Of a DNA stretch of 64,000 nt, positions 1 through 64,000 are shown one piece after another (the stretch's first letter is position 1; each line of letters starts with the position of its first letter). The notes beneath the pieces are model-generated. The model had not been told where the DNA came from and searched no databases. It saw nothing but the letters and a program-made list of their open reading frames with translations. This DNA is from an uncultured Actinomycetes bacterium (lineage in GTDB: Bacteria > Actinomycetota > UBA4738 > HRBIN12): contig CAVROD010000001.1 of assembly GCA_963722795.1 (NCBI GenBank), positions 81,684 to 145,683 on the forward strand, written 5' to 3'. Made by a program: the position numbers and the translations under genes.

Positions 1-213
1 TGACTCCCGTGTAAAGACGAAGCATGTGTTGCACCCCCTTCCATCCGAACTCGATCCCGTCCTGTCGAAGGGGTTTTCGACCCTTCGGCGCGAAAGCTTG
101 AGCGCGCATCGATACGGTATTGCGACCCCTCTGACCAGGGAATTCCGTGTTCCACGGAGGGTTGCTACGTAGTCCTACGTACTCATCACCGGGTAGTTCG
201 GTGGGGGGACGGG

Positions 214-921
214 CTAGTCGCCGGGTGCACCGATGGAGACGAGCCCTGCGCGGGTGGCCATGCGGATCGCCGCGAGCCGGCTGCCGACTCCGAGCTTGCC
301 GTAGATGCGGGCCAGGTGGGTCGTCACGGTGCGCTCACGAACGCCGAGCCGAGATGCGATCTCGCGCGCGGTGAGGCCCTCGGCCGCCACGCTCAGCACC
401 TGGCGCTCGCGCTCGGTGAGACGTACCTCCATGTCGCGATGTCGCTGGATGCCGTCGGCGATCTGGCCCACGGTCCCCGGCGCGGGACCGGCGAGCACCA
501 TCTCGCGATCGGCCGCTCGCCGAAGGGATTGCAGGAACTCCACCGGGTCGATGTTCTTGTCGACGAACCCGTCGGCGCCCATGAACAGCACGCGCGAGAT
601 CGTGGTCGCGTCGGTGTTGGCACCACAGCCGAGGATCGCGTGGGCGGGGAAGCGTTCCCGGAGCGTGCGGATCAGCCACGATGCATCGTGCTCTCCGTGC
701 AGCCCGAGACCGACGAGCACCACCACGCGATTGCGCCGCAGGCGACCCATCACCTCGAGGCACTCCTCGGGCGTGCCGGCTTCCGCGACCACCTCCATGT
801 CGGGGCGATCCTCGATCAGCATCGCGAGCCCTGCCCGCACCACCGGCAGCGGGTCGACGACGACGACGCCCAGCCGGTTGCGGGGGCGCTGCGATGCGGT
901 TTCTCGCGCTCGGCGATCCAT
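214..921 (-). CDS. NarL/LuxR-family response regulator with degenerate receiver domain
   Basis: 235-aa ORF. C-terminal LuxR HTH (LTERERQVLSVAAEGLTAREIASRLGVRERTVTTHLARIYGKLGV). N-terminal CheY-like fold, but the expected phospho-acceptor position reads VVVLVGLGL (Gly, not Asp). GGAGGA lies upstream of ATG at 921. Confidence 0.8.
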   Translation of the reverse strand: MDRRARETASQRPRNRLGVVVVDPLPVVRAGLAMLIEDRPDMEVVAEAGTPEECLEVMGRLRRNRVVVLVGLGLHGEHDASWLIRTLRERFPAHAILGCGANTDATTISRVLFMGADGFVDKNIDPVEFLQSLRRAADREMVLAGPAPGTVGQIADGIQRHRDMEVRLTERERQVLSVAAEGLTAREIASRLGVRERTVTTHLARIYGKLGVGSRLAAIRMATRAGLVSIGAPGD

Positions 922-1011
922 CGTTCCTCCGGACGAAGGGTGGACGCCTCGGTCGGAGGCTTCCGTCCCCCTATCGGCAACGAGTCGTCGCGAGATGAGC
1001 GCGCGCGCCGA

Positions 1012-1674
1012 TCAGGGTTCGATCAGACCGAGCTGCGCTGCGCGGGCCACCGCCTGCACCCGGGTGCGCACACCGAGCTTGCGGTAGAGCTTCGCGACGT
1101 GAGTCTCCACGGTGCGGGGGGAGATGCCGAGTCGATGCCCCGCCTGCTGCATCGTGAAGCCTTGGCTCACCATGAGCAGTATCTGGTGCTCGCGGGGGGT
1201 GAGGGTGGCCTGCACCTCGGAGCCTTCCCGGGCCTGCTGCGCGAACGTGCCGAGCGCCATGACGGCCGCCTGCTCGAACTCGGAGTCGATCGCCCTGCCG
1301 CCGTCGGCCACGATGCGGACCGCGGCGCCGACGCCTCGAAGGTCGGTCTTGCGGAGGTACCCCCTGGCGCCGAGCCGCAAGGCCCGCAGCACCGACGGAC
1401 CGTCGGTACGATCGGCGATCACGACCGCCGCCACGGCGACCCCCTCGTCGCGCAGCGACCGGAGCGCGCCGAGGTTGCGCTCGGTCTCGTCCAGGTGGTC
1501 GTCGAGCACGATCACGTCGGGGCGCAGTGACCGACACGCGTCGAGCAAGGCGGCTCGGTCGCGCGCTTCGCCCACGATCTCGAGGCCGGCCTGCGCGAGG
1601 ATCGATCGACGGACGACCTCCACGACCACGGCGTGGCCGGCCGCGATGACGATCGACACGGTCTCGTCGGCCAT
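1012..1674 (-). CDS. NarL/LuxR-family response regulator with atypical receiver
   Basis: ORF 1012..1752. Start trimmed to ATG 1674 (MADETVSIVIAAG...) so it does not overlap the upstream gene. LuxR HTH (LTPREHQILLMVSQGFTMQQAGHRLGISPRTVETHVAKLYRKLGV). The acidic pair after beta1 is replaced (IAAGH); the DVIVLD Asp is retained. Confidence 0.8.
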   Translation of the reverse strand: MADETVSIVIAAGHAVVVEVVRRSILAQAGLEIVGEARDRAALLDACRSLRPDVIVLDDHLDETERNLGALRSLRDEGVAVAAVVIADRTDGPSVLRALRLGARGYLRKTDLRGVGAAVRIVADGGRAIDSEFEQAAVMALGTFAQQAREGSEVQATLTPREHQILLMVSQGFTMQQAGHRLGISPRTVETHVAKLYRKLGVRTRVQAVARAAQLGLIEP

Positions 1675-1684
1675 GGAGCGGAGG

Positions 1685-2362
1685 CTATCCTGCGCGCACG
1701 GGCGGCCGCGAGGCCGTGGCGACGCCGTGACGCCACGCGATGCGAACGGCATCGACCTTCGAATGCACCCCGAGCTTGGCGAGGATGTTCTTCACGTGGC
1801 TCTGCACGGTGAGCGGGCTGATCCCGAACGCCTCGGCCACCTCGGCCGTCGAGGCGCCCCCCGCGAGCGTCTGCAGGATCTCCCGCTCGCGGGGGGTGAG
1901 CGATCGGAGCCCATCGGCTCCCCCGGCGTTGCCACCATCGGCGGCGGTGATGCGATCGACCAACGAGGAGAGGTCGTCGGCGGGCAGCACGAGCTCTCCG
2001 GCCAGCGACCGTCGGAACACATCGAGGAGCGAGCGATCACGCGCCCGGGGCAGCAGCCCGCACGCCCCTGCGGACAACGCGTTGGCCGCGACCTCGGGGC
2101 CGTCGGCCTCGGTGGCGGCGAGCACGCGCCCACGACCGCCGGCCGCCACCGTCGTGAGCACGTCGAGACCCAACCCGTCGGCTCGATCGAGGTCCACCAC
2201 GGCCAGATCGGCGAGGTCGCCGGCGAGGATGTTCGCTGCTTCATCCGCATCGGCGATCGGGCCCGACACGACCACGGCCCCCCTGGCGGGCAACGCCCCG
2301 GCGAGGACACGCGTCAGCCGGGGGTCGGCAGCCACGACGAGGACGCGGATACGCTCGCGCAT
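1685..2362 (-). CDS. NarL/LuxR-family response regulator with atypical receiver
   Basis: ORF 1685..2455. Likely start is ATG 2362 (MRERIRVLVVAADP...). LuxR HTH (LTPREREILQTLAGGASTAEVAEAFGISPLTVQSHVKNILAKLGV). The receiver keeps VVDLD but lacks the conserved Lys (GLLPR). Confidence 0.8.
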   Translation of the reverse strand: MRERIRVLVVAADPRLTRVLAGALPARGAVVVSGPIADADEAANILAGDLADLAVVDLDRADGLGLDVLTTVAAGGRGRVLAATEADGPEVAANALSAGACGLLPRARDRSLLDVFRRSLAGELVLPADDLSSLVDRITAADGGNAGGADGLRSLTPREREILQTLAGGASTAEVAEAFGISPLTVQSHVKNILAKLGVHSKVDAVRIAWRHGVATASRPPVRAG

Positions 2363-2453
2363 GGCCCTTCCATCGGCAGCCGCAACGTGAAGCCTGAACC
2401 GCCGGCATGGTCGCCCCCTGCACCCATCGGATGGGGTGACACACTGACTCCTC

Positions 2454-4547
2454 ATGAGCGGACGATCCGAACGACCTGCGAACCGGCTCGCGAACGAGAC
2501 GAGCCCGTACCTGCTGCAGCACGCTCACAACCCGGTCGATTGGTACCCCTGGGGCGACGAGGCCCTGCGCAAGGCTGCGGACGAAGACAAGCCCATCTTC
2601 CTGTCGATCGGGTATGCCGCCTGCCACTGGTGCCACGTGATGGAGCGGGAATCGTTCGAAGACGACGCGACGGCGGCGCTGATGAACGAGCACTTCGTCT
2701 CGATCAAGGTCGACCGCGAGGAACGCCCCGACCTCGACGGCATCTACATGGACGCCGTGCAGGCGATGACCGGACAGGGCGGCTGGCCGCTCTCGGCTTT
2801 CCTCACCCCCAGGGGTGAGCCGTTCCACGCCGGCACGTACTTCCCGCCGGAGCCCCGCCACGGCATGCCGGCATTCCGCGACCTGCTCGCCGGCATCGCG
2901 GCGGCCTGGCAGCAGCGTCGCGACGAGGTCGATGACCAGGGCCAACGCGTCGCCGCCGCGATCGCTCGGGCGTCGTCGCTGCGTTCGAACGACGCGGCGC
3001 TCGACGAGGCGCTCGTGTTCGCCGCGACGACATCGCTGCTGGGCACGTTCGACGGCCGATGGGGCGGGTTCGGCGGCGCACCGAAGTTCCCCCAGCCGAT
3101 GACGCTCGAGTTCCTGCTGCGACGGGCCGTGCGCGGCGGCCCGGAGGCGGTCGAAGTGCTCGACGCGGTGAGCACGACCCTCGATCGCATGGCCGCCGGC
3201 GGTATCTACGACCACCTCGGAGGCGGCTTCGCCCGCTACTCGACCGACGAGCGCTGGCACGTGCCGCACTTCGAGAAGATGCTCTACGACAACGCGCAGC
3301 TGCTGCAGGTGTACACGCGCGCCTGGCAGGTCACCGGCGCCGACCGCTACCGCACCGTGGTCCGCGAGACCGCCGAGTACCTGTTGCGCGAGATGCAGCA
3401 TCCCGAAGGGGGCTTCTTCTCGTCGCAGGACGCCGATTCCGACGGGGTCGAGGGGAAGTTCTTCACATGGTCGTGGGCCGAGCTCACCGAGCTGATCGGC
3501 GAACCGGTCGCTCGGGCATTCGGCGCCACCCCCGACGGCAACTGGGCCGGGGAGGACGGGCGCACCAACGTGCTCTGGCGGCCGCGCTCGATCGCGGAGG
3601 TCGCGATCGAGAACGGCCTCGATGCAGCCGAACTGCAGGCGGAGGTCGAGGATGCGCGGCCGGCGTTGTTCGCGGCGCGCGAGACCCGCACGCACCCCGC
3701 GACCGACGACAAGGTGCTGGCCGCCTGGAACGGCATGACCATCGCTGCGCTCGCCGAAGCCGGACGCGTGTTCGATGAACCCGACTACGTGACGGCGGCC
3801 GAGCGCGCCGCCACGTTCGTACTGACGCACCTGCGGGGCCCCTCAGGCCGCCTGCTGCGATCGTGGCGCAACGGGGTTGCGGGACGCACCGGGTTCGCCG
3901 ACGACCACGCCCTCATGGCCTCAGCCTGCCTGACCCTGTTCGAGACGACGTTCGAGGCCGCGTGGTTCGACCGAGCGACGGAGCTCACCGGTGAGCTGCG
4001 ACGTCTGTTCCCCGACCGTGAGGCCGGTGGGTTCTTCATGACGGGCGCTGACGCCGACGCGCTGCTCGTGCGGCCCAAGGAGTTGTACGACAACGCCACG
4101 CCCAGCGGGAACTCGGTGGCGGCCGACCTGCTGCTGCGGCTCTCGGCGTTCACGGGCGACGCGACGTTCGAGGCGGAGGCGGTGTCGGCGCTCCGGCTCG
4201 TCGGCGATGCGCTGCCCCGCGCCCCCGGCGCGTTCGGCCAGGCGCTCTGCGCCCTCGACCGGTTGCTCGGCCCCACCCGGGCGGTCGCGATCGTTGGCGA
4301 GCCCGAGCGCGACGACACCCGGGCCCTCGTGACCGAAGCGAACCGCCGCCGCTACCGCCCGAACATCGTGCTCGCGGTCAGCGCCGACGACGATGCCGAC
4401 GCGCGGCGGGCGGTCCCGCTGCTCCGGGACCGCGCCGCCATCGGCGGCCGGGCGACCGCCTACGTCTGCGAAGGGTTCTCGTGCCGTGTGCCCGTCGCCG
4501 ACCCCGATGCCCTCACCGAGCAACTCGCCGAGGCCGTCGGGGGCTGA
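2454..4547 (+). CDS. DUF255 thioredoxin-domain protein (YyaL-like, N-acylglucosamine-epimerase-like C-terminal fold)
   Basis: 697-aa intact ORF. N-terminal signature [58 protein letters not shown]. Confidence 0.9.
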
Positions 4548-4554
4548 CGCCGGC

Positions 4555-5898
4555 TCACGCGACCGGCAGCGCCCGGCTCCACCACGTGAGTTCACGCTCG
4601 ACCCCTGCGTCGCCGACCCATCGGTGGGTGAACACGTCGTCGACCCCGTCGAGGTCGCCGGCCACGATGTCGGTCGCGAGCGACGCGAAGGCCACGACCG
4701 AGCCGTCTCCGGCGATGGCGGCGTCGTAGGAGGCGCCGTCGGTCCAGCCGCCGGTGGCGTCGGCCGAGACCCGCACGACGGTCTTCGTGGCGGCTCGATA
4801 CTCGAACACGTCGAGGGTGACCCCGTTGTCGTCTGTGCCCGCGTCGAGATTGGTGGCGCGCGTCACGAACACGATGGACGAGCCGTCGTCGCTGATCGCA
4901 GCGCCGAAGCTGTCTCCGTTGCCGTCGATCGCTCCCCGACGCGACACGCGCACGGTGGTGCCGTCGATGCGGTCGCGCACGAACACGTCGCCCTTGTTGT
5001 TGTCGTCGCCCTTCACGAGGTTCGACGCCGAGGAGTTGAAGACCACCCAGCGCCCGTTGGCGGAGATGTCCTCGAGGCCGGAGCTGCTCGAAGCCTCGCG
5101 CTCACCGTTCGTGACCGAGGCACGCATCATCTTCCCGGTCGAGAGGTTCTTCCAGAACACGTCGCGCGCACCGTTCTTGTCGCCACTCACCAGGTTGGAT
5201 GCGAGGGACGACAACGCGACGAAGCCACCGCCCGGCGCGATCGTCGCGTCGAAGCTCGTGTTGTTCGCCTGACGCCCCGTCGAGTCCGTCGAGACCCGGC
5301 TCGTGACACCCGTGACCACGTCGCGAACGAAGATGTCGGCCTTGCCGTTCGTGTCGTTGCCCACGAGGTTCGTGGCTCGCGAGCCGAACGCCACCTTCGT
5401 GCCGTCGGCCGAGATCGTGGGTGCGAAGCTCACGTCGTCGCCCTGCACGCCCGCCGCGCCGCGCCGCGACACGAGCGAGAGCCCGCCGGTCTCGGCATCG
5501 AACAGCACGATGTCGCCGTCGGCGCCGTTGGCATCGCCCGGCACGATGTTGGTCGCGAAGGTCTCGAACACCACGTACCGTCCGTTCGCGGAGATGTCCA
5601 CGTCGAGGGAGTCCCCATCGGCCGGCGCACCGGCCCTGGACACCAGACGGATCGTCGATGTCTGGGTATCGACGAGGAAGATGTCGGCGAACCCGTTCGG
5701 GTCGGCGCCCGGATCACCACCGAGCAGGTTGGACGCCTCCGACACGAAGGCCACCCATCGGCCATCGGCCGAGACCGCCGGCGCGTAGCTCACGCCGTCG
5801 GGCTGCGGCTCGCTCTCCACCGCCCCGGCCCCCACCGGCACCGCCAACGAGGTGGTCGCCATCGCGACGACCACCGACAACGCGAAACGCAGACGCAT
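4555..5898 (-). CDS. secreted beta-propeller repeat protein (7 PD40/TolB-like blades)
   Basis: Signal peptide MRLRFALSVVVAMATTSLAVPVGAGA. Seven copies of a ~55-aa repeat (S-x-x-x-x-IS-ADG-x-x-VAF-x-S-x-A-x-NLV-x-GD-x-N-x-x-x-DVFV-x-D). Confidence 0.8.
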   Translation of the reverse strand: MRLRFALSVVVAMATTSLAVPVGAGAVESEPQPDGVSYAPAVSADGRWVAFVSEASNLLGGDPGADPNGFADIFLVDTQTSTIRLVSRAGAPADGDSLDVDISANGRYVVFETFATNIVPGDANGADGDIVLFDAETGGLSLVSRRGAAGVQGDDVSFAPTISADGTKVAFGSRATNLVGNDTNGKADIFVRDVVTGVTSRVSTDSTGRQANNTSFDATIAPGGGFVALSSLASNLVSGDKNGARDVFWKNLSTGKMMRASVTNGEREASSSSGLEDISANGRWVVFNSSASNLVKGDDNNKGDVFVRDRIDGTTVRVSRRGAIDGNGDSFGAAISDDGSSIVFVTRATNLDAGTDDNGVTLDVFEYRAATKTVVRVSADATGGWTDGASYDAAIAGDGSVVAFASLATDIVAGDLDGVDDVFTHRWVGDAGVERELTWWSRALPVA

Positions 5899-6036
5899 CG
5901 CGGATCTCCCTCCCGCTCCAAGTTCCCCTCGGGCGAGGCATCGGCTCGATGGCTTCCGAAACTTGAGGCAGATCGCCGCTCGTGGTCGGCCGGTAGACTG
6001 GCGTCTTCTCAGCGATCGACTGGAGGTTCATCAGCG

Positions 6037-6543
6037 ATGCCCACCGCCACGTTCGTCACGAATCAGGGGTCGTTCACGGTGCAACTCATGCCCGAGCATG
6101 CGCCCGCGACCGTCGAGAACTTCATCGGCCTGGCATCAGGCGGCAAGGAATGGACCGACCCTCGCGACGGCCAGACGAAGACCGACGCGCTGTATCCCGG
6201 CACGATCTTCCACCGGGTGATCGACGGCTTCATGATCCAGGGCGGCGACCCCACGGGCACGGGCACCGGCGGGCCTGGGTACACGTTCGACGACGAATGC
6301 CCGCCCGACGGACCCTCCTTCGACCGCGCGGGCTTGCTCGCGATGGCCAACGCCGGGCCCGGCACGAACGGGTGCCAGTTCTTCGTGACCGTGGCGCCGG
6401 CCGAGTGGCTCACCGGCCGGCACACCATCTTCGGCGAGGTGACCGAGGGCTACGACGTGGTGGAACGTATCGCGAAGTCGTCGACCGGTGCGCAGGACCG
6501 GCCCACCGACGACATCGTCGTCGAGCGCATCGACATCGGGTGA
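6037..6543 (+). CDS. peptidyl-prolyl cis-trans isomerase, cyclophilin type
   Basis: Last 168 codons of ORF 4393..6543, starting at ATG 6037. Motifs HRVIDGFMIQGGDPTGTGTGGPGY and GLLAMANAGPGTNGCQFFVT. The upstream part of that ORF is antisense to the propeller gene and is not coding. Confidence 0.9.
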   Translation: MPTATFVTNQGSFTVQLMPEHAPATVENFIGLASGGKEWTDPRDGQTKTDALYPGTIFHRVIDGFMIQGGDPTGTGTGGPGYTFDDECPPDGPSFDRAGLLAMANAGPGTNGCQFFVTVAPAEWLTGRHTIFGEVTEGYDVVERIAKSSTGAQDRPTDDIVVERIDIG

Positions 6544-6565
6544 CCCGCCACCCGGGCGTGCACCC

Positions 6566-7198
6566 GTGACCGCGATCTGCTGCTACGGCGATTCGAACAC
6601 CTGGGGATACGAGGCCTCCACCGAGGATCGCCTGCAGCGCTGGCGCCGCTGGCCGGGTGTGATGCAACGCGAGCTAGGCGACGACGTGCACGTGATCGAG
6701 GAGGGACTGAACGGCCGCACGACCGTGTTCGAGGATCCGTTCGAGCCGGGCCGCAGCGGCATGTCGCACCTGCCGGTCGTGCTGAAGACGCACGCGCCGC
6801 TCGACCTCGTGATCGTCTGGCTCGGCACGAACGATCTGTTCGTGCCCGGCGGCCTCACGGCGCAGGACGCCGCTCGAGGCGCGATCACGCTCGCCGAGAT
6901 GGTGCGGGCGAGCGACGCAGGTCCCGACGACGAGCCGCCGGAGGTGCTCGTGCTGATCTCGCCGCCGTTCGCGCCACTCGGCGTCTGGGAACACGACTCG
7001 CCCCACGGCGAGCTGGAGTCGAGAGGGTTCGCCGATGCCTACCGCCGGCTGGCGGAGGAGGCCCAGGTGCCCCTGCTCGACCTGGCGCCGATCGCCGAGT
7101 CGAGCCCCATCGACGGCATCCATTTCGAGGCCGCCGATCACGAGGCCATCGGCCTCGCGGTCGCGGCGGCGGCACGCGACCTGCTCGATCTGCACTGA
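6566..7198 (+). CDS. SGNH/GDSL-family hydrolase
   Basis: GTG 6566 gives VTAICCYGDSNTWGY (block I GDS). Also LNGRTT, VIVWLGTNDL, and DGIHF near the C-terminus. Confidence 0.8.
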   Translation: MTAICCYGDSNTWGYEASTEDRLQRWRRWPGVMQRELGDDVHVIEEGLNGRTTVFEDPFEPGRSGMSHLPVVLKTHAPLDLVIVWLGTNDLFVPGGLTAQDAARGAITLAEMVRASDAGPDDEPPEVLVLISPPFAPLGVWEHDSPHGELESRGFADAYRRLAEEAQVPLLDLAPIAESSPIDGIHFEAADHEAIGLAVAAAARDLLDLH

Positions 7199-7226
7199 TC
7201 CCGGCCGCGACGACGCGCGGAGCGGC

Positions 7227-7781
7227 TCAGGCGGGGCGATCGAGCCGGTACATCAGGTGCCCCCACCCCGCCCTGATCGTGCCCCGCCACACCTCGAACC
7301 CCAGCTTCTCGGCGACACGCCTCGATGGCACGTTCTCCGGGCGGATCAGCGAGATCAGGAACGGCGCGTCGAGAGCGCCGAAGGCCGCGTCCCGGCACGC
7401 GGCGCCCGCCTCGGTCGCGACCCCCTGCCTCTGACGAGATCGCAGCACGTGCCAACCGAGCTCGACGAACGACTCGCCGTCGGCGTCTTGCACGGTGGGA
7501 CCACAGTCGCCGATCACCTCGCCGGTCGCGCGATCCTCGATGACGAGCAAGCCGAACCCGTCGCGCTCGTACCGCTCGAGCTGGCGCTCGATCCAGCCAC
7601 GCACGCCCTGCCGGTCGAACGGCGCCGGGTAGTAACGCATCGAGCGCTCGTCGCCGAGCACCGCCAGCATGGCGTCGAGGTCGCTCCCGTCGTCACGGAA
7701 GGGTCGCAGGCGCAGCTGCTCCGTGTCGATCGGGGTCCGCAGGTGCACGGTCGCCCAGCCTATCGGCACCACCGGTCGCAC
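7227..7781 (-). CDS. GNAT family N-acetyltransferase (RimJ/RimL-like)
   Basis: 184-aa ORF. Motifs LRLRPF..D, ELGWHVLRSRQRQGVATEAG and ENVPSRRVAEKLGF. Confidence 0.8.
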   Translation of the reverse strand: MRPVVPIGWATVHLRTPIDTEQLRLRPFRDDGSDLDAMLAVLGDERSMRYYPAPFDRQGVRGWIERQLERYERDGFGLLVIEDRATGEVIGDCGPTVQDADGESFVELGWHVLRSRQRQGVATEAGAACRDAAFGALDAPFLISLIRPENVPSRRVAEKLGFEVWRGTIRAGWGHLMYRLDRPA

Positions 7782-7866
7782 GCGGGCATTACCGCGGGTG
7801 ACGCCCGCACCGGCATACTGCGAAGCTTCCGCGGGTGACGCGGACAGACCTCACGGAGGAACCGCC

Positions 7867-8853
7867 ATGACCGACCGACCGAACGTGCTCGTGACCCGTC
7901 CGATCATGGACGCACCCATGGCCCGGCTGCAGGCGCGCTGCGACGTGACCGTGCACGAGAACGAGTTCGGCATCCCGCGCGAGGAGCTGCTGCAGGTGGT
8001 GGCGGGGCGCGACGCCATCGTGACGATGCTGACCGAGAAGGTCGATGCCGAGTTCCTCGCCGCCGCGGGCCCGCAGCTGCGCATCGTGGCGAACCATGCG
8101 GTCGGGTTCGACAACGTCGACGTGGCGGCGTGCACCGCGGCCGGCGTGCTCGCGACGAACACCCCCGACGTGCTCACCGAGACGACCGCCGACACAGCCT
8201 TCGCGTTGCTCATGGCTGCGGCGCGCCGGGTGGGTGAGGGCGAGCGGTTCCTGCGGGCCGGTACGCCCTGGATCTGGGGCCCGTTGATGATGCTCGGCCA
8301 AGACGTGCACCACAAGACGATCGGCATCGTCGGATTCGGGCGCATCGGCCAGGCCGTGGCCCGGCGCGCGAAGGGGTTCGGCATGCGCGTGGTCTACAGC
8401 GACGCGGTGCAATTGCCCGCCGAGGTGGAAGCCGAGACGGGCGCCGAGCGCCTCGAGCTCGACGACCTGCTCGCGCTAGCCGATTTCGTCTCGATCCACA
8501 CGAACCTCACGCCTGAGACGCGGCACCTGTTCGGCGCCGACGCGTTCCGGGCGATGAAGCCCACGGCCGTCGTGGTGAACACCTCCCGCGGACCCGTGAT
8601 CGACGAAGCCGCGCTCGCCGACGCCCTCGAGCACGGCGAGATCTTCGCCGCCGGCCTCGACGTGTTCGAGCGCGAGCCCGAGGTGGAAGCCCGCCTGCTG
8701 CGGCTCGAGAACGCGGTGGTGATCCCGCACCTCGGCAGCGCAACGGTCGACACGCGCAACGCGATGGGCGACGTGGTGGTCGACAACCTGTTCGCGACGT
8801 TCGACGGCACGAGGCCGCCCACGCTGTTGAACCCCGACGCGTTCGGCGGGTGA
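7867..8853 (+). CDS. D-isomer-specific 2-hydroxyacid dehydrogenase (glyoxylate/hydroxypyruvate reductase type)
   Basis: ATG 7867 (MTDRPNVLVTRPI...). NAD-binding motif GIVGFGRIGQAVARRAKGFGMRVVYSD. Catalytic region VNTSRGPVIDEAAL...GLDVFEREP...PHLGSAT. Confidence 0.85.
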   Translation: MTDRPNVLVTRPIMDAPMARLQARCDVTVHENEFGIPREELLQVVAGRDAIVTMLTEKVDAEFLAAAGPQLRIVANHAVGFDNVDVAACTAAGVLATNTPDVLTETTADTAFALLMAAARRVGEGERFLRAGTPWIWGPLMMLGQDVHHKTIGIVGFGRIGQAVARRAKGFGMRVVYSDAVQLPAEVEAETGAERLELDDLLALADFVSIHTNLTPETRHLFGADAFRAMKPTAVVVNTSRGPVIDEAALADALEHGEIFAAGLDVFEREPEVEARLLRLENAVVIPHLGSATVDTRNAMGDVVVDNLFATFDGTRPPTLLNPDAFGG

Positions 8854-8906
8854 CCGGCGTGCCCGCACGCTCCGCCGCCGGCCGGGGCCGCGGAGGTGCG
8901 CGTGCC

Positions 8907-11515
8907 ATGCCCGCGGAGCTGCGCCGCGACGTGCGGCTGCTCAGCACCGTGCTGGGCGAGGCCATCGCCGAGAGCGGCGGCACCGACCTGCTCGAAGACG
9001 TGGAGTCGCTCCGACACGCCGCCATCGCCCTGCGGGGGCGGCCGAGCGAGGCGCGCCGGCAACGGGTGGTCGAGCTCGTGGCGTCGTTGGACATCGCGGG
9101 CGCCGAGCAGGTGATCAGGGCGTTCACCTGCTACTTCCAGCTCGTGAACCTGGCGGAGGAGCGCCAGCGCAAACGCGTGTTGCATGCCCGCACCCGCGCG
9201 GCGCGCCCGCTCGAGGGCTCGGTCGCGGCGCTCGGCGACGCGGCGACGCCGAGCGCGTTCGCGGATCTGCGCATCCGGCCCGTGCTCACCGCGCACCCCA
9301 CCGAGGCGAAGCGTCGCGCGGTGGTCGAGCACGTGTGGCGCATCGGCGACCTGCTCGAGCGCCTCGACGACGACCGCCTCGGCGCGCCGGAGGCCGAGGA
9401 GACGATGCGGCACCTGCGCGAGGAGATCACGGGCCTGTGGCTGACCGACCCGGTGCGCCACCACCGCCCGGAGCCGCTCGACGAGGTGCGCGCCACGCTC
9501 GCCCTGTTCGACGAGACGATCTTCACGACGTTGCCGCTCGTCTATCGCGAGGTCGACCGCGCCCTCGGCCTCGAGGGAAGCGGCGCCCGCGCGCCCGCGT
9601 TCCCGGCGTTCCTGCGATGGGGCACCTGGGTCGGCGGCGACCGTGACGGCAACCCGTCGGTCACGGCCGAGACGACGACGGCCGCATCGGCGATCGCTGC
9701 CGACCACGTGCTGCGCGGCCTCGAGAACGCGACCCGGCGCATCGCGCGCTCGCTCTCGGTGAGCGAGCGCGACGTGCCGCCCTCGACGGCGTTGCGCCGG
9801 GCGCTCGTTCGCGACGAGCGCGCGCTGCCCGGTCCGGCGCGCGAGCTCGGCCGCAAGCTGCCCGACGCGCCCCACCGGCGCAAGCTCGGACTGGCCGCCC
9901 ATCGGCTCGCGGCCACCCGCACCCGCTCGCGCGGCGCCTACGACGACGCCGCCGAGTTCGTGGCCGACCTCGACGTGCTGCAGCGCTCGCTCGACGCGGG
10001 CGGCGCGCCGAAGCTCGCGTGGGGCGAGCTGCAGCACCTGCGCTGGCAGGCGGAGACGTTCGGCTTCCACCTCGCGGAGATGGAGGTGCGACAGCACGCG
10101 GAGGTGCTCGACGCCGCCGTGCGGGAGCTGGCGCCGAAGGCCGCGGGCAACGCGCTCGCGCTCGACCGCCTGGCGCGGGCGAGAGAGGTCACGCCGTCCG
10201 GCCCCACGACCGCCGCGACCCGCGAGGTGCTCGCGACGTTCCGGGCGATCAGGGACATCCAGGACCGGCTCGGACCGGTCGCGTGCGGACGGGTCATCGT
10301 GAGCTTCACACGATCGGCCGCCGACCTCGCGGGCGTGCAGGCGCTCGCACGCCTCGCCTCCCCCGCCCGGCCGGCCGAAGTGCAACCGGTGCCCCTGCTC
10401 GAGTCTCGGCACGAGCTCGCGACCGCGACCACCATCCTTGACGCGTGGCTCGCGCTGCCCGGCACGAAACGGCTCCTGCGACGGCACCATCGCGAGCTGC
10501 AGGTGATGGTCGGCTACTCCGACTCCGCCAAGGAAGCCGGCGTGCTCGCCGCGAACCTCGAGCTGTACCGGGCGCAGCGCGCGATGGCCGCATGGGCGCG
10601 CGAGCACGACGTGCGCCTGACGATCTTCCACGGGCGCGGCGGGGCGCTCGGGCGCGGGCGGCGGCCCGGCCAGCCGGGCGATCCTCGGGCAGCCGCCGGG
10701 CTCGGTCGACGGACGGTTCGCCGTCACCGAGCAAGGTGAGATGGCCTTCGCCCGCTACGGCGACCCGGTGCTCGCGCGCCGGCATCTCGAGCAGCTCACG
10801 AGCGCGGTCGTGCGGGCGAGCGCCACCGGTGATGCGCCGGACCCCGCCGACCGCTTCGAGCGTGAGCTCGAGCTGATGGCTGAGGCTCCCGCATGCGATA
10901 CGAGCGCCTCGTGCACGGCGACGGGCTTCGTGCGGTTCTTCCGCAGGGTGACGCCGCTCTCGCAGATCTCGACGCCTGCCGATCGCCTCACGTCCGGTCG
11001 CACGCGGAGTCGGTCAGGCCGACGAGCTCGACGACCTTCGTGCGATCCCGTGGGTGTTCGCCTGGAGCCAGAGCCGCGTGAACCTGCCCGGGTGGTACGG
11101 CCTGGGGGCCGGGCTCGAGGCGGTCGCCGCCACGCGGGGCGGCCCCGCGACGCTGCGGGCGATGTTCCGCGACTGGCCGTTCTTCACCGCCCTGATCGAG
11201 AACGCGGAGTTGTCGCTCGCGAAGGCCGATCCCTCGATCGCCGAGCTGTACCTGGCGCGCGGTGGCCGCGACGACCTCGCCGGCGACATCCGCGAGGAGA
11301 TGGCGCGCACGCAGGAGCTGGTGCTCTCGGTCGCCGGGCACCCCCGGCTGCTCGATTGCCGCCCTGAGCTGCAGCAGGCGGTGGAGCTGCGCAACCCGTA
11401 CGTCGACGCGTTGTCGTTCCTGCAGCTGCGCTTCCTGGACGGCCGTGGGCGCGCGGAGCGACTCGTGCAGGCGACGGTGAACGGGGTCGCAGCTGGGCTG
11501 CGCAACACGGGATAG
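8907..11515 (+). pseudogene. ppc: phosphoenolpyruvate carboxylase; reading frame broken twice as sequenced
   Basis: Motifs VLTAHPTEAKRR, VMVGYSDSAKEAG, FHGRGG, RAIPWVFAWSQSR..LPGWYG and C-terminal GLRNTG. Frame 3 switches to frame 1 at the G run 10656-10658, and frame 1 to frame 2 near 10970. An alternative GTG start at 8850 overlaps the upstream stop. Confidence 0.9.
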
Positions 11516-11619
11516 CAGCTGGGCTGCGCAACACGGGATAGCAGCTGGGCTGCGCAACACGGGATAGCAGCTGGGCTGCGCAACACGGGATAGCAGCTGG
11601 GCTGCGCAACACGGGATAG
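11490..11619. repeat. perfect tandem repeat, 26 bp x 5, made of the last 26 nt of ppc including its TAG stop
   Basis: CAGCTGGGCTGCGCAACACGGGATAG is repeated head-to-tail at 11490, 11516, 11542, 11568 and 11594 with no mismatches. Each unit contains the small palindrome GCAGC-TGG-GCTGC. Confidence 0.95.
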
Positions 11620-11745
11620 CGGACCACAGGTCAGCAGCCCGACTATCGGCCCGCCTGGACCGTGTGCCATACTCGGCCCTTCCTTGAACCGGCGTTCAAG
11701 GTGCCACGCGGACCGCGGCTGCCCGCGGGAGGGAGGGTTCACCCC

Positions 11746-12886
11746 ATGACCGACCAGACGATGCCTGCGCTGGACCCGGGCGATCGGCTGCTCTGCGGCC
11801 CCGGGCCATCGAACGTGCACCCGGCGGTGCTCGAGGCGATGCGGCTTGCCGATGAACGGCCACCTCGACCCCGACTTCTGGGACATCCTGCTCGACCTCG
11901 TCGACGGCCTGCGCGCGCTGTGGCGGCGGCCCGAGGGCGGGCTCACGATCGCGCTCAGCTCGTCGGGCACGAGCGCCATGGAAGCCGGCTTCATGAACCT
12001 CGTCGACCCCGGCGACACCGTGATCAGCTGCCACTGGGGGTTCTTCGGCTCGCGGCTCAACGACTTCGCCCAGCGCGTCGGCGCGAACGTGGTCGAGCTC
12101 ACCGCGCGACTTCGGCCAGATCGTGAGCGTCGATCGCATCATGGAGACCGCTGGCCGCGAACCCCGATACGAAGATCGTGAGCGTCGTGCACGCCGAGAC
12201 CTCGACCGGGGCCGAGTTCCCGGTGCAGGAGCTCGCCGAGGCGATGCGCGCGAGCGGCTCCGACGCGCTGCTCTACGTCGACTGCGTGACCTCGCTCGGC
12301 GGCCAGCAGGTCGAGGCCGAGGCGTGGGGCATCGACTACGGCTACTCCTGCTCGCAGAAGGCGCTCGGGTGCCCTCCGGGCATCGCGCCGGTCACGATCA
12401 GCGAGCGCGCGGTCGCCGCGATGCAGCGGCCACCAGGGCGCCGGTGCCCTACTACTACGACTTCGAGGAGCTCTCGAAGTACTGGATCGACCGGCCGATC
12501 ACCTACCACCACACGATGCCGATCCTGCAGTACTACGCGCTGTACACGGGCATCCGGCTGGCCCTCGAGGAGGGCCTCGAGGCCCGGTGGGCGCGCAACG
12601 CCGACGCCGGCCGCTACTTCCAGGACGAGATGCGCTCGCGGGGCTACGAGCTGCTCGCCGACGCCGACCACCAGCTCGTGGAGCTCACCGCCGTGAAGGT
12701 GCCCGAGGGCATCGACGGCAAGGAGATCCAGGACGCGCATCCTGCGCGAGCACGGCATCGAGGTCGGCGGCGGGCTCGGTCCGAAGGCGCCGCCGATCTG
12801 GCGCGTCGGCCTGATGGGCGTGAACGCGCAACCGCGAGACCGCCGATCGCGTGCTCGCCGCGTTCGACGCGGTGCTTCCTCGCTGA
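11746..12886 (+). pseudogene. class V aminotransferase (serine--glyoxylate / alanine--glyoxylate type); at least 5 frame breaks as sequenced
   Basis: GGGAGG RBS then ATG 11746. Pieces found in three frames: LLCGPGPSNVHPAVLEAM, NGHLDPDFWDILLDLVDGLRALW, VVHAETSTGAEFPVQEL, DCVTSLGG, YSCSQKALGCPPG, YYYDFEELSKYW, GIEVGGGLGP, RVGLMGVNA, VLAAFDAVLPR-stop (TGA 12884-12886). Confidence 0.75.
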
Positions 12887-12911
12887 GTCGCGCCATGGCG
12901 AGGCGGCCACG

Positions 12912-13886
12912 ATGGACCGAGCGCGGCTGCACCGCAGCGAGCTGGCCGTGCCCGGCACGAACGTGCGCGCGATGGAGAAGGCGCCGACGCTCGGCGCCGA
13001 CGTGGTCTTCCTCGACCTCGAGGACGCCGTCGCGCCCGACGACAAGGAGCGGGCGCGCGCGAACGTCATCGAGGCGCTCGGCGCGCCACGACTGGTCGCG
13101 GCTGCGGCGGTCAGCGTGCGGGTCAACGGCCTCGACACGCACTGGTGCTACCGCGACATCGTCGACGTGGTGGAAGCGCGCGGCGACGTGCTCGACACCG
13201 TGCTCGTGCCCGAAGGTCGGCATCGCCGTCGCGACGTGGAGTTCGTCGCGACGCTGCTCGACCAGATCGAGCAGCGCAACGGCTGGGATGCGGGCCGCAT
13301 CGGCATCCACATCCTGATCGAGACCGCCGCGGGCATGGCCGAACGTCGAGGCGATCGCGCGCGCGCGGCCCGACCGGCTCGAGGCGATGGTGTTCGGGGT
13401 CGCCGACTACGCCGCGAGCGTGCAGGCGCGCACCACGAACATCGGCGGCGCCAACCCCGACTACTCGGTGCTCACCGACCCAGACCCGGCGAGCGGTGCA
13501 AGGAGCGCGCACTGGGGCGACCAGTGGCACTTCGGCATCTCGCGCATGGTCGCGGCGTGCCGCGCCCACGGCCTGCGGCCGATCGACGGGCCGTTCGGCG
13601 ACTACACCGACGCCGACGGCTACCGCAGCGCCGCCCGCCGCGCGGCGCCCTGGGGTGCGAGGGCAAGTGGGCGATCCACCCCTCGCAGGTCGACGCTGGC
13701 GAACGAGGTCTTCACGCCCTGCCGAGCACGAGGTGGACGCGCGCGGAACGCATCCTGCAGGCGATGGAGGAGGCGGCGAAGGACGGCAAGGGGGCGGTCT
13801 CGCTCGACGGCCGCCTGATCGACGCCGCGTCGATCCGCATGGCCGAGAACCTGATGCGCAAGGTCGAGCAGATGCGCGCCCGCTGA
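12912..13886 (+). pseudogene. HpcH/CitE-family aldolase-lyase, malyl-CoA lyase-like; several frame breaks as sequenced
   Basis: RSELAVPGTNVRAMEKAPTLGADVVFLDLEDAVAPDDKERAR, VRVNGLDTHW, LIETAAGMA, MVFGVADYAASV, GLRPIDGPFGDYTDADGY, GCEGKWAIHPSQV, KDGKGAVSLDGRLIDAASIRMA. These segments are spread over three frames. Confidence 0.7.
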
Positions 13887-13946
13887 CGGACGCACACGAC
13901 ACCCACGACGAGCGGGCTCCGCGTTCGGACGCCCGCGGAGGTGCAC

Positions 13947-15116
13947 ATGAACATCCACGAGTACCAGGCGAAATCGTTGCTCCGCCAGTACCGCGTCACC
14001 ACACCGCGGGGCGAGGTGGTCTACACCTCGAAGGCCGCGGCCCGCGTCGCCGAGGAGCTCGGCGGCCAGCGCTGGGTCGTGAAGGCCCAGATCCACGCGG
14101 GCGGCCGCGGCAAGGCGGGCGGCGTGAAGATCGGCAACTCCCCCGCGAAGATCGCCGAGATCGCCGACCAGATGCTCGGGTCCACGCTCGTCACGGCGCA
14201 GACGGGCCCCGAGGGCCAGCGCGTGAGCCGCGTGCTCGTGGAGCGCGCATCGCGCATCGAGCGTGAGTTCTACCTCTCCATGGTGGTCGACCGCGACTCG
14301 CAGCGCATCGTCGTGATCGCGAGCGCCGAGGGCGGGGTCGACATCGAGGAGGTCGCCGGCGCGACGCCCGACGCGATCCACAAGGAATACATCGACCCGG
14401 GCGTGGGGCTCGTCGACTTCCAGTGCCGCAAGGTCGCCACCGCGATCGGCCTCGGCAAGAAGACCACGTCGTTCACCCGTCTGTTGAAGCGCATGTACCG
14501 GCTGTTCCGCGACCTCGACTGCCTGATGCTCGAGGTGAACCCGTTCATCGAGACCGAGGACGGCGAGCTGGTCGCGCTCGACGCGAAGATGAGCTTCGAC
14601 GACAACGCGCTGTTCCGCCAGGGCGACGTCGTCGAGCTGCGCGACTTCGACGAGGAGGACCCCAAGGAGGTCGAGGCGACCGGGCACGGGCTCAACTACA
14701 TCGCGCTCGACGGCTCGGTCGGCTGCATCGTGAACGGCGCCGGGCTCGCGATGGGCACGATGGACGCGATCGTGCATCACGGCGGGCGGCCCGCGAACTT
14801 CCTCGACGTGGGCGGTGGCGCGAGCCCCGAGAAGATCGCGAACGCCTTCCGCATCGTGCTGCAGGACCCGAACGTGCGCGCGATCCTCGTGAACATCTTC
14901 GCCGGCATCAACCGTTGCGACTGGATCGCGACCGGTGTCGTGCAGGCGACCCGGGATCAGGAGATCGGCGTGCCGGTGATCGTGCGCCTGGCCGGCACGA
15001 ACGTGGAGGAAGGCCGCGCGATCCTCGACGAGAGCGGCCTCGAGCTGATCCAGGCCGTGGACCTCGACGACGCGGCCGCGAAGGCCGTGCTGGCGGCGGA
15101 AGGGGTGCCGGCATGA
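13947..15116 (+). CDS. ADP-forming CoA ligase beta subunit, malate thiokinase (MtkA)-like / SucC family
   Basis: GGAGG RBS then ATG 13947 (MNIHEYQAKSLL). ATP-grasp motifs KAQIHAGGRGKAGGVK, LDAKMSFDDNALFR, NGAGLAMGTMD and NIFAGINRCDW. The malate-thiokinase call rests on the neighbouring lyase, aminotransferase and ppc genes. Confidence 0.8.
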   Translation: MNIHEYQAKSLLRQYRVTTPRGEVVYTSKAAARVAEELGGQRWVVKAQIHAGGRGKAGGVKIGNSPAKIAEIADQMLGSTLVTAQTGPEGQRVSRVLVERASRIEREFYLSMVVDRDSQRIVVIASAEGGVDIEEVAGATPDAIHKEYIDPGVGLVDFQCRKVATAIGLGKKTTSFTRLLKRMYRLFRDLDCLMLEVNPFIETEDGELVALDAKMSFDDNALFRQGDVVELRDFDEEDPKEVEATGHGLNYIALDGSVGCIVNGAGLAMGTMDAIVHHGGRPANFLDVGGGASPEKIANAFRIVLQDPNVRAILVNIFAGINRCDWIATGVVQATRDQEIGVPVIVRLAGTNVEEGRAILDESGLELIQAVDLDDAAAKAVLAAEGVPA

Positions 15117-16015
15117 GCGTCTTCGTCGACAAGGACTCGAAGGTCATCATCCAGGGGTTCACGGGCCAGCACGCGACGTTCCACGCCGAGGAGGCGATGG
15201 CGACCGGCACGAAGGTCGTCGGGGGCGTCACCCCCGGCAAGGGCGGCTCGACGCACCTGGGCCTGCCCGTGTTCAACAGCGTCGCGGAAGCCGTCGAGGA
15301 GACCGGCGCCGACGTGAGCGGCATCTTCGTGCCCCCCGCGGTCGCGACCGACTCCCTGCTGGAGGCCGTCGACGCGGGGGTCGACGTGGCGGTGATCATC
15401 GCCGACGGCGTGCCGGTGCAGGACATGGTGCGCACGAAGCGCTACCTCGCCGGGCGCTCGACCCGCATCATCGGCCCGAACTCCCCCGGCATCATCACGC
15501 CCGGCGAGTGCAAGGTCGGCATCATGCCGAGCCACATCTACATGAAGGGCCGGGTCGGCGTGGTGTCGCGCTCGGGCACGCTGAACTACGAGGCCGTCTC
15601 GCAGATGACCGCGCTCGGCCTCGGCCAGTCGACGTGCGTCGGCATCGGCGGCGACCCGGTGAATGGCACCGACTTCAAGACCGTGCTGCAGGCGTTCGAG
15701 GGCGACGACGACACCGACGTGGTCGTGATGATCGGCGAGATCGGCGGCCAGCAGGAGGTCGAGGCCGCGTCGTGGGCCGCCCAGTACATGTCGAAGCCGC
15801 TCGTGGCGTTCATCGCCGGCGTGTCGGCGCCGCGCGGGCGCCGCATGGGCCACGCGGGTGCGGTGATCGCGGGCGAGTCCGACACCGCGACCGCCAAGCT
15901 CGACGCGATCGAGGCGCTGGGCCATCGCGTCGTGCGCAACCCCGCCGACATCGGCGACACGGTGCTCCGAGCCGTCAAGGAGACGGGGGAACGGGCAGGG
16001 ACCGGCGCGTCGTAG
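15113..16015 (+). CDS. CoA ligase alpha subunit, malate thiokinase (MtkB)-like / SucD family
   Basis: ATG 15113 overlaps the upstream TGA (ATGA). Motifs VIIQGFTGQHATFHAEEA, GGVTPGKGG, GVVSRSGTLNYE, and MGHAGAVI (phosphohistidine loop). Confidence 0.8.
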   Translation: MSVFVDKDSKVIIQGFTGQHATFHAEEAMATGTKVVGGVTPGKGGSTHLGLPVFNSVAEAVEETGADVSGIFVPPAVATDSLLEAVDAGVDVAVIIADGVPVQDMVRTKRYLAGRSTRIIGPNSPGIITPGECKVGIMPSHIYMKGRVGVVSRSGTLNYEAVSQMTALGLGQSTCVGIGGDPVNGTDFKTVLQAFEGDDDTDVVVMIGEIGGQQEVEAASWAAQYMSKPLVAFIAGVSAPRGRRMGHAGAVIAGESDTATAKLDAIEALGHRVVRNPADIGDTVLRAVKETGERAGTGAS

Positions 16016-16200
16016 TCGTCAGCCGCAGGAACGCGACTCGCTCACGATGGAGCCGCCCGGCTGCTCGACGACGGTCACGAGACCGGCCCGCTCGCCGCCT
16101 CGAAACACCGCGTGCGCATGCCCCCGTTCCTCGATCACGTCACGGTCCGGACTCTAGGTCGTCGTCGGGCGGTTCTCGTTGCACAGGTAGGGTGACAAGC

Positions 16201-17277
16201 ATGGCGGATCCGTCGACCACCATCTCGGTGCAAGGACGTGACATCAAGGTCACGAGCCCCGACAAGATCTACTTCCCCGACGCCGATGGCGGACCGATCA
16301 CGAAGCTCGAGGTCGTGGAGTACTGGGTCGCCGTGGCCGAGGCCGCGCTCAACGGGTGTCGCGATCGCCCGGCCATCCTGCACCGATTCCCCGGCGGGGT
16401 GACCGGCGAGGACACCGAGCCCTTCTATCAGAAGCGCATCCCCAAGGGGGCGCCCGATTGGGTGCGCACGGCGACGGTGAAGTTCCCGAGCGGACGCACC
16501 GCGTCGATGCCGGTGATGCACGACGAGGCCGCGCTCGTGTGGGCGGCCACGCTCGGCTGCCTCGAGTGCAACCCGTGGCCCGTGCGCGCCGACGATGTCG
16601 ACCACCCCGACGAGCTGCGCGTCGATCTCGACCCCACGCCGGGCGTGCCGTGGGACGACGTGCGCCGGGTCGCCCTGATGGCGCGCGACGTGCTGGCCGA
16701 GCACGGGCTCACGGGCTTCCCGAAGACCAGCGGCAAGCGCGGCATCCACGTGAACGCCCGCGTCGAGCGTGGCAACGGGTTCACGAACACCCGCCGCGCG
16801 GCGCTGGCGTTCGCTCGCGAGGTCGAGCGGCGCATGCCGGGCGTCGCCACGACGGCCTGGTGGAAGGAGGAGCGCACGGGCGTGTTCCTCGACTACAACC
16901 AGAACGCCCGCGATCGCACGGTGGCGAGCGCCTACTCGATCAGGCCGATGCCCGACGCACGCGTGTCGACGCCGCTCACGTGGGACGAGGTCGCCGACGT
17001 CGAGCCCGAGCGGTTCACCGTGCGCACCGTGCCCGAGCGCCTGCGCACGATCGGCGACCCCGGCGCCGGCATCGACGAGCACGCCGGCACCCTCGACCCG
17101 CTGCTCGAGCTCGCGGCGAAGGACGCCGAGGGCGGTCTCGGCGACGCCCCGTGGCCGCCCCACTTCCCGAAGGGGGACGACGAGCCGCTGCGCGTGAACC
17201 CCTCCCGCGCGAAGAAGGTCGCCGAGTGGGAAGCCATGAGGGCAGACGGCACCGGGAAGCCGCGCGGCAGTCGCTGA
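16201..17277 (+). CDS. LigD-type primase-polymerase domain protein (stand-alone NHEJ PolDom)
   Basis: ATG 16201. Motifs KIYFPDADGGPITKLEVVEYW, HRFPGG, ELRVDLDP, FPKTSGKRGIHV and VFLDYNQNARDRTVASAYSIRP. Confidence 0.85.
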   Translation: MADPSTTISVQGRDIKVTSPDKIYFPDADGGPITKLEVVEYWVAVAEAALNGCRDRPAILHRFPGGVTGEDTEPFYQKRIPKGAPDWVRTATVKFPSGRTASMPVMHDEAALVWAATLGCLECNPWPVRADDVDHPDELRVDLDPTPGVPWDDVRRVALMARDVLAEHGLTGFPKTSGKRGIHVNARVERGNGFTNTRRAALAFAREVERRMPGVATTAWWKEERTGVFLDYNQNARDRTVASAYSIRPMPDARVSTPLTWDEVADVEPERFTVRTVPERLRTIGDPGAGIDEHAGTLDPLLELAAKDAEGGLGDAPWPPHFPKGDDEPLRVNPSRAKKVAEWEAMRADGTGKPRGSR

Positions 17278-17368
17278 CCGTGGCGCTGACCTTGGTTTGG
17301 GCCCTCGGTGGCCGGGGAACCGTGGCTGCGACCCCGCGCAACCGGCGCGGCCGACACGAGGGGGATCC

Positions 17369-17818
17369 GTGGACGCGTTGAAGCTGCTGAAGCAGGACCA
17401 CGACGAGGTCAAGAAGATGCTGTCGGACCTCGAGAGCACCACCGAGCGGGCCGAGAAGACCCGCACCGAGGGCCTCGCCACGCTGAAGTCCGAGCTCGAG
17501 GTGCACGAGACGATCGAGGAGGAGATCTTCTACCCGGCGCTCAAGGAGCATCCCAAGACGAAGGACCTCGCGCTCGAGGGCTACGAGGAGCACCACGTCG
17601 TCGACATGGTGATGGGCGAGCTCGAGGGCGTCGACGTGAGCGACGAGACCTGGATGGCCAAATTCGCGGTCATGAAGGAGAACCTCGAGCATCACATCGA
17701 GGAAGAGGAAGGCGAGATGTTCCCGAAGGCCGAGCAGGTCTTCACCGACGGCGAGCTCGGGGAGCTGGGCGATCGCATGCAGGCTCGGAAGGAAGAGCTG
17801 AAGGCATCGCGGAGCTGA
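17369..17818 (+). CDS. hemerythrin HHE cation-binding domain protein
   Basis: GAGGGGG RBS then GTG 17369 (VDALKLLKQDHDEVKKM). Repeated His/Glu motifs HETIEEEIFYP, EEHHVVD and EHHIEEEEGEMFP. Confidence 0.8.
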   Translation: MDALKLLKQDHDEVKKMLSDLESTTERAEKTRTEGLATLKSELEVHETIEEEIFYPALKEHPKTKDLALEGYEEHHVVDMVMGELEGVDVSDETWMAKFAVMKENLEHHIEEEEGEMFPKAEQVFTDGELGELGDRMQARKEELKASRS

Positions 17819-17842
17819 GGCCTTCGGCTAGTCTCGTCCAGA

Positions 17843-18913
17843 CTACTGGTCGGCATCGGGCCACACCGGTGGCTCGACGCCGAGTTGATCGAACCGCACG
17901 CTGGTGGGGTCGCGGTCCTCGCGCCATCGCACGAACGTCGCCGCATGCCGGAAGCGCCCGTACTGCATGCGGTCGATCGTGACCTCGGCCACGAGCACCG
18001 GCTCGATCGCCACCCATTCGAGGTCGCGTCCGCCGGTCCAGCGGCTCGGACCTCCCGGCGTGCGGCCGAGCTCGAAGCTCGGCCCCTCGAGCTGGCGCAG
18101 CTCCGCGAGCATCGCGCGGCGCTCGGCCGCCTTGAACGACGACGTGTGGCCCACGTAGTGCAGCGTGCCCGCATCGTCGTAGAGGCCGAGCAGCAGCGCG
18201 CCGATGCCGTCGCGGGTCTTCGACAGCCGGTAGCCGCCGATCACCACGTCGAGCGTGCGCCGGTGCTTCACCTTGACCCAGCCGCGTTCCCCCGCCAGGT
18301 ACGGCTGGTCCTGGCGCTTAGCGAGCACCCCGTCCTGGCCGAGGCCGTCCTCGTCGTCGAACCAGGCCTGGGCGACCGCCAGGTCGTCGGTCCAGGGAGC
18401 TACCAGCACGACGGGTGGCGCCGGCATCGAGGGAAGATCGCCCGGCGCCTCGGCCCATCCGAGCTCGGCCGCGAGCGCGCTCAGTCGCGCGCGCCGCTCG
18501 GCCAGCGGAAAGCCCGCGAGCTCGTCGTTCCCCTCTCGCAGCAAGTCGAAGAGCACGAGGGTCGCAGGGATCTCACCAGCGAGCTTGTTCACCCTCGACT
18601 CCGCGGGATGCAGCCGCAGCTGCAGCTCGTCGAACTCCATCGCCCCATCGGCGACGCGTACGATCTCCCCGTCGGCCACGAAGGAACCTTCCCCCGCCGC
18701 CTCGACCGCGCTCACGATCTCGGGGAAGTAGCGTCCGAGCGGCCGCCCGTCACGGCTCGCCAGCCGCACCGACCCGTCGTCGGCCACGGCCACGATCGAG
18801 CGGAAGCCGTCCCATTTCGGTTCGTAGGTCCAGCCCTCGCCCTCCGGCATCTCCGGCTGCAGCTTCGCGAGCATCGGCGCCGGCAGATCCCCGACGATCG
18901 TGCGCTTCGGCAT
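17843..18913 (-). CDS. ATP-dependent DNA ligase (LigD ligase-domain / LigC type)
   Basis: 356-aa ORF. Adenylation motif WTYEPKWDGFRSIV, plus EGVLAKR-like GVLAKRQDQPY and an OB-fold C-terminus. Confidence 0.85.
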   Translation of the reverse strand: MPKRTIVGDLPAPMLAKLQPEMPEGEGWTYEPKWDGFRSIVAVADDGSVRLASRDGRPLGRYFPEIVSAVEAAGEGSFVADGEIVRVADGAMEFDELQLRLHPAESRVNKLAGEIPATLVLFDLLREGNDELAGFPLAERRARLSALAAELGWAEAPGDLPSMPAPPVVLVAPWTDDLAVAQAWFDDEDGLGQDGVLAKRQDQPYLAGERGWVKVKHRRTLDVVIGGYRLSKTRDGIGALLLGLYDDAGTLHYVGHTSSFKAAERRAMLAELRQLEGPSFELGRTPGGPSRWTGGRDLEWVAIEPVLVAEVTIDRMQYGRFRHAATFVRWREDRDPTSVRFDQLGVEPPVWPDADQ

Positions 18914-18931
18914 GGTGCGGACCCTACCGCG

Positions 18932-19729
18932 TCAGCGCATCAGCACCGCGGTGAGCCGACCGGCATGCGCCTCGGCCCACCGGGCCGATCGGCGCACGTC
19001 ATCGGTGACGCCGAGCGAACGCAGTCGGATCATGCCTTCATCACCCGCCTCGGCGCCACGCTCGATGCCGTCGGCGCTCGCGTGCATACGGGCCACGATG
19101 CGTCCCGCAAAACCTGTCCGGTCCTCGAGGCCATAGGTGTCGGCGAGCAACCGCAGTCGCCGCTCACGCTCAGCGTCTTCCCAGGGTCCGAACTCCCCAC
19201 GGGCGATCATCGCGGGGTGATGCAGCGGAGCCCAGAGCCAGGCGGCGAACGCGAGATCGTCGAGCGGATCGCCGGGGCGCGCGAGATCCCAGTCGATGAC
19301 GCCGACGATCGCTCCGTCACGCCACACCACGTTGTAGGGCGCCCAGTCGCCGTGCACGATGGTCGCTCCGGGATCACGCGAGCCCTTGAACCGCCATCGC
19401 ACATCGGGAGGCGGCTCGAAGGTCGCGACCGCCTCGTGGAAGCGCCGCAGGAGCACGATCGCCTGCACGAGCGTCTCATCTTCACGCCACCAAGCCGGCC
19501 ACGGATCGGCGTCGCCGACCGTCTCGCCTTCGAGGTACGTGAGGATCTCGCGTCCTCGGTCGTCGATGCCGAGCACCCGCGGCGCAGCATCGAATCCGAC
19601 GGACTCGAGGTATCGCAAGAGCGCGTGCACCGCAGACGTCCACGATCCCGTCGCTCGACGAACGGTGTCGCCGACGCGAACGGCCCCTCCGACGTTCCCG
19701 CCCGGAAGCACCATCTCCTCGTCCGGCAT
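18932..19729 (-). CDS. aminoglycoside/choline-kinase-type phosphotransferase (APH family)
   Basis: 265-aa ORF. Brenner motif region IVHGDWAPYNVVW and the metal-binding motif VIDWDLARPGDPLDDLA. Confidence 0.8.
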   Translation of the reverse strand: MPDEEMVLPGGNVGGAVRVGDTVRRATGSWTSAVHALLRYLESVGFDAAPRVLGIDDRGREILTYLEGETVGDADPWPAWWREDETLVQAIVLLRRFHEAVATFEPPPDVRWRFKGSRDPGATIVHGDWAPYNVVWRDGAIVGVIDWDLARPGDPLDDLAFAAWLWAPLHHPAMIARGEFGPWEDAERERRLRLLADTYGLEDRTGFAGRIVARMHASADGIERGAEAGDEGMIRLRSLGVTDDVRRSARWAEAHAGRLTAVLMR

Positions 19730-19798
19730 TCGGGGAGGATAGAAGGCCTGCCCTTGGCGGGAACCGTGCAGCCGGTCCCTTTCAGCGGGCGGGCCCGG

Positions 19799-20563
19799 TC
19801 ACCGAGGGATGTATCGACGCCGGATCGCGTAGAGGATCGACGCGGCGGCCATCAGGCACACCCCGAGGATCGCGTACCTGCCCACCGACGAGGTGCGATC
19901 GTGCCCGCTCCGTCCTTCATGTGTTGGCACGATCTCCTCCGGCAGGATCGCGTGGAGCAGCTCGTCGGAACGCCGCTGAACCGGTCGCGCTGGCGGATGA
20001 AGTACGTGAGCACGGCGAACGTGAGCACGCCTGTGGTCACGAGGTTGAAGGCGATGTCGCCGGTGGGGTCGGGCGGCACGTACCAGGGGTCGATCAGATC
20101 GGGAATCACGAGCGCATACATGACGGCGACGACGAACGCCCCCAACCACCAGGCTGCGACCCGGAACCCGAACCCCACCATCGAGGCGAGCACCAGCGCG
20201 ATGCCGAAGATCGCCGAGAGCCCGGACGGCACGAGCCCGTCGAACGCCGTCACCTCCAACAAGATGCTCGCGTAGACCGAGAGGAACAGCACCTGGATCA
20301 GCACCGGGAACCGCGCCGGCCATCGCCAGGCCGCCGCGAGCAGGACGACCGTCAGCACGGTGTCGGCGAAGGTCGCAAGTGCGATCGACGTGTAGTCGGC
20401 GTCGAGGTCCGCGAAGCCGGTCGGGATGCTGAGGATCGTCGCGATGTAGATCGCGACGAGCAGTACGCGCCGCCCACCCCCGTTCCGTCTCCGCCTCGTC
20501 GGGTCGTTCCCCGATCGACAGGAAGGGCTCGAGGACGCGTCGCCACCCCGCCCGATCTGCCAT
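19799..20563 (-). pseudogene. remnant of a membrane-anchored class III adenylate/guanylate cyclase (N-terminal 6-TM part only, frame-shifted)
   Basis: MADRAGWRRVLEPFLSIGERPDEAETER is in one frame and six hydrophobic helices are in another. These are followed by RQRDRF..ERRSDELLHAILPEEI, the junction that normally precedes the cyclase catalytic domain. That domain is absent. Confidence 0.4.
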
Positions 20564-20608
20564 CGCCGGGAGCCTATCCCGCAACGGCGAGCCCGGAGTC
20601 CGTGAGGG

Positions 20609-22443
20609 TCACTCCGCTTTCGGGCGGCCTCGGCGCGAGGCCTTCTGGCGGTCGTTCTGAGGCAGCAGCACCTTGCGGAGTCGCACGTTCTTCGGCGTGA
20701 CCTCGACGCACTCGTCCTCGCGCAGGAACTCGAGGGCCTGCTCGAGCGAGAGCTGCGTCTTCGGGATGAGCCGCACCAACTCCTCGGCGTTGGCCTTGCG
20801 CATGTTCGTGAGGTGCTTCTCCTTCGTGGGGTTCACGTCCATGTCCTCGGCGCGCGCGTTCTCGCCGACGATCATGCCCTCGTAGACCTCTTCGCCCGGG
20901 CCGACGAACATCGAGCCGCGTTCCTGCAGGTTCAACAGGGCGAACTGGGTCGTCTCGCCGCGGCGGTCGGCGACGAGCGAGCCGCTCGGGCGCGTGCGCA
21001 ACTCGCCGTGCCAGGGCTCGTAGCCCTCGAACACATGGTGCAGCTGGCCGGTGCCGCGGGTCTCGGTCATGAACTCGGTGCGGAACCCGATCAGGCCGCG
21101 CGCCGGCACGAGGTACTCCATGCGGATCCACCCCGTGCCGTGGTTCACCATCTGCTCCATGCGCCCCTTGCGCAGCGCGAGCAGCTGGCTGATCACGCCC
21201 AGGAACTCCTCGGGGGCGTCGACCGCGACGCGCTCCATCGGCTCGAAGAGCTTGCCGTCGACGGTCTTCGTGACCACCTGCGGCTTGCCGACCGTGAGCT
21301 CGAACCCCTCGCGCCGCATCATCTCCACCAGGATGGCGAGCTGCAGCTCGCCGCGGCCCTGCACCTCCCACATCTCCGGCCGGTCGGTCTCGAGCACGCG
21401 GATCGAGACGTTGCCGACGACCTCCTGATCGAGTCGCGACTTCAGCAGGCGGGCGGTGACCTTGTCGCCGTCCTGGCCGCTGAGCGGCGACGTGTTGATC
21501 GCCACGGTCATCGATAGCGACGGCTCGTCGACGTGGGTGATCGGGCAGCGGCCTCGGGTCGGCGGGGTCGGCGAGCGTCTCGCCGATCGTGATCTCGTCG
21601 ATGCCCGCGACCGCGATGATCTCGCCCGGCCCGGCCTCGTCGGTGTCGACCCGGTCGAGGGCGTCGGTCACGTACAGCTCGCTCAGTTTCTGCTGCTCGA
21701 TCGTGCCGTCGGCCCGGCACCACGCGACCGGCTGCCCCTTGCGCACGACCCCGTTGAACACCCGGCAGAGCGCGAGCCGCCCGACGTAGGGCGAGGCGTC
21801 GAGGTTCGTCACGAGCGCCTGCATCGGGTGGCCCTCGACGTACTCCGGCGCCGGGATGTGCGCGAGCAGCGTCTCGAACAACGGCTTCAGGTCGTCGGCG
21901 AGCGCGTCGGGCGACTCGCCCCGCCTTCCCCTCACGCGAGACCGCGTACAGGATCGGGAACGAGATCTGGTGCTCGTCGGCGTCGAGGTCGAGGAAGAGC
22001 TCCTCGACCTCGTGCACGACCTCGTCGGGGCGCGCGTCGGCCCGGTCGACCTTGTTCACCACCAGGATCACCGGCAGCCGCGACTCGAGCGCCTTGCGCA
22101 GCACGAACCGGGTCTGCGGCAGCGGCCCCTCGCTCGCGTCGACGAGCAGCAGCACGCCGTCGACCATCGTGAGCGCGCGCTCGACCTCGCCCCCGAAGTC
22201 GGCGTGGCCCGGCGTGTCGACGATGTTGATCTTCACGTCGCCGTAGCGCACCGCGGTGTTCTTCGCGAGGATCGTGATGCCCTTCTCGCGCTCGAGGTCC
22301 ATCGAGTCCATGACGCGCTCGGCCACGTCCTGGTTGTCGCGGAACGCCCCGGACTGCCACAGCATCGCGTCGACGAGCGTGGTCTTGCCGTGGTCGACGT
22401 GGGCCACGATCGCCACGTTGCGGATGTCATCTCTGGTCGCCAC
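20609..22443 (-). pseudogene. typA: translational GTPase TypA/BipA; two frame breaks as sequenced
   Basis: N-terminus [40 protein letters not shown]. Middle segment [15 protein letters not shown]...[19 protein letters not shown] and a C-terminal 300 aa lie in two other frames. Breaks are near 21930 and 21515. Confidence 0.9.
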
Positions 22444-22563
22444 GGGTTGAGACTACTCAGCCGCCGGGCCAGGCGCCGGGGCAACCGCCGTGGGCCTCCG
22501 ATCGTCTGCCCCGCCGTTCGCTATCGTCTGGCCGCCGCCATCACCACCCCACGAGGAGCGACC

Positions 22564-24279
22564 GTGGCCATCGAGATCGACATCACGGAAGCGGCGCCGC
22601 CCGATCCGCGGGCGGAACCGGCGATGGTGCCGATGCGCGACGGCATCCGGCTCGCCACCGACGTCTACCTGCCGCAGGATCCGGCGCGTGCCCCCGCTGT
22701 GCTGGTCAGGTTGCCCTACGACAAGGGCGGGCGCTACACGTTCATGTCGAAGATCGCCCCGTCGTTCACCGACCGTGGGTACGCGTTCGTCGTGCAGGAC
22801 GTCCGGGGCAAGTTCCGCTCGGAAGGCGAGACGCTCGCGTTCGCGCACGAGGTCGACGACGGCTACGACACCCTCGAGTGGATGGTCGCGCAGCCGTGGT
22901 GCGACGGGAACATCGGCATGTGGGGCGATTCCTATTACGGCTACACGCAGTGGGCGGCGGTGGCGAGCGAGCATCCGGCGCTGAGGGCGATCGTGCCACG
23001 GGTGACGACCGCCGACCTGGCGGGGTCGGTGGGCAACGACCCGGTGATCCCCCTCTACCTCGGCGAGTACCTGGCGATGTACTGGCTCGACGAGAAGATC
23101 TACCACTGGACGCCGGACTACCGTCACCGGCCCCTGGCGGCGGTCTTCGATGACGCGTTCGAGGCGATCGGCCGGCGCGCCGAGAGCTTCGACCGGTTCG
23201 TGACCACGAGCGCGGCCGGCGAGCCCCTGGAGCGCTATCCCGGCCACCATCCGTTCGACGTGCTGCGCATCCCCGTGCTGCATACCGGCGGTTGGTTCGA
23301 CAACATCATGCCGGAGCAGATGCGCGACTACGACGCCCTGATCGCGCGGCCGGACCTCGCCGCCCTCCAGCACCTCGAGATGAACTCGACCGATCACGAG
23401 AACTATCACCTCGACCTGGTGCCGATCCGACCCGACGACGATCACGACGCCGACGACGAGGCGCTCGCGCGCATGCTGCCTCGCTACCTCGGCTCGGCCC
23501 TGGACTTCTTCGACCGCTTCCTGAAAGGGCAGGAACTCGAGATCCCGCGCGTGCGCTGGCACCACGGCAACGACGGATGGCGGCAGGCGCCGTCGTGGCC
23601 GCCCCCCGGGGCACACGAGATGCGCCTGCACCTTGCGGCGGCCGACCTGGCCACCGCCGATGCCCGGGGTGGCCGTCTCGCGATGGAAGCCGCTCCGTCC
23701 ACGACGACCGCGCGATGGGTCCACGATCCCGCAGACCTCGTGCCCTCGACGGTCGCCGACCCCTTCTCGTTCTTGCGCGAGGCTCCGGACGAGGGACAGG
23801 TGGCGGGTCGCCCCGACGTGCTGACGTTCACGTCCGATGCATTCGATCGGCCGCTCGATCTGACCGGCCCCGTGTCGCTCCGCATCGGTGTCGGGTCCTC
23901 GGCCCCGTCGACGGCGCTCTTCGCGAAGCTCGTCGACGTCGCACCCGACGGCACGGCGCTGATGTTGACGCGCGGCCAGTCGGTGCTGCGAGACCCCGAT
24001 CCATCACGGCCGGTCCGCGTCGACCTCGCCCACCTCGGCTATCGCCTGCGGGATGGTCACCGCCTGCGGCTGCAGCTTGCCTCGAGCGACTTTCCGCTCT
24101 ACCTGCCCCACCCGGGAACCGACGACGACCCCTGGCGAGCAGTCGACGGGCGTGCGAGCGAGCAGACCATGTCGGCGGGCGGGGACGCCGGGGCCTACCT
24201 CAGCGTCACGACGGCTTCCAGCGGCGCGACGCCGAAGCCCACCGCGAAGCGCCGGCACCAGATCGAGACGCTCTCGTAG
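22564..24279 (+). CDS. CocE/NonD-family hydrolase (S15 X-Pro dipeptidyl-peptidase fold)
   Basis: GAGGAG RBS then GTG 22564. Motifs VPMRDGIRLATDVYLP, VRLPYDKG, FVVQDVRGKFRSEGE, GMWGDSYYGYTQW, and C-terminal RLRLQLASSDFP. Confidence 0.85.
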   Translation: MAIEIDITEAAPPDPRAEPAMVPMRDGIRLATDVYLPQDPARAPAVLVRLPYDKGGRYTFMSKIAPSFTDRGYAFVVQDVRGKFRSEGETLAFAHEVDDGYDTLEWMVAQPWCDGNIGMWGDSYYGYTQWAAVASEHPALRAIVPRVTTADLAGSVGNDPVIPLYLGEYLAMYWLDEKIYHWTPDYRHRPLAAVFDDAFEAIGRRAESFDRFVTTSAAGEPLERYPGHHPFDVLRIPVLHTGGWFDNIMPEQMRDYDALIARPDLAALQHLEMNSTDHENYHLDLVPIRPDDDHDADDEALARMLPRYLGSALDFFDRFLKGQELEIPRVRWHHGNDGWRQAPSWPPPGAHEMRLHLAAADLATADARGGRLAMEAAPSTTTARWVHDPADLVPSTVADPFSFLREAPDEGQVAGRPDVLTFTSDAFDRPLDLTGPVSLRIGVGSSAPSTALFAKLVDVAPDGTALMLTRGQSVLRDPDPSRPVRVDLAHLGYRLRDGHRLRLQLASSDFPLYLPHPGTDDDPWRAVDGRASEQTMSAGGDAGAYLSVTTASSGATPKPTAKRRHQIETLS

Positions 24280-24728
24280 TCGTCGAGATGGACGCCGCGA
24301 GGGATCTCGTAGTTCTGGTCGCCCTGGTTCCCCTTGAGACCGCCGAGGTCGAGGAACGCATCATCGTGCGCGTCAGCGTCGCCGCCGGCCGGCGCCTCGG
24401 ACAGGTAGACGCGAACGTCGGGACCACTCGACGTGTCGAGGCGCTCGATGCGCAGGAACCGCGAACCGTCCTCGAGCTCCAGGATCGATGCGATGCCGCT
24501 CGTCCCGTGTGCGAGGCTCCGGAACTCGCCCATCGAGAGCACGGTCGTGCCTTCCGTCTTCGCGTCATCGGTCGCGTGGCCGTCGACGCCGGACGCGGCG
24601 GCGGTCGGCAGGGCCTCATCCACACGCTCGTCGACGAACAGATGCTGAGGTCCGAACCAGTAGACGCCAGCGGCGCTCGCGGTGGCCACGATGACGGCGC
24701 CGATGAACAGGATCCTGCGTCGATTCAT
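24195..24728 (-). CDS. DM13 domain protein, N-terminally membrane-anchored or secreted
   Basis: 177-aa ORF. N-terminal hydrophobic segment ILFIGAVIVATASAAGVYWF. DM13-like core GEFRSLAHGTSG.ASILEL.DGSRFLRIERLDTSSGPDVRVYL...LGGLKGNQGDQNYEIP..V.LDDYESVSIWCRRFAVGF. Confidence 0.7.
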   Translation of the reverse strand: MNRRRILFIGAVIVATASAAGVYWFGPQHLFVDERVDEALPTAAASGVDGHATDDAKTEGTTVLSMGEFRSLAHGTSGIASILELEDGSRFLRIERLDTSSGPDVRVYLSEAPAGGDADAHDDAFLDLGGLKGNQGDQNYEIPRGVHLDDYESVSIWCRRFAVGFGVAPLEAVVTLR

Positions 24729-24857
24729 GCCGCCCGGTGCAAGGGGAGCCGCAGAACGTTACACGCGGCCGGAGAACGAGGCAGAGGAGGCATGCCTGAC
24801 CCAGGCAAGCGTCCGATCTCGCGGGCGCACGTTCGGACCCTCGCCCGACGGGACTTC

Positions 24858-24905
24858 GCAGGGACCTCCTTAGTGGCGCCTGCGTCGGAACACGGAGGTC
24901 CCTGC
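24858..24905. terminator. 12-bp perfect inverted repeat (GCAGGGACCTCC / GGAGGTCCCTGC) with a 24-nt loop
   Basis: Arms at 24858-24869 and 24894-24905. Lies between the stop of the binding-protein gene (24983) and the start of the DM13 gene (24728), both on the minus strand. No U-tract follows. Confidence 0.35.
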
Positions 24906-24982
24906 CAAGTCACCGGGGACGACAAGGAACGGTGGCCGCATGAGAGAAGCAGGGTGCTGCAACGTCCCCCCGTCGCCTGGGC

Positions 24983-26251
24983 CTAGCCGCCGACGCCCGC
25001 CTTGAAGCGCGCCCACTCGTCCTGGTAGAGCTGGTCGTCGATCGGCGAGAGCGGCAGCACCGGCTGGCCCTGTCCGAAGTCTTCCTCGGCCACGAGCGTG
25101 TTCTCGAGGTTCGGCGGGATGTAGCCCGCGTCGAGGAACTCCTGGCGATCGACGCCCACGAGCGGCGGCTGGAAGCCCTCGTAGCCGAAGTTCGTGAGGG
25201 CGACCTCCTTGTCCATCAGGAAGTTGATGAACAGGTGGGCGAGCACCGGGTTCTCGGCGTCCTTGTTCAGCACGATCGTGTCGTTGGCGACCTCCCAACC
25301 GCCCTCGGGCGGGTAGTAGTAGCCGAGCACGTCGACGTCGGTGCCCTTGGGCAGGTACCACTGCGCGTAGTTCATGTTGCCCGACCACGAGTAGCGCACG
25401 TGGCTCGTGCCCTCGGCGAGCTTCTGGTAGTCGCCCGGCCCGATCTCCACGTTCACGAGGTCGATCAGCTCGAGCAGCGAGTCGACGGCGGCCGCGACCT
25501 CGTCGGGGTCGGTCGAGTTGAAGTTCGTGCCGCCGTTGCGCAGCAGGGCCATGCCGATCGTCTCGCGGTACTCGTCGAGCACGCCGACCTTGCCGGCGTA
25601 CTTCTCGTCCCAGAAGACGTCGAAGGGCATGTCGTAGGTCGCGGGGTCCTCGACGAAGTCGCTCCGGTAGCCGATGCCGGTCTTCCAGGTGAGGTATGGC
25701 ATCGTGTACTGTGCGCCGCCGTCGTACCAGGGGTCCTGGAAGTAGGGCCACACGTTCGCCATGTTCGTCAGGTACGTGTGGTTCCAGGGCTGCACGCGCT
25801 TGGCGGCGACGAGCTTGCCGACGTTCTCGATCGTGGGGAAGAACACGTCCCACTGGATCGTGTCGTTCTGCACCTTGTTCATGGCCTCGGCCATGCCGGC
25901 GAACTGGGTGAACTCGATCTCCACGTCGTACTCGTCCTGGAACTGCTTGAGCACCTTCTTGTAGATGTAGTCGTTCCAGTTGTAGACGCGCAGCGGTCCC
26001 GCCTCGGGCGTGAGGTTGTCGGCCACGGCCGGGATGTCGTCGTAGAGCGGGAGTGTCACGGGGTTGTCGGGCGAGGCGAGCTCGATGCCGCCCTCGCCGG
26101 TGGTGGCGCTCGGACCACCGCCCGTGTCGGTGGAACTGTCCCTGCAGGCCGCGAGCACGGCGCTCATCGACGGCAGGGCGATGCCGGCCGCGGCAGCTCG
26201 CCGCAAGAACTCACGACGGCTGTGGGTCGGCCGTTCCTTCGGATGCGCCAT
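24983..26251 (-). CDS. ABC transporter substrate-binding lipoprotein, PotD/PotF (polyamine-type) family
   Basis: 422-aa ORF. Tat-like lipoprotein leader SRREFLRRAAAAGIALPSMSAVLAAC. Family 1 solute-binding core (VYNWNDYI..., PYLTWKTGIGYRSD). Confidence 0.85.
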   Translation of the reverse strand: MAHPKERPTHSRREFLRRAAAAGIALPSMSAVLAACRDSSTDTGGGPSATTGEGGIELASPDNPVTLPLYDDIPAVADNLTPEAGPLRVYNWNDYIYKKVLKQFQDEYDVEIEFTQFAGMAEAMNKVQNDTIQWDVFFPTIENVGKLVAAKRVQPWNHTYLTNMANVWPYFQDPWYDGGAQYTMPYLTWKTGIGYRSDFVEDPATYDMPFDVFWDEKYAGKVGVLDEYRETIGMALLRNGGTNFNSTDPDEVAAAVDSLLELIDLVNVEIGPGDYQKLAEGTSHVRYSWSGNMNYAQWYLPKGTDVDVLGYYYPPEGGWEVANDTIVLNKDAENPVLAHLFINFLMDKEVALTNFGYEGFQPPLVGVDRQEFLDAGYIPPNLENTLVAEEDFGQGQPVLPLSPIDDQLYQDEWARFKAGVGG

Positions 26252-26371
26252 GCAAGAACCCCCTCGCGATACGCGGACGAGACCCCCGGGGTGTACCGGT
26301 GCGCGGAACCCATGTCAAGGCAATGCAGGGTCCTCGTGCGTGACCATCGGTCGGCCGGGGCCGTGCAGCGG

Positions 26372-26389
26372 GGTGCTAGCGTCCGCGCG
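26372..26389 (+). promoter_or_regulatory. candidate extended -10 promoter (TGcTAGCGT) ending 8 nt before ATG 26391; copy 1 of an 18-nt duplicated element
   Basis: GGTGCTAGCGTCCGCGCG is identical to 28433-28450. The TAGCGT hexamer fits the actinobacterial TANNNT pattern, preceded by TGn. Confidence 0.35.
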
Positions 26390-26390
26390 C

Positions 26391-28380
26391 ATGGGCGACG
26401 AGCGACGGTTCCTCACGATGGACGACGGGGCGCGCATCGCGCGTCACCCTGCACATCGCCCGACCATGTGCCGGCGCCGTGGCCGGTGGTGTTCGAGGCC
26501 CGGCCTTACCGCAAGGACGACATCTCGGACGCGACGCGCGATCTACCGGCGGCTCTGCGACGAGGGGGGTCTCGCCGTGTGCCGGGCCGACGTGCGCGGC
26601 ACGGGCTCGAGCGAGGGAGACGCGGTCGACGAGTACACCGCCCGCGAGTGGCAGGACTGGCTGCGCGGTGATCGCGTGGCTCGCCGAGCAGGACTGGTCG
26701 CAACGGCAACGTGGGCATGTACGGCACCTCCTACGCGGGTTCAACTCGCTCCAGGTGGCGGCGCTGCAGCCCGCCGGCGCTGAAGGCGATCATCCCGATC
26801 TACGCGACCGACCGGCGGTACACCGACGACGTCCACTACGGCGGCGGGGTGCGGCGCGGCATCGACTTCCTCGACTACCCGATGTACATGGTGGCGATGA
26901 ACGCCCTGCCGCCCGTGCCCTCGGTCTACGGCGAGGGCTGGCGAGAGGAGTGGCTCCGCCGGATCGAGGCGAACGAGCCGTGGGAGCTCCGCTGGCTCGA
27001 GCAGCAGACCGAGGACGACTACTGGCGGCACGGCTCGGTGTGGTTCGACGGCTACGAGCGCGATCGAGGCGGCCACGATGATCGTCGCGGGCCACGCCGA
27101 CGGCTACCGCAACATGGCGTTCCGCGGCGTTCGAGCGGCTCGCGGGCCCGAAGCGGCTGCTCTTCGGCCCGTGGAGCCACATGAGCCCCCGGCTCTCGAT
27201 GCCCGGGCCGCGCATCGACCACGTGCCCGAGATGATCCGGTGGTGGCGGCGGTGGCTCGCCGGCGAGGACAACGGCGTCGACCGCGAGCCGCCGATCCGA
27301 GTGTTCATGCGTCGGGCGACGAGGCCCGAGCCCGACCTGGACCGACCACGATGGCGAGTGGCGGGCCGAGCCGGCGTGGCCGCCGCCCGGCTCGCGCGAA
27401 CGACACGGCTGGACCTGCGGCGAGCCGTGCGCTCGGGCGGCTGGCGGGCTGCGCACCGACGCCGGACGACGTCGCTCGAGGTCCGCGGCGACGTGGGCGT
27501 GACCGGATCGATCTGGTGCGCGGCGGATCTGCCGTTCGGCTCGCCCTGGGACCAGCGACCCGACGAGGCCATTCTCGCTCGTGTACGACTGCTGCAGCCG
27601 TCGGCAGGAGCTGGAGATCGCCGGGCACGTCCTCGGGTCGAGCTGCACGGTCGTCGTCGTCGCGACGCCCGTCGCCTTCGTGTCGCGCGAAGCTCTGCGA
27701 CGTCGTTCCCCGACGGACGTCGGCCATGATCACGCGCGGCATCGTGAACCTCACCCATCGCGACTCGGCACGAGCCGCCCGGCGCCGATGCCCGTCGGCG
27801 AGCCGGTCGACGTGACGGTCGAGCTGGACGCCACCGCCTACGTCGTTCGAGCCCGGACACCGGCATGCGCCTCGACCTGGCCGGCAGCGACTTCCCGTCG
27901 AGCTGGCCGCCGCCGCACGCCGGCACGCTCACCGTCGACGCCGCCGCCTCGCGCCTCGTGCTGCCCGTGCTCGAGGGACCGCCGCGAGGCCGAGCCGCCG
28001 GTGTTCGCGCCGGGCGAGCCGGAGCCGCACCGGCCCGACCACGTGACCTGGACGATCGAGGACGACGTGCTGGCCCGCGAACGGCGCGTGCGCGATCGAC
28101 CATGGTGGCGTGCGAGGACAGGCCGGCGACATCGACATCCTCGACAGCTACGGCGGCGAGATCGGCGTGTCGACGGTCGACCCCGGCCGCGCATGGGCGA
28201 CGCGGCGCCACGAGCTTCGAGCTGGCGTTTCCCGAGGTGGCGGTCCGCACCGCGTCGCGCGGCACGCTGCGCACGGAAGCGAGCCATGGCACCTCGTCGC
28301 TCGAGCTCGAGGTCTTCGAGGACGACGAGCTCATCGCCGAGCGGCGGTGGGAGCGGACCGTGCCGCGCGGGCTGGCCTGA
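26391..28380 (+). pseudogene. second CocE/NonD-family hydrolase; many frame breaks as sequenced
   Basis: Pieces across three frames: FLTMDDGARIA, PWPVVFEARPYRKDDISDATRD, LAVCRADVRGTGSSEGD, VIAWLAEQDWS, GMYGTSYAG, ALKAIIPIYATDRRYTDDVHYGGG, MIVAGHADGYRNMAF, and C-terminal LELEVFEDDELIAERRWERTV. Confidence 0.8.
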
Positions 28381-28432
28381 GCGGCCGCTCAGGGCGAGCC
28401 TGACCGGCGGTGCCTGCACGCGGGCGCCCGCA

Positions 28433-28450
28433 GGTGCTAGCGTCCGCGCG
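28433..28450 (+). promoter_or_regulatory. candidate extended -10 promoter; copy 2 of the 18-nt element, ending 9 nt before ATG 28453
   Basis: GGTGCTAGCGTCCGCGCG is identical to 26372-26389. Lies between the CocE/NonD stop (28380) and the permease start. Confidence 0.35.
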
Positions 28451-28452
28451 GT

Positions 28453-29407
28453 ATGGCTCGGGGGCGCGCAGCGACGGAGGGCAACTCGCTCACGATGCTG
28501 TACCCGCGCGGCTTCTGGAAGTGGGCCGCGACACCGGGCGTGCTCTGGCTGATCCTGCTGTTCGTCGTGCCCTTCTACGCGCTCGTATCGATGGCCGGCG
28601 GCTCGCTCGACCCCGCGACCGGCCTCGCCGTGCCCCAATGGAACCCGGCTTACTGGGATCGCGCGTCGTACCACTACGTGTTCGAACAGCTCCTGTCGAG
28701 CGACGGCGTGTACCGGGTGGTCTTCGTTCGCACCCTGCGCTACGTGTTCACCGCCGTGGTCCTGTGCCTGCTGATCGGCTACCCGGTCGCCTACTACGTC
28801 TCGCGCTTGCGAGGCCGCATGCGCGGGTTGATGCTCGCGCTGCTCGTGCTGCCGTTCTGGATCAGCTACCTGATGCGCATGCTCGCCTGGGTCGGCCTGC
28901 TGAACGAGGAAGGCCTGGTGAACCGCGTGCTCACGGGCCTCGGCATCCTGTCGGACCCCTACCCCTGGCTCGAGGGCAAGAGCATCACGGTGATCTTCGG
29001 CCTGGCGTACGGCTACGCCCCGTTCCTCATCCTGCCGCTGTTCGCGGCCCTCGACCGCCTGCAGAACAGCTACCTGGAAGCCGCGTGGGACCTCGGGGCC
29101 AGCTCGTTCAGCACGTTCGTGCGGGTGACGCTGCCGCTGTCGAAGAACGGCATCCTCGCCGGGCGTCGCGATCATCATGCTGCCGATGTTCGGCGACTTC
29201 TACACCGCCTACCTGCTGTCGAACGGGCGGTCGAGCACGGCGATGATCGGCAACTCGATCCAATCGCTGCTGCAGGAGACGACGTTCGGCTACGCCCAGG
29301 CGCGCGGGGCCGCGCTCGTCACCGTGCTCGCCATCTTCGTGTCGTTGCTCACGCTGTACTACATCGTGTCGACCGCACGCAGCACCCGGGAGGCGAGTCG
29401 GGCATGA
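28453..29407 (+). pseudogene. ABC transporter permease, PotB-like; one frame break near 29165
   Basis: Multi-TM ORF with the EAA-type loop (SYLEAAWDLGASSFSTFVRVTLPLSKNGILAG). The C-terminal 76 aa continue in ORF 29177..29407. Confidence 0.8.
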
Positions 29408-30283
29408 GCGCCGTCGGCACGTTCTTCGCGAACCCGTGGCGCAAGCACCGTTTCCTGGCGTTGTACTCGTGGCTCTACGTGCTGTGGGCGATCGTGCCCG
29501 TCGTGATCGCGATCGGCTTCTCGTTCAACGCCGGCCGGTCGAGGAGCGTGTGGCAGGGCTTCTCGCTGGAATGGTGGATCGGCAACCCCGATCTGTCGGT
29601 GCTGCACGACCCCACGCTCACCTCGGCGATCCGCCAGAGCCTGATCCTCGCGGTGGTGACGATGGTGATCGCCACGCCGATCGGCGTGGCGCTGGCGCTC
29701 GGCCTCGCACGCTGGCACGGGCACGGGTCCGGCGCGGCCAATTACCTGATGCTGCTGCCCCTCGTCACCCCCGAGATCGTGCTCGCCACCGGCATCTTCT
29801 TCACGCTGGTCTTCCTCTACCCGTTCCCCGACCCGGGCACCATCGGCCAGATCGTGGGCCACGTGACGTGGTCGATCCCGTACGTGGTCGTGGTGCTGCG
29901 CGGCCGCATCTTCGGCGTCGGTCCCGAGCTCGAGGAAGCCGCGATGGACCTTGGCGCGCCGCCGCTCGACGCGCTGCGCCGGGTGATGCTGCCCGTGCTC
30001 GCCCCGGCCATCTTCGCCGCGTTCACGATCGTGTTCGCCCTGTCGATCGACGACTTCGTGACGAGCCAGTTCCTGTCGACCGACCTGAAGACGCAGACCG
30101 TGCCGATGCTGATCTACAGCTCCGGGTCGCACCGCCCCGAACCCCGCGCTCAACGCGACCGCGACGCTGATGCTCGTGATCTCGCTCGCCGCCATCGGCA
30201 TCGGGGTCGGGGGCATGCGCGCCCTCGCCCGGCGCCAGGGCGTGCAAGCCGAGGGCACCGACGTCGCCAACTTCCGACTCTGA
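29404..30283 (+). pseudogene. ABC transporter permease, PotC-like; one frame break near 30130
   Basis: ATG 29404 overlaps the upstream TGA. Loop motif LEEAAMDLGAPPLDALRRVMLPVLAPAI. The tail (LNATATLMLVISLAAIGIG...) is in another frame and ends at TGA 30281-30283. Confidence 0.8.
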
Positions 30284-30298
30284 CGAAGGCCGCAGCCC

Positions 30299-31130
30299 AT
30301 GGCCCAGCCCACGATCGCCGACCTGCTCCGACCCGAGATCGACGGGCCCATCCTGCCCGGCATCGACCCCCGTGGCACGCCCGGCGTGGGCGATCGAGAC
30401 GAGGCGGAAGCGGCGATGGAAGGCGCTCGCCGACCGACTCGACGACTTGCAGGAGGCGCTGTGGGTGGAGGGGTCGCGCTCACTGCTCGTGGTGCTGCAG
30501 GGCATGGACACGAGCGGCAAGGGCGGCACGGTGCGCCACGTGTTCTCGGCGATGAACCCCGCCGGGGTCGAGGTCGCTTCGTTCAAGAAGCCCACCGAGG
30601 AAGAGCTCTCGCACCACTTCCTGTGGCGCATCGAACGACGGCTGCCGGCGCCGGGTGAGATCGTCGTGTTCGACCGCTCGCACTACGAGGACGTGCTCGT
30701 GGCGCGCGTGCGCTCGCTCGTGCCCGAGAACGTCTGGCGGTCCCGCTACGACGAGATCGATGCGTTCGAGCAACGGGTGGTCGCCGCCGGCACCACGATC
30801 GTGAAGTGCATGCTGCATATCTCCTACGAGGAGCAGCGCGAGCGGCTGCTCGCCCGGCTCGACGACCCGTCGAAGCACTGGAAGTTCAACGAGGGCGACC
30901 TCGAGGAACGCTCTCGCTGGCTCGAGTACCAGGCCGCCTACGAGGACGCGATCCGCGAGTGCTCCACCGATATCGCGCCGTGGCACGTGATCCCCGCCGA
31001 CCGCAAGTGGTACCGCGACTGGGCCATCTCGAACCTGCTCGTCGAGACGCTGGAAGGTCTCGACCCGCGCCTGCCGCAGCCCGATCTCGACGTGGAAGCA
31101 CTGCAGGCGCGGCTGGCGCCTCCCAACTAG
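30299..31130 (+). pseudogene. polyphosphate kinase 2 (PPK2) family protein; one frame break at the G run 30422-30423
   Basis: Motifs LLVVLQGMDTSGKGGTVRHV (Walker A), VVFDRSHYEDVLV, KHWKFNEGDLEERSRW and APWHVIPADRKWYRDW. The N-terminal 41 codons are in the ORF that starts at 30299. Confidence 0.85.
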
Positions 31131-31191
31131 CGAACCGATGCACCAGGCGCGGCCGGCATCCCTTCGCGCGTCCGGACCGTACCATCGGGTG

Positions 31192-31773
31192 ATGTCCCCT
31201 CGCCCGGTGAACGCGCTGCTCGGCCTCCTGTGCTTCACGGTGCTCGCGGCCGCGTGCTCGAGCGAGCCCACCGAGCCTGCCGCCACCGAGCCTGCCGCCA
31301 CCGATCGGTCGACGCCGGCCGCCGACGCCGCCACGCCTCCCGCATCGGATCGGTCGACTCCTGCGGCGACCGCCGTGCTGCGGTTCACCGCACCGAGGCT
31401 CGGCGGCGGCACCATCGAGGGTGAGGACTTCGCCGGGCGCGACGTCGCGTTCTGGTTCTGGGCGCCGTGGTGAACGACGTGCCAGGGGGCGGCCCCTGAC
31501 GTCGCGCAGGTTGCGCGAGACTACGGGAAGCAGGTGGCCTTCGTGGGTGTGCCGGGCAACGACTCGAGCGCGAACATGCAGGCGTTCGTCGACGAGTTCG
31601 GACTCGGGTTCCCGCAGGCCGTCACCGAAGACGGCTCGCTGTGGGCGTCGTTCGGGGTGGCCTACCAGCCGGCCTGGGTGTTCGTCGACGACTCCGGCGA
31701 GACGACGCTCGTGCCGACCGAGCTGCCGCGCGACGAGCTCGAGCGCACGCTCGACGAACTGATCGCGGCATGA
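31192..31773 (+). CDS. TlpA/ResA-like thioredoxin-fold lipoprotein with an in-frame TGA at the first Cys of the WCxxC motif (candidate selenoprotein, or a point-disrupted gene)
   Basis: ATG 31192 with lipobox VLAAAC. Sequence reads ...VAFWFWAPW-TGA(31471-31473)-TTCQGAAPDV...VAFVGVPGND...YQPAWVFVDDSGE. ORFs 31138..31473 and 31534..31773 share one frame. Confidence 0.65.
31476..31503 (+). promoter_or_regulatory. SECIS-like bulged hairpin starting 2 nt after the in-frame TGA
   Basis: Lower stem GACGU (31476-31480) pairs with ACGUC (31499-31503). After a GC bulge, upper stem CAGGGG (31483-31488) pairs with CCCCUG (31493-31498). Loop GCGG lies about 16 nt after the UGA. Confidence 0.35.
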
Positions 31774-31783
31774 ACGCGTGAGC

Positions 31784-32773
31784 TCAGCGAGCGGTCTCGT
31801 GCCAGGCGTCGAGCAGCGCGCGCTCCCGCTCCGGGCTCGGCCCCGCCGCCATCGGCCCCTGTCCACGCGCGCGGTCCCAGGCGAGCGTGTCCCGAACGGT
31901 CTCGACCGGCGGGCGGCACGTGAGGCCGGCGGCGAACGCGCGGCTCGGGTCGTACGCGTGGAAGCCCGGCGCCTCCGGCCACCACAACGGGAACGTCTCG
32001 TGCGGGTCGTCGTCCGCGCCCGTGAACGCCGCCGCGATGAACGGCTCGTCGACCCACGCCACTTGAGTCTCGACGCCCGCCGCGGCCGCCGACGCCTCGA
32101 TCAGCTCGCCCAAGGTCATCGTGGGTGCGCGGTCGACCACGCCGAACACGCCGGGCGTCGAGGCTTCGGCAAGCCGTAGCGCGAACGCCGCGAGGTCCCG
32201 GGCATCGACCCACTGCAGCCCGTAGTCGGCGGGCGCCGGCGCGATCATCTCGCCGCCGGCAGCGCCCCGGCGCACCCACGAGGTGAATCGGTCGGTGGGG
32301 TCGTGCGGGCCGACGATGAAGCCGGGCCGGATCACGCACGCCCGGTCGCCGAACACGGCCTGCACCTGTCGCTCGCAGGCCACCTTCAGGGGTCCGTACG
32401 TCTCGTCGGTCACCTCTTCGGTCTCGGGGAAGGGCGGTTCGAACACCGGGGAATCTTCGTTGGACCCGGGCGGCAGGTCCTCGGGATGCGCCGAGAGCGA
32501 GGAGATGAAGCCGTACCAGGCGCTCGTCGCGAGGGTCTCGGTCGAGGCACGCACCGCGCGGGGGATGTACCCGCACGTGTCGACCACGGCGTCGAACGTG
32601 CGCCCGGCGAGGGCGTCGACGCCCTCCTCCCGGTCGCCGATCACATGTTCGGCCTCGGGGAACAACTCTGTCGGTGTCCGATGGAACAACGTGACCTCGT
32701 GCCCGCGTTCGAGCGCCAACTCGGTGAGGGCGCGGCCCGAGAAGCGGGCCCCGCCGATCATCAGGAGCTTCAC
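31784..32773 (-). CDS. NAD-dependent epimerase/dehydratase family protein
   Basis: 329-aa ORF. N-terminal Rossmann motif MKLLMIGGARFSGRAL. The GTG start overlaps the stop of the upstream SDR gene (GTGA). Confidence 0.8.
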   Translation of the reverse strand: MKLLMIGGARFSGRALTELALERGHEVTLFHRTPTELFPEAEHVIGDREEGVDALAGRTFDAVVDTCGYIPRAVRASTETLATSAWYGFISSLSAHPEDLPPGSNEDSPVFEPPFPETEEVTDETYGPLKVACERQVQAVFGDRACVIRPGFIVGPHDPTDRFTSWVRRGAAGGEMIAPAPADYGLQWVDARDLAAFALRLAEASTPGVFGVVDRAPTMTLGELIEASAAAAGVETQVAWVDEPFIAAAFTGADDDPHETFPLWWPEAPGFHAYDPSRAFAAGLTCRPPVETVRDTLAWDRARGQGPMAAGPSPERERALLDAWHETAR

Positions 32774-33573
32774 CTGTCACCTCCGGTCGACTGGGCATCC
32801 CAGGGGTAGTACCAGGAGCCGGCCAGCTGCCCCCCGTCGACGACGAGGGTGGAGCCGTTCACGTACGAGGCGTCATCCGACGCCAGGAAGAGGATGGCGG
32901 CCGCCACCTCGGCCGCCCGGGCGAAGCGACGCTGCGGGATGCGGGGCATGTACCCCTCGACGAACCCATCGCTCGCCGCATCGGCCTCGATCATGGGCGT
33001 GATCGTCATGCCTGGCGCGACGGCGTTGCAGCGCACGCCGCGGTGCCCGAGCTCGTGCGCGAACGATCGCGTGAGCGAGATGAGCGCGGCCTTCGAGGCG
33101 TCGTAGGCCGCGAGCGGCGCCTCCGGCACGAGCCCGTCGATCGACGCCACGTTCACGATCGAGCCGGCCCCTCGCTCGACCATGTGCCGCGCGACCCCTT
33201 GGGAGACCCACAGCGCTGCATCGAGGTTGAGCGCGAAGGTCGAGCGCCAGTGCGCGGCGTCGACATCGAGCACCCCCGCGTCGAGCGCGATGCCGGCGGC
33301 GTTGACGAGCACCTCGATCGTGCCGGTCGCCGCGATCGCTGCGTCGACGATGCGCCGGGCCTGCCCGCGGTCCGAGAGGTCAGCCGCATCGAGGCGGACT
33401 CGCTGCGGCGCCGCACTCGCGTCTCGGGTCTGACGCAGGCGCTCCTCGTCTCGTCCGGTGATGGAGACCGAGGCGCCTTCCTCGAGGAGGGCGAGCGCGC
33501 ACGCGCGACCGATGCCGCTCGATGCGCCCGTCACGAGCGCATGGCGACCCTCGAATCGTCCCATGGCGGGCAT
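32770..33573 (-). CDS. short-chain dehydrogenase/reductase (SDR)
   Basis: Motifs ALVTGASSGIGRA, NAAG and the catalytic YDASKAAL. Confidence 0.85.
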   Translation of the reverse strand: MPAMGRFEGRHALVTGASSGIGRACALALLEEGASVSITGRDEERLRQTRDASAAPQRVRLDAADLSDRGQARRIVDAAIAATGTIEVLVNAAGIALDAGVLDVDAAHWRSTFALNLDAALWVSQGVARHMVERGAGSIVNVASIDGLVPEAPLAAYDASKAALISLTRSFAHELGHRGVRCNAVAPGMTITPMIEADAASDGFVEGYMPRIPQRRFARAAEVAAAILFLASDDASYVNGSTLVVDGGQLAGSWYYPWDAQSTGGDR

Positions 33574-33581
33574 GCTACTCG

Positions 33582-33675
33582 GCGGTGGACGCGCTCCCTC
33601 AGGTCCGCGCGGTGGACGCGCTCCCTCAGGTCCGCGCGGTGGACGCGCTCCCTTGAGCCCGCGCGGTGGACGCGC
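33582..33675. repeat. 27-bp tandem repeat, 3.5 copies, covering the 3' end and stop codon of the LacI gene
   Basis: GCGGTGGACGCGCTCCCTCAGGTCCGC at 33582 and 33609 (identical). A variant copy at 33636 has TCAGGT changed to TTGAGC. A 13-nt partial copy sits at 33663. Confidence 0.9.
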
Positions 33676-34693
33676 GAGTCACCAGCGTCGCGGGCACGGT
33701 CACGGGGGTGGGGTCGGCGACGGTGCCTTCGACGAGGTCGGCCAACAGTTGTGCCGCGGCGGTGCCGAGCTCGCGGGGATGCAGGTCGAGCGTCGTGAGG
33801 GGCGGGGTGGCGCGAGCCGTCTGGCCCCGGTCGGAGAGCGAGGCCACCATCATGTCGTCGGGCACGCGCAGGCCTCTGGCGGCGCACTCCGCCAGCACTC
33901 CGCCCGCGAAGGCTTCGGCGAGGCAGTACAGGGCGTCGGGCATGTCGTGGCGATCGAGACACGACGACGCCGACGTTCGCGCCACCGACTCGAGCTCGTC
34001 CCACGGCCGCGGCGATGACCAGTCGACGTCGTCGGCGGAATGGATCCACGGCTGCATCGCGCGGTCGGCGCACCACCGCCGATACGCCGCGAGGCTGTCG
34101 GTCTCGAAGGACTCGCCGGCCCCCAGCGTCACCACTCCGATGCGACGCGCGCCGGCGGCGATCATGTGGTCGAGCATCGACGTCGTGCCGCCCTCGTAGT
34201 CGTTGTCGACGACCCGCGTGTCGGCGGCCGCGCCGGGCAACTTTCCGACGGTCACGATCGGAGCCGACCGCTGCTGCATCTCGCGCACGACCGGGTCATC
34301 GGGCACCGGATCGACCACGATGGCGCCGTCGAGCGGCAGGCGCTCCCAGATCGTCGCTTCTCCGGCGGGCACGATCACGAGCGCCAGGCCCCGTGCGATC
34401 GCCGAGCTGGTCGCGGCGTCGATCAGGTTCGCGTTGTGGGCGAACTCCTCGATGAGCGCATGGACGCCGTCGGGCATCGAGACGGTCAAGGCGACGAGCC
34501 CGGTGCGACCCGACGCGAGCTGGCGCCCGCGCGGGTCCGGCCGGTATCCGAGCTCGGCCGCGATCTGGCGCACCCGGCTCCGGGTCTCGTCGGACACGCC
34601 GCCCTTCTCGTTGAGCGCGTGTGAGACCGTCGTGATCGAAACACCGGCGGCGCGTGCGACGTCGCGGATGCCGACATGCCGGCGGCTCGTCAT
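33626..34693 (-). CDS. LacI-family transcriptional regulator
   Basis: N-terminal HTH GIRDVARAAGVSITTVSHALN and a periplasmic-binding-protein-like sugar-binding core. The C-terminal tail (STARAQGSASTART) is encoded by the 27-bp repeats. Confidence 0.85.
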   Translation of the reverse strand: MTSRRHVGIRDVARAAGVSITTVSHALNEKGGVSDETRSRVRQIAAELGYRPDPRGRQLASGRTGLVALTVSMPDGVHALIEEFAHNANLIDAATSSAIARGLALVIVPAGEATIWERLPLDGAIVVDPVPDDPVVREMQQRSAPIVTVGKLPGAAADTRVVDNDYEGGTTSMLDHMIAAGARRIGVVTLGAGESFETDSLAAYRRWCADRAMQPWIHSADDVDWSSPRPWDELESVARTSASSCLDRHDMPDALYCLAEAFAGGVLAECAARGLRVPDDMMVASLSDRGQTARATPPLTTLDLHPRELGTAAAQLLADLVEGTVADPTPVTVPATLVTRASTARAQGSASTART

Positions 34694-34745
34694 AGCACGA
34701 TGATATCCCGACGCAACGGGCCTCCGGCCTGAGGAGTCGGTCGCG

Positions 34746-35768
34746 CTACGCTGCAGCGGTTTCGAGGGTTGCGTCCCAGCGGCCCCCGCGCGCGAGCCCG
34801 TTCATGCGTGCACGATGCGCGAGCGCGGCTTGCGAGGACGCGGTGTTGGCGTCGTCGCCGCGCCAGACCGCGAGGGTAGGTGCCTGGAGCGCCCGGCCGT
34901 AGGAGAAGCTGAGCTGCCACGGGTGGATGCCGCGCTCGGCCCGGTTCATCTCGTGCAACCGGCTCGTCGCCTGCACGTCGCTCATACCGCCCGACAGGAA
35001 CACCACGCCCGGCACGTCGGCGGGCACATGGGCCGTGAGACAGCGCAGAGTGGCGTCGGCGATCGTCGCGTCGTCGTCTTGCGTCGAGCAGCCTGCGCCG
35101 GGCACCACCATGTTCACCTTGAGCAGCGAGCCCGCGAGGTCGACCCGGGCCGCCGCGAGGGCGGCGTACAGCGCGTCGAGCGTGCGCGCGGTGGCCGTCT
35201 CGCACGCATCGATCGGGTGATCGCCGTCCATCAGGATCTCGGGCTCCACGATCGGCACCACGCCGGCTTCCTGACAAAGGGCTGCGTAGCGCGCCATCGC
35301 GTGGGCGTTCGCATCGATCGCGCCCTCGGTGGGCAGATCCGCGCGGATCGTGATCGTGGCCCGCCACTTCGCGAATCGCGCTCCGAGCGAGACGTAGTCG
35401 GCGAGCCGCTCCCGCAGCCGGTCGAGCCCCTCGGTGACGGTTTCGCCGTGGAAGCCCGCGAGGGGCTTCGCGCCGGTGTCGACCTTGATGCCCGCGATCA
35501 CGCCGGCTTCCTCGAGCACGGCGACGAACCGCCGCCCGTCGTCGGCCGACTGGCGGATCGTCTCGTCGAACAGGATCACGCCGCTCAGGTGCTCGCCGAG
35601 CCCGGGCGTGGTGAACAACAGCTGGCGGTACCGGCGACGGGAGTCTTCGGTCGAGCTCACGCCGATCGAGTCGAATCGCTTCGCGATCGTGCCCGTGGAT
35701 TCGTCGGCCGCAAGGATGCCCTTGTCGGGGGCCACCAACGCGCGTGCGGTCTCGTGCATCGAGGTCAT
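34746..35768 (-). CDS. class I fructose-bisphosphate aldolase
   Basis: 340-aa ORF. Motifs KGILAADESTGTIAKRF, GVILFDETI, IAGIKVD and LLKVNMV. Confidence 0.9.
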   Translation of the reverse strand: MTSMHETARALVAPDKGILAADESTGTIAKRFDSIGVSSTEDSRRRYRQLLFTTPGLGEHLSGVILFDETIRQSADDGRRFVAVLEEAGVIAGIKVDTGAKPLAGFHGETVTEGLDRLRERLADYVSLGARFAKWRATITIRADLPTEGAIDANAHAMARYAALCQEAGVVPIVEPEILMDGDHPIDACETATARTLDALYAALAAARVDLAGSLLKVNMVVPGAGCSTQDDDATIADATLRCLTAHVPADVPGVVFLSGGMSDVQATSRLHEMNRAERGIHPWQLSFSYGRALQAPTLAVWRGDDANTASSQAALAHRARMNGLARGGRWDATLETAAA

Positions 35769-35898
35769 CGTCGTCCGGTTCCATCGACGGAACCGCTCCT
35801 GCGTCTCAGCCTACCCGTGCCCGGCGAGGGCCCGGAAGCAGCTTGGTCCGTTGGCCGGGACCCTTCAGGGGGTCGGGGTAACGGGCCGATGGAGAGGG

Positions 35899-36756
35899 AT
35901 GACGTCTCCGCACTCCCTGCGCGCCTCGTGGATCGCGACCCTGGTCGCGGCCGCCCTCGCGGTCGCCTCGCCGATCGCCACGGGCATCACCGGCATCGCG
36001 GGGGCCGGACCGGTCTCGCCCACCCCGCGCGCCGTGCTCACCGCCGGCGAGGCCGACGCGTTCGGCGACGGGCTCGGCTCGGGGACCGCGCCGAGCGACC
36101 AGACGCCGGAGCCCGATATCGCGGTTCCGAGTGCGCCGAAGCCGGCCGAGCCGTCGGGCGATCTCGTGGTGCGCATCCCTCGCGACCTGGCGGTGCGAGC
36201 CCGGCCCACGGCAACCGCGAAGGTCGTCGGCACGATGCCGAGCGGCTCGAAGTACTACGACGTCGCGATCGCCGCGTGGGTGGAGCAGGTTTCCCCCGAC
36301 GGGCGATGGGGCCGCGTCGAGATCCCCTACGTATGGCCGCGCAAGCATGGCTGGATCGCCCTGCGCGGGCTGACACGGCACACCACGAACGTGCAGGTGC
36401 AGGTGGACCTGTCGGAACATCGCATCACGGTGACGAAGTTCGATCGGGTGCTGTTCGGCATGCCTGCCGCGACCGGTGCGGCGGCCTCGCCGACGCCGGT
36501 CGGCGAGTACTTCGTGACCGACCGCATCGCGTTCTCGGGCGGCTCCCTCGGCACGTTCGCGTTCGGTATCTCCGGCATCCAGCCACGGCTGCCCGCGGGC
36601 TGGAGCGGAGGCAACCAACTCGCGATCCACGGCACGAACGACCCCTCGTCGATCGGACGCTCGGCCAGTGCCGGATGCCTGCGCGTCAGCGAGCGCTCGC
36701 TCGACCGACTGAAGCCCCTCCTGCAGCTCGGCACGCCGATCATCGTGGCCGCCTGA
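35899..36756 (+). CDS. secreted L,D-transpeptidase (YkuD domain) with an N-terminal SH3-like region
   Basis: GGAGAGGG RBS then ATG 35899, followed by a signal peptide. Catalytic motif LAIHGTNDPSSIGRSASAGCLRV. Confidence 0.85.
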   Translation: MTSPHSLRASWIATLVAAALAVASPIATGITGIAGAGPVSPTPRAVLTAGEADAFGDGLGSGTAPSDQTPEPDIAVPSAPKPAEPSGDLVVRIPRDLAVRARPTATAKVVGTMPSGSKYYDVAIAAWVEQVSPDGRWGRVEIPYVWPRKHGWIALRGLTRHTTNVQVQVDLSEHRITVTKFDRVLFGMPAATGAAASPTPVGEYFVTDRIAFSGGSLGTFAFGISGIQPRLPAGWSGGNQLAIHGTNDPSSIGRSASAGCLRVSERSLDRLKPLLQLGTPIIVAA

Positions 36757-37312
36757 GCGCGCTGCCCGAGCCCGCCGACCCACGGCTCGCGTGCTCCTCG
36801 ACGAACGGCCGCAGCTGCCGCAGGTGCGCCTCGGCGTGACGGAAGGGCCCCCCCGAGCCGCCGAGCAGGTCGCCGAGCCGGGCGCCCGCGGCGGTGCGGC
36901 CTCGAGGGGTGCCGGGGCGGCGCCAGCGTGCATCGCCGAACGCCTCGAGGCGAGCCATGAGGCGATCGTGGGTCGCCTCGGCCCGCCGGCGTTGGTCGGC
37001 GGCGCGCCGGGCGGACCTCCTCGCGACGGCGTCCCGGTTGAGCGCGGTCGTGCTGGTCGACCAGATCGCGGCATCGATCGGGGGTCCGTGCCCCTCCTGC
37101 CACGCGTCGAGGGCCTCGAGCGCGTACTCCTGCCAGCTCTCGAGGTGGCCGAGCAGGTCCTTCGGCGACCATTCGCCGCCACCGAGCCCCGGCGTGGTGC
37201 GCGCTCGAGCCGGCAGCCGGTCGTACAGGGTGAAGACCTCGCGCATGCCGTCGTCGAGCATGCGCATCGCCCCACGCCGGCTCGGCGTCTCGTCGGCCCG
37301 CGCTGCGCCCAT
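36740..37312 (-). CDS. DinB/ClbS-like four-helix-bundle protein (weak assignment)
   Basis: 190-aa ORF with the motif WSPKDLLGHLESWQEYALEAL. Start uncertain (ATG 37312, 37267 or 37261). The 3' end overlaps the convergent transpeptidase gene by 17 nt. Confidence 0.4.
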   Translation of the reverse strand: MGAARADETPSRRGAMRMLDDGMREVFTLYDRLPARARTTPGLGGGEWSPKDLLGHLESWQEYALEALDAWQEGHGPPIDAAIWSTSTTALNRDAVARRSARRAADQRRRAEATHDRLMARLEAFGDARWRRPGTPRGRTAAGARLGDLLGGSGGPFRHAEAHLRQLRPFVEEHASRGSAGSGSALRRPR

Positions 37313-37321
37313 GCGTCGACC

Positions 37322-38275
37322 TTACGCCTGCGCCAGCCACCACCGCGCCGCGACGAGCTCGGCGACCAGCACCTCGCCGAGCAGCGCGACGGTCGCGTCG
37401 TCGTCGTGGCGGTAGCGCACCTCGAGGGCGGCCCCATCGACCGCCCCGCCGACGGCGACGACGCGCGCGCCTCGGTCGGCGGCCCACGTCATGATCTGCG
37501 GATCGAACCGGGATCCGGCGAACAGCAGGGCGCGGTAGTCGAGGGGCTTCGTCAGGTAGACGTCGACGTGCAGCCAGTCGCCCGATTCGCACGCGTCGGC
37601 GAGCCGTCGTGGGCCCTCGCGCAGCATCAGCGCGGCCTGCTCGGCCGACGACAACCGCTCGGCGGGTGCGATCGCGAACGTGGCCGCGCCCTCGCCCAGC
37701 ATGTCCGCCACCGGGGGCAGCCACTCGTCGCGGCGGCTCAGCAGGTCCTCGCTCGCCTCCGCCGCCCGGCGCACCGCGCCGGCGACGCCCTCGACGCCGG
37801 TCCGCGTCGCCGATGCCTCGAGCGCGAGCAGCAGCGCGAGCGTGTGACGGAATGAGCGGCACGCCACGCCGCCCTCCTCGTCGCCGGCGAGCATCGGCAC
37901 GACGGCGTCGGCGGCCCGCTCGATCGCCGACCCCGACCGGTTCGTGAGCGCCACGGTGCGACTCGAGCCGCGGTGACGGGCGAGCGCCTCGATGGTCTCC
38001 TCGGTACCCCCGCTCGCGGAGATGCCCACCGCCAGCGCGCCCGGCCCAGGCGGCGTGCCGGTTTCGAGCGATGCGTGCTCGGCGACGGCATCGAGGCCGC
38101 TCGCGCGCAGACGGGTGGCCGCGACGCCCGCTGCGAAGCGCGACGAGCCCATGCCGAGCATCACGATGCGCTCGCCGGCAGCCGGCCACGGGTCGCCATC
38201 GTCGAGCGACGCGGCGAGTTCGCGCAAGGCTTCGGGCACCCGCTCGACATCACGCAGGAAGGCGTCGGGCTTCAT
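37322..38275 (-). CDS. SIS-domain sugar-phosphate isomerase/aminotransferase-like protein
   Basis: ATG 38275 (MKPDAFLRDVERVPEAL) overlaps the upstream stop (ATGA). SIS motifs IVMLGMGSSRFAA and AVGISASGGTEET. Confidence 0.75.
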   Translation of the reverse strand: MKPDAFLRDVERVPEALRELAASLDDGDPWPAAGERIVMLGMGSSRFAAGVAATRLRASGLDAVAEHASLETGTPPGPGALAVGISASGGTEETIEALARHRGSSRTVALTNRSGSAIERAADAVVPMLAGDEEGGVACRSFRHTLALLLALEASATRTGVEGVAGAVRRAAEASEDLLSRRDEWLPPVADMLGEGAATFAIAPAERLSSAEQAALMLREGPRRLADACESGDWLHVDVYLTKPLDYRALLFAGSRFDPQIMTWAADRGARVVAVGGAVDGAALEVRYRHDDDATVALLGEVLVAELVAARWWLAQA

Positions 38276-39636
38276 CGCTCCTCCTTCGGGAACATCGCGC
38301 GCATCGCGAGGTCGGGAACGTACCTCCAACGGGGCAGGAATCGGGCCGCGTACACGTACTCGTGACACTCTTGCGCCACCTCGAGGGGCCGCAGGAGCCG
38401 TTCCTCGAACAGGTCGGCGTGCCCGGCGGCCTCGAGCTCGCCGACGTAGGCGCCGAGGAACGCGGATCGGCTCGCGGCGATCCACCGCTCGATCGCATCG
38501 TCGTGGTCGGGTCGTCGCGTCGACGCGACCCGGCCGAGGTGGTCGATCGAGCGCACCAACGCGGCCACGTCGCGCACCGGCGTGTCGCGGGCTCCTCGCT
38601 CGCTCGGCGTCGCGGTCGGATCGCCGTCGAAGTCGGTCACTGCGTACCCGCGCGCCCACTCCAGCACCTGCCCCACGTGGAAGTCGCCGTGCACGTGGGT
38701 CATGACCGCCCCGCGGGCCGTGCCGAGCACGTCGAGCTCCCGTCGGATCTCGTCGATGCGCGCGGCGAGCCGTGCGCCTTCCCGGCCGTCGGTGCAGGCC
38801 AGTGCCTCGTCGGCGACGGCGAGCGCGGCACGGCGCCATCCGGCGGCGTGGTCGTCGCCCGCCCGCGTGACGGGCTCGGGCACGACGAGCGAGGCGGTCG
38901 CGAAGGCTGCGTGCATGCGCGCGGTGATGCCGCCGATCTCGCTCGCAGGCTCGAACGCGGCGGCATCGCCGACGGCGCCGTCGAGCCAGCCGAGCACCAG
39001 GTCGAGATACCACCCCCATCCGTCGCGGGCGCCGGGCAGGAACGCCGAGGCCGTCGCGAGCAGCACCTCCTCGCCGGCAGGCGAGGTCCACCAGAGGGCG
39101 CCGAGCGGGGCGGGCAACGCGGTGAAGCCGGCGGCGTGCAGGTGCACCGGCAGGTCGACGCCGGGCCGCGGGCCGCCAGACACCAGGGGGAACAGCTTCA
39201 CGACGGCCTCGTCACCGACGTTCACCGAGTCGTTGGACTGGTCGACGTCGATCGCGCTCTCGGGGCCGGTCGCGGGATCGGTCTCGGACGGGTCGCCGTG
39301 ACGGTCGTCGAACGCTCTCGCTCGGAACGCTCCCTCGACGTATCCCCGCCGCATCGCACGCAACGTGGCCGCGACGACGCCGTCACCGGGCGCGGCGCGT
39401 CGCGGCGGGGTTCCCGGCGCGACCGGCACGACGAGGTACCCGCGCTCGATGCCTGCGACGACCAGCGCCCCGCCGTCGTCGAACGTGAGCATGTCGAGCG
39501 GCTCGGCCGGTCGCCCGCCGGAAGCGGCATCGGCGCGGCGCGCGGGCAGCAGGTCGCGCCTGGGCGCGGAGTGCACCCAGGCCTCGACGTCGCGGTCGAA
39601 GTCGGACACTGGCGAGAGCCTAGCGTCGAGGCCCAT
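38272..39636 (-). CDS. maltokinase / actinobacterial glucosamine-kinase-like phosphotransferase
   Basis: Motifs HVHGDFHVGQVLEW, VTDFDGDPT and RDVAALVRSIDH, typical of Mak/Pep2-like kinases. The start at ATG 39636 is chosen from the ORF 38272..39762 and is uncertain. Confidence 0.6.
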   Translation of the reverse strand: MGLDARLSPVSDFDRDVEAWVHSAPRRDLLPARRADAASGGRPAEPLDMLTFDDGGALVVAGIERGYLVVPVAPGTPPRRAAPGDGVVAATLRAMRRGYVEGAFRARAFDDRHGDPSETDPATGPESAIDVDQSNDSVNVGDEAVVKLFPLVSGGPRPGVDLPVHLHAAGFTALPAPLGALWWTSPAGEEVLLATASAFLPGARDGWGWYLDLVLGWLDGAVGDAAAFEPASEIGGITARMHAAFATASLVVPEPVTRAGDDHAAGWRRAALAVADEALACTDGREGARLAARIDEIRRELDVLGTARGAVMTHVHGDFHVGQVLEWARGYAVTDFDGDPTATPSERGARDTPVRDVAALVRSIDHLGRVASTRRPDHDDAIERWIAASRSAFLGAYVGELEAAGHADLFEERLLRPLEVAQECHEYVYAARFLPRWRYVPDLAMRAMFPKEER

Positions 39637-39710
39637 CTCCGGCAGGACGCGCGACGATGCCGGCCAGCACCTAGGATGGCGCCGGCCGAAGGTCGCCCAC
39701 CGCGGAGAGG

Positions 39711-41285
39711 ATGTCCGTGTCTCGTTCCACCCACCGTCGTGTCCGTCGTGGCGCCGCTCCATGGCTCGCCGCGATCGCCCTCGCCGCTTCCCTGGTGCCG
39801 TCGTCGGTAGCAGCCTCGGGCCCGGCCGAGGTCGCGAGACCGGGCCTGCCCCCGGCGACCCCCGAGCTCATCGATCGCGACGTGCGTCGGGGCGCGATCA
39901 CGCCGGCCCAGGGCGCCTTGTTCCTGACGTGGGCGCTCACCGCGCCCGCACGGCTGCCCGAGGCCTACGTGAGCGACACACCGTGGTCGGGCACGCTGCC
40001 GTTGCTGCGGCTCCGTGAGCGGCTGCCGGCGCTCGGCGACGCTCCGGCCGCCCTGGCGGCTCGCGCCGCCCTGCGAGGCACCACGTTCTCGTGCCCGGGC
40101 ACCAGCGGGTCGCTCCCCAACGTGCGGTCGACGAAGCACTTCTACCTGCAGTTCAAGGCGACGGCCATGCGATCGCTCTCGATCCGCCAGTACGCGAGCG
40201 CGCTCGAGACGGCGTGGGCCACCGAGATCGGATCGTTCAAGTGGGCCAAGCCGCCGCGCGATCCGTTCCGCGCTCCGCCCGGCGGACGGTATCCGGTGCG
40301 CGTCGAGAACCTCGGCTCGGGCCTGTACGGCTACGTCACCGGCACCGCCTTCGCCGGCAACAACCCGTCGACCTCCTGGAACGACCGGGACGCGGTGGCG
40401 AGCTGCATGGTGTTGAACCGCGACTTCGGCCCCTTCCCCGGCACCCCGCTCGATGCCCTGCGGGCGACCGCGGCCCATGAGTTCAACCACTCGATCCAGT
40501 TCGGCTACGGGGCGCTCACCGGCTTCGGCAAGGTGACCGACGTCATGTTCGAGGGGCTCGCGACCTGGATGGAGGACGAGGTGTTCGACTCCTCCGACGA
40601 CAGCTACAACTACCTGTGGCCGGAGTTCACGCTTCCCATGGGCCGCTACCGGGAATCGCCGTACCCCTACTGGGTGGTCTTCCGTGCCATGACCGAACGC
40701 TTCGGCTCCGGACGTCGGGGCGGCGGCGAGGCGGTGGTCCAGGTCTTCTGGGAGCAGATCAGCAAGGGTTCGACAACGAACCTCGCGGCGCTCGCGAAGG
40801 GATTCAAGGCCAAACGCAGCAGGCTCTCCGACGCGTACCACAACGCGTCGATCGCCCTGCGGTTCCTGGTCGACTGCTCGGCGACCGCCCGGCGGTTCTG
40901 CCTCGAGGAGGGGCCGGCATACGCGGCCGCGGCCGGCGGCACCGGCGACCACGCGAACCTCGACGCGGCGCCCGACTCGCTGTCGCGATCCATCCCGAAC
41001 GACTTCGCGCTCAACTGGATCGGTCTGCCGACCGCCGGGGGTCTCGACGTGACTGTCACCCACGACGGGGGCCAGGGCACGCTGCGCGTGAGCATCGCGT
41101 GCCGCATCGGCGACGCGGTGACGGTGACGGCGGTCGGCACCGCGACGAGCAGCGCCGACGCGTCCCGGCCCGGCGTCGACCTGTCGGCGTGCGACGAGGC
41201 GAGCGCGGTGATCTCCAACGTGAAGCTGACCGACCCGACGCCCGGATCGATCACCCGGACCGACTACACGATCGCGATCGCGTAG
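39711..41285 (+). CDS. secreted protein with an HExxH motif (putative zinc metalloprotease, family unassigned)
   Basis: 524-aa ORF. Arg-rich signal peptide (HRRVRRGAAPWLAAIALAASLVPSSVAASG). Single HExxH motif in ATAAHEFNHSIQFGYG. Confidence 0.5.
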   Translation: MSVSRSTHRRVRRGAAPWLAAIALAASLVPSSVAASGPAEVARPGLPPATPELIDRDVRRGAITPAQGALFLTWALTAPARLPEAYVSDTPWSGTLPLLRLRERLPALGDAPAALAARAALRGTTFSCPGTSGSLPNVRSTKHFYLQFKATAMRSLSIRQYASALETAWATEIGSFKWAKPPRDPFRAPPGGRYPVRVENLGSGLYGYVTGTAFAGNNPSTSWNDRDAVASCMVLNRDFGPFPGTPLDALRATAAHEFNHSIQFGYGALTGFGKVTDVMFEGLATWMEDEVFDSSDDSYNYLWPEFTLPMGRYRESPYPYWVVFRAMTERFGSGRRGGGEAVVQVFWEQISKGSTTNLAALAKGFKAKRSRLSDAYHNASIALRFLVDCSATARRFCLEEGPAYAAAAGGTGDHANLDAAPDSLSRSIPNDFALNWIGLPTAGGLDVTVTHDGGQGTLRVSIACRIGDAVTVTAVGTATSSADASRPGVDLSACDEASAVISNVKLTDPTPGSITRTDYTIAIA

Positions 41286-41304
41286 CGGGGCCGCGCCGGG
41301 CGGC

Positions 41305-42270
41305 TCAGGCCTGGCCGATGGGGTCGCTCGAGAGGTCGCCGCGCACCGGACCGAGGGGCTCGCCGAGCTTCGAGGCCACCCGGTCGAGACGGGCGATGTA
41401 GGCGTAGATCTCCTCGCGCAGGCGCTTGGCGTGATCGCTCAGCCCCTGCAGGTCGGCGAGCTTCCAGTGCTTGTCGAGGATCGGGCGCAGCACCTGGTCG
41501 TGGTGGATGCGCAGGTTGTAGATGCCGGCCTGCGCCATCGCCTTCGCCTTCTCCCGGAAGCCGGGGATGCCCGCGCCGGGCATCGCGAAGTTCGTGATCT
41601 GCCGGTGCATCGCCTCGACCATGGCGCTCGGGTCGAGCTCGATCGCGTTGACCGCCATGTCGCGATAGAAGACGTAGTGCAGGTTCTCGTCGGTCGCGAC
41701 CCGCGAGCAGAGCTTCTCCGCGGTCTCGTCGTCGGTGATCGCGCCGGTGTTGCGGTGCGAGATGCGGGTGGCGAGCTCCTGGATCGTGGTGAAGACCACG
41801 CCGTCGAGCGGCCCCTGCTCGGAGAACTCCGGATACCAACCGCGCAGCATCTGATCCATGCGCCCCCGCTCGAGCAGCGTCGGGTCGACGCCTCGAGTCA
41901 CCGTGAGGTAGTCGCGGATCACGATGGCGTGGCGGCCCTCCTCGGCGGTCCACCGCCGAACCCACTCCCCCCACGCTTCCTCGTCGCCGAAGGTTCGCCA
42001 CAGGGCGAGGTGGTAGTAGGGAAGGTTGTCCTCGGTGAGCAGGTTCACCTCGAGCGCCGTCTGCGCGACGTCGGGCAGGCGCGAGTCGGCGGGCTGCCAC
42101 GGCTCCTTCACGAAGTTCCGGCCCTCTTCGTACGGCACGTAGTCGTGCGGCATCCACTCCGAGGTCGTCGACACGTGCCGGTCGAGCGCCGACCCGACCT
42201 GGGGCATGAGCTCATGCAGGATGGCTTCGCTCGACAGGCGCGCCGCGCCCGAAGTGTTGGGTGGGGTCAT
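41305..42270 (-). CDS. acyl-ACP desaturase (soluble di-iron, DesA type)
   Basis: 321-aa ORF. Motifs NLLTEDNLPYYH, WTAEEGRHAIVIRDYL, ELATRISHRNT and DENLHYVFY. Confidence 0.9.
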   Translation of the reverse strand: MTPPNTSGAARLSSEAILHELMPQVGSALDRHVSTTSEWMPHDYVPYEEGRNFVKEPWQPADSRLPDVAQTALEVNLLTEDNLPYYHLALWRTFGDEEAWGEWVRRWTAEEGRHAIVIRDYLTVTRGVDPTLLERGRMDQMLRGWYPEFSEQGPLDGVVFTTIQELATRISHRNTGAITDDETAEKLCSRVATDENLHYVFYRDMAVNAIELDPSAMVEAMHRQITNFAMPGAGIPGFREKAKAMAQAGIYNLRIHHDQVLRPILDKHWKLADLQGLSDHAKRLREEIYAYIARLDRVASKLGEPLGPVRGDLSSDPIGQA

Positions 42271-42522
42271 GTGCTCGCTCCTCGTATCGGTTCCGGGCCG
42301 CGCCGCCTCGGTTGCATGGGTTCAGTGCCGGAACCTGTGCAGGGGCTCTGCCACGCTGGCTCCGCCGCCCGTGGTCCGGGTCGCGGAGTCCCTCCAGGGT
42401 ACCGCGTGGCAGAGATCGCTCGCGCGACGCCATCCGAACGGGTGTGTCACGCGAAGGGGTGGGTAGGAAGGGGCCGTCGGGGCTGCGACGGTCGTCGAGG
42501 CACGACACGACGGGAGTCATCG

Positions 42523-43830
42523 ATGAGGATCGCGGTGGTCGGCAGCGGCATCTCGGGCCTGGGCGCAGCCTGGGCCTTGGCTCGCCGACACCAGGTCACG
42601 GTGTACGAGGCCGACGCGCGCCTGGGTGGGCACGCGAACACGGCCGAGATCGACGATGCCGGGTCGGACGGTGCCTGTCGACACCGGCTTCATCGTCTAC
42701 AACGAGCGGAACTACCCGAACCTCGTGCGCCTGTTCGACGTCGCTCGGCGTCGACGACCGCCCCGAGCGACATGTCGTTCTCGGCGTCGCTGGACGGCGG
42801 AGCGTTCGAGTACCGCGCGCGAGCCCTCGGCCTGCTGGCCCAGCCCTCGAACCTGCTGCGACCTTCCTACCGTCGCATGGTGCGCGACATCGTGCGGTTC
42901 AGCCGTGAGGCCAAGGCGCTCGTGGGCAGCGACCCCGTCCGGTCGACCGGTTCGTGGCTCGCCGACGCCGGCTACTCCGGCGCCTTCCGCGACCGCTTCC
43001 TGCTGCCGATGGTCGCCTGCATCTGGTCGTCGAACCTCGACGACATGCTCTCCTATCCGGCGGCGACGATGGCCGGCTTCCTCGACAACCACGGCCTGCT
43101 CGACCTGGGCGACCGCCCGCAGTGGCGAACGGTGCGCGGCGGCAGCCGGGAGTACGTGCGCCGGCTCGCGGCCGGGCTCGACGATGTGCGCCTCGCGACG
43201 CCGGTCACGTCGGTCACGCGGGAGCCCGGATGCGTGGTGGTCGGCGACGCCACCGGGGGTCGTGAGCGCTTCGATCACGTGGTCCTCGCCACCCACGCCG
43301 ACACGTCGCTCGGCATGCTCGGACCCGATGCGATCCGGCGAGGAACGACGGTTCCTCGGCGCGTTCCGCTACCAGCGGAACGTGGCCGTGCTGCATCACG
43401 ATGCCGCGCTCATGCCGCCGCCGGCGGCGGGCCTGGTCGAGCTGGAACTACCTGGCCCGCGATGCGATCTGCGGGGGACGCGCAGGGTGTGTCGCTCACC
43501 TACTGGATGAACCTGCTGCAGAACCTCTCGACACCGAGCGGCCTGTGTTCGTGACGCTGAACCCGATCGAGGAGCCCCGCGAGCAGGTCGCCTCGTTCCT
43601 CTACCACCACCCGCAGTACGACCGCGCGGCCGTTGAGGCGCAGGCGTGCGCTGCCCTCGGTGCAGGGCGCGCAGCGCACCTGGTTCTGTGGCAGCTACTG
43701 CGGCTACGGCTTCCACGAGGACGGCCTTCGGTCGGGGCTCGAGGTCGCGGCCAGCCTGGGCGCCGCGGCGCCGTGGGCGGGCGCGACCAGCGTCGGCGTC
43801 GCCGACCCGAGTGCGGTGGTCGCCGCGTGA
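42523..43830 (+). pseudogene. NAD(P)/FAD-dependent oxidoreductase (amine-oxidase-like, first gene of the DUF1365-cfa operon); at least 8 frame switches as sequenced
   Basis: MRIAVVGSGISGLGAAWAL..YEADARLGGHANT, VDTGFIVYNERNYPNLVRLF, WRTVRGGSREYV, FRYQRNVAVLHHD, SWNYLA, LTYWMNLLQ, FVTLNP, WFCGSYCGYGFHEDGL. These segments are spread over three frames. Confidence 0.8.
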
Positions 43831-44675
43831 CGACGACCCGCAGCGGACTGTTCGTGGGTCGTGTGATGCACGAGCGCTCGTTCCCCCGGCGCCACCGGCT
43901 CTCCTACGGCGTCTGGTACCTGCTCGCCGACCTGGACGAGCTGCCGCGCCTCGATCGCTCGGTGCCCGGGTTCGGCGTGAACCGGGCGGCGCCGGTGAGC
44001 TTCCACGACGCCGATCACGGCCCCCGCGACGGCTCGCCGCTGCGCCCGTGGATCGAGAGCCGACTGGCGGACGCGGGCGTCGATCTCGAGGCAGGCGCGG
44101 TGCGCATCCTCACCTTCCCGCGCGTCTTCGGCTACGTCTTCAACCCGATCTCGGTCTGGTTCTGCCACGGTCCCCACGACGATCTGCGCGCGATCCTCTA
44201 CGAGGTGTCGAACACGTTCGGCGAATGGCACGACTACCTGGTGCCCGTTCGCCCGGGCGACGAGGTCGGCAACGCGAGGGGACGGCACGTGCGCACCGTC
44301 TTCGACAAGGAGCTGTTCGTCTCTCCGTTCATCGACATGGCCGCGACGTACGACTTCACGACGCGCGTGCCCGACGAGCGGGCCTCGGTCGTGGTGCGGG
44401 AGACCGCGGCCGGCGGCCGGGTGCTGGTGGCCACGCTCGGCGCACGCCGCCGGCCGCTCACCGGGCGCACCCTCGCATCGGTGCTGCTGCGCCACCCGCT
44501 CGTCACCATGAAGGTGGTCGGCGGCATCCACTGGGAAGCCCTGAAGCTCTGGCGCAAGGGGGCGCCCTACCGGCGACGCGGGGCGCCGCCCGCCTCACCC
44601 CTCACCATCGTGGACGGGGCGAACGGGCGCCCGCCTTCCGGCGTGGCCGCGGCGCGGGGTACGCTCGCGCGATGA
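43827..44675 (+). CDS. DUF1365 domain protein
   Basis: GTG 43827 overlaps the upstream TGA. Motifs GLFVGRVMHERSFPRRHRLSYGVWYLLADLDEL and LTFPRVFGYVFNPISVWFC. Confidence 0.8.
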   Translation: MTTTRSGLFVGRVMHERSFPRRHRLSYGVWYLLADLDELPRLDRSVPGFGVNRAAPVSFHDADHGPRDGSPLRPWIESRLADAGVDLEAGAVRILTFPRVFGYVFNPISVWFCHGPHDDLRAILYEVSNTFGEWHDYLVPVRPGDEVGNARGRHVRTVFDKELFVSPFIDMAATYDFTTRVPDERASVVVRETAAGGRVLVATLGARRRPLTGRTLASVLLRHPLVTMKVVGGIHWEALKLWRKGAPYRRRGAPPASPLTIVDGANGRPPSGVAAARGTLAR

Positions 44676-45862
44676 GCGTGCTCGCGGGCGCCACCGAACG
44701 GCGCATCCTCGACATCGTGGGCCGGCGCATCCGTGCCGGACGCCTCGCGGTCACGCTGCCCGACGGCACCGCGCGCACCTTCGAGGGCCGGCACGCCGGC
44801 CCCACGGCCGAGGTCACGCTGCACCGGTGGCGACCCCTGCGGCTCGTCACCACGACCGGCGCGATCGGGCTGGCCGACGCCTACGTGCGTGGCGACTACG
44901 AGGCCGACGACCTCGAGGCGTTCCTCGAGCTGTGCGCGATGCACCTGGAACCGGCCTACCGCGAGCCCGTCCCGACGTGGCTGCATCACGTCGGACGCAT
45001 GGCGTGGCGGGTGTTCGGGAGCCCCGGCCGCACCCGGGGTCCACTCGGCGATATCGTGCAGCACTACGACCTCGGCAACGACTTCTACGCGGCGTGGCTG
45101 GACGAATCGATGACCTACTCGTCGGCCATCTTCGCCCACGCCGGCGAATCGCTGGCCGAGGCCCAGCGCGCGAAGTACTCGCGCCTGGCCGAGCGTGCAG
45201 GCGTGCGCGCCGGCGACGAGGTACTCGAGATCGGGTCGGGCTGGGGCGGCTTCGCAGTCTTCCTGGCCGGCGAGATGGGCTGCACCGTGCGCACGGTGAC
45301 GGTCTCCAAGGAACAGCACGACTACGTGGAGAAGCTCGTCGTCGAGCACGGTCTGGTCGGCCGGGTCGACGCGCGCCTGCAGGACTTCCGCACGGTCGAG
45401 GGGTCGTTCGACCGCATCGTGTCGGTGGAGATGATGGAGTCGATCCCGCAGCGTCTGTGGGATCCGTACTTCCGGCAACTGCGGCAGCGGCTGCGCCCGC
45501 ACGGCACCGTCGGGCTCCAACTCATCGTGGTCGCCGACCACCACTGGCGTGACTCCGACGAGCACCCCGACTTCGTGCGGCGGTACATCTTCCCGGGGGG
45601 ACAGGTACCCGCGCCTTCGGTCCTGCGTGCGCTCGCCGAGCGCCACGGCCTCAACTGGCGTGAGGACGCCGGGTTCGGCTCGTCGTACGCGCGCACGCTC
45701 GCGCACTGGCTCGATCGGTTCGACGCCGCCTGGCCTCGCATCGCCGACATGGGCTTCGACGAGCGGTTCCGGCGCATGTGGCGGTACTACCTCGCCTACT
45801 GTGGCGCGGGCTTCGCGAGCGCGCGCACCGATGTGCGCCAGATCGTGCTCGACCCCCTCTGA
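44672..45862 (+). CDS. cfa: cyclopropane-fatty-acyl-phospholipid synthase family methyltransferase
   Basis: ATG 44672 overlaps the upstream TGA. Motifs HYDLGNDFYAAWLDESMTYSSAIF, VLEIGSGWGGFA, SVEMMESI and RMWRYYLAYCGAGF. Confidence 0.9.
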   Translation: MSVLAGATERRILDIVGRRIRAGRLAVTLPDGTARTFEGRHAGPTAEVTLHRWRPLRLVTTTGAIGLADAYVRGDYEADDLEAFLELCAMHLEPAYREPVPTWLHHVGRMAWRVFGSPGRTRGPLGDIVQHYDLGNDFYAAWLDESMTYSSAIFAHAGESLAEAQRAKYSRLAERAGVRAGDEVLEIGSGWGGFAVFLAGEMGCTVRTVTVSKEQHDYVEKLVVEHGLVGRVDARLQDFRTVEGSFDRIVSVEMMESIPQRLWDPYFRQLRQRLRPHGTVGLQLIVVADHHWRDSDEHPDFVRRYIFPGGQVPAPSVLRALAERHGLNWREDAGFGSSYARTLAHWLDRFDAAWPRIADMGFDERFRRMWRYYLAYCGAGFASARTDVRQIVLDPL

Positions 45863-45964
45863 CCCCACCGGCGATCTCACCGCACGGCGGCCTCGGTCCG
45901 ATGGCCCTGACCCACGGCCGAACGTCGCTTCCCCTGCCGGACAGGTCAAGACCGTGCTCGGCCG

Positions 45965-47560
45965 ATGCCGATACCACCCGCTATGAGGGGGTCGGTGTCC
46001 GCGAGCGTCGAGCTCGAACGAGGGCGGGCCGCTCTGTCCCGGCGCGACTTCGTGCGCGCAGCCGCGATGAGCGGTGCCCTCGCTGGCGCCGGCGCCTCGC
46101 TCGGGGTGGCACGGGCCACGCCGGCCTCGGCGGGCGCGGCCCTCGTCGCGACCGACCCCGACCTGCACCTGCTGCGGCGCGCGACGTTCGGCCCCACCGA
46201 GTCGCTCGTCAAAGAGGTCCGCCGGCTCGGCCGGGCCCGGTGGCTCGAGCGCCAGCTCGATCCGGCGTCGGTGCGCGACTCGTTCTGCGAGGACTACGTC
46301 GCCGACCGCTACCCCGACCTCGACATCACGGTCGAACGTGCGTACTCGACCTACGGCGGGTCGTGGGACCTGATGTACGGCCTGGGGCAGGCGGCCATCG
46401 TGCGCGCCGCGTGGAGCAACCGCCAGCTGTTCGAGGTGATGGTCGACTTCTGGTCGAACCACCTGAACGTCACGAACCCGCACGAGGCGTGCTGGTGGTC
46501 GCGGCACGACTACGACCGCCAGGTGATCCGGCGCCACGCGCTGGGGAAGTTCTCGAAGATGCTGCGGGCCTCGGCCACCCACCCCGCGATGATGATGTAC
46601 CTCAACAACGCCGAGAGCTCGCGCGACAACCCCAACGAGAACTACGGACGCGAGATCTTGGAGCTGCACTCGGTCGGGGTCGACGGAGGATACGACGAGG
46701 ACGACATGCGTCAGTCGACCATGGTCCTTACCGGCTTCGGCATCAGCTGGGACACGGGCTCGTTCGAATACCACCCGTGGGACCACTACGTGGGTCCGGT
46801 CGACGTCATGGGGTTCCACGCGAACAACGGCACGGAAGCCGGTGGCCGCGACGTGGGGCTCGCCTACGTCGACTACCTGGCACACCACCCCTCGACCGCC
46901 GAGCGCATCGCGCGCAAGCTCTGCGTGCGTTTCGTCTCCGACGACCCTCCTGCCTCGCTCGTCGATGCGCTCGCGGAGACCTACCTCGACCACGACACGG
47001 CGATCGTGCCGGTGCTGGAGCGGCTGTTCCGGTCGAGGGCCTTCGCCTCGTCGGTCGGCACCAAGGTACGGCGGCCGTTCGAGGATCTCGCGGCCACGCT
47101 GCGCATCCTGCACATCCGGCCGGACCCGGCCGGCGTCGACGGGCAGGAGGGGCTGTACTGGCTGATCCAAGGGCTCGGGCACCTGCCGATGGGATGGGTG
47201 CCGCCCGACGGCTACCCCGACACGGGCGACCCGTGGCGATCGGCCGGCCTCACGCTGGGCCGGTGGAACATGCACGTGGGGCTCGCGGCGGGGTGGTGGC
47301 CCGCCGATCACCTCAAGGTGCCCGAGCTCCTTCGATCGGTGTTGCCCGGCGGCCTGCCCGCCACGTACGGCGGACTCGTCGACACGCTGGCGAAGCGATT
47401 GGTGTTCCGCAAGCTCCCCGCCGCGCACCGAGCGGCGGCGCTCGCGTTCCTGCAGCACGACCAGGCCGACCTGCTCGAGGCCGATGACGCAGCCGTCGGC
47501 TGGCGCCTGCCCTACCTGGTGGCGCTCATCCTCGACACGCCGAGCCATGGGATCAGGTGA
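45965..47560 (+). CDS. DUF1800 domain protein with a Tat-type signal
   Basis: 531-aa ORF. Motifs SRRDFVRAAAMSGALAGAGA, HLLRRATFGPT, FWSNHLNV and ELHSVGVDGGY. Confidence 0.8.
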   Translation: MPIPPAMRGSVSASVELERGRAALSRRDFVRAAAMSGALAGAGASLGVARATPASAGAALVATDPDLHLLRRATFGPTESLVKEVRRLGRARWLERQLDPASVRDSFCEDYVADRYPDLDITVERAYSTYGGSWDLMYGLGQAAIVRAAWSNRQLFEVMVDFWSNHLNVTNPHEACWWSRHDYDRQVIRRHALGKFSKMLRASATHPAMMMYLNNAESSRDNPNENYGREILELHSVGVDGGYDEDDMRQSTMVLTGFGISWDTGSFEYHPWDHYVGPVDVMGFHANNGTEAGGRDVGLAYVDYLAHHPSTAERIARKLCVRFVSDDPPASLVDALAETYLDHDTAIVPVLERLFRSRAFASSVGTKVRRPFEDLAATLRILHIRPDPAGVDGQEGLYWLIQGLGHLPMGWVPPDGYPDTGDPWRSAGLTLGRWNMHVGLAAGWWPADHLKVPELLRSVLPGGLPATYGGLVDTLAKRLVFRKLPAAHRAAALAFLQHDQADLLEADDAAVGWRLPYLVALILDTPSHGIR

Positions 47561-47564
47561 CGAT

Positions 47565-48887
47565 ATGCCCGCAGACCGCACGACCATCGACGTGAGCCCC
47601 TTGCCGCAGCCGTGCGGATGCCCGGCCACCCCCGAGCTGTCGAGGCGCTCGTTCCTCAAGGCGGCCGGGGCGGCGGGCATCGTGGCAGGGCTCGCGAGCG
47701 AGGGCGCGTTCACGCGCCTGGCGTTCGGCGCCACGCCGTACGCCGGCGACGTGCTCGTCGTGCTGTCACTTCGCGGCGGCATGGACAGCCTGCAGGCAGT
47801 GGTGCCGGCGACCGCGCAGCAGTATGGGCACTACGCGACCTGGCGGCCGAACATCGCGGTGCCGCAGGGCCAACTGCTGCCGCTCGACGCGAGCTTCGGC
47901 ATGCATCCGGCGATGGCGCCCCTGCAGCCGTTCTACGACGACGGATCGCTCGGCATCGTGCAGGCGGTCGGCATGGCCCAGCCCAATCGTTCCCACTTCT
48001 CGGCGATGGAAGAGATGGAGCGCGCGGCGCCGGGCACCTCGCTGCGCACCGGCTGGCTCGATCGCGTGCTCGGGCTGCGCGACGCCGGGTCACCGTTCCA
48101 AGCCACGCAGATGGGCTCGAACAGTGCCGCGTCGGCGTTCCTCGGCCCGGCCCCCGAGCTCGCGATGTGGAACATCGCGGGCTTCGACCTCTCGGGCGCA
48201 TGGAACGCGACCGAGGCCGCCCGTTGGGATGCCGCCCTGCGGGGCGTACACGACGGCGCCCCCGCGGTCGTCGCCGCACCGGCAACCACCGCGCTCGATG
48301 CCTTGTCGACCGCGGCAGACCTGCCCGGCGAGAGCTACGTGCCCGCCAACGAGGCCCAGTACCCGGCGAACTCCCGCCTGGGTGATGCGTTGCGCGATGT
48401 CGCCCAACTCATCAAGGCCGACGTGGGGCTGCAGGTCGCGGCGGTCGATTACGGCGACTGGGACATGCACGCCGATCAAGGCGGCATCGACGGCGGCTGG
48501 CTCGTCGAGCACCTCACGGAATTCGCGTCGGCCCTCGCGGCGTTCGCCACCGACCTCGGCGGTGCGATGGGCGACGTCACGGTCATCACGCTCACCGAGT
48601 TCGGCCGCCGCATCGAAGAGAACGGGTCGGGCGGCACCGACCACGGTTTCGGGCAGTCCGTGTTCCTGCTCGGCGGAGGTGTTCGTGGCGGGCAGGTGCA
48701 CGGCACATGGCCCGGCATCGGCCCCGCCGACCTGATCGACGGCGACCTCGGCGCGACGACCGACTACCGCACGCTGTTGGCGACCGTGCTCGAACGTCGA
48801 TGCGGGGCCTCGGCGAGCGACGTCTCGAGCGTGTTCCCGGGGTTGCCGAACGAGCGGCCCGACGTGGTCCAGCAGCGGTCCTCGTAG
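47565..48887 (+). CDS. DUF1501 domain protein (sulfatase/phosphatase-like fold) with a Tat-type signal
   Basis: ATG 47565. Motifs SRRSFLKAAGAAGIVAG, VLSLRGGMDSL, YGDWDMHA and GGTDHG. Confidence 0.8.
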   Translation: MPADRTTIDVSPLPQPCGCPATPELSRRSFLKAAGAAGIVAGLASEGAFTRLAFGATPYAGDVLVVLSLRGGMDSLQAVVPATAQQYGHYATWRPNIAVPQGQLLPLDASFGMHPAMAPLQPFYDDGSLGIVQAVGMAQPNRSHFSAMEEMERAAPGTSLRTGWLDRVLGLRDAGSPFQATQMGSNSAASAFLGPAPELAMWNIAGFDLSGAWNATEAARWDAALRGVHDGAPAVVAAPATTALDALSTAADLPGESYVPANEAQYPANSRLGDALRDVAQLIKADVGLQVAAVDYGDWDMHADQGGIDGGWLVEHLTEFASALAAFATDLGGAMGDVTVITLTEFGRRIEENGSGGTDHGFGQSVFLLGGGVRGGQVHGTWPGIGPADLIDGDLGATTDYRTLLATVLERRCGASASDVSSVFPGLPNERPDVVQQRSS

Positions 48888-48906
48888 CCGGTCCGCCGCG
48901 CAGCGT

Positions 48907-48938
48907 TCACGCGCTCACGCGCTCACGCGCTCACGCGC
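48907..48938. repeat. 8-bp tandem repeat TCACGCGC x 4 at the 3' end of the second LacI gene
   Basis: Perfect copies at 48907, 48915, 48923 and 48931. On the minus strand each unit carries a TGA, and the one at 48923-48925 is the LacI stop codon. Confidence 0.9.
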
Positions 48939-49963
48939 ATCGTGGAGCCGCGCACCGAGATCGAGGTCGAGACGTCACGCACCGAGGAGGCGGGGCGGCC
49001 CTCGAGCACGTCGACGAGGAGCGACGTCGCGACCTCGCCCAGGCGGCTCTGGTGCAACTCCAGGGTGGTGATGGCGGGGTGGGCCGACGCCGCGAGGCCC
49101 ATCTCGGCGATCGAGCCCACGAGCAGCGCGCCCGGCACGTCGATGCCCGCGTGCGTCGCGGCCGACACCAGTTCCACGGCTTGGCGCTCGTAGAGACAGA
49201 ACACGGCGTCGGGATGCTCCCGGTCACCGAGGAACGCCTCTGCCCCGGCCCGGAACTCGGCAGGCGTCGCCGTGGAGTCGGCATCGATCGTGTGCACGGA
49301 CGGTTCCTGGCCACGTCGGGTGCACCACGCGTGGTAGGCAACGAGGGCGTCCTCGGAGAACGTCTCGAACGTGCGGAGCCCCAGCAGGCCGACCCGGCGC
49401 CCGCCGGCATCGACGAGATGGTCGAGCATGCGACGGGTGGCGTCGGCCCGGTCGTTCTCCACCACGAGGTCGTCGGGTTCGCCGTGCGGGTCGCGACCGA
49501 CGAACACGATCGGAGCGCCGCGCTTGCGCAGCATCGGGAGCGTCGGATCGCCGTCGGCGGGGTCGATCACGATCACGCCGTCGAGCGGCAGACGACCCCA
49601 CGTGTCGGGCCCTGCGGTCGAGGGCGCCACCACGAGTGCGTAGCCGCGGCCGACGGCGGTCCGCGTCGCGGCGTTCATGAGCGCCACGTAATAGTCGATC
49701 TGCGTGAAGGCGATCGGCGCGTTTCCGGGCAGCGAGACCACGGTGGCGATCATGCCCGTGCGCCCGCTCGCGAGGCTCTGCGCGACCGGATGCGGCGTGT
49801 ACCCGAGATCGGTCGCCACCCGACGCACGCGGTCGCGGGTCTGCTGGGTGAGCCGCCCCTTGCCGTTCAGGGCGTGCGAGACGGTCGTGATGGAGACCCC
49901 GGCCGCCTGCGCGACGTCCTTGATGCCCACCCGGCGGCCGGCGCCGCCCGATCGCCCGCTCAC
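48923..49963 (-). CDS. LacI-family transcriptional regulator, translationally coupled to the upstream ABC permease gene
   Basis: GTG 49963 overlaps the permease TGA (GTGA). HTH GIKDVAQAAGVSITTVSHALN and a sugar-binding-type core. Confidence 0.8.
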   Translation of the reverse strand: MSGRSGGAGRRVGIKDVAQAAGVSITTVSHALNGKGRLTQQTRDRVRRVATDLGYTPHPVAQSLASGRTGMIATVVSLPGNAPIAFTQIDYYVALMNAATRTAVGRGYALVVAPSTAGPDTWGRLPLDGVIVIDPADGDPTLPMLRKRGAPIVFVGRDPHGEPDDLVVENDRADATRRMLDHLVDAGGRRVGLLGLRTFETFSEDALVAYHAWCTRRGQEPSVHTIDADSTATPAEFRAGAEAFLGDREHPDAVFCLYERQAVELVSAATHAGIDVPGALLVGSIAEMGLAASAHPAITTLELHQSRLGEVATSLLVDVLEGRPASSVRDVSTSISVRGSTMRVSA

Positions 49964-50760
49964 GCGCCCACCACCAGGTCGGCCGACCGTTCTCCCTTGG
50001 GCCTGGTCAGCCGCAACGCGACCACGATCATGAGGAGCGAGCCGACCATGACGATGGCGGCGACCGCGTTGATCACCGGCGTCACGCCGAAGCGGATCAT
50101 CGCGTAGACCTTGATCGGGAACGTGATCGAGCTCGGGCCCGAGTTGAAGAACGCGATCACGAACTCGTCGATCGAGAGCGTGAACGCCACGAGCGCCCCC
50201 GCCACGACACCGGGCAGGATCGCCGGCAGGGTCACCAGCAGGAACGTGGTCACAGGATTCGCCCCCAGGTCCGCGGCGGCTTCCTCGATGCGACGGTCGA
50301 AGTAGCCGAGCCTCGTGCGCACGATCGCAGCGACGAAGATCATGTCGAAGACCACGTGGGCGATCACGATCGTGTGCAGCCCCAGGGTGAACCGCAGCAG
50401 GTTGAAGAACGACAAGAGCCCGATCGCGAGCACGATGTCGGGGATCACGGCGGGCAGGAAGAGCGCGCTGTCGAGCACGCGGCTGCGCACCGTGCGCTGC
50501 AGCCCGAGTGCGAGCAGGGTGCCCAGCACGACCGAGATCGCCGTGACGAAACCGGCGACGATCAGCGAGTTCTTGATCGCGGAAAGCAGCTCCTCGTCGC
50601 CGACGAGTTCCCGGTACCACTGCAGGGAGAAGCCCTCCCAGACGGTCGGCAGCCCCGAGCTGTTGAACGAGAGGACCACGAGCACGGCGATCGGCAGGTA
50701 GAGGAACAGGAACAAGAAGGCCATGTGGACCCGTAGGGCGCGACTACGCCGGACGGCCAT
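49960..50760 (-). CDS. ABC transporter permease, PotC-like
   Basis: 266-aa intact multi-TM ORF. Loop motif IEEAAADLGANPVTTFLLVTLPAILPGV. Confidence 0.85.
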   Translation of the reverse strand: MAVRRSRALRVHMAFLFLFLYLPIAVLVVLSFNSSGLPTVWEGFSLQWYRELVGDEELLSAIKNSLIVAGFVTAISVVLGTLLALGLQRTVRSRVLDSALFLPAVIPDIVLAIGLLSFFNLLRFTLGLHTIVIAHVVFDMIFVAAIVRTRLGYFDRRIEEAAADLGANPVTTFLLVTLPAILPGVVAGALVAFTLSIDEFVIAFFNSGPSSITFPIKVYAMIRFGVTPVINAVAAIVMVGSLLMIVVALRLTRPKGERSADLVVGA

Positions 50761-51640
50761 GCTCCACCTCCTGGGTCCGCCGGAGCACCTGCGCCTGCAC
50801 GGCCAGCACCAAGAACATCAGCACGATCACCGACATCGCCAGCACGGCGCCGAACGGCCAGTCACGCGCCGTCAGGAACTGCTGCTGGATCACGTTGCCG
50901 ATCATCACCGTCTGGCCGCCCCCGAGCAGGTCAGGCACGATGAAGTTCCCGAGGCTCGGCACGAAGACGAAGATGCATCCCGCCACGATGCCCGGCAGCG
51001 TGAGCGGGATGGTGACCTTCCGCAGGGTCTGCGCCGGGGTCGCGTAGAGGTCGGCGGCCGCTTCCGACGTCTGAGGTCCGAGTCGCTCGAGCGACGCGTA
51101 GATCGGCAGCACCATCAACGGCAGGTAGGCGTAGACCAGCCCGAGCGTCACCGCGAACTCGTTGTAGAGCAGGGGCAGCGGCTCATCGATCACCCCGATG
51201 CCCATCAACACCTTGTTGATGAGGCCGGCCGGGTTCAGCAGCACCATCCACGCGTAGGTCCTGATCAGGAAGCTCGTCCAGAACGGCAGGATCACCAGCA
51301 CGAGCAGCGGCACGCGCCAGCGGGGCGACGCCCGAGCGATGAAGAGCGCGGCCGGGTACGCGAGCAGGAGTGCCGCCAGGGTCGCGATCGCGGCGATGCG
51401 GACCGAGGTCCACAGCACGCCGACGTAGAGAGGGTCGAGCGCGCGACGGTAGTTCTTCAGCGTGAACTCGTAGATCACACCCCCGTACGGGCCCCGGCTG
51501 AAGAACGAGTACGCGATCAGCACCCCGACCGGCACGAGGAAGAACGCCAGCCACCATGCTGTACCCGGACCGAGCAGCACGAGACGAGGGACCCAGACCC
51601 GGCCCCCGGCACGCCGGGCACGGGTCGTCGCGGCGCTCAT
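50744..51640 (-). CDS. ABC transporter permease, PotB-like
   Basis: ORF 50744..51763 trimmed to ATG 51640 (MSAATTRARR...), downstream of the binding-protein stop at 51660. Loop motif SEAAADLYATPAQTLRKVTIPLTLPGI. Confidence 0.8.
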   Translation of the reverse strand: MSAATTRARRAGGRVWVPRLVLLGPGTAWWLAFFLVPVGVLIAYSFFSRGPYGGVIYEFTLKNYRRALDPLYVGVLWTSVRIAAIATLAALLLAYPAALFIARASPRWRVPLLVLVILPFWTSFLIRTYAWMVLLNPAGLINKVLMGIGVIDEPLPLLYNEFAVTLGLVYAYLPLMVLPIYASLERLGPQTSEAAADLYATPAQTLRKVTIPLTLPGIVAGCIFVFVPSLGNFIVPDLLGGGQTVMIGNVIQQQFLTARDWPFGAVLAMSVIVLMFLVLAVQAQVLRRTQEVEHGRPA

Positions 51641-51659
51641 GACCGCTGGAGCGAAGGCC

Positions 51660-52775
51660 TCACGCCTTGATCTCGGTTGCGGTCTCCGTCCACAGGATCG
51701 TGCCCTCTTCGCCGAGGTCGGTCTGCACCTCCTGCTCGAAGAGCTCGGCGGGGGTGATCGCAAGCGTCGGGTAGCCCTTGATCACCGCGGGATCGACGGC
51801 GGACATCACCTCGGCGCTCGGCATCTTGTAGAGCGTGAACTCGACGATCTGCTTCCCCACCTCGGGACGCAGGATGTAATCGATGAACGCGTACGCGGCA
51901 GCCTTGTTCTCGGAAGCGTCCAGCACGACCATGTTGTCGACCCAGAGGTCGCTGCCTTCGTCGGGGATCACGAAGTCGATGTTCTTCGGGTCCTCGAGGC
52001 GTCCGTACTCGCACCAGCCGTCCCACGCCTGCACCAGGCTCGCCTCGCCCGAGACGAGCTTCGAGTAGAAGGTCGTGTCGTCGAAGGCGAGCAGGTTCTC
52101 CTTGGCCTCCATGGTCCACGCCTTCGCCTCATCGATCTCCGCCGGGTCGGTCGTGTTGACCGAGTACCCGAGGCTCAACAGCGCCGGCTGCAGGAGCCAC
52201 CGGTCGGTGCCGAGCATCGTCATCTTGCCCTCGGTGTCGGGGGCCGCGGTATGGAAGGCCTCCCAGGAGCTGGGCGTCTCGGAGAGAAGGTCGCTGCGGT
52301 AGCAGATGCCCGTCGTGCCCCACGTGTACGGCACCGAGTGCGTGTTGCCCGGATCGAAGGCCAGCTCGGTCGCCTCGGTGTCGAGGTTCGCCATGTTCGG
52401 GATCTGCGCTGGATCGATCTCGGCTGCGTACCCGAGACCCTCGAGGGGCTCGATGAAGGGACCCGACACGAACACGAGGTCGAATCCGGAACCATTGGCC
52501 GCCGTGAGCTTGCCCATGATGTCTTCGTTCGTGGTGTGGATCGCGTACTCGACCGTGACACCCGTTTCCGCCTCGAAGTCCTTCACGACCGACTTCGGCA
52601 TGTAGGCGTCCCAATTCGAGACCGTGAGCGTGGTTCCGCTGATGTCGACCGGCTCTGCCGAGCCCGTGTCGGATGACGCAGGCGGTGTCTCCCCCCCGTC
52701 GTCCGACCCACACGCCGCGAGCACGAGCACCGCGACCGCCATCAACGCTGTGAGACGAAGGAACCGCTGCCGCAT
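51660..52775 (-). CDS. ABC transporter substrate-binding lipoprotein, PotD/PotF family
   Basis: 371-aa ORF. Lipoprotein leader LMAVAVLVLAAC. Core motifs LTVSNWDAYMP and VPYTWGTTGICYRSD. Confidence 0.85.
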   Translation of the reverse strand: MRQRFLRLTALMAVAVLVLAACGSDDGGETPPASSDTGSAEPVDISGTTLTVSNWDAYMPKSVVKDFEAETGVTVEYAIHTTNEDIMGKLTAANGSGFDLVFVSGPFIEPLEGLGYAAEIDPAQIPNMANLDTEATELAFDPGNTHSVPYTWGTTGICYRSDLLSETPSSWEAFHTAAPDTEGKMTMLGTDRWLLQPALLSLGYSVNTTDPAEIDEAKAWTMEAKENLLAFDDTTFYSKLVSGEASLVQAWDGWCEYGRLEDPKNIDFVIPDEGSDLWVDNMVVLDASENKAAAYAFIDYILRPEVGKQIVEFTLYKMPSAEVMSAVDPAVIKGYPTLAITPAELFEQEVQTDLGEEGTILWTETATEIKA

Positions 52776-52930
52776 CCTGACGCACCCCCCAGGGAATCCC
52801 GGACCGACCTGTCGATCGGGTGTACGGGAAGATCCGCTCTGAAGCGCATGGTATAACGCACCTGGAAGGGATGCGCAAGCGCTTTTGCAGTTGAGGAGCG
52901 GCGCGGGAGCGACGGAGGGAGGATCCCGAC

Positions 52931-55435
52931 GTGGACGAGCAACTCACCATCGTGTTCATGCCCGAGAGCGCCTACGGCCCGACGAACAACTGCATCGGCA
53001 TCGGCAAGCTCCTCGAGCAGCGAGGCCACCATGTCGTGTTCGCGGCCGAGGCCTCCTGGAAGGGCAAGCTCGAGCCGCTCGGATTCACCGAGGATCTGGT
53101 CGACCTCGCCCCCCCACCGGAAGGCGACGAGGAGCAGGACGCCGGCCAGTTCTGGACCGACTTCATCACCGAGACCGCCCCGGAATTCCGCAAGCCGACG
53201 ATCGAGCAGCTGTCGACCTTCGTGGAGCCGGTGTTCGCATCGCTGATCGACGGCGCGACCTACTGCGAGCCGCAGCTCGTGGAGATCCTCGACCGAGCGC
53301 GCCCCGACGTGATCGTCGAGGACAACGTCAACGCGTTCCCCGCGTTGCTCACGAACGGCGCGCCCTGGGTGCGCATCATGAGCTGCAACCCGCTCGAGAT
53401 GAAGGACGCGGCGCTGCCGCCCACCTTCAGCGGCTACGCGATCGACGACCCCGCGCCCTGGCAGGACTTCCGCGCGGAGTACCAGCGTTCCCATCGCGAG
53501 ACGTGGGAGCGGTACAACGCCTTCGTGGTCGATGCCGGCGCGCCGCCCTTGCCAGACCTCGAGTTCATCCACGAGTCCGAGGTGTTGAACCTGTCCGTCT
53601 ACCCCGAGATCGCCGACTACCCGAGGTCGACGCCGCTCGGGCCGACCTGGCATCGCCTCGAGTCGAGCGTGCGCGCCACCGAGGAGCCGTTCGAGCTCCC
53701 GGCCTCGCTCGCGGGAGGCGACGGGGCGCTCGTCTACCTGTCGCTCGGCTCCCTCGGCTCGGCCGACGTCGAGCTCATGCGGCGGCTCGTGCGCGTGCTC
53801 GCCGACACGCCGCACCGCTACATCGTGTCGAAGGGGCCGCGGGCCGACGAGTTCGACCTGCCCGACAACATGTGGGGCGACGCCCGCCTGCCGCAGACAT
53901 CGATCATCCCGATGTGCGACCTCGTCATCACACACGGCGGGAACAACACCACCACCGAGTCGTTCCACTTCGGCAAGCCGATGATCGTGCTGCCGCTGTT
54001 CTGGGATCAGTACGACAATGCCCAGCGCGTACACGAGCTCGGCTTCGGGGTGCGGCTCGACACGTACGGCTTCGAGGACCACGAGCTCCGCCAGGCCGTC
54101 GATCGCCTCGTCGGCGACCGGGACCTCCGCGCACGGATGTTCGCGACTGGCGAGGCCATCCGAACCGCCGACGGGAAGCGGGTCGCTGCCGACCTGATCG
54201 AGCGGGTGGCGCGAGATCATCGGCTCGGGCGGGGCCCCGGCCGGCGGAAAGCACTCGCCGGCTTGACAACAACTCGCCCGGCGTTCGATGCTACAGGTTC
54301 GTCGCGCGGCACCCCCCTTCGTTCGAAGCCGCGCCAGCCTCGGGAGGACCCAAGCATGCCCTCTGTTTCTCGTTCGGATTCTCCACGGCAACGTAGGAGG
54401 GTGATCGGCGTTCTGACCGCGTCCCTCCCGATGTTCCTGCTGGCGGGGTTGCTCGTCGCCCCCGGCATGGCGTCGGCAGGCATCTCCTTCGGGCCTGACC
54501 TCGTTGTCTCGATCCAGGACGACCCCGACCCAGTGTCGCCGGGCGGCACGGTAACCTTCACGGTCCTGGTCGCGAACGTGGGGAACGAGGACTCGTACTC
54601 CACGACCGTGAACTTCAACACCGACGGCGACGACATCGTGAGCGCCACATCGAGCTCAGACGGCGAATGTAGCTGGGAAGGCACGTCGGTCTCCTGCGAC
54701 CTCGGGTACATCCCTGGCTCGAACGTGTCCGGAGGGGAAGAGGCTCCGGTCCCCCTGCTCGCCTTCAACGAGGCGGAGGCCGTCATCGAGGTCACCGCGC
54801 CGAGCGAAGACGGCCAGTTCGACAGCTCCGCGACCGCCGACTCGCTCGGCGGCGAGAGCGGCCAGTACGACACGAACCCATCGGACAACGAGGACTCCGA
54901 GACGACCACGGTCGAGAGCGAGGGTGGCGGCGACTCCGACAGCGGCACGATCGACCCCGGTGAGACGCTGTCGACCGTTCCCGGTACCAACAACAACCCC
55001 GTGACCACCGAGAATCCGTTCGCGGTCTCGCTCGAGAACGTCGGCGACCAGACCCTCGAGGGGTCGGTGAGCGAAGAGGCGTGCGACGGCAGCCAGGAGG
55101 GCGACCCGCTCTGCTCGGTGCCGCGCGTCGGCGGCGTGGCGGGCGATTTCCAGTTCACGCCGACCGGCCCGTCGCTGACCACCACGACGACGAGCGGCGG
55201 CTCCCTGCTACCGGCGGTCGCGCTCGCGAGGCTCTTCTACGACAAGACGGTCCTGCAGGGCGTCGACGGCTTCAAGATCTTCTTCCAGAAGAACTCCGAG
55301 AGCCCGGTGCTGAGGCTGCAACGGTGCAAGGCCGGCGTGCGGGTCACGGAGTGCTTCAAGACGAACAAGAAGAAGAGCGGCGACCAGATCGTTCGGGTGT
55401 TCCTCAACGAGGACCCGAGGGTTACCCGCGGCTGA
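52931..55435 (+). CDS. composite 834-codon ORF: GT1 (UDP-glycosyltransferase, MGT-like) domain, then in the same frame a leader/TM segment and a DUF11/CARDB-like acidic extracellular module
   Basis: GGAGGGAGG RBS then GTG 52931. GT1 motifs IVFMPESAYGPTNNCIGIG and THGGNNTTTESFHFGKPMIVLPLFWDQYDNA. No stop occurs before 55433. An internal GGGAGG plus ATG 54356 (MPSVSRSDSPRQRRRVIGVLTASLPMFLLAGLLVAPGMASA) could start a separate gene covering 54356..55435. Confidence 0.6.
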   Translation: MDEQLTIVFMPESAYGPTNNCIGIGKLLEQRGHHVVFAAEASWKGKLEPLGFTEDLVDLAPPPEGDEEQDAGQFWTDFITETAPEFRKPTIEQLSTFVEPVFASLIDGATYCEPQLVEILDRARPDVIVEDNVNAFPALLTNGAPWVRIMSCNPLEMKDAALPPTFSGYAIDDPAPWQDFRAEYQRSHRETWERYNAFVVDAGAPPLPDLEFIHESEVLNLSVYPEIADYPRSTPLGPTWHRLESSVRATEEPFELPASLAGGDGALVYLSLGSLGSADVELMRRLVRVLADTPHRYIVSKGPRADEFDLPDNMWGDARLPQTSIIPMCDLVITHGGNNTTTESFHFGKPMIVLPLFWDQYDNAQRVHELGFGVRLDTYGFEDHELRQAVDRLVGDRDLRARMFATGEAIRTADGKRVAADLIERVARDHRLGRGPGRRKALAGLTTTRPAFDATGSSRGTPLRSKPRQPREDPSMPSVSRSDSPRQRRRVIGVLTASLPMFLLAGLLVAPGMASAGISFGPDLVVSIQDDPDPVSPGGTVTFTVLVANVGNEDSYSTTVNFNTDGDDIVSATSSSDGECSWEGTSVSCDLGYIPGSNVSGGEEAPVPLLAFNEAEAVIEVTAPSEDGQFDSSATADSLGGESGQYDTNPSDNEDSETTTVESEGGGDSDSGTIDPGETLSTVPGTNNNPVTTENPFAVSLENVGDQTLEGSVSEEACDGSQEGDPLCSVPRVGGVAGDFQFTPTGPSLTTTTTSGGSLLPAVALARLFYDKTVLQGVDGFKIFFQKNSESPVLRLQRCKAGVRVTECFKTNKKKSGDQIVRVFLNEDPRVTRG

Positions 55436-55455
55436 GATCTCTCGGAGACGCGAGC

Positions 55456-55484
55456 GCGGGCCCGGCGCCATCGGCCGGGCCCGC
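55456..55484. terminator. bidirectional terminator-like hairpin between convergent genes
   Basis: GCGGGCCCGGC (55456-55466) pairs with GCCGGGCCCGC (55474-55484). 11-bp GC stem with a 7-nt loop. Confidence 0.5.
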
Positions 55485-55491
55485 CGAGCGC

Positions 55492-56925
55492 TCATGGTCG
55501 CACGTACGCCGTCTTCACGGTGGTGAAGAACTCCACCGCGTAGCGGCCCTGCTCCCGGCTACCGCTCGAAGACCCTTTCGTGCCGCCGAACGGCACGTGG
55601 AAGTCGACCCCCGCGGTCGGCAGGTTCACGGTCACGATGCCCGCCTGCAATCCGTCGCGGAAGCGCGCCGCGTGCGCGAGCGAGGTCGTGCACACGCCCG
55701 CTGAGAGCCCGAACTCGGTGTCATTGGCGAGTGCGAGGGCCTCGTCGGCATCGCCGGCTCGCACGACGGTGGCGATCGGGCCGAAGATCTCCTCGCGGTT
55801 CACACGCATGTCGTTCGTCGTACCCACGAACAGCGCCGGCTCGAGGAAGTAGCCGTCGGTCGCCCGTTCGAGGCGTGCCCCGCCGTGCACGAGCTCGGCG
55901 CCCTCGTCGCGGCCGACCGACAGGTAGCTGAGATCCTGCTCGAGCTGGTCGGCGCTCACGACCGGGCCGATGTCGGTGCCGTCGTCGAGCGCATGGCCGA
56001 CGTGCAGCGAGCGGAGCCGCTCGATCGTCGCCTCGACGAACCGATCGTGGATGCCGTCGGTCACGATCAGGCGCGAGGACGCCGTGCAGCGCTGCCCGGT
56101 CTGGAAGAACGCCCCCTGCACCGCGCAATCCACGGCGATGTCGAGGTCGGCGTCGTCGAGCACGACGAGCGGGTTCTTCCCGCCCATCTCGAGCTGATAT
56201 CTGCCGAAGCGCGCCGCCATCGCGAGCGCGACCCCGTGGCCCACCGCCTGCGATCCGGTGAACGTGACGCCGCGCACGCGGGCGTCGTGCACCATGCGTT
56301 CGCCCACCACCCGGCCCGGGCCCACGACGAGGTTGAGCACGCCGGCCGGCAGTCCGGCTCGCTCGCAGATCTCGACCAACGACCAGGCCGATGCCGGCAC
56401 GAGTTCCGCGGGCTTGAAGACGACCGTGCACCCGTAGGCCAGCGCGGGCGCGATCTTCCACGCGGGGATCGCGATGGGGAAGTTCCAGGGGGTGATGACC
56501 CCGACCACCCCGAGCGGCTCGCGCACGACGTCGACATCGACCCCCGGCCGCACGCTGCGCACGTGCTCGCCCGGGATGCGCAATGCTTCGCCGGCGAAGA
56601 AGCGGAACAGCTGCGAGGCACGCAGCACCTCACCGACGCCCTCGGCTCGCGGCTTGCCTTCTTCGCGCGAGAGTTGCTCGCCGAGCTCGGGAGCCCGAGC
56701 CTCGAGCTCGAGGCCGACGCGCTCGAGCACCGCGAAGCGTTCGGCGGGCGTCGTCGAAGCCCACCCCGGTGCCGCGTCGGACGCCGCCGCGATCGCGAGA
56801 TCGACCTGCGCGCCGTCGGCGACCGCGTACTCACCCACCGCGTCGGACAGATCCGAGGGGTTCACGTCGGCCACGATCGTCGCACCCTCGACCCATTCGC
56901 CGCCGATGAGGTTCGCCTTCGCCAT
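55492..56925 (-). CDS. NAD(P)-dependent aldehyde dehydrogenase
   Basis: ORF 55492..56949. Likely start is ATG 56925 (MAKANLIGGEWV). Motifs FTGSQAVG, LEMGGKNP and the catalytic QRCTASSRL. Confidence 0.85.
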   Translation of the reverse strand: MAKANLIGGEWVEGATIVADVNPSDLSDAVGEYAVADGAQVDLAIAAASDAAPGWASTTPAERFAVLERVGLELEARAPELGEQLSREEGKPRAEGVGEVLRASQLFRFFAGEALRIPGEHVRSVRPGVDVDVVREPLGVVGVITPWNFPIAIPAWKIAPALAYGCTVVFKPAELVPASAWSLVEICERAGLPAGVLNLVVGPGRVVGERMVHDARVRGVTFTGSQAVGHGVALAMAARFGRYQLEMGGKNPLVVLDDADLDIAVDCAVQGAFFQTGQRCTASSRLIVTDGIHDRFVEATIERLRSLHVGHALDDGTDIGPVVSADQLEQDLSYLSVGRDEGAELVHGGARLERATDGYFLEPALFVGTTNDMRVNREEIFGPIATVVRAGDADEALALANDTEFGLSAGVCTTSLAHAARFRDGLQAGIVTVNLPTAGVDFHVPFGGTKGSSSGSREQGRYAVEFFTTVKTAYVRP

Positions 56926-57123
56926 CACGTCGCCCTCCCTCAGCTCCACACCCGGTCCGCGTGCCGCACCCGATCGGCCACGAGAGACCGCAGCCTACCG
57001 GTGGGAGCGCCCGGGCGATGCCGGACCCCCGCTTTCATCCGACCGGGATGATGCGATGCACTCGGCGGCCGGGCTCGAATGGGCCCCGAAGGACCGCGGC
57101 CATGCGGTCCGAAAGGGGGATCG

Positions 57124-57522
57124 ATGTCTGAGAACCGCAGCGGCGCAGCGGTCGGCTTCACGATGTTCGCGGCGTTCATGATGATCTTGATCGGCTCGTT
57201 CCACATCATCGCCGGCCTGGCCGGCATCCTCGAGGACGAGTTCTACGTGGCAACGCCCAACTGGGTGCTGCAGTTCGATGCGACGACCTGGGGCTGGATC
57301 CACCTGCTCGCGGGCATCATCGTGCTGCTGGCCGGGTTCTCGCTCTTCTCCGGCGCGGTCTGGGCTCGCACGGTCGGCGTGATCATGGCGACCGTCAGCG
57401 CGATCGCGAACTTCGCGTGGATCCCGCACTACCCGTTCTGGGCACTCACGATCATCGCGATCGACGTCTTCGTGATCTGGGCCCTGACGGTCCACGGTCG
57501 AGACATCGTCGCCGACGCGTAA
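57124..57522 (+). CDS. small integral membrane protein (4 TM, DUF7144-like)
   Basis: AAGGGGGA RBS then ATG 57124. Sequence MSENRSGAAVGFTMFAAFMMILIGSFHIIAGLAGILEDEFYV followed by three more hydrophobic helices. Confidence 0.6.
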   Translation: MSENRSGAAVGFTMFAAFMMILIGSFHIIAGLAGILEDEFYVATPNWVLQFDATTWGWIHLLAGIIVLLAGFSLFSGAVWARTVGVIMATVSAIANFAWIPHYPFWALTIIAIDVFVIWALTVHGRDIVADA

Positions 57523-57555
57523 GCGAGACCGACTGCACGACCATCGCTCCCGACA

Positions 57556-57579
57556 CCCGGCGACCCTTGGGTCGCCGGG
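57556..57579. terminator. terminator-like hairpin between convergent genes
   Basis: CCCGGCGACC (57556-57565) pairs with GGTCGCCGGG (57570-57579). 10-bp stem with a 4-nt loop. Confidence 0.5.
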
Positions 57580-57615
57580 CGTCCGGGGCCGTCGTCGGCG
57601 ACGTCAGCCCGGCGA

Positions 57616-57960
57616 TCAGGGGTCGAGGACTTCGAGCGCGACGTCGAGATCGTAATCGAGTGCGATCGCGACCTTGGGGGCGGTCATCGCGACGCGCGCG
57701 AACCCCACGAGCGGCGCGACCGCGAGCAGCACCGCCACGACCTTGTCCGCGGACGCGCCCGCTTCCAGGGCGTCGCCCACGGTCCACCGGAACGTGTCGA
57801 CGGGCCCATCGGCGGCCACGAGCGACGCCACGCGGACGAGGGCGATCTCCTGGGCGTCGAGTGGGGAACACGTATCGTCGGGGCCAGACGCCTGCAGTTC
57901 GGCCAGCATCGCTCGATCGTTCACCGCGAGATCCCGCAATGCTTCCTGGAACCAGGCCAT
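57616..57960 (-). CDS. carboxymuconolactone decarboxylase (AhpD-like) family protein
   Basis: ATG 57960 (MAWFQEALRDLAVND...). 114 aa. Helical CMD-like segment LDAQEIALVRVASLVAA...VVAVLLAVAPLVGFAR. No CxxC motif present. Confidence 0.55.
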   Translation of the reverse strand: MAWFQEALRDLAVNDRAMLAELQASGPDDTCSPLDAQEIALVRVASLVAADGPVDTFRWTVGDALEAGASADKVVAVLLAVAPLVGFARVAMTAPKVAIALDYDLDVALEVLDP

Positions 57961-58061
57961 GCGCGGCCCTTTCGTTCGAGCGATCGGGGCATGCATCGTG
58001 GCCCGGCCACCGGGCGTTCGGCATCGCCTCGACCGCATGAAACCGCCGGTGCTCGGGCGAG

Positions 58062-60311
58062 TCAGCGCGCGAGCAGCCCGATGCCGCGAGCCGCCTCGAC
58101 GGCGGACCCACGCGAGGAGACGCCCAGCTTGCGATAGATCGAGATCGCCTGGGTCTTCACGGTGTGCGGTGACACGAACAACTGCTCGCCGATCTCTCGG
58201 AAGGACAGGTGGGTGGTGAGCAGGGGCAGCAAGCGAGCTTCGGCAGGGGTCAGCGCGGGAAGCCCTGTCGCCGAGGCCCGGAGCAAGGACAACTCCTGCC
58301 TGGTCTCGGCGAGGTCGTCGACCAGGGTCCCGAGGTCCGGACGGCGCTGAAGCGTCGCTTCGGCCTCGGCCAGGAACGAGCCGGCCATCGTCGCGTCCCC
58401 GAGACCCATCGCCGACCGCGCGAGGAGGAGGCTCGTCTGCACAGCGAGCACCGGCGTCGCGTATGTGAGCTTGGGTACGATCGCCGTCGCCCGGTCGATC
58501 CATGCTCGCGCACGGACGGGATCGCCCTGTACGAGACTGAGCCTCGCGGCCACGGCGTAGGCAGGCATCGACGTCGGATATCCCTGGAGGTTGGCGTCGT
58601 CGATCACCCTCCGTGCGTCGTCCAGGTGGGACGCCGCATCATCGAGGCGGTTCGATGCGATCGCCGAGCCGGCGAGCTCGGCGTGCGCGATGCTCCCGCC
58701 GACGGCTGTGCCACGTTCCGCCGATTCCTCCGCTGCTGCGTGGAACCGATCGATCGCGGCATCGGACTCGCCCGAGGTCAGCAGGCCCAGACCTTCGAGG
58801 AGCAAGGCAGCGGTTCGCCACGCACTCGACGGGCCGATCGTCGACTGCGCTCGGCGCGCATCGTCGAGCATCACCGCCACGCCGTCGCGGCACATCAACG
58901 CCCTGACCAACGAGCGCGATCCCTCGAGCTCGGGAACCAGCGAACCGCGTGCGTCTTCCGTGGCGGCGATCCATCGTTCGGCCTCGAGAGGACGGCCGTC
59001 GAGCACCATGAGCCACGTGCCGAGCACGGCGACCCCGGGGTACTGCTCCAGGGTGGCGTGCGCCGCGAACCAGTCGCACCAACCCCGCGCGGCACTCGCC
59101 CGCCCTCCGTAATATGAGGCGTGGGCGTGGCGGCCGATGAGCATGGCAACCCGCTCCACGTCGCCGGCGAGGATCGCATACGCCACGGCTGTGTCGTGGG
59201 CGCCCTGCTCCTCGCACCACGTCGAAGCTCTCGCTGCGATGGATGCCACCAGCTCCGGGTTGCGGTGATCGAGCTCCATGCGGAGCAGGTCATGCAGCAG
59301 GTGGTGGTAGCGATACCGCTCACGCCGTCGATCGAGCGGCACGACGAGCAGGTTCGATGACTCGAGCGCTTCCAACCTGGCGCCGGATCCGGTCGTCTCG
59401 AGGGCCGCGTCGCACAGGGAACCCGTCAGCTCGTCGAGGACGGAGCTCCGCATCAGGAAGTCGAGCTCGTCGGACGGGAGTCCGGCCAGCATCGTCGTTC
59501 GCAGGTAGTCGGCGACGAACCGATCGTCGCCCCCGTACGTGGCGACGACGCCGGCGGAGCTCGCCGAGTTCCATGAGCGTGCGGCGAGATACAAGCCCAC
59601 CGCCCAGCCCTCGGTCTGGGCGGTCAGCGCGGCCACGTCGTCGGCGCCCAGATCGACGGCGCCAGCACTCCGCAGGAGCGCCCCCGCATCCTCGTCATCG
59701 AACCTGAGATCGTCGACCCCGAGCTCGAGGAGCTCCCCCTTGGCCCGAACCTCCGCGAGCGGGAAGCCGGTCTCGAACCGAGCGGCGAGCACCACCTTCG
59801 AGCCCTGCGAGATCTCGGTCGCGATCGTGTTCAGCGCGGCGATCGCACGTCGATCTCGGAGCAGATGCACGTCATCGACGAACAGCGCGAACGGTTCGTC
59901 CACTCTTCGCAGGCTGGCCGCGAGCCGAGCGAGCACCGCGCCGTGGCGAGGGTACGGAGCGCTGAGCTCCTCGATCAGATCCGAAGAGATCGGGACGACT
60001 TCCTCGAGCGCCACCGAGAGGTAACGGGTGAGGGTGACGGGGTCGTTGGCATCCTCGTCGAGGCTGAGCCACGCCACGGGGCGCTCGTGTGCTGCCGCGC
60101 ATTGCGCGAGCAGGGTCGTCTTGCCGTAGCCGGCGGGAGCGATCACGCTGACTAACCGGCACGGCGAACGAAACACGCGTTGCACGATGGCGTCGCGCGC
60201 GATATCGGTCGGCCTCGAGACCGGCGGTTCCAGCCGGGACGCGAACAGCCCCCACCGATCCGTGCGCGGAACCGACTCGTCCCTCAAGGCCCCCACGACC
60301 CGTGTGGCCAC
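58062..60311 (-). CDS. large ATP-binding LuxR-family regulator (LAL/MalT-like: AAA/STAND NTPase + TPR-like + LuxR HTH)
   Basis: 749-aa intact ORF. Walker A VIAPAGYGKTTLLAQ, Walker B LFVDDVHLL. C-terminal HTH LTPAEARLLPLLTTHLSFREIGEQLFVSPHTVKTQAISIYRKLGV. Confidence 0.85.
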   Translation of the reverse strand: MATRVVGALRDESVPRTDRWGLFASRLEPPVSRPTDIARDAIVQRVFRSPCRLVSVIAPAGYGKTTLLAQCAAAHERPVAWLSLDEDANDPVTLTRYLSVALEEVVPISSDLIEELSAPYPRHGAVLARLAASLRRVDEPFALFVDDVHLLRDRRAIAALNTIATEISQGSKVVLAARFETGFPLAEVRAKGELLELGVDDLRFDDEDAGALLRSAGAVDLGADDVAALTAQTEGWAVGLYLAARSWNSASSAGVVATYGGDDRFVADYLRTTMLAGLPSDELDFLMRSSVLDELTGSLCDAALETTGSGARLEALESSNLLVVPLDRRRERYRYHHLLHDLLRMELDHRNPELVASIAARASTWCEEQGAHDTAVAYAILAGDVERVAMLIGRHAHASYYGGRASAARGWCDWFAAHATLEQYPGVAVLGTWLMVLDGRPLEAERWIAATEDARGSLVPELEGSRSLVRALMCRDGVAVMLDDARRAQSTIGPSSAWRTAALLLEGLGLLTSGESDAAIDRFHAAAEESAERGTAVGGSIAHAELAGSAIASNRLDDAASHLDDARRVIDDANLQGYPTSMPAYAVAARLSLVQGDPVRARAWIDRATAIVPKLTYATPVLAVQTSLLLARSAMGLGDATMAGSFLAEAEATLQRRPDLGTLVDDLAETRQELSLLRASATGLPALTPAEARLLPLLTTHLSFREIGEQLFVSPHTVKTQAISIYRKLGVSSRGSAVEAARGIGLLAR

Positions 60312-60435
60312 GATCCCCCCTTCGCGCGGCGCCTCGGGTCAGAGCCGCACTCCTGAGGTGCAGGCTAACGCAATGTCGTGAACCTGAGCATGTCGGTGCA
60401 ACGGCGGGCGGACCCGTGGCCGTGTGTCGCCCGGA

Positions 60436-60711
60436 TCAGCCGGCCAGGATGTTCGCCTTCTGCGCCTCGAATTCGGCGTCGGTCAACACGCCGGACGTCT
60501 TGAGCTCACCGAGTTCCTTCAGCTGCGCCAGCTTGTCGTCGGTGCCCGACGTGGCGGGCGCGGCGGCGGGTGCTGCCAGTTCGGAGGCTTGCGGCTGCGG
60601 TTCCTGCTGGGCCCATTTGTTGGCTTGGCGGCGGGAGACTCGGTTGGACACCGCCGTCGCCGTCCCGGCGATGGCAGCGGTGCGTGCGACCCCTCGGATC
60701 AGACCTGGCAT
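60436..60711 (-). CDS. SHOCT-domain protein
   Basis: 91-aa ORF. C-terminal motif KLAQLKELGELKTSGVLTDAEFEAQKANIL. Confidence 0.7.
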   Translation of the reverse strand: MPGLIRGVARTAAIAGTATAVSNRVSRRQANKWAQQEPQPQASELAAPAAAPATSGTDDKLAQLKELGELKTSGVLTDAEFEAQKANILAG

Positions 60712-60718
60712 GTGTCGA

Positions 60719-61159
60719 TCACTCCTTCTCGTCGAGCTCGTCGAGCGCAGCGAGCAGCGCGTTCACGGGGATGCGCCCGTTGGCGACCAGCTGAGCGCCG
60801 CTGCGACGGAGGGCCGACGCGAACGGAGCCGCCCAGGTGTTCTCGTACACGAGCAGCGCGGCCGAGCACCCCGGCTCGAGGGCGGCGCCGGCCTCGGTGT
60901 AGTCATCGTCGCCCAACAGCCCCGACGAGGCGCCCTCGAACACCGTCAGCACCGGGTCGCCATCGAACTCGCTGAGATCGAGCCCCACGACGGTGCCGTC
61001 GTCCTCCTTACGCACGAACGCGATGTCGAGCACGCGGATGACGCCTCGATCGACGAGATCGACGAGCAGCGGCAGGCCCTCGCCGCTGGGCAGCTTCCCG
61101 GCCGGCCATTCGACGACGAGGTAGTCGATGGGTCCGAGTTCGACGTCGGTGTCGTTCAC
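60719..61159 (-). CDS. DUF6325-like protein (conserved actinobacterial partner of SHOCT proteins)
   Basis: GGAAGGAGG RBS then GTG 61159. Sequence MNDTDVELGPIDYLVVEWP...VIRVLDIAFVRKEDDGTV...LLVYENTWAAPFA. Confidence 0.55.
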   Translation of the reverse strand: MNDTDVELGPIDYLVVEWPAGKLPSGEGLPLLVDLVDRGVIRVLDIAFVRKEDDGTVVGLDLSEFDGDPVLTVFEGASSGLLGDDDYTEAGAALEPGCSAALLVYENTWAAPFASALRRSGAQLVANGRIPVNALLAALDELDEKE

Positions 61160-61451
61160 CGGTGCCTCCTTCCCGACGCACGAGGGCGTCGACGTGGGTG
61201 ATCACGCCGTTCAGGATGGCAGGGTCGAGCCGGGCACAGCATCCTCCCAACCGGGCGAAAGCGACTGGATCATCACGGGGCGTCGCCCATGTCCGGGATG
61301 AGCAGCAGGGCGTCCGCGAAGAACGCCACGATACCGGGGATCGTCGAATCATCCCAATCGGTGGATGAGAGCCGACGTCCCCCCTGGAACGCTGGTGGTG
61401 CAGGGCGAGGGGTGCCGATCCGCACGCCAACCGCTCACATGGGAGGATCGC

Positions 61452-63803
61452 ATGCCGCTCAAGGAATACCCCGAGGACCACCCGTTCAACGGCGTGATGG
61501 GTCGAACCACCGATGAGTCCAGCCCATCCTGGCCCGCGATCAGACGGGCGCGCGACGGGGCCCCCAACGTGCTGCTCATCGTGCTCGACGACACCGGGTT
61601 CGGGAACTTCGGCTGCTTCGGCAGTCCGATCGATACCCCCAATCTCGACGCACTGGCCGAGCGCGGCCTCCGGTACAACAACATGCACACGACAGCGCTC
61701 TGTTCGCCGAGCCGAGCGTGCATCGTCACCGGTCGGAACCATCACAGCAACGGCATGGCGGCGATCACCGAACTCTCCACCGGCTACCCCGGCTACAACG
61801 GATCGATGCCGTTCGAGAACGGCATGCTGTCCGAGATGCTGGTCGAACAGGGCTACAGCACGTTCATGGTCGGCAAGTGGCACCTGACTCCGAGTTACCA
61901 GGAGACTGCCGCTGGTCCGTACGACCGCTGGCCACTCGGGCGGGGCTTCCAGCGCTTCTACGGATTCCTCGGTGGCGACACCAGTCAGTGGTACCCCGAC
62001 CTCGTCTACGACAACCACCAGGTGGAGCCGCCCAGGACGCCCGAAGAGGGCTACCACCTCACGGAGGACCTTACCGACAAGGCAATCCAGTTCATCACCG
62101 ACGTCAAACAGGTCGCCCCGGACAGGCCGTTCTACCTGCACTTCTGCCCGGGGGCCACCCATGCCCCGCACCACGTGGCGAAGGAGTGGGCCGATCGATA
62201 CGCCGGGGCGTTCGACGACGGGTGGGACGCCTACCGCGAGAAGGTGTTCGCGCGGCAGAAGGCGCTGGGCATCGTGCCGGCCGATGCTGAGCTCTCACGT
62301 CACGACCCCGACGTACCCGAGTGGGATTCGCTCCCGGCCGAGGCTCGCCGGCTCTTCAGCCGCATGATGGAGGTCTTCGCCGGCTTCCTTAGCCACACCG
62401 ATCACCACATCGGCCGTCTGCTCGACTACCTGCGGGACATCGGCGAGCTCGACAACACGCTCGTCATGGTGGTGTCCGACAACGGCGCAAGTGCCGAAGG
62501 CGGCCCGACCGGCACCACGAACGAAGCTCAGTTCTTCAACAACGCACAGGAATCGCTCGAAGACAGCCTCGCGCTCATCGACGAGATCGGCGGCCCCAAA
62601 CGCTTCAATCACTACCCGTGGGGGTGGACCTGGGCCGGCAACACGCCGTTCCGCCGGTGGAAGCGCGAGACGTACCGCGGCGGCTCCTCCGACCCGTTCA
62701 TCGTGTCGTGGCCTGCCGGCATCGGGGGGGACGGCGAGGTGCGCGGGCAGTACGCCCACATCATCGACATGGTGCCGACGGTGCTCGACCTGCTCGGCCT
62801 CGAGCCGCCCGCCGCCATCAGGGGCGTATCGCAGTCACCCCTGCACGGCGTCAGCTTCGCGGAGACGCTCGCCGACGCTGACGCGCCGAGCAACCGGACC
62901 ACCCAGTACTTCGAGATGCTCGGCCACCGGTCCATCTACCACGATGGATGGCGCGCGGTCTGCCCGTGGCCCGGTCCATCCTTCACCGAAGCCGGCAAGG
63001 GCTTCGGCGAGCCGATCGACGCGGAGACGCTCTCGCAGCTCGATGCGACCGGCTGGGAGCTGTATCACGTCGAGGAGGACTTCGCCGAGAACCACGATGT
63101 CGCCGCCGAGCACCGCGACCGCTTGATCGCCATGATCGGACGCTGGTACGTGGAGGCGGGCAAGTACGACGTGATGCCGATCGACGGCAGCGGCCTCCCG
63201 AGGATGATCTCGGAGAAGCCGACGGTCGCACCTTCGCGCGAACGCTACAAGTACCGACCCGACACCCAATCGATCCCGTTCTTCGCAGCGCCGAAGGTCC
63301 TCAACCGGCCGCATAGCATCACAGCCAGGGTCGAGGTTCCCGACGACGGCGCCGAGGGCGTGCTTCTGTCGCAAGGGACCGCTGCCGGCGGCTACACGCT
63401 CTTCATGCAGGATGGCAGGCTCCGCTACGCCCACAACTACGTGGGCCGCGAGGTCCATGGGGTCGTCTCCGAGTCCGAGATCCCATCGGGCGCGCATGAG
63501 CTCCGGTTCGAGTTCGAGCCGACGGGCGAGCCGGACATGCCGCACGGGCGAGGGGTGTCCGGTTCCGTCCAGCTCTACCTGGACGGCGACCTCGTCGGTG
63601 CCGCGGAGATCCCGGTCACGACGCCCTTCATCCTCAACCCCGGAGCCCTCACGTGCGGGGGCAACCCCGGTTCACCGGTCGTCGACGATTACACCAGCCC
63701 ATACCGGTTCACCGGCACCCTGCACGATGTGGTGGTCGAGGTCGGTGGGGAGCTCATCCACGACCCGGAAGCGGAGCTGCGCGCCCACATGGCACGGCAG
63801 TAG
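61452..63803 (+). CDS. arylsulfatase (formylglycine-dependent type I sulfatase)
   Basis: GGGAGG RBS then ATG 61452. Motifs PNVLLIVLDDTGFG, the FGly motif CSPSRACIVTGRNHH, GKWHL and VVSDNGAS. Confidence 0.9.
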   Translation: MPLKEYPEDHPFNGVMGRTTDESSPSWPAIRRARDGAPNVLLIVLDDTGFGNFGCFGSPIDTPNLDALAERGLRYNNMHTTALCSPSRACIVTGRNHHSNGMAAITELSTGYPGYNGSMPFENGMLSEMLVEQGYSTFMVGKWHLTPSYQETAAGPYDRWPLGRGFQRFYGFLGGDTSQWYPDLVYDNHQVEPPRTPEEGYHLTEDLTDKAIQFITDVKQVAPDRPFYLHFCPGATHAPHHVAKEWADRYAGAFDDGWDAYREKVFARQKALGIVPADAELSRHDPDVPEWDSLPAEARRLFSRMMEVFAGFLSHTDHHIGRLLDYLRDIGELDNTLVMVVSDNGASAEGGPTGTTNEAQFFNNAQESLEDSLALIDEIGGPKRFNHYPWGWTWAGNTPFRRWKRETYRGGSSDPFIVSWPAGIGGDGEVRGQYAHIIDMVPTVLDLLGLEPPAAIRGVSQSPLHGVSFAETLADADAPSNRTTQYFEMLGHRSIYHDGWRAVCPWPGPSFTEAGKGFGEPIDAETLSQLDATGWELYHVEEDFAENHDVAAEHRDRLIAMIGRWYVEAGKYDVMPIDGSGLPRMISEKPTVAPSRERYKYRPDTQSIPFFAAPKVLNRPHSITARVEVPDDGAEGVLLSQGTAAGGYTLFMQDGRLRYAHNYVGREVHGVVSESEIPSGAHELRFEFEPTGEPDMPHGRGVSGSVQLYLDGDLVGAAEIPVTTPFILNPGALTCGGNPGSPVVDDYTSPYRFTGTLHDVVVEVGGELIHDPEAELRAHMARQ

Positions 63804-63838
63804 CCACCTGTCGCCCGAGGCACGGCCTGTGAGGCCGC

Positions 63839-64000
63839 CTCACATGCCGTGGCAGTGCTTCCACTTGTGGCCCGAACCGCAGGTGCACACCTCGTTCCGG
63901 CCGCGCTTCGCATCCTCGGCCGCGTACAGCTGCACGAGCTCCGACGGAGGGCGGTCCTGGCGCAGCAGGTCGCACATCGCGCGCATCGCGGGCTCGATGT
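63839..64000 (-). CDS. SEC-C motif-containing protein, C-terminal part only (gene continues beyond the window)
   Basis: The minus-strand reading ends ...[35 protein letters not shown]. The stop corresponds to plus-strand 63839-63841. Confidence 0.6.

What the first reader, a model, noticed from the sequence alone, without database searches (positions are those of the whole stretch)
7867..16015. Serine-cycle-type gene island (hydroxypyruvate reductase-like, ppc, serine/alanine-glyoxylate aminotransferase, malyl-CoA-lyase-like, MtkA/MtkB-like)
Six consecutive same-strand genes encode the enzyme set that is diagnostic for the serine cycle of methylotrophs:
- a 2-hydroxyacid (glyoxylate/hydroxypyruvate) reductase
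- PEP carboxylase
- a class V aminotransferase of the serine--glyoxylate type
- an HpcH/CitE aldolase with malyl-CoA-lyase-like motifs
- two CoA-ligase subunits whose beta subunit carries LDAKMSFDDNALFR and NIFAGINRCDW rather than typical SucC motifs

This co-localisation is well known in alphaproteobacterial methylotrophs. To my knowledge it is not a standard feature of high-GC Gram-positive genomes, which usually assimilate C1 units via the RuMP pathway. The island could instead serve glyoxylate/glycolate assimilation or malyl-CoA-based C2 metabolism. Three of the six genes are frame-broken in this sequence.
Basis: partly seen in the sequence, partly recalled or inferred. Interest (0 to 1): 0.7.

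Follow-up and report, generated by a model that had tools for sequence, protein, structure and literature searches.

The report
Serine-cycle-type gene island, uncultured actinobacterium
An uncultured soil actinobacterium carries six adjacent genes for the core enzymes of the serine cycle, conserved in at least 68 related uncultured species, and the "broken" reading frames in three of them are most likely sequencing errors.

Summary
**Observation: confirmed.** Window 7867-16015 (+ strand) holds six consecutive genes:
- a glyoxylate/hydroxypyruvate reductase
- PEP carboxylase
- a class V glyoxylate aminotransferase
- malyl-CoA lyase
- the two subunits of an ADP-forming acid-CoA ligase

**Enzyme identities**
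- The lyase is a genuine malyl-CoA lyase. It is 64-68% identical to Methylobacterium Mcl and keeps all four catalytic residues.
- The ligase is neither a canonical SucCD nor a member of the alphaproteobacterial MtkAB clade. It forms a third clade with Nitrotoga/Gallionellaceae enzymes. That clade sits directly after mcl wherever the upstream DNA was recovered (77 of 80 relatives). It carries the MtkA-specific loop NIFAGINRCDW, where SucC has NIFGGI(M/V/T)xCD.
- The aminotransferase and reductase are only about 30% identical to the methylotroph Sga and HprA. They would be functional analogues, not orthologues.

**Broken frames.** There are about 20 single-base insertions and 2 deletions, all between 10655 and 13738. 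Removing them restores full-length ORFs with no internal stops and dN/dS of 0.11-0.17. typA is also frame-broken. Among relatives, frame breaks occur only in MFD MAGs, which I take to be long-read assemblies (24/164 genes versus 0/155). This points to an assembly artefact.

**Limits.** No C1 or tetrahydrofolate genes lie in the window or in the ±10 kb flanks of relatives. A role in C1 assimilation is therefore plausible but unproven. I found no paper describing this cluster in Actinomycetota.

The parts
7867..8853 (+). GyaR/GRHPR-type glyoxylate/hydroxypyruvate reductase (D-2-hydroxyacid dehydrogenase, 328 aa, intact)
   Evidence: NCBIfam glyoxylate reductase NF009714: 361.6 bits, below the 455 cut-off. 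Best PDB matches are Pyrococcus glyoxylate reductases at 299-326 bits; the Hyphomicrobium serine-cycle D-glycerate dehydrogenase 1GDH scores 212 bits. Identity is 91-93% to L010/L002 orthologues and 28-36% to Methylobacterium HprA.
8859..11515 (+). ppc, PEP carboxylase (884 aa after frame correction). Frame broken by insertions at 10655, 10916 and 10975 and a deletion at 10886.
   Evidence: The fragments hit NF000584 in three frames. tblastn with L010/L002 PPC gives three collinear pieces. The corrected ORF has no internal stop and scores 734.6 bits on NF000584, below the 815 cut-off. The TAHPTE, GYSDSAKEAG, FHGRGGALGRGGG and C-terminal NTG motifs can be read in the translation.
11490..11619 (+). 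Five tandem copies of a 26-bp unit (GCAGCTGGGCTGCGCAACACGGGATA). The first copy is the last 26 nt of ppc including its TAG stop.
   Evidence: TRF: period 26, 5.4 copies, 98% matches. The sequence was read directly. The array is absent from L010 and L002 and from all 256 fetched loci. It is either an assembly artefact or a private duplication.
11746..12886 (+). Class V (AGXT-type) glyoxylate aminotransferase (377 aa after correction). Broken by single-base insertions at 11846, 12107, 12148, 12428, 12443, 12731 and 12830.
   Evidence: locate the breaks. PDB: 1VJO Nostoc alanine-glyoxylate aminotransferase 330 bits, mosquito and human AGXT/SPT 222-244 bits, Arabidopsis serine-glyoxylate aminotransferase 6PK1 124 bits. 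NCBIfam BhcA scores only 186 bits against a 650 cut-off. The PLP-lysine motif SCSQKAL is present.
12912..13886 (+). mcl, L-malyl-CoA/beta-methylmalyl-CoA lyase (321 aa after correction). Broken by about 10 inserted bases (13085-13738) and one deletion (13646).
   Evidence: PDB: 5UGR M. extorquens malyl-CoA lyase 431 bits, R. sphaeroides Mcl1 313 bits, CitE-type entries 124 bits or less. Identity to Methylobacterium Mcl is 64-68%. The catalytic residues Arg76, Glu141, Asp168 and Asp299 of Mcl1 (PMC3832036) align with SVRVNG, LIETAAG, GVADYAAS and RLIDAAS.
13947..15116 (+). Beta subunit of an ADP-forming dicarboxylate-CoA ligase, MtkA-like (389 aa, intact)
   Evidence: NCBIfam: malate-CoA ligase beta 563 bits (cut-off 604) versus SucC 546 bits, calibrated. 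The NIFAGINRCDW loop matches all 10 reference MtkA and none of 7 SucC. It forms its own clade with Nitrotoga-type enzymes at 100% bootstrap.
15113..16015 (+). Alpha subunit of the ligase, MtkB-like (300 aa, intact). The phosphohistidine motif MGHAGAVI is present.
   Evidence: NF004230: 430 bits. In the NJ tree the Actino+Nitrotoga alpha subunits group with MtkB to the exclusion of all SucD at 72-74% bootstrap.

Best explanation
**What it is.** The island is a functional operon-like module, not a set of pseudogenes. It encodes the serine-cycle-specific enzymes.

**Proposed flow (inferred).**
1. PEP carboxylase makes oxaloacetate.
2. A housekeeping malate dehydrogenase reduces it to malate.
3. 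The MtkAB-like ligase activates malate to malyl-CoA, using ATP.
4. Malyl-CoA lyase splits malyl-CoA into acetyl-CoA and glyoxylate.
5. The AGXT-type aminotransferase converts glyoxylate to glycine, using serine as amino donor and releasing hydroxypyruvate.
6. The GRHPR-type reductase reduces hydroxypyruvate to glycerate.
7. Glycerate returns to PEP through glycerate kinase and enolase, which are encoded elsewhere.

With serine hydroxymethyltransferase and a methylene-H4F supply, this is the serine cycle. With the glycine cleavage system instead, it is a carbon-conserving C3-to-2xC2 loop.

**Shown here:** gene identities, conserved catalytic residues, the MtkA-type loop, the strict mcl-ligase linkage, conservation under purifying selection, and the artefactual nature of the frame breaks.

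**Inferred:** substrate specificities, direction of flux, and any link to C1 substrates.
For: **Enzyme identity**
- The lyase matches malyl-CoA lyase: 5UGR at 431 bits and 64-68% identity to Methylobacterium Mcl, with all four catalytic residues kept.
- The ligase beta subunit shares the A/N/W loop signature with all 10 reference MtkA and with none of 7 SucC.
- Its score offset between the MtkA and SucC models is +17 bits. True SucC give -88 and -187; true MtkA gives +212.
- The alpha subunit groups with MtkB at 72-74% bootstrap.
- The ligase is only 38-43% identical to the SucC of Actinomycetes.

**Genomic linkage**
- mcl lies directly upstream of the ligase in 77 of the 80 relatives; in the other three the contig starts too close to the ligase gene.
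- The full order hpr-ppc-agt-mcl-AB recurs in many species.
- The same six functions cluster in alphaproteobacterial serine-cycle operons (PMC13199381).
- An aminotransferase paired with a hydroxypyruvate-type reductase only makes sense together if serine is the amino donor (inference).

**Frames are artefactual**
- The ratio is about 20 insertions to 2 deletions, and the inserted bases are not extensions of long single-base runs.
- Corrected ORFs have no internal stops.
- dN/dS is 0.11-0.17, against 0.10-0.17 for intact short-read pairs.
- typA is also split into three frames.
- Frame breaks occur in 24/164 island genes of MFD MAGs versus 0/155 in other MAGs, Fisher p = 6e-8.
Against: - The window and the ±10 kb flanks of 68 actinobacterial relatives hold no glyA, glycerate kinase, mdh, H4F/H4MPT, methanol or methylamine dehydrogenase, formate dehydrogenase, EMC or icl genes.
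- The ligase is below NCBI's MtkA cut-off, and its beta-subunit placement relative to MtkA and SucC is unresolved (34% versus 57% bootstrap).
- The aminotransferase and reductase are not orthologues of Sga and HprA. Their nearest characterised relatives prefer alanine:glyoxylate transamination and glyoxylate reduction.
- Island composition varies. Some relatives have only mcl-AB or agt-mcl-AB, so the conserved core is only malate <-> glyoxylate + acetyl-CoA.
- Indel density in the island (about 6.5 per kb) is far higher than elsewhere in the window (about 0.2 per kb). I cannot explain this clustering without reads.
- No biochemical data exist for any member of this ligase clade.
Confidence: 0.55

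Rival explanations
1. Glyoxylate/glycolate assimilation or salvage running the core in reverse. Malyl-CoA lyase condenses glyoxylate with acetyl-CoA. The ligase then converts malyl-CoA to malate while making ATP, giving an energy-conserving substitute for malate synthase. The aminotransferase and reductase buffer glyoxylate as glycine or glycolate.
For: - The universally conserved core is only mcl plus the ligase.
- The sister clade belongs to Nitrotoga and Gallionellaceae MAGs, which from general knowledge are autotrophs that must dispose of glycolate-derived glyoxylate.
- The reductase is closest to true glyoxylate reductases.
- The aminotransferase is closest to alanine-glyoxylate aminotransferases.
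- No C1 genes lie nearby.
Against: - ppc has no role in this scheme, yet it sits inside the island in 27 of 68 relatives.
- Pairing an aminotransferase with a hydroxypyruvate-type reductase fits serine-to-glycerate flow better.
- All characterised clusters with this gene set serve the serine cycle.
Confidence: 0.25
2. The two ligase genes are simply the organism's housekeeping succinyl-CoA synthetase, and they happen to sit beside glyoxylate-related genes.
For: - The beta subunit passes NCBI's SucC cut-off (546 bits against 370) and the alpha subunit passes SucD (430 against 336).
- Some sources name close relatives succinate-CoA ligase.
- A second sucCD in the same genome could not be looked for.
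- SucCD enzymes are known from the literature (my own recollection) to accept malate weakly.
Against: - The ligase falls outside every reference SucCD group with 100% clade support.
- It carries the MtkA-only loop residues A319, N322 and W326.
- It always lies directly after mcl.
- Its MtkA-minus-SucC score offset differs from true SucC by 100-200 bits.
Confidence: 0.07
3. The island is genuinely decaying in this organism: ppc, the aminotransferase and mcl are real pseudogenes.
For: - About 22 indels are concentrated in 3.1 kb, while the flanking island genes are intact.
- A private 26-bp tandem amplification lies in the same stretch.
Against: - There are no nonsense substitutions, and dN/dS is the same as in intact orthologues.
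- The strong insertion bias is the opposite of the usual bacterial deletion bias.
- The conserved GTPase gene typA is also frame-broken.
- Among relatives, breaks occur only in MFD (long-read) assemblies.
Confidence: 0.1

Closest known systems
Serine-cycle gene clusters of alphaproteobacterial methylotrophs (Methylobacterium/Methylorubrum sga-hpr-mtdA-fch-mtkA-mtkB-ppc-mcl; Aminobacter and Paracoccus plasmid sga-mcl-mtkAB-hpr-gck)
   Same: - The same six enzyme functions are clustered on one strand.
- Mcl is 64-68% identical.
- The ligase subunits are 55-58% (beta) and 50-56% (alpha) identical and carry the identical NIFAGINRCDW loop.
- ppc is embedded in the cluster (PMC13199381).
   Different: - The gene order differs (hpr-ppc-agt-mcl-A-B).
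- There is no mtdA/fch, glyA, gck or adjacent regulator.
- The aminotransferase (29-31%) and reductase (28-36%) come from other subfamilies (AGXT-type, GyaR/GRHPR-type).
- PPC is only 31-36% identical.
- The ligase forms a separate clade.
- The host is an uncultured Actinomycetota lineage with no known methylotrophy.
mcl-mtkA-mtkB trios of Candidatus Nitrotoga and Gallionellaceae (Betaproteobacteria)
   Same: - These are the closest ligase relatives outside Actinomycetota: 66-69% (beta), 70-73% (alpha) and 69-70% (Mcl).
- They share the mcl-A-B order, the loop signature and the NCBIfam score profile (563.7 / 545.6 bits).
   Different: - The trio stands alone, without an aminotransferase, reductase or ppc.
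- In Nitrotoga it is followed by glyQS.
- Its function there is also uncharacterised.
Succinyl-CoA synthetase SucCD (E. coli 1SCU/2SCU and others)
   Same: Same fold and two-subunit architecture, the phosphohistidine motif, about 51-52% identity of the beta subunit to E. coli/Klebsiella SucC (alignment), and scores above the NCBIfam SucC/SucD cut-offs.
   Different: - The loop is NIFAGINRCDW, whereas SucC has NIFGGI(V/M/T)xCD(L/V/A).
- It lies outside all SucCD reference clades.
- It is mcl-linked rather than TCA-linked.
Synthetic malyl-CoA-glycerate (MCG) pathway and reverse glyoxylate shunt (from my own recollection of the metabolic-engineering literature; not checked here)
   Same: They use PPC, MDH, malate thiokinase and malyl-CoA lyase to turn C3/C4 acids into acetyl-CoA plus glyoxylate, and they recycle glyoxylate to glycerate.
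   Different: The synthetic route recycles glyoxylate through glyoxylate carboligase and tartronate semialdehyde reductase. This island would use glycine/serine transamination and hydroxypyruvate reduction.

Membership tests
Serine cycle (C1 assimilation pathway) | Malyl-CoA lyase | tested here: met
   5UGR 431 bits. All four catalytic residues are conserved. 64-68% identity to Methylobacterium Mcl.
Serine cycle (C1 assimilation pathway) | Malate thiokinase (MtkAB) | tested here: inconclusive
   The MtkA-type loop and mcl linkage are met. However, the beta subunit scores 563 bits, below the 604 cut-off, and the clade is separate from bona fide MtkAB. Substrate specificity was not assayed.
Serine cycle (C1 assimilation pathway) | Serine-glyoxylate aminotransferase | tested here: inconclusive
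   A class V AGXT-type enzyme is present with its PLP lysine. It is not an orthologue of Sga (29-31% identity) and matches Arabidopsis SGAT at only 124 bits. The amino donor is unknown.
Serine cycle (C1 assimilation pathway) | Hydroxypyruvate reductase | tested here: inconclusive
   A GRHPR/GyaR-type enzyme is present and intact. Its closest matches are glyoxylate reductases; 1GDH scores 212 bits. From general knowledge, family members often reduce both substrates.
Serine cycle (C1 assimilation pathway) | PEP carboxylase within or near the cluster | tested here: met
   NF000584 734.6 bits on the corrected ORF, catalytic motifs present, and the gene lies inside the island.
Serine cycle (C1 assimilation pathway) | SHMT, glycerate 2-kinase, enolase and malate dehydrogenase present in the genome | not testable with these tools
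   None is in the 64-kb window or in the ±10 kb flanks of relatives.
Serine cycle (C1 assimilation pathway) | C1 supply (H4F/H4MPT modules; methanol, methylamine or formate oxidation) and glyoxylate regeneration (EMC pathway or isocitrate lyase) | not testable with these tools
   Absent from the window and from relatives' flanks. The genome-wide state is unknown.
Succinyl-CoA synthetase (housekeeping SucCD) | SucC-type acid-binding loop and placement inside SucCD clades | tested here: not met
   The loop is NIFAGINRCDW, not NIFGGIxxCD. The ligase lies outside proteobacterial/Bacillus and actinomycete SucCD groups.
Succinyl-CoA synthetase (housekeeping SucCD) | Sole copy in the genome | not testable with these tools
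No second copy lies in the window or within ±10 kb in relatives.
Citrate lyase beta subunit (CitE) / itaconate Ccl | Score above the family cut-off and partner genes citD/citF or ict/ich | tested here: not met
   TIGR01588 scores 178 bits against 443, and RipC scores 175 against 375. No partner genes are in the island.
Beta-hydroxyaspartate cycle (BhcABCD) | BhcA aminotransferase with bhcB, bhcC and bhcD | tested here: not met
   BhcA scores 186 bits against 650. No aldolase, dehydratase or imine reductase genes are nearby.

The most novel reading that the evidence does not exclude
A widespread, wholly uncultured, deep-branching soil and groundwater Actinomycetota lineage runs a serine cycle, or a natural malyl-CoA-glycerate-like carbon-conserving loop. 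It is built from a previously unrecognised third clade of malate thiokinases that are always fused in an operon with malyl-CoA lyase and are shared with Nitrotoga/Gallionellaceae. It uses non-orthologous AGXT-type and GRHPR-type enzymes for the serine-to-glycerate branch. This would be the first serine-cycle C1 (methanol or formate) assimilation in Actinomycetota, where known methylotrophs use the RuMP pathway.
Probability: 0.3. Interest if true: 0.75.

Novelty: new variant of a known kind. Interest (0 to 1): 0.5.

Why it matters
- **If the island works as a serine-cycle module,** a globally distributed uncultured actinobacterial lineage would join the soil sinks for methanol, formate or glyoxylate-type C1/C2 compounds. 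Relatives come from Danish, Chinese, Antarctic, groundwater and hot-spring metagenomes. The phylum is thought to assimilate C1 only through RuMP.
- **Annotation.** The mcl-linked ligase clade is currently named inconsistently, as either succinate-CoA or malate-CoA ligase. A single enzyme assay would fix the annotation of thousands of metagenomic proteins. It would also supply new malate thiokinases for synthetic carbon-conserving pathways.
- **Practical warning.** Frame-broken genes in long-read MAGs of this high-GC lineage should not be read as pseudogenes.

Tried and rejected
- **Exact source of the window.** No self-hit turned up in the protein database or in the GTDB representatives. The best beta-subunit matches were 95-97% identical.
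- **Second sucCD or C1 genes in the same genomes.** The collection tools return only the best 80 loci by similarity, with ±10 kb flanks. A named MAG cannot be interrogated, so this was abandoned.
- **Literature.** Four searches plus one badly designed search found no paper describing this cluster in Actinomycetota. Two further queries did not yield the succinate-binding residues of SucC.
- **Beta-subunit phylogeny.** NJ with bootstrap could not resolve whether the clade is sister to MtkA or to SucC (34% versus 57%). No maximum-likelihood program was available.
- **LDAKMSFDDNALFR as a marker.** Rejected, because SucC proteins carry near-identical versions.
- **Promoter and terminator scan.** Nothing was found in the island, as expected for 70% GC DNA.
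- **Alternative pathways.** The BHAC, citrate lyase, itaconate lyase and EMC/3-hydroxypropionate readings were rejected on family scores and missing partner genes.
- **Nitrotoga neighbourhood.** It gave no functional clue; glyQS and unrelated genes follow the trio.
- **The three upstream LuxR-type regulators as SecR-like serine-cycle regulators.** Their receiver domains are degenerate, but they lie 5.5 kb away. They are also conserved beside relatives whose island has only mcl-AB. No link was established.


Full report
**1. What is in the sequence**

The window is about 70% G+C. A third-codon-position GC frame plot and ORF listing show six consecutive + strand genes between 7867 and 16015:
- 7867-8853: D-2-hydroxyacid dehydrogenase, intact.
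- 8859-11515: ppc.
- 11746-12886: class V aminotransferase.
- 12912-13886: HpcH/CitE-type lyase.
- 13947-15116: ligase beta subunit, intact.
- 15113-16015: ligase alpha subunit, intact. Its start overlaps the beta stop.

Both quoted peptide motifs are present.

**2. The broken frames**

tblastn with intact orthologues from two relatives (L010, L002) splits ppc, the aminotransferase and the lyase into collinear pieces in different frames.

A three-way DNA alignment shows the cause. There are about 20 window-specific inserted bases and 2 single-base deletions, all between 10655 and 13738. The inserted bases are not extensions of long single-base runs.

Evidence that the breaks are not gene decay:
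- Deleting the insertions gives full-length ORFs with only the terminal stop in each gene.
- dN/dS of the corrected genes against L010 and L002 is 0.11-0.17. Two intact short-read relatives compared with each other give 0.10-0.17. Constraint is not relaxed, and there are no nonsense substitutions.
- Frame breaks are not confined to the island. The conserved GTPase gene typA/bipA is split over three frames, with junctions near 21540 and 21925. An ABC permease region breaks near 29160 and 30130. Relatives encode single intact BipA proteins of 609-626 aa.
- Among 68 actinobacterial relatives, frame breaks in island genes occur in 24 of 164 genes from 'MFD' MAGs. From my own knowledge, the contig naming and megabase-sized contigs mark these as Microflora Danica long-read assemblies. 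In all other, short-read-style MAGs the count is 0 of 155. Fisher's exact p = 6e-8.

I conclude that the breaks are most likely consensus errors of a long-read metagenome assembly.

One point remains unexplained. The errors are concentrated in this 3.1-kb stretch, at about 6.5 per kb against about 0.2 per kb elsewhere in the alignable part of the window.

The same stretch holds five perfect tandem copies of the last 26 nt of ppc, including its stop codon (11490-11619). This array is absent from all 256 fetched loci. It may be part of the same local assembly problem.

**3. Who carries it**

The window itself is not in the searched collections. The closest beta subunits are 95-97% identical and come from soil 'Actinomycetota bacterium' MAGs.

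A BipA search places the lineage apart from classical actinomycetes. Beyond its own clade (identity 80% or more), the nearest named relatives are Acidimicrobiia and Thermoleophilia MAGs at 74-81%. No cultured organism appears among the relatives.

The chromosomal neighbourhood is syntenic across relatives. It includes three LuxR-type regulators, a DsbH-like thioredoxin, cyclophilin, a GNAT acetyltransferase, LigD/ligase and BipA. The island is therefore a stable chromosomal feature.

**4. Conservation and modularity**

tblastn of the six (frame-corrected) proteins against all loci gives the following:
- mcl lies immediately upstream of the ligase genes in 77 of the 80 relatives of the ligase. 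These are 65 Actinomycetota-type MAGs and 12 Nitrotoga/Gallionellaceae genomes. In the other three loci the contig starts within about 360 bp of the ligase gene, so the upstream region is missing.
- By ORF family clustering, the aminotransferase is present upstream in 49 of 68 actinobacterial loci, the reductase in 24 and ppc in 27.

Precomputed Pfam contexts show the variants mcl-AB only (L174), agt-mcl-AB (L175) and the full hpr-ppc-agt-mcl-AB (L081, L176).

No other recurrent neighbour family looked like SHMT, glycerate kinase, malate dehydrogenase or an H4F enzyme. This rests on reading the sequences of the recurrent families, not on a family scan.

**5. Enzyme identities**

*Lyase.* The best solved relative is the M. 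extorquens malyl-CoA lyase 5UGR (431 bits), then R. sphaeroides Mcl1 (313 bits). CitE-type entries score 124 bits or less. Identity to Methylobacterium Mcl is 64-68%. The catalytic Arg76, Mg-binding Glu141 and Asp168, and lid Asp299 defined for Mcl1 (PMC3832036) are all conserved. I file it as a malyl-CoA lyase.

*Ligase identity levels.* The beta subunit compares as follows:

| Reference group | Identity of the beta subunit |
|---|---|
| Annotated malate-CoA ligases of Paracoccus, Aminobacter, Ruegeria, Methylobacterium | 55-58% |
| Proteobacterial and Bacillus SucC | 48-55% |
| Streptomyces, Tsukamurella, Arthrobacter, Rhodococcus SucC | 38-43% |

*Ligase phylogeny.* NJ trees with bootstrap give a 100%-supported clade of Actinomycetota plus Nitrotoga-type enzymes. 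It is separated at 99-100% from actinomycete SucCD. The alpha subunit joins MtkB at 72-74%. The beta subunit is unresolved: 34% with MtkA, against 57% for MtkA grouping with SucC.

*Ligase profile scores.* NCBIfam scores, calibrated on references:

| Beta subunit | MtkA model (bits) | SucC model (bits) |
|---|---|---|
| Window | 563 | 546 |
| Nitrotoga | 564 | 546 |
| Methylorubrum MtkA | 768 | 556 |
| S. meliloti SucC | 481 | 569 |
| Tsukamurella SucC | 326 | 513 |

*Ligase signature residues.* Ten beta-subunit alignment columns are invariant in 10 reference MtkA and never show that residue in 7 SucC. The window matches MtkA at six of them. These include A319, N322 and W326 of the loop NIFAGINRCDW. 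That loop is identical (apart from I/V) in every MtkA and every clade member. All SucC read N(I/V)FGGI(M/V/T)xCD(V/L/A).

From my own recollection of the pig SCS-succinate structure (Huang and Fraser 2016, cited in PMC10413351), this GG loop forms part of the succinate site. I did not verify the residues.

The ligase therefore works like a malate thiokinase by every sequence and context criterion available. It is a distinct clade and remains unassayed.

*Aminotransferase.* The best match is the Nostoc alanine-glyoxylate aminotransferase 1VJO (330 bits). Animal AGXT/serine-pyruvate aminotransferases follow at 222-244 bits. The Arabidopsis serine-glyoxylate enzyme scores only 124 bits, and identity to Methylobacterium Sga is 29-31%. 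BhcA is far below its cut-off.

*Reductase.* The best matches are Pyrococcus glyoxylate reductases (299-326 bits). The Hyphomicrobium serine-cycle glycerate dehydrogenase scores 212 bits, and identity to Methylobacterium HprA is 28-36%.

These two genes are therefore functional analogues at best, not orthologues, of the methylotroph genes.

*PPC.* The corrected ORF scores 734.6 bits on the PEPC model, below the 815 cut-off, and keeps the catalytic motifs.

**6. How it most likely works**

The six functions are exactly those that characterised serine-cycle operons co-cluster. My own comparisons with Methylobacterium, Paraburkholderia, Aminobacter and Paracoccus loci show this, as do the cluster patterns summarised in PMC13199381.

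The most coherent reading is this chain:
PEP -> oxaloacetate -> malate -> malyl-CoA -> acetyl-CoA + glyoxylate, then glyoxylate + serine -> glycine + hydroxypyruvate -> glycerate.

An aminotransferase and a hydroxypyruvate-type reductase are only needed together if serine is the donor. ppc is only needed if flux runs from C3 towards malyl-CoA. These are inferences.

The main rival runs the conserved mcl-ligase core in the condensing direction, as an ATP-conserving glyoxylate sink. That fits the autotrophic sister clade and the glyoxylate-leaning affinities of the two accessory enzymes. It leaves ppc unexplained.

A role as housekeeping SucCD is unlikely on loop, clade and linkage evidence. It cannot be excluded formally, because I could not search the same genomes for another sucCD.

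**7. Missing pieces**

The 64-kb window has no other C1-related gene. Its remaining content includes PPK2, class I aldolase, a desaturase, cyclopropane-fatty-acid-synthase-like genes, ABC transporters and glycosyltransferases.

Whether the lineage has SHMT, GCV, glycerate kinase, an H4F-linked C1 supply, a methanol, methylamine or formate oxidation system, or a glyoxylate regeneration route is unknown.

**8. Novelty and score**

Every component belongs to a known family, and the pathway logic is known. The new elements are:
- the host, an uncultured deep-branching Actinomycetota lineage
- the separate mcl-linked ligase clade shared with Nitrotoga/Gallionellaceae
- the substitution of AGXT-type and GRHPR-type enzymes for the two steps
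- the modular build-up of the island

Five full-text searches found no description of it.

I rate it a new variant of a known kind, of moderate interest (0.5). It would be considerably higher if C1 assimilation or a new thiokinase specificity were demonstrated.

Noticed in passing
window 11490-11619: Five perfect tandem copies of a 26-bp unit that equals the last 26 nt of ppc, including its TAG stop. Each unit contains a GCAGC...GCTGC palindrome, and the array folds strongly (z = -4.6). It is absent from all 256 fetched loci.
   Followed up: partly
window 20639-22428 (- strand): typA/bipA, a conserved translational GTPase gene, is split over three reading frames, with junctions near 21540 and 21925. 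Relatives encode one intact protein of 609-626 aa. This indicates that indel errors occur outside the island too.
   Followed up: yes
window 26720-27309 and 28441-30552 (+ strand): There are further frame switches. A Peptidase_S15 fragment resembles part of the intact S15 peptidase at 22498-24276. An ABC permease pair has junctions near 29160 and 30130.
   Followed up: partly
window 217-2410 (- strand): Three tandem LuxR/GerE-type response regulators have degenerate receiver domains. The first has Gly at the phospho-acceptor position, and all three lack the N-terminal acidic pair. They are conserved upstream of the island in relatives. They recall the atypical SecR regulators of alphaproteobacterial serine-cycle operons (PMC13199381), but they lie 5.5 kb away and no link was shown.
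   Followed up: partly
window 41874-41940 (+ strand): Rfam ASdes sRNA match (56.8 bits, E = 9e-11) lying antisense inside a soluble acyl-ACP-type desaturase gene (41308-42285, - strand). This is the arrangement described for Mycobacterium tuberculosis desA1.
   Followed up: no
window 16240-18931: A LigD primase-polymerase gene and a convergent ATP-dependent DNA ligase gene (non-homologous end joining), with a hemerythrin gene between them, lie directly downstream of the island. The arrangement is conserved in several relatives.
   Followed up: no
window 33582-33675: A 27-bp tandem repeat (3.5 copies, 94% matches) at the 3' end of a LacI-family regulator gene (33629-34699, - strand), running into the spacer downstream of it.
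   Followed up: no
L002 11170-12074; L174 11714-12067; other MFD loci: In relatives from MFD (long-read) MAGs, island genes are also frame-broken at scattered positions; for example, mtkB is broken in L002 and L174. None is broken in short-read MAGs. Public annotations of these MAGs therefore contain truncated proteins.
   Followed up: yes

Follow-up and report, generated by a model that had tools for sequence, protein, structure and literature searches.

A UGA-containing DsbE/DsbF-like lipoprotein gene with conserved downstream hairpins, a probable selenoprotein of an uncultured Actinomycetes bacterium

Gene structure and reading frame

The window, a 64-kb stretch of contig CAVROD010000001.1 (assembly GCA_963722795.1) from an uncultured Actinomycetes bacterium, carries on its forward strand a putative selenoprotein gene at 31192..31773. 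It has 193 codons including one UGA, which would encode Sec94. The true stop, TGA 31771-31773, lies beyond, and the frame is continuous apart from the one internal TGA. Gene callers divide this region into two ORFs, 31138..31473 and 31534..31773, the latter (forward strand, downstream of the UGA) being a spurious ORF of 79 aa. A first reading made from the sequence alone (the sequence-only reading) had described these ORFs as lying in the same frame and split by a lone TGA at 31471-31473, and re-reading of the frame agrees with it. Read-through across this TGA gives ...DVAFWFWAPW-*-TTCQGAAPDVAQVARDY...YQPAWVFVDDSGE....

When ATG 31192 is taken as the start (an in-frame GTG at 31189 is the alternative), the read-through product has 193 residues and consists of a signal peptide, a linker, and a thioredoxin-fold domain. 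The N-terminus is MSPRPVNALLGLLCFTVLAAAC. The signal peptide with its lipobox (…TVLAAA-C22) is encoded by 31192..31257 on the forward strand and has the form MSPRPVNALLGLLCFTVLAAA-C22, that is, a hydrophobic N-terminal segment running up to AAA-C22, as is found in extracytoplasmic proteins. Cys22 (codon 31255-31257) is the predicted lipoprotein anchor and would be lipidated. Ala21 and Cys22 are invariant across both Sec and Cys relatives, and a lipobox-type Cys of the kind proposed for the N-terminus is visible in the sequence. The signal peptide is followed by a Pro/Thr/Ala-rich low-complexity linker (SSEPTEPAATEPAATDRSTPAADAATPPASDRSTPAATA; 31258..31374, forward strand), which varies in length and sequence among the relatives.

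The rest of the gene (31375..31770, forward strand) encodes a TlpA/ResA/DsbE-like thioredoxin-fold domain that extends across the UGA. In the motif context WFWAPW-[TGA]-TTC, the UGA (31471..31473, forward strand) takes the first position of UxxC and is read here as a probable selenocysteine codon (residue 94). Opposite it stands TGC or TGT in 46 homologous loci, and a further 36 have TGA as well. The resolving cysteine of the U-T-T-C motif, Cys97, is encoded by TGC at 31480..31482 (forward strand) and is invariant in the alignment, the locus search pattern having demanded a Cys codon at this position. Pro160 (…YQ-P-AW…; codon 31669..31671, forward strand) is also invariant; it falls where thioredoxin-fold proteins have their cis-Pro, lines up with the QP of DsbF, and would presumably adopt the cis conformation.

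The internal TGA is also present in the Logan assembly of run ERR11593888, which is 100% identical to the window over 2,604 bp (window 30996-33599). Since this public read set was assembled separately and is identical, TGA included, the codon is not an artefact of the GCA_963722795.1 assembly, and the possibility of a sequencing error that had been raised for 31471-31473 is answered by an independent reading of TGA. It had also been stated that every other gene disruption in the window is a frame-changing indel. This holds for TypA and for potB/potC, the two disruptions that were examined, and both look like long-read indel errors and not like decay.

Protein family and structural relatives

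With Cys placed at the UGA, the protein matches four Pfam models above their thresholds: AhpC-TSA (PF00578; residues 62-169; 44.5 bits, gathering score 26), Redoxin (PF08534; residues 65-170; 36.3 bits, gathering score 26.6), Thioredoxin (30.9 bits, 23.5), and Thioredoxin_8. The best match among solved structures is Mycobacterium tuberculosis DsbF (Rv1677, PDB 3IOS), with E 4.7e-32 and 45% identity over 130 residues. The second is M. tuberculosis DsbE/MPT53 (Rv2878c, PDB 1LU4) with E 2.8e-23, and ResA proteins come next. The alignments with 3IOS and 1LU4 are end to end over the domain. That with DsbF crosses the TGA and sets U-T-T-C opposite C-P-T-C. W93-[U94]-T-T-C97 and P160 are invariant columns, aligned with WCPTC and QP of DsbF, and the protein belongs to the TlpA/ResA/DsbE-like redoxins of the thioredoxin fold (cd02966).

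DsbF and DsbE/MPT53 share with the window protein the active-site region WFWAPW-CxxC-xxEAP and the QP (cis-Pro) loop. Each of the three is an actinobacterial protein that is exported and bears a signal sequence at its N-terminus. They differ in that the mycobacterial proteins are Cys-x-x-Cys proteins whereas the window protein would be Sec-x-x-Cys. DsbF is a lipoprotein, and both DsbE and DsbF act as oxidases. The more specific family models score below their cut-offs with the window protein: ResA (NF002854) gives 52.7 bits against a cut-off of 170, DsbE/CcmG (TIGR00385) 26.1 against 123, and TlpA (NF047696) 20.5 against 230. The best-supported reading of these comparisons is a lipid-anchored extracytoplasmic thiol-disulfide oxidoreductase of the actinobacterial DsbE/DsbF type, in which the attacking Cys appears to be replaced by Sec. 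Its redox direction may be that of an oxidase, like DsbE/DsbF, or that of a reductant, like ResA/TlpA.

Another selenoprotein family considered is the ResA-like WAxxUGC family (NF041054), which likewise combines a TlpA/ResA-like fold with Sec after a WA.. motif. The window protein is no member of it (20.3 bits against a cut-off of 300): its motif is UxxC (UTTC) and not UGC, and it has 193 aa whereas the model has 354 positions. Closer in kind are the UxxC selenoproteins with AhpC-TSA/Redoxin/TlpA-like domains, which have been catalogued since 2004-2008 and are also in a 2026 inventory, so that the statement of the sequence-only reading that thiol-disulfide oxidoreductase selenoproteins are known in bacteria agrees with the literature. 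The families listed are the Prx-like thiol:disulfide oxidoreductase, the Prx-like 3/Redoxin family, the Thiol-disulfide isomerase-like family, and the Thiol:disulfide interchange protein. They have the PF00578 and PF08534 domains with Sec first in UxxC, as here, and they were found by the same Sec/Cys-pair logic. The listed families come mainly from Deltaproteobacteria and marine metagenomes, whereas the clade of the window gene is actinobacterial. Judged by domains and motif, the window gene is a new, or possibly an already catalogued, member of the known UxxC thioredoxin-fold selenoproteins.

TGA and cysteine forms among homologues

The codon corresponding to 31471-31473 was compared across 83 homologous loci, of which 80 come from a scan of one genome per species and the other three are the window and two contigs, L001 and L002. 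It is TGA in 37 and TGC or TGT in 46. This is the Sec/Cys signature that had been suspected at this site, a frame-preserving TGA opposite a catalytic Cys codon, and it places the TGA where the first Cys of WCxxC stands in the 46 Cys forms. All of the TGA forms in the set are MAGs, and their labels are Actinomycetota, Actinomycetes, Acidimicrobiia/Acidimicrobiales, Nitriliruptorales, Egibacteraceae, or Euzebyaceae. Most Cys forms come from cultured genera, for example Streptomyces, Lentzea, Nonomuraea, Mycolicibacterium, and Paraoerskovia, and some are MAGs. In a neighbour-joining tree the TGA forms make up one deep clade, with a single Cys form, L013, nested in it.

The two additional contigs illustrate how the TGA forms are represented in databases. 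They encode two proteins met in the first protein search: P0033, a 119-aa 'hypothetical protein' that stops exactly at ...WFWAPW (contig L001), and P0001, which carries Trp in place of the TGA (contig L002, the gene having been translated by JGI with TGA as Trp). Both contigs have TGA at the same codon, and the conserved frame goes on beyond it. A profile search with the part downstream of the TGA alone returns mainly fragments of 78-103 aa, which are miscalled C-terminal halves. The same search found a cultured isolate with TGA, Egicoccus sp. AB-alg2, whose DNA reads WMWTPW-TGA-LQCNREAP. The 76-79-aa downstream fragment of the window gene belongs to a 52-member cluster at 90% identity, mostly named 'hypothetical protein' and including many JGI contigs. 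The same codon is TGA on contigs with names in the style of short-read assemblers (k141_, NODE_).

Of the 36 complete TGA forms, 35 keep an open frame of 98-105 codons past the TGA, which closes with the C-terminal helix that the Cys forms also have (96-101 codons). The lone exception is L009, in which the frame runs on at the very end. Lengths are equal among the relatives on both sides of the TGA. Among the nearest relatives of the window gene, the part downstream of the TGA has a mean dN of 0.125 and a mean dS of 0.517 (dN/dS 0.24), and the part upstream has a dN of 0.10 and a dS of 0.84. The region downstream of the TGA is under purifying selection. Conservation past the codon, on which the sequence-only reading had made its case depend, is thus present, with a normal C-terminus kept; no homologue was found that truly ends at this position and is followed by an unrelated gene. 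The comparisons with relatives that it had proposed all favour Sec.

RNA hairpins downstream of the TGA codon

The 66-nt region at the TGA folds with -33.6 kcal/mol (z = -3.3), and only one of 200 shuffled sequences folds as well. The hairpin reported in the sequence-only reading, here called H1, is present at 31476..31503 on the forward strand (GACGU-GC-CAGGGG-GCGG-CCCCUG-ACGUC). It begins 2 nt past the TGA, and its loop begins 16 nt past the TGA. The upper stem pairs 31483-31488 with 31493-31498 (forward strand) around the loop GCGG at 31489-31492, and the lower stem pairs 31476-31480 with 31499-31503 (forward strand), with a 2-nt bulge; only the window and L009 have an unbroken lower stem. 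A further SECIS candidate, H2, lies at 31502..31518 on the forward strand (UCGCGCA-GGU-UGCGCGA), with its GGU loop at +39..+41 from the U of the UGA. H2 includes the rare Arg codon CGA.

From the TGA onwards, 54 nt can be aligned gap-free, and the TGA forms fall into three groups. In the first, the clade of the window gene, the H1 upper stem corresponds to columns 13-18 with 23-28 (window 31483-31498) and H2, with its GGU loop, to columns 32-38 with 42-48 (window 31502-31518). In this clade 86.7% of cells are paired, and four pairs have changed on both sides. The H1 upper stem is 96.7% paired there, whereas Cys forms have 44% pairing in these columns. Pair 17/24 of H1 occurs as G-C, A-U, C-G, and G-U, and pair 14/27 changes from A-U to G-C, i.e., from CAG/CCT to CGG/CCC. 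The second group, the 'NREAP…VAQLAR' forms, has H1 shifted by 1.5 nt (columns 15-20 with 24-29) and the same H2. The cells of H2 are 94.5% paired in the window's clade and 87.5% in the 'NREAP…VAQLAR' forms. The third group, from Acidimicrobiia, Nitriliruptorales, and unclassified Actinomycetota, has a single hairpin (columns 22-29 with 34-41) whose loop, at +30..+33, is GGUC without exception; its cells are 97.8% paired, and compensatory changes are seen in three pairs. Compensatory changes are therefore found in all three sub-clades of TGA forms. Another hairpin (columns 25-28 with 37-40) was dropped, as reading the aligned sequences by eye showed that it is not kept in L012, L014, and L017.

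These structures belong to the TGA forms. A positioned hairpin is found in 36 of the 37 TGA forms and in 5 of the 46 Cys forms (p = 6e-17, overstated because related sequences are treated as independent). H2 with at least six of its seven pairs is found in 23/37 TGA forms and 0/46 Cys forms (Fisher p = 3e-11, with related sequences again treated as independent). Just past the codon, the mean fold z-score is -0.84 in TGA forms and -0.12 in Cys forms (p = 0.0009, kinship being ignored); further downstream the fold z-scores of the two forms show no difference. The Pro codon CCT, which supplies the pairing U and makes up 5% of the Pro codons in the genes of the window, stands at the pairing position in 20 of the 37 TGA forms and in none of the 46 Cys forms. 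L013, the Cys form nested in the Sec clade, is without any of the hairpins. Although kinship overstates the p-values, the specificity of the hairpins to TGA forms is clear. The earlier proposal of a SECIS-like hairpin stands in so far as folded RNA lies just past the codon in the TGA forms and is mostly lacking in the Cys forms, but the window's clade has two conserved hairpins and not one.

Either H1 or H2 may be the SelB site. The loop of H1 is variable (GCGG, GCCG, UCAG, ACCG, and CACCGC), and H1 lies at about the distance of the SECIS of E. coli fdhF from its UGA. The GGU loop of H2 is conserved and resembles the invariant GGUC loop of the third group, which matches the SelB-binding loop sequence of the fdhF SECIS. 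The apical loop of a bacterial SECIS is reportedly found 16-37 nt from the UGA (the bSECISearch range), and the H2 loop, about 36 nt away, is at the edge of this range. H2 may be the real site. Like the fdhF SECIS, the candidate structures are stem-loops immediately 3' of the UGA and inside the coding sequence. Unlike the fdhF type, the window's clade has two adjacent hairpins, with a variable H1 loop and the GGU loop of H2 about 36 nt off. No SECIS family of Rfam, in which bacterial SECIS elements are poorly covered, matches here, and the only match near the site is Gammaretro_CES at chance level (E = 1.7).

Selenocysteine machinery and gene neighbourhood

Genes for Sec decoding were sought around the gene and its TGA relatives. 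ARAGORN finds no tRNA-Sec in the 64-kb window, the 36 TGA-form loci, or the Egicoccus locus. With tblastn, no match to selA or selD is found in the 64-kb window or within 10 kb on each side of the gene in the 36 TGA-form loci (less at contig ends). The SelB-like matches in the window and in these flanks correspond to the GTPase domain of TypA/BipA and are not selB. The queries were E. coli SelA, SelD, and SelB sequences; SelA and SelD were validated by Pfam (607, 92, and 84 bits), and the SelA query is 99-100% identical to E. coli SelA in the database. A protein database search with E. coli SelA has Enterobacteria alone among the 8000 candidates listed. A scan of the window and flanks for further selenoprotein genes, in which coding-like sequence was sought on both sides of a TGA, found no other convincing in-frame TGA inside a coding region of the window, and the cases followed up there are ordinary gene ends. 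One of them, the TGA at 13884, is the stop of an HpcH-type aldolase gene adjoining the start of sucC.

The sequence-only reading regarded Sec use as uncommon in high-GC Actinomycetota, and the literature contradicts this. Peng et al. (2016) list many actinobacteria positive for SelA, SelB, and SelD, with 10-15 selenoproteins in Ilumatobacter and 7 in 'Ca. Microthrix'. It is also reported that about 40% of mycobacterial genomes have the Sec machinery, as do all 84 complete Actinomarina genomes of one study.

The redoxin gene has as neighbours TypA (with which it is syntenic), a peptidase, potB/potC, PPK2, and an epimerase. By tblastn with these neighbour genes of the window as queries, the order is conserved solely within its own lineage, and no redox partner of the ccdA/resB/resC or DsbD type is seen next to the redoxin gene.

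Alternative explanations

Gene callers give two ORFs here and databases hold the fragments as 'hypothetical protein', as would be expected from two separate small genes or from a TGA introduced by a sequencing or assembly error. Either is hardly conceivable: the split lies inside the CxxC motif of one thioredoxin fold, and the first possible start is 21 codons past the TGA, so that a separate downstream product would lack the second Cys and the residues that directly follow. Moreover, the Logan assembly, made independently, is identical, and the same TGA recurs on the k141_ and NODE_ contigs. A pseudogene would require only a single base change, a TGC to TGA nonsense mutation, in a genome with other broken genes, and frame-disrupted TypA and potB/potC are indeed found in the window. 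Yet the same TGA recurs in 37 loci from several classes of actinobacteria and in the 52-member metagenome cluster, and 35/36 complete TGA forms keep an unbroken downstream frame, with a dN/dS of 0.24; this explanation is effectively refuted. TypA and other strongly conserved genes are where the remaining disruptions fall, and these look like long-read indel errors.

A genome-wide reassignment of UGA, for example to Trp, has a recently reported precedent in Eggerthellaceae, which are within Actinomycetota (PMC13462651). The JGI translation of the L002 gene with Trp points the same way. Against it, TGA serves as the stop of 26 of 40 coding-like ORFs in the window, more than any other stop codon, and closes this gene as well; this excludes a genome-wide reassignment for practical purposes. 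The coding regions of the window contain no other convincing in-frame TGA, and the residue aligned in the relatives is Cys and not Trp. UGA-to-Trp reassignment is mostly a feature of low-GC genomes, whereas this genome has about 70% G+C. Read-through without selenium, in which a leaky stop, stimulated by its context, is decoded by a near-cognate tRNA as Trp, Cys, or Arg and the hairpins serve as read-through stimulators, is improbable but less remote than the other three. It would fit the lack of Sec machinery in the window and in the TGA-form flanks searched, and the lack of a match to a SECIS family in Rfam. On the other side, it is specifically the catalytic Cys of CxxC that stands opposite the codon, the classic Sec/Cys pair, and Trp or Arg there would destroy the redox motif, yet selection still acts on the second Cys and on the remainder of the fold. 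The invariant GGUC loop of the more distant forms, with its match to the SelB loop of fdhF, also argues for selenium, and the Sec machinery is documented in related classes.

Proposed decoding and implications

In view of the alignment and the structures that follow the codon, UGA 31471-31473 is very probably a genuine Sec codon. With similarly high confidence, 31192..31773 is considered a single functional gene for a Sec-containing, lipid-anchored extracytoplasmic thiol-disulfide oxidoreductase of the TlpA/ResA/DsbE group, with mycobacterial DsbF and DsbE as its nearest characterised relatives. By analogy with established bacterial Sec biology, from which the following steps are taken, the UGA would be decoded co-translationally as Sec by SelB·GTP·Sec-tRNASec. 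A stem-loop of the mRNA a short way 3' of the codon, H1 (31476-31503) or H2 (31502-31518), would recruit SelB, and selenium would thus be incorporated at the UGA. The preprotein would then be exported and acylated at Cys22. In the mature domain, U94-T-T-C97 would cycle between the selenol/thiol and the selenenylsulfide, and redox equivalents would be swapped with exported proteins.

A more speculative extension, which we consider rather unlikely, is that the two hairpins form one Sec-insertion unit, a positional variant of the bacterial SECIS in which H2 is the real SelB site and H1, a covarying hairpin at the usual SECIS position, is a folded spacer or a ribosome-pausing element. In the same scenario, retention of the Sec trait by several uncultured Actinomycetota lineages of soil may also be due in large part to the DsbE/DsbF-like selenolipoprotein, as a main reason among others.

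For the selenoprotein field this gene brings nothing conceptually new, and knowledge of selenoproteins as such is unchanged. What changes is the annotation. The gene and dozens of its relatives now exist in databases as two 'hypothetical' fragments or as translations in the wrong code, and recognition of the Sec codon would restore a full-length exported redox enzyme and correct a widespread mis-annotation. Because Egicoccus sp. AB-alg2 is cultured and has the Sec form, selenium labelling, the choice between the SECIS candidates, and the effect of Sec versus Cys are directly testable. The homologues of mycobacterial DsbE/DsbF would include an old Sec clade extending across Acidimicrobiia, Nitriliruptoria, and uncultured Actinomycetes, which implies Sec decoding in those soil lineages.

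Frame-disrupted genes and RNA calls

In the window, TypA/BipA and potB/potC, both neighbors of the redoxin gene, are frame-disrupted judging from their reading frames (20609-22443, reverse strand, and 28453-30555, forward strand). TypA/BipA is a highly conserved gene, and three frames are needed to read through it; potB/potC also shifts frame. Unbroken versions of both are found among relatives, those of TypA with 90-99% identity. These frame changes look like long-read indel errors, not gene decay. Among the close relatives, several have an isolate label of the "MFD" type; we take these to be Microflora Danica MAGs.

ARAGORN calls a tRNA-Thr (2452-2529) and an 88-nt tRNA-Arg(acg) (33048-33135), both on the reverse strand and each within a coding-like ORF. 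The Rfam tRNA model has no match at either location, and both calls are probably false positives. The sole Rfam match reaching the gathering threshold in the window is to the ASdes sRNA family (41874-41940, forward strand; 56.8 bits), and it falls within a coding-like ORF (41305-42321) on the opposite strand. Because this family is described as a "TB sRNA", the match may reflect only conserved coding sequence.

Thioredoxin-like proteins and selenocysteine candidates

A further thioredoxin-like protein of the window is encoded by a 699-aa ORF (2448-4547, forward strand) with a strong DUF255/Thioredox_DsbH match (260 bits); its Cys codons, in the part inspected, are ordinary. Another in-frame TGA with coding-like flanks is found at about 7420 on the reverse strand of L065, one of the loci with redoxin homologues. 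From its context (…PVVVYCWDSL*DMSQRAAWQLERLGF), this TGA looks like part of a rhodanese active-site region. Possible explanations are that it marks a further selenoprotein, that the assembly is in error, or that two genes adjoin here.

The JGI gene caller read the Sec form of the redoxin at locus L002 (262-1044) with TGA as Trp. The resulting protein, P0001, carries W in the Sec position and also at a TGA upstream of it. Here a selenoprotein gene on a short contig misled the caller into using the wrong genetic code. Only one Cys form is nested inside the Sec clade, at locus L013 (TGC at 7841), where Sec has apparently reverted to Cys. All three types of hairpin that follow the TGA in Sec forms are missing from this locus, and L013 therefore serves as a natural control.

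The Sec form is also found in a cultured isolate, Egicoccus sp. AB-alg2 (9641-10327 of locus L084, JBGUAX010000004.1), where it reads WMWTPW-TGA-LQCNREAP with the hairpin CCGC-GGUC-GCGG and is annotated as two genes (119 and 108 aa). This isolate could be used for 75Se labelling.
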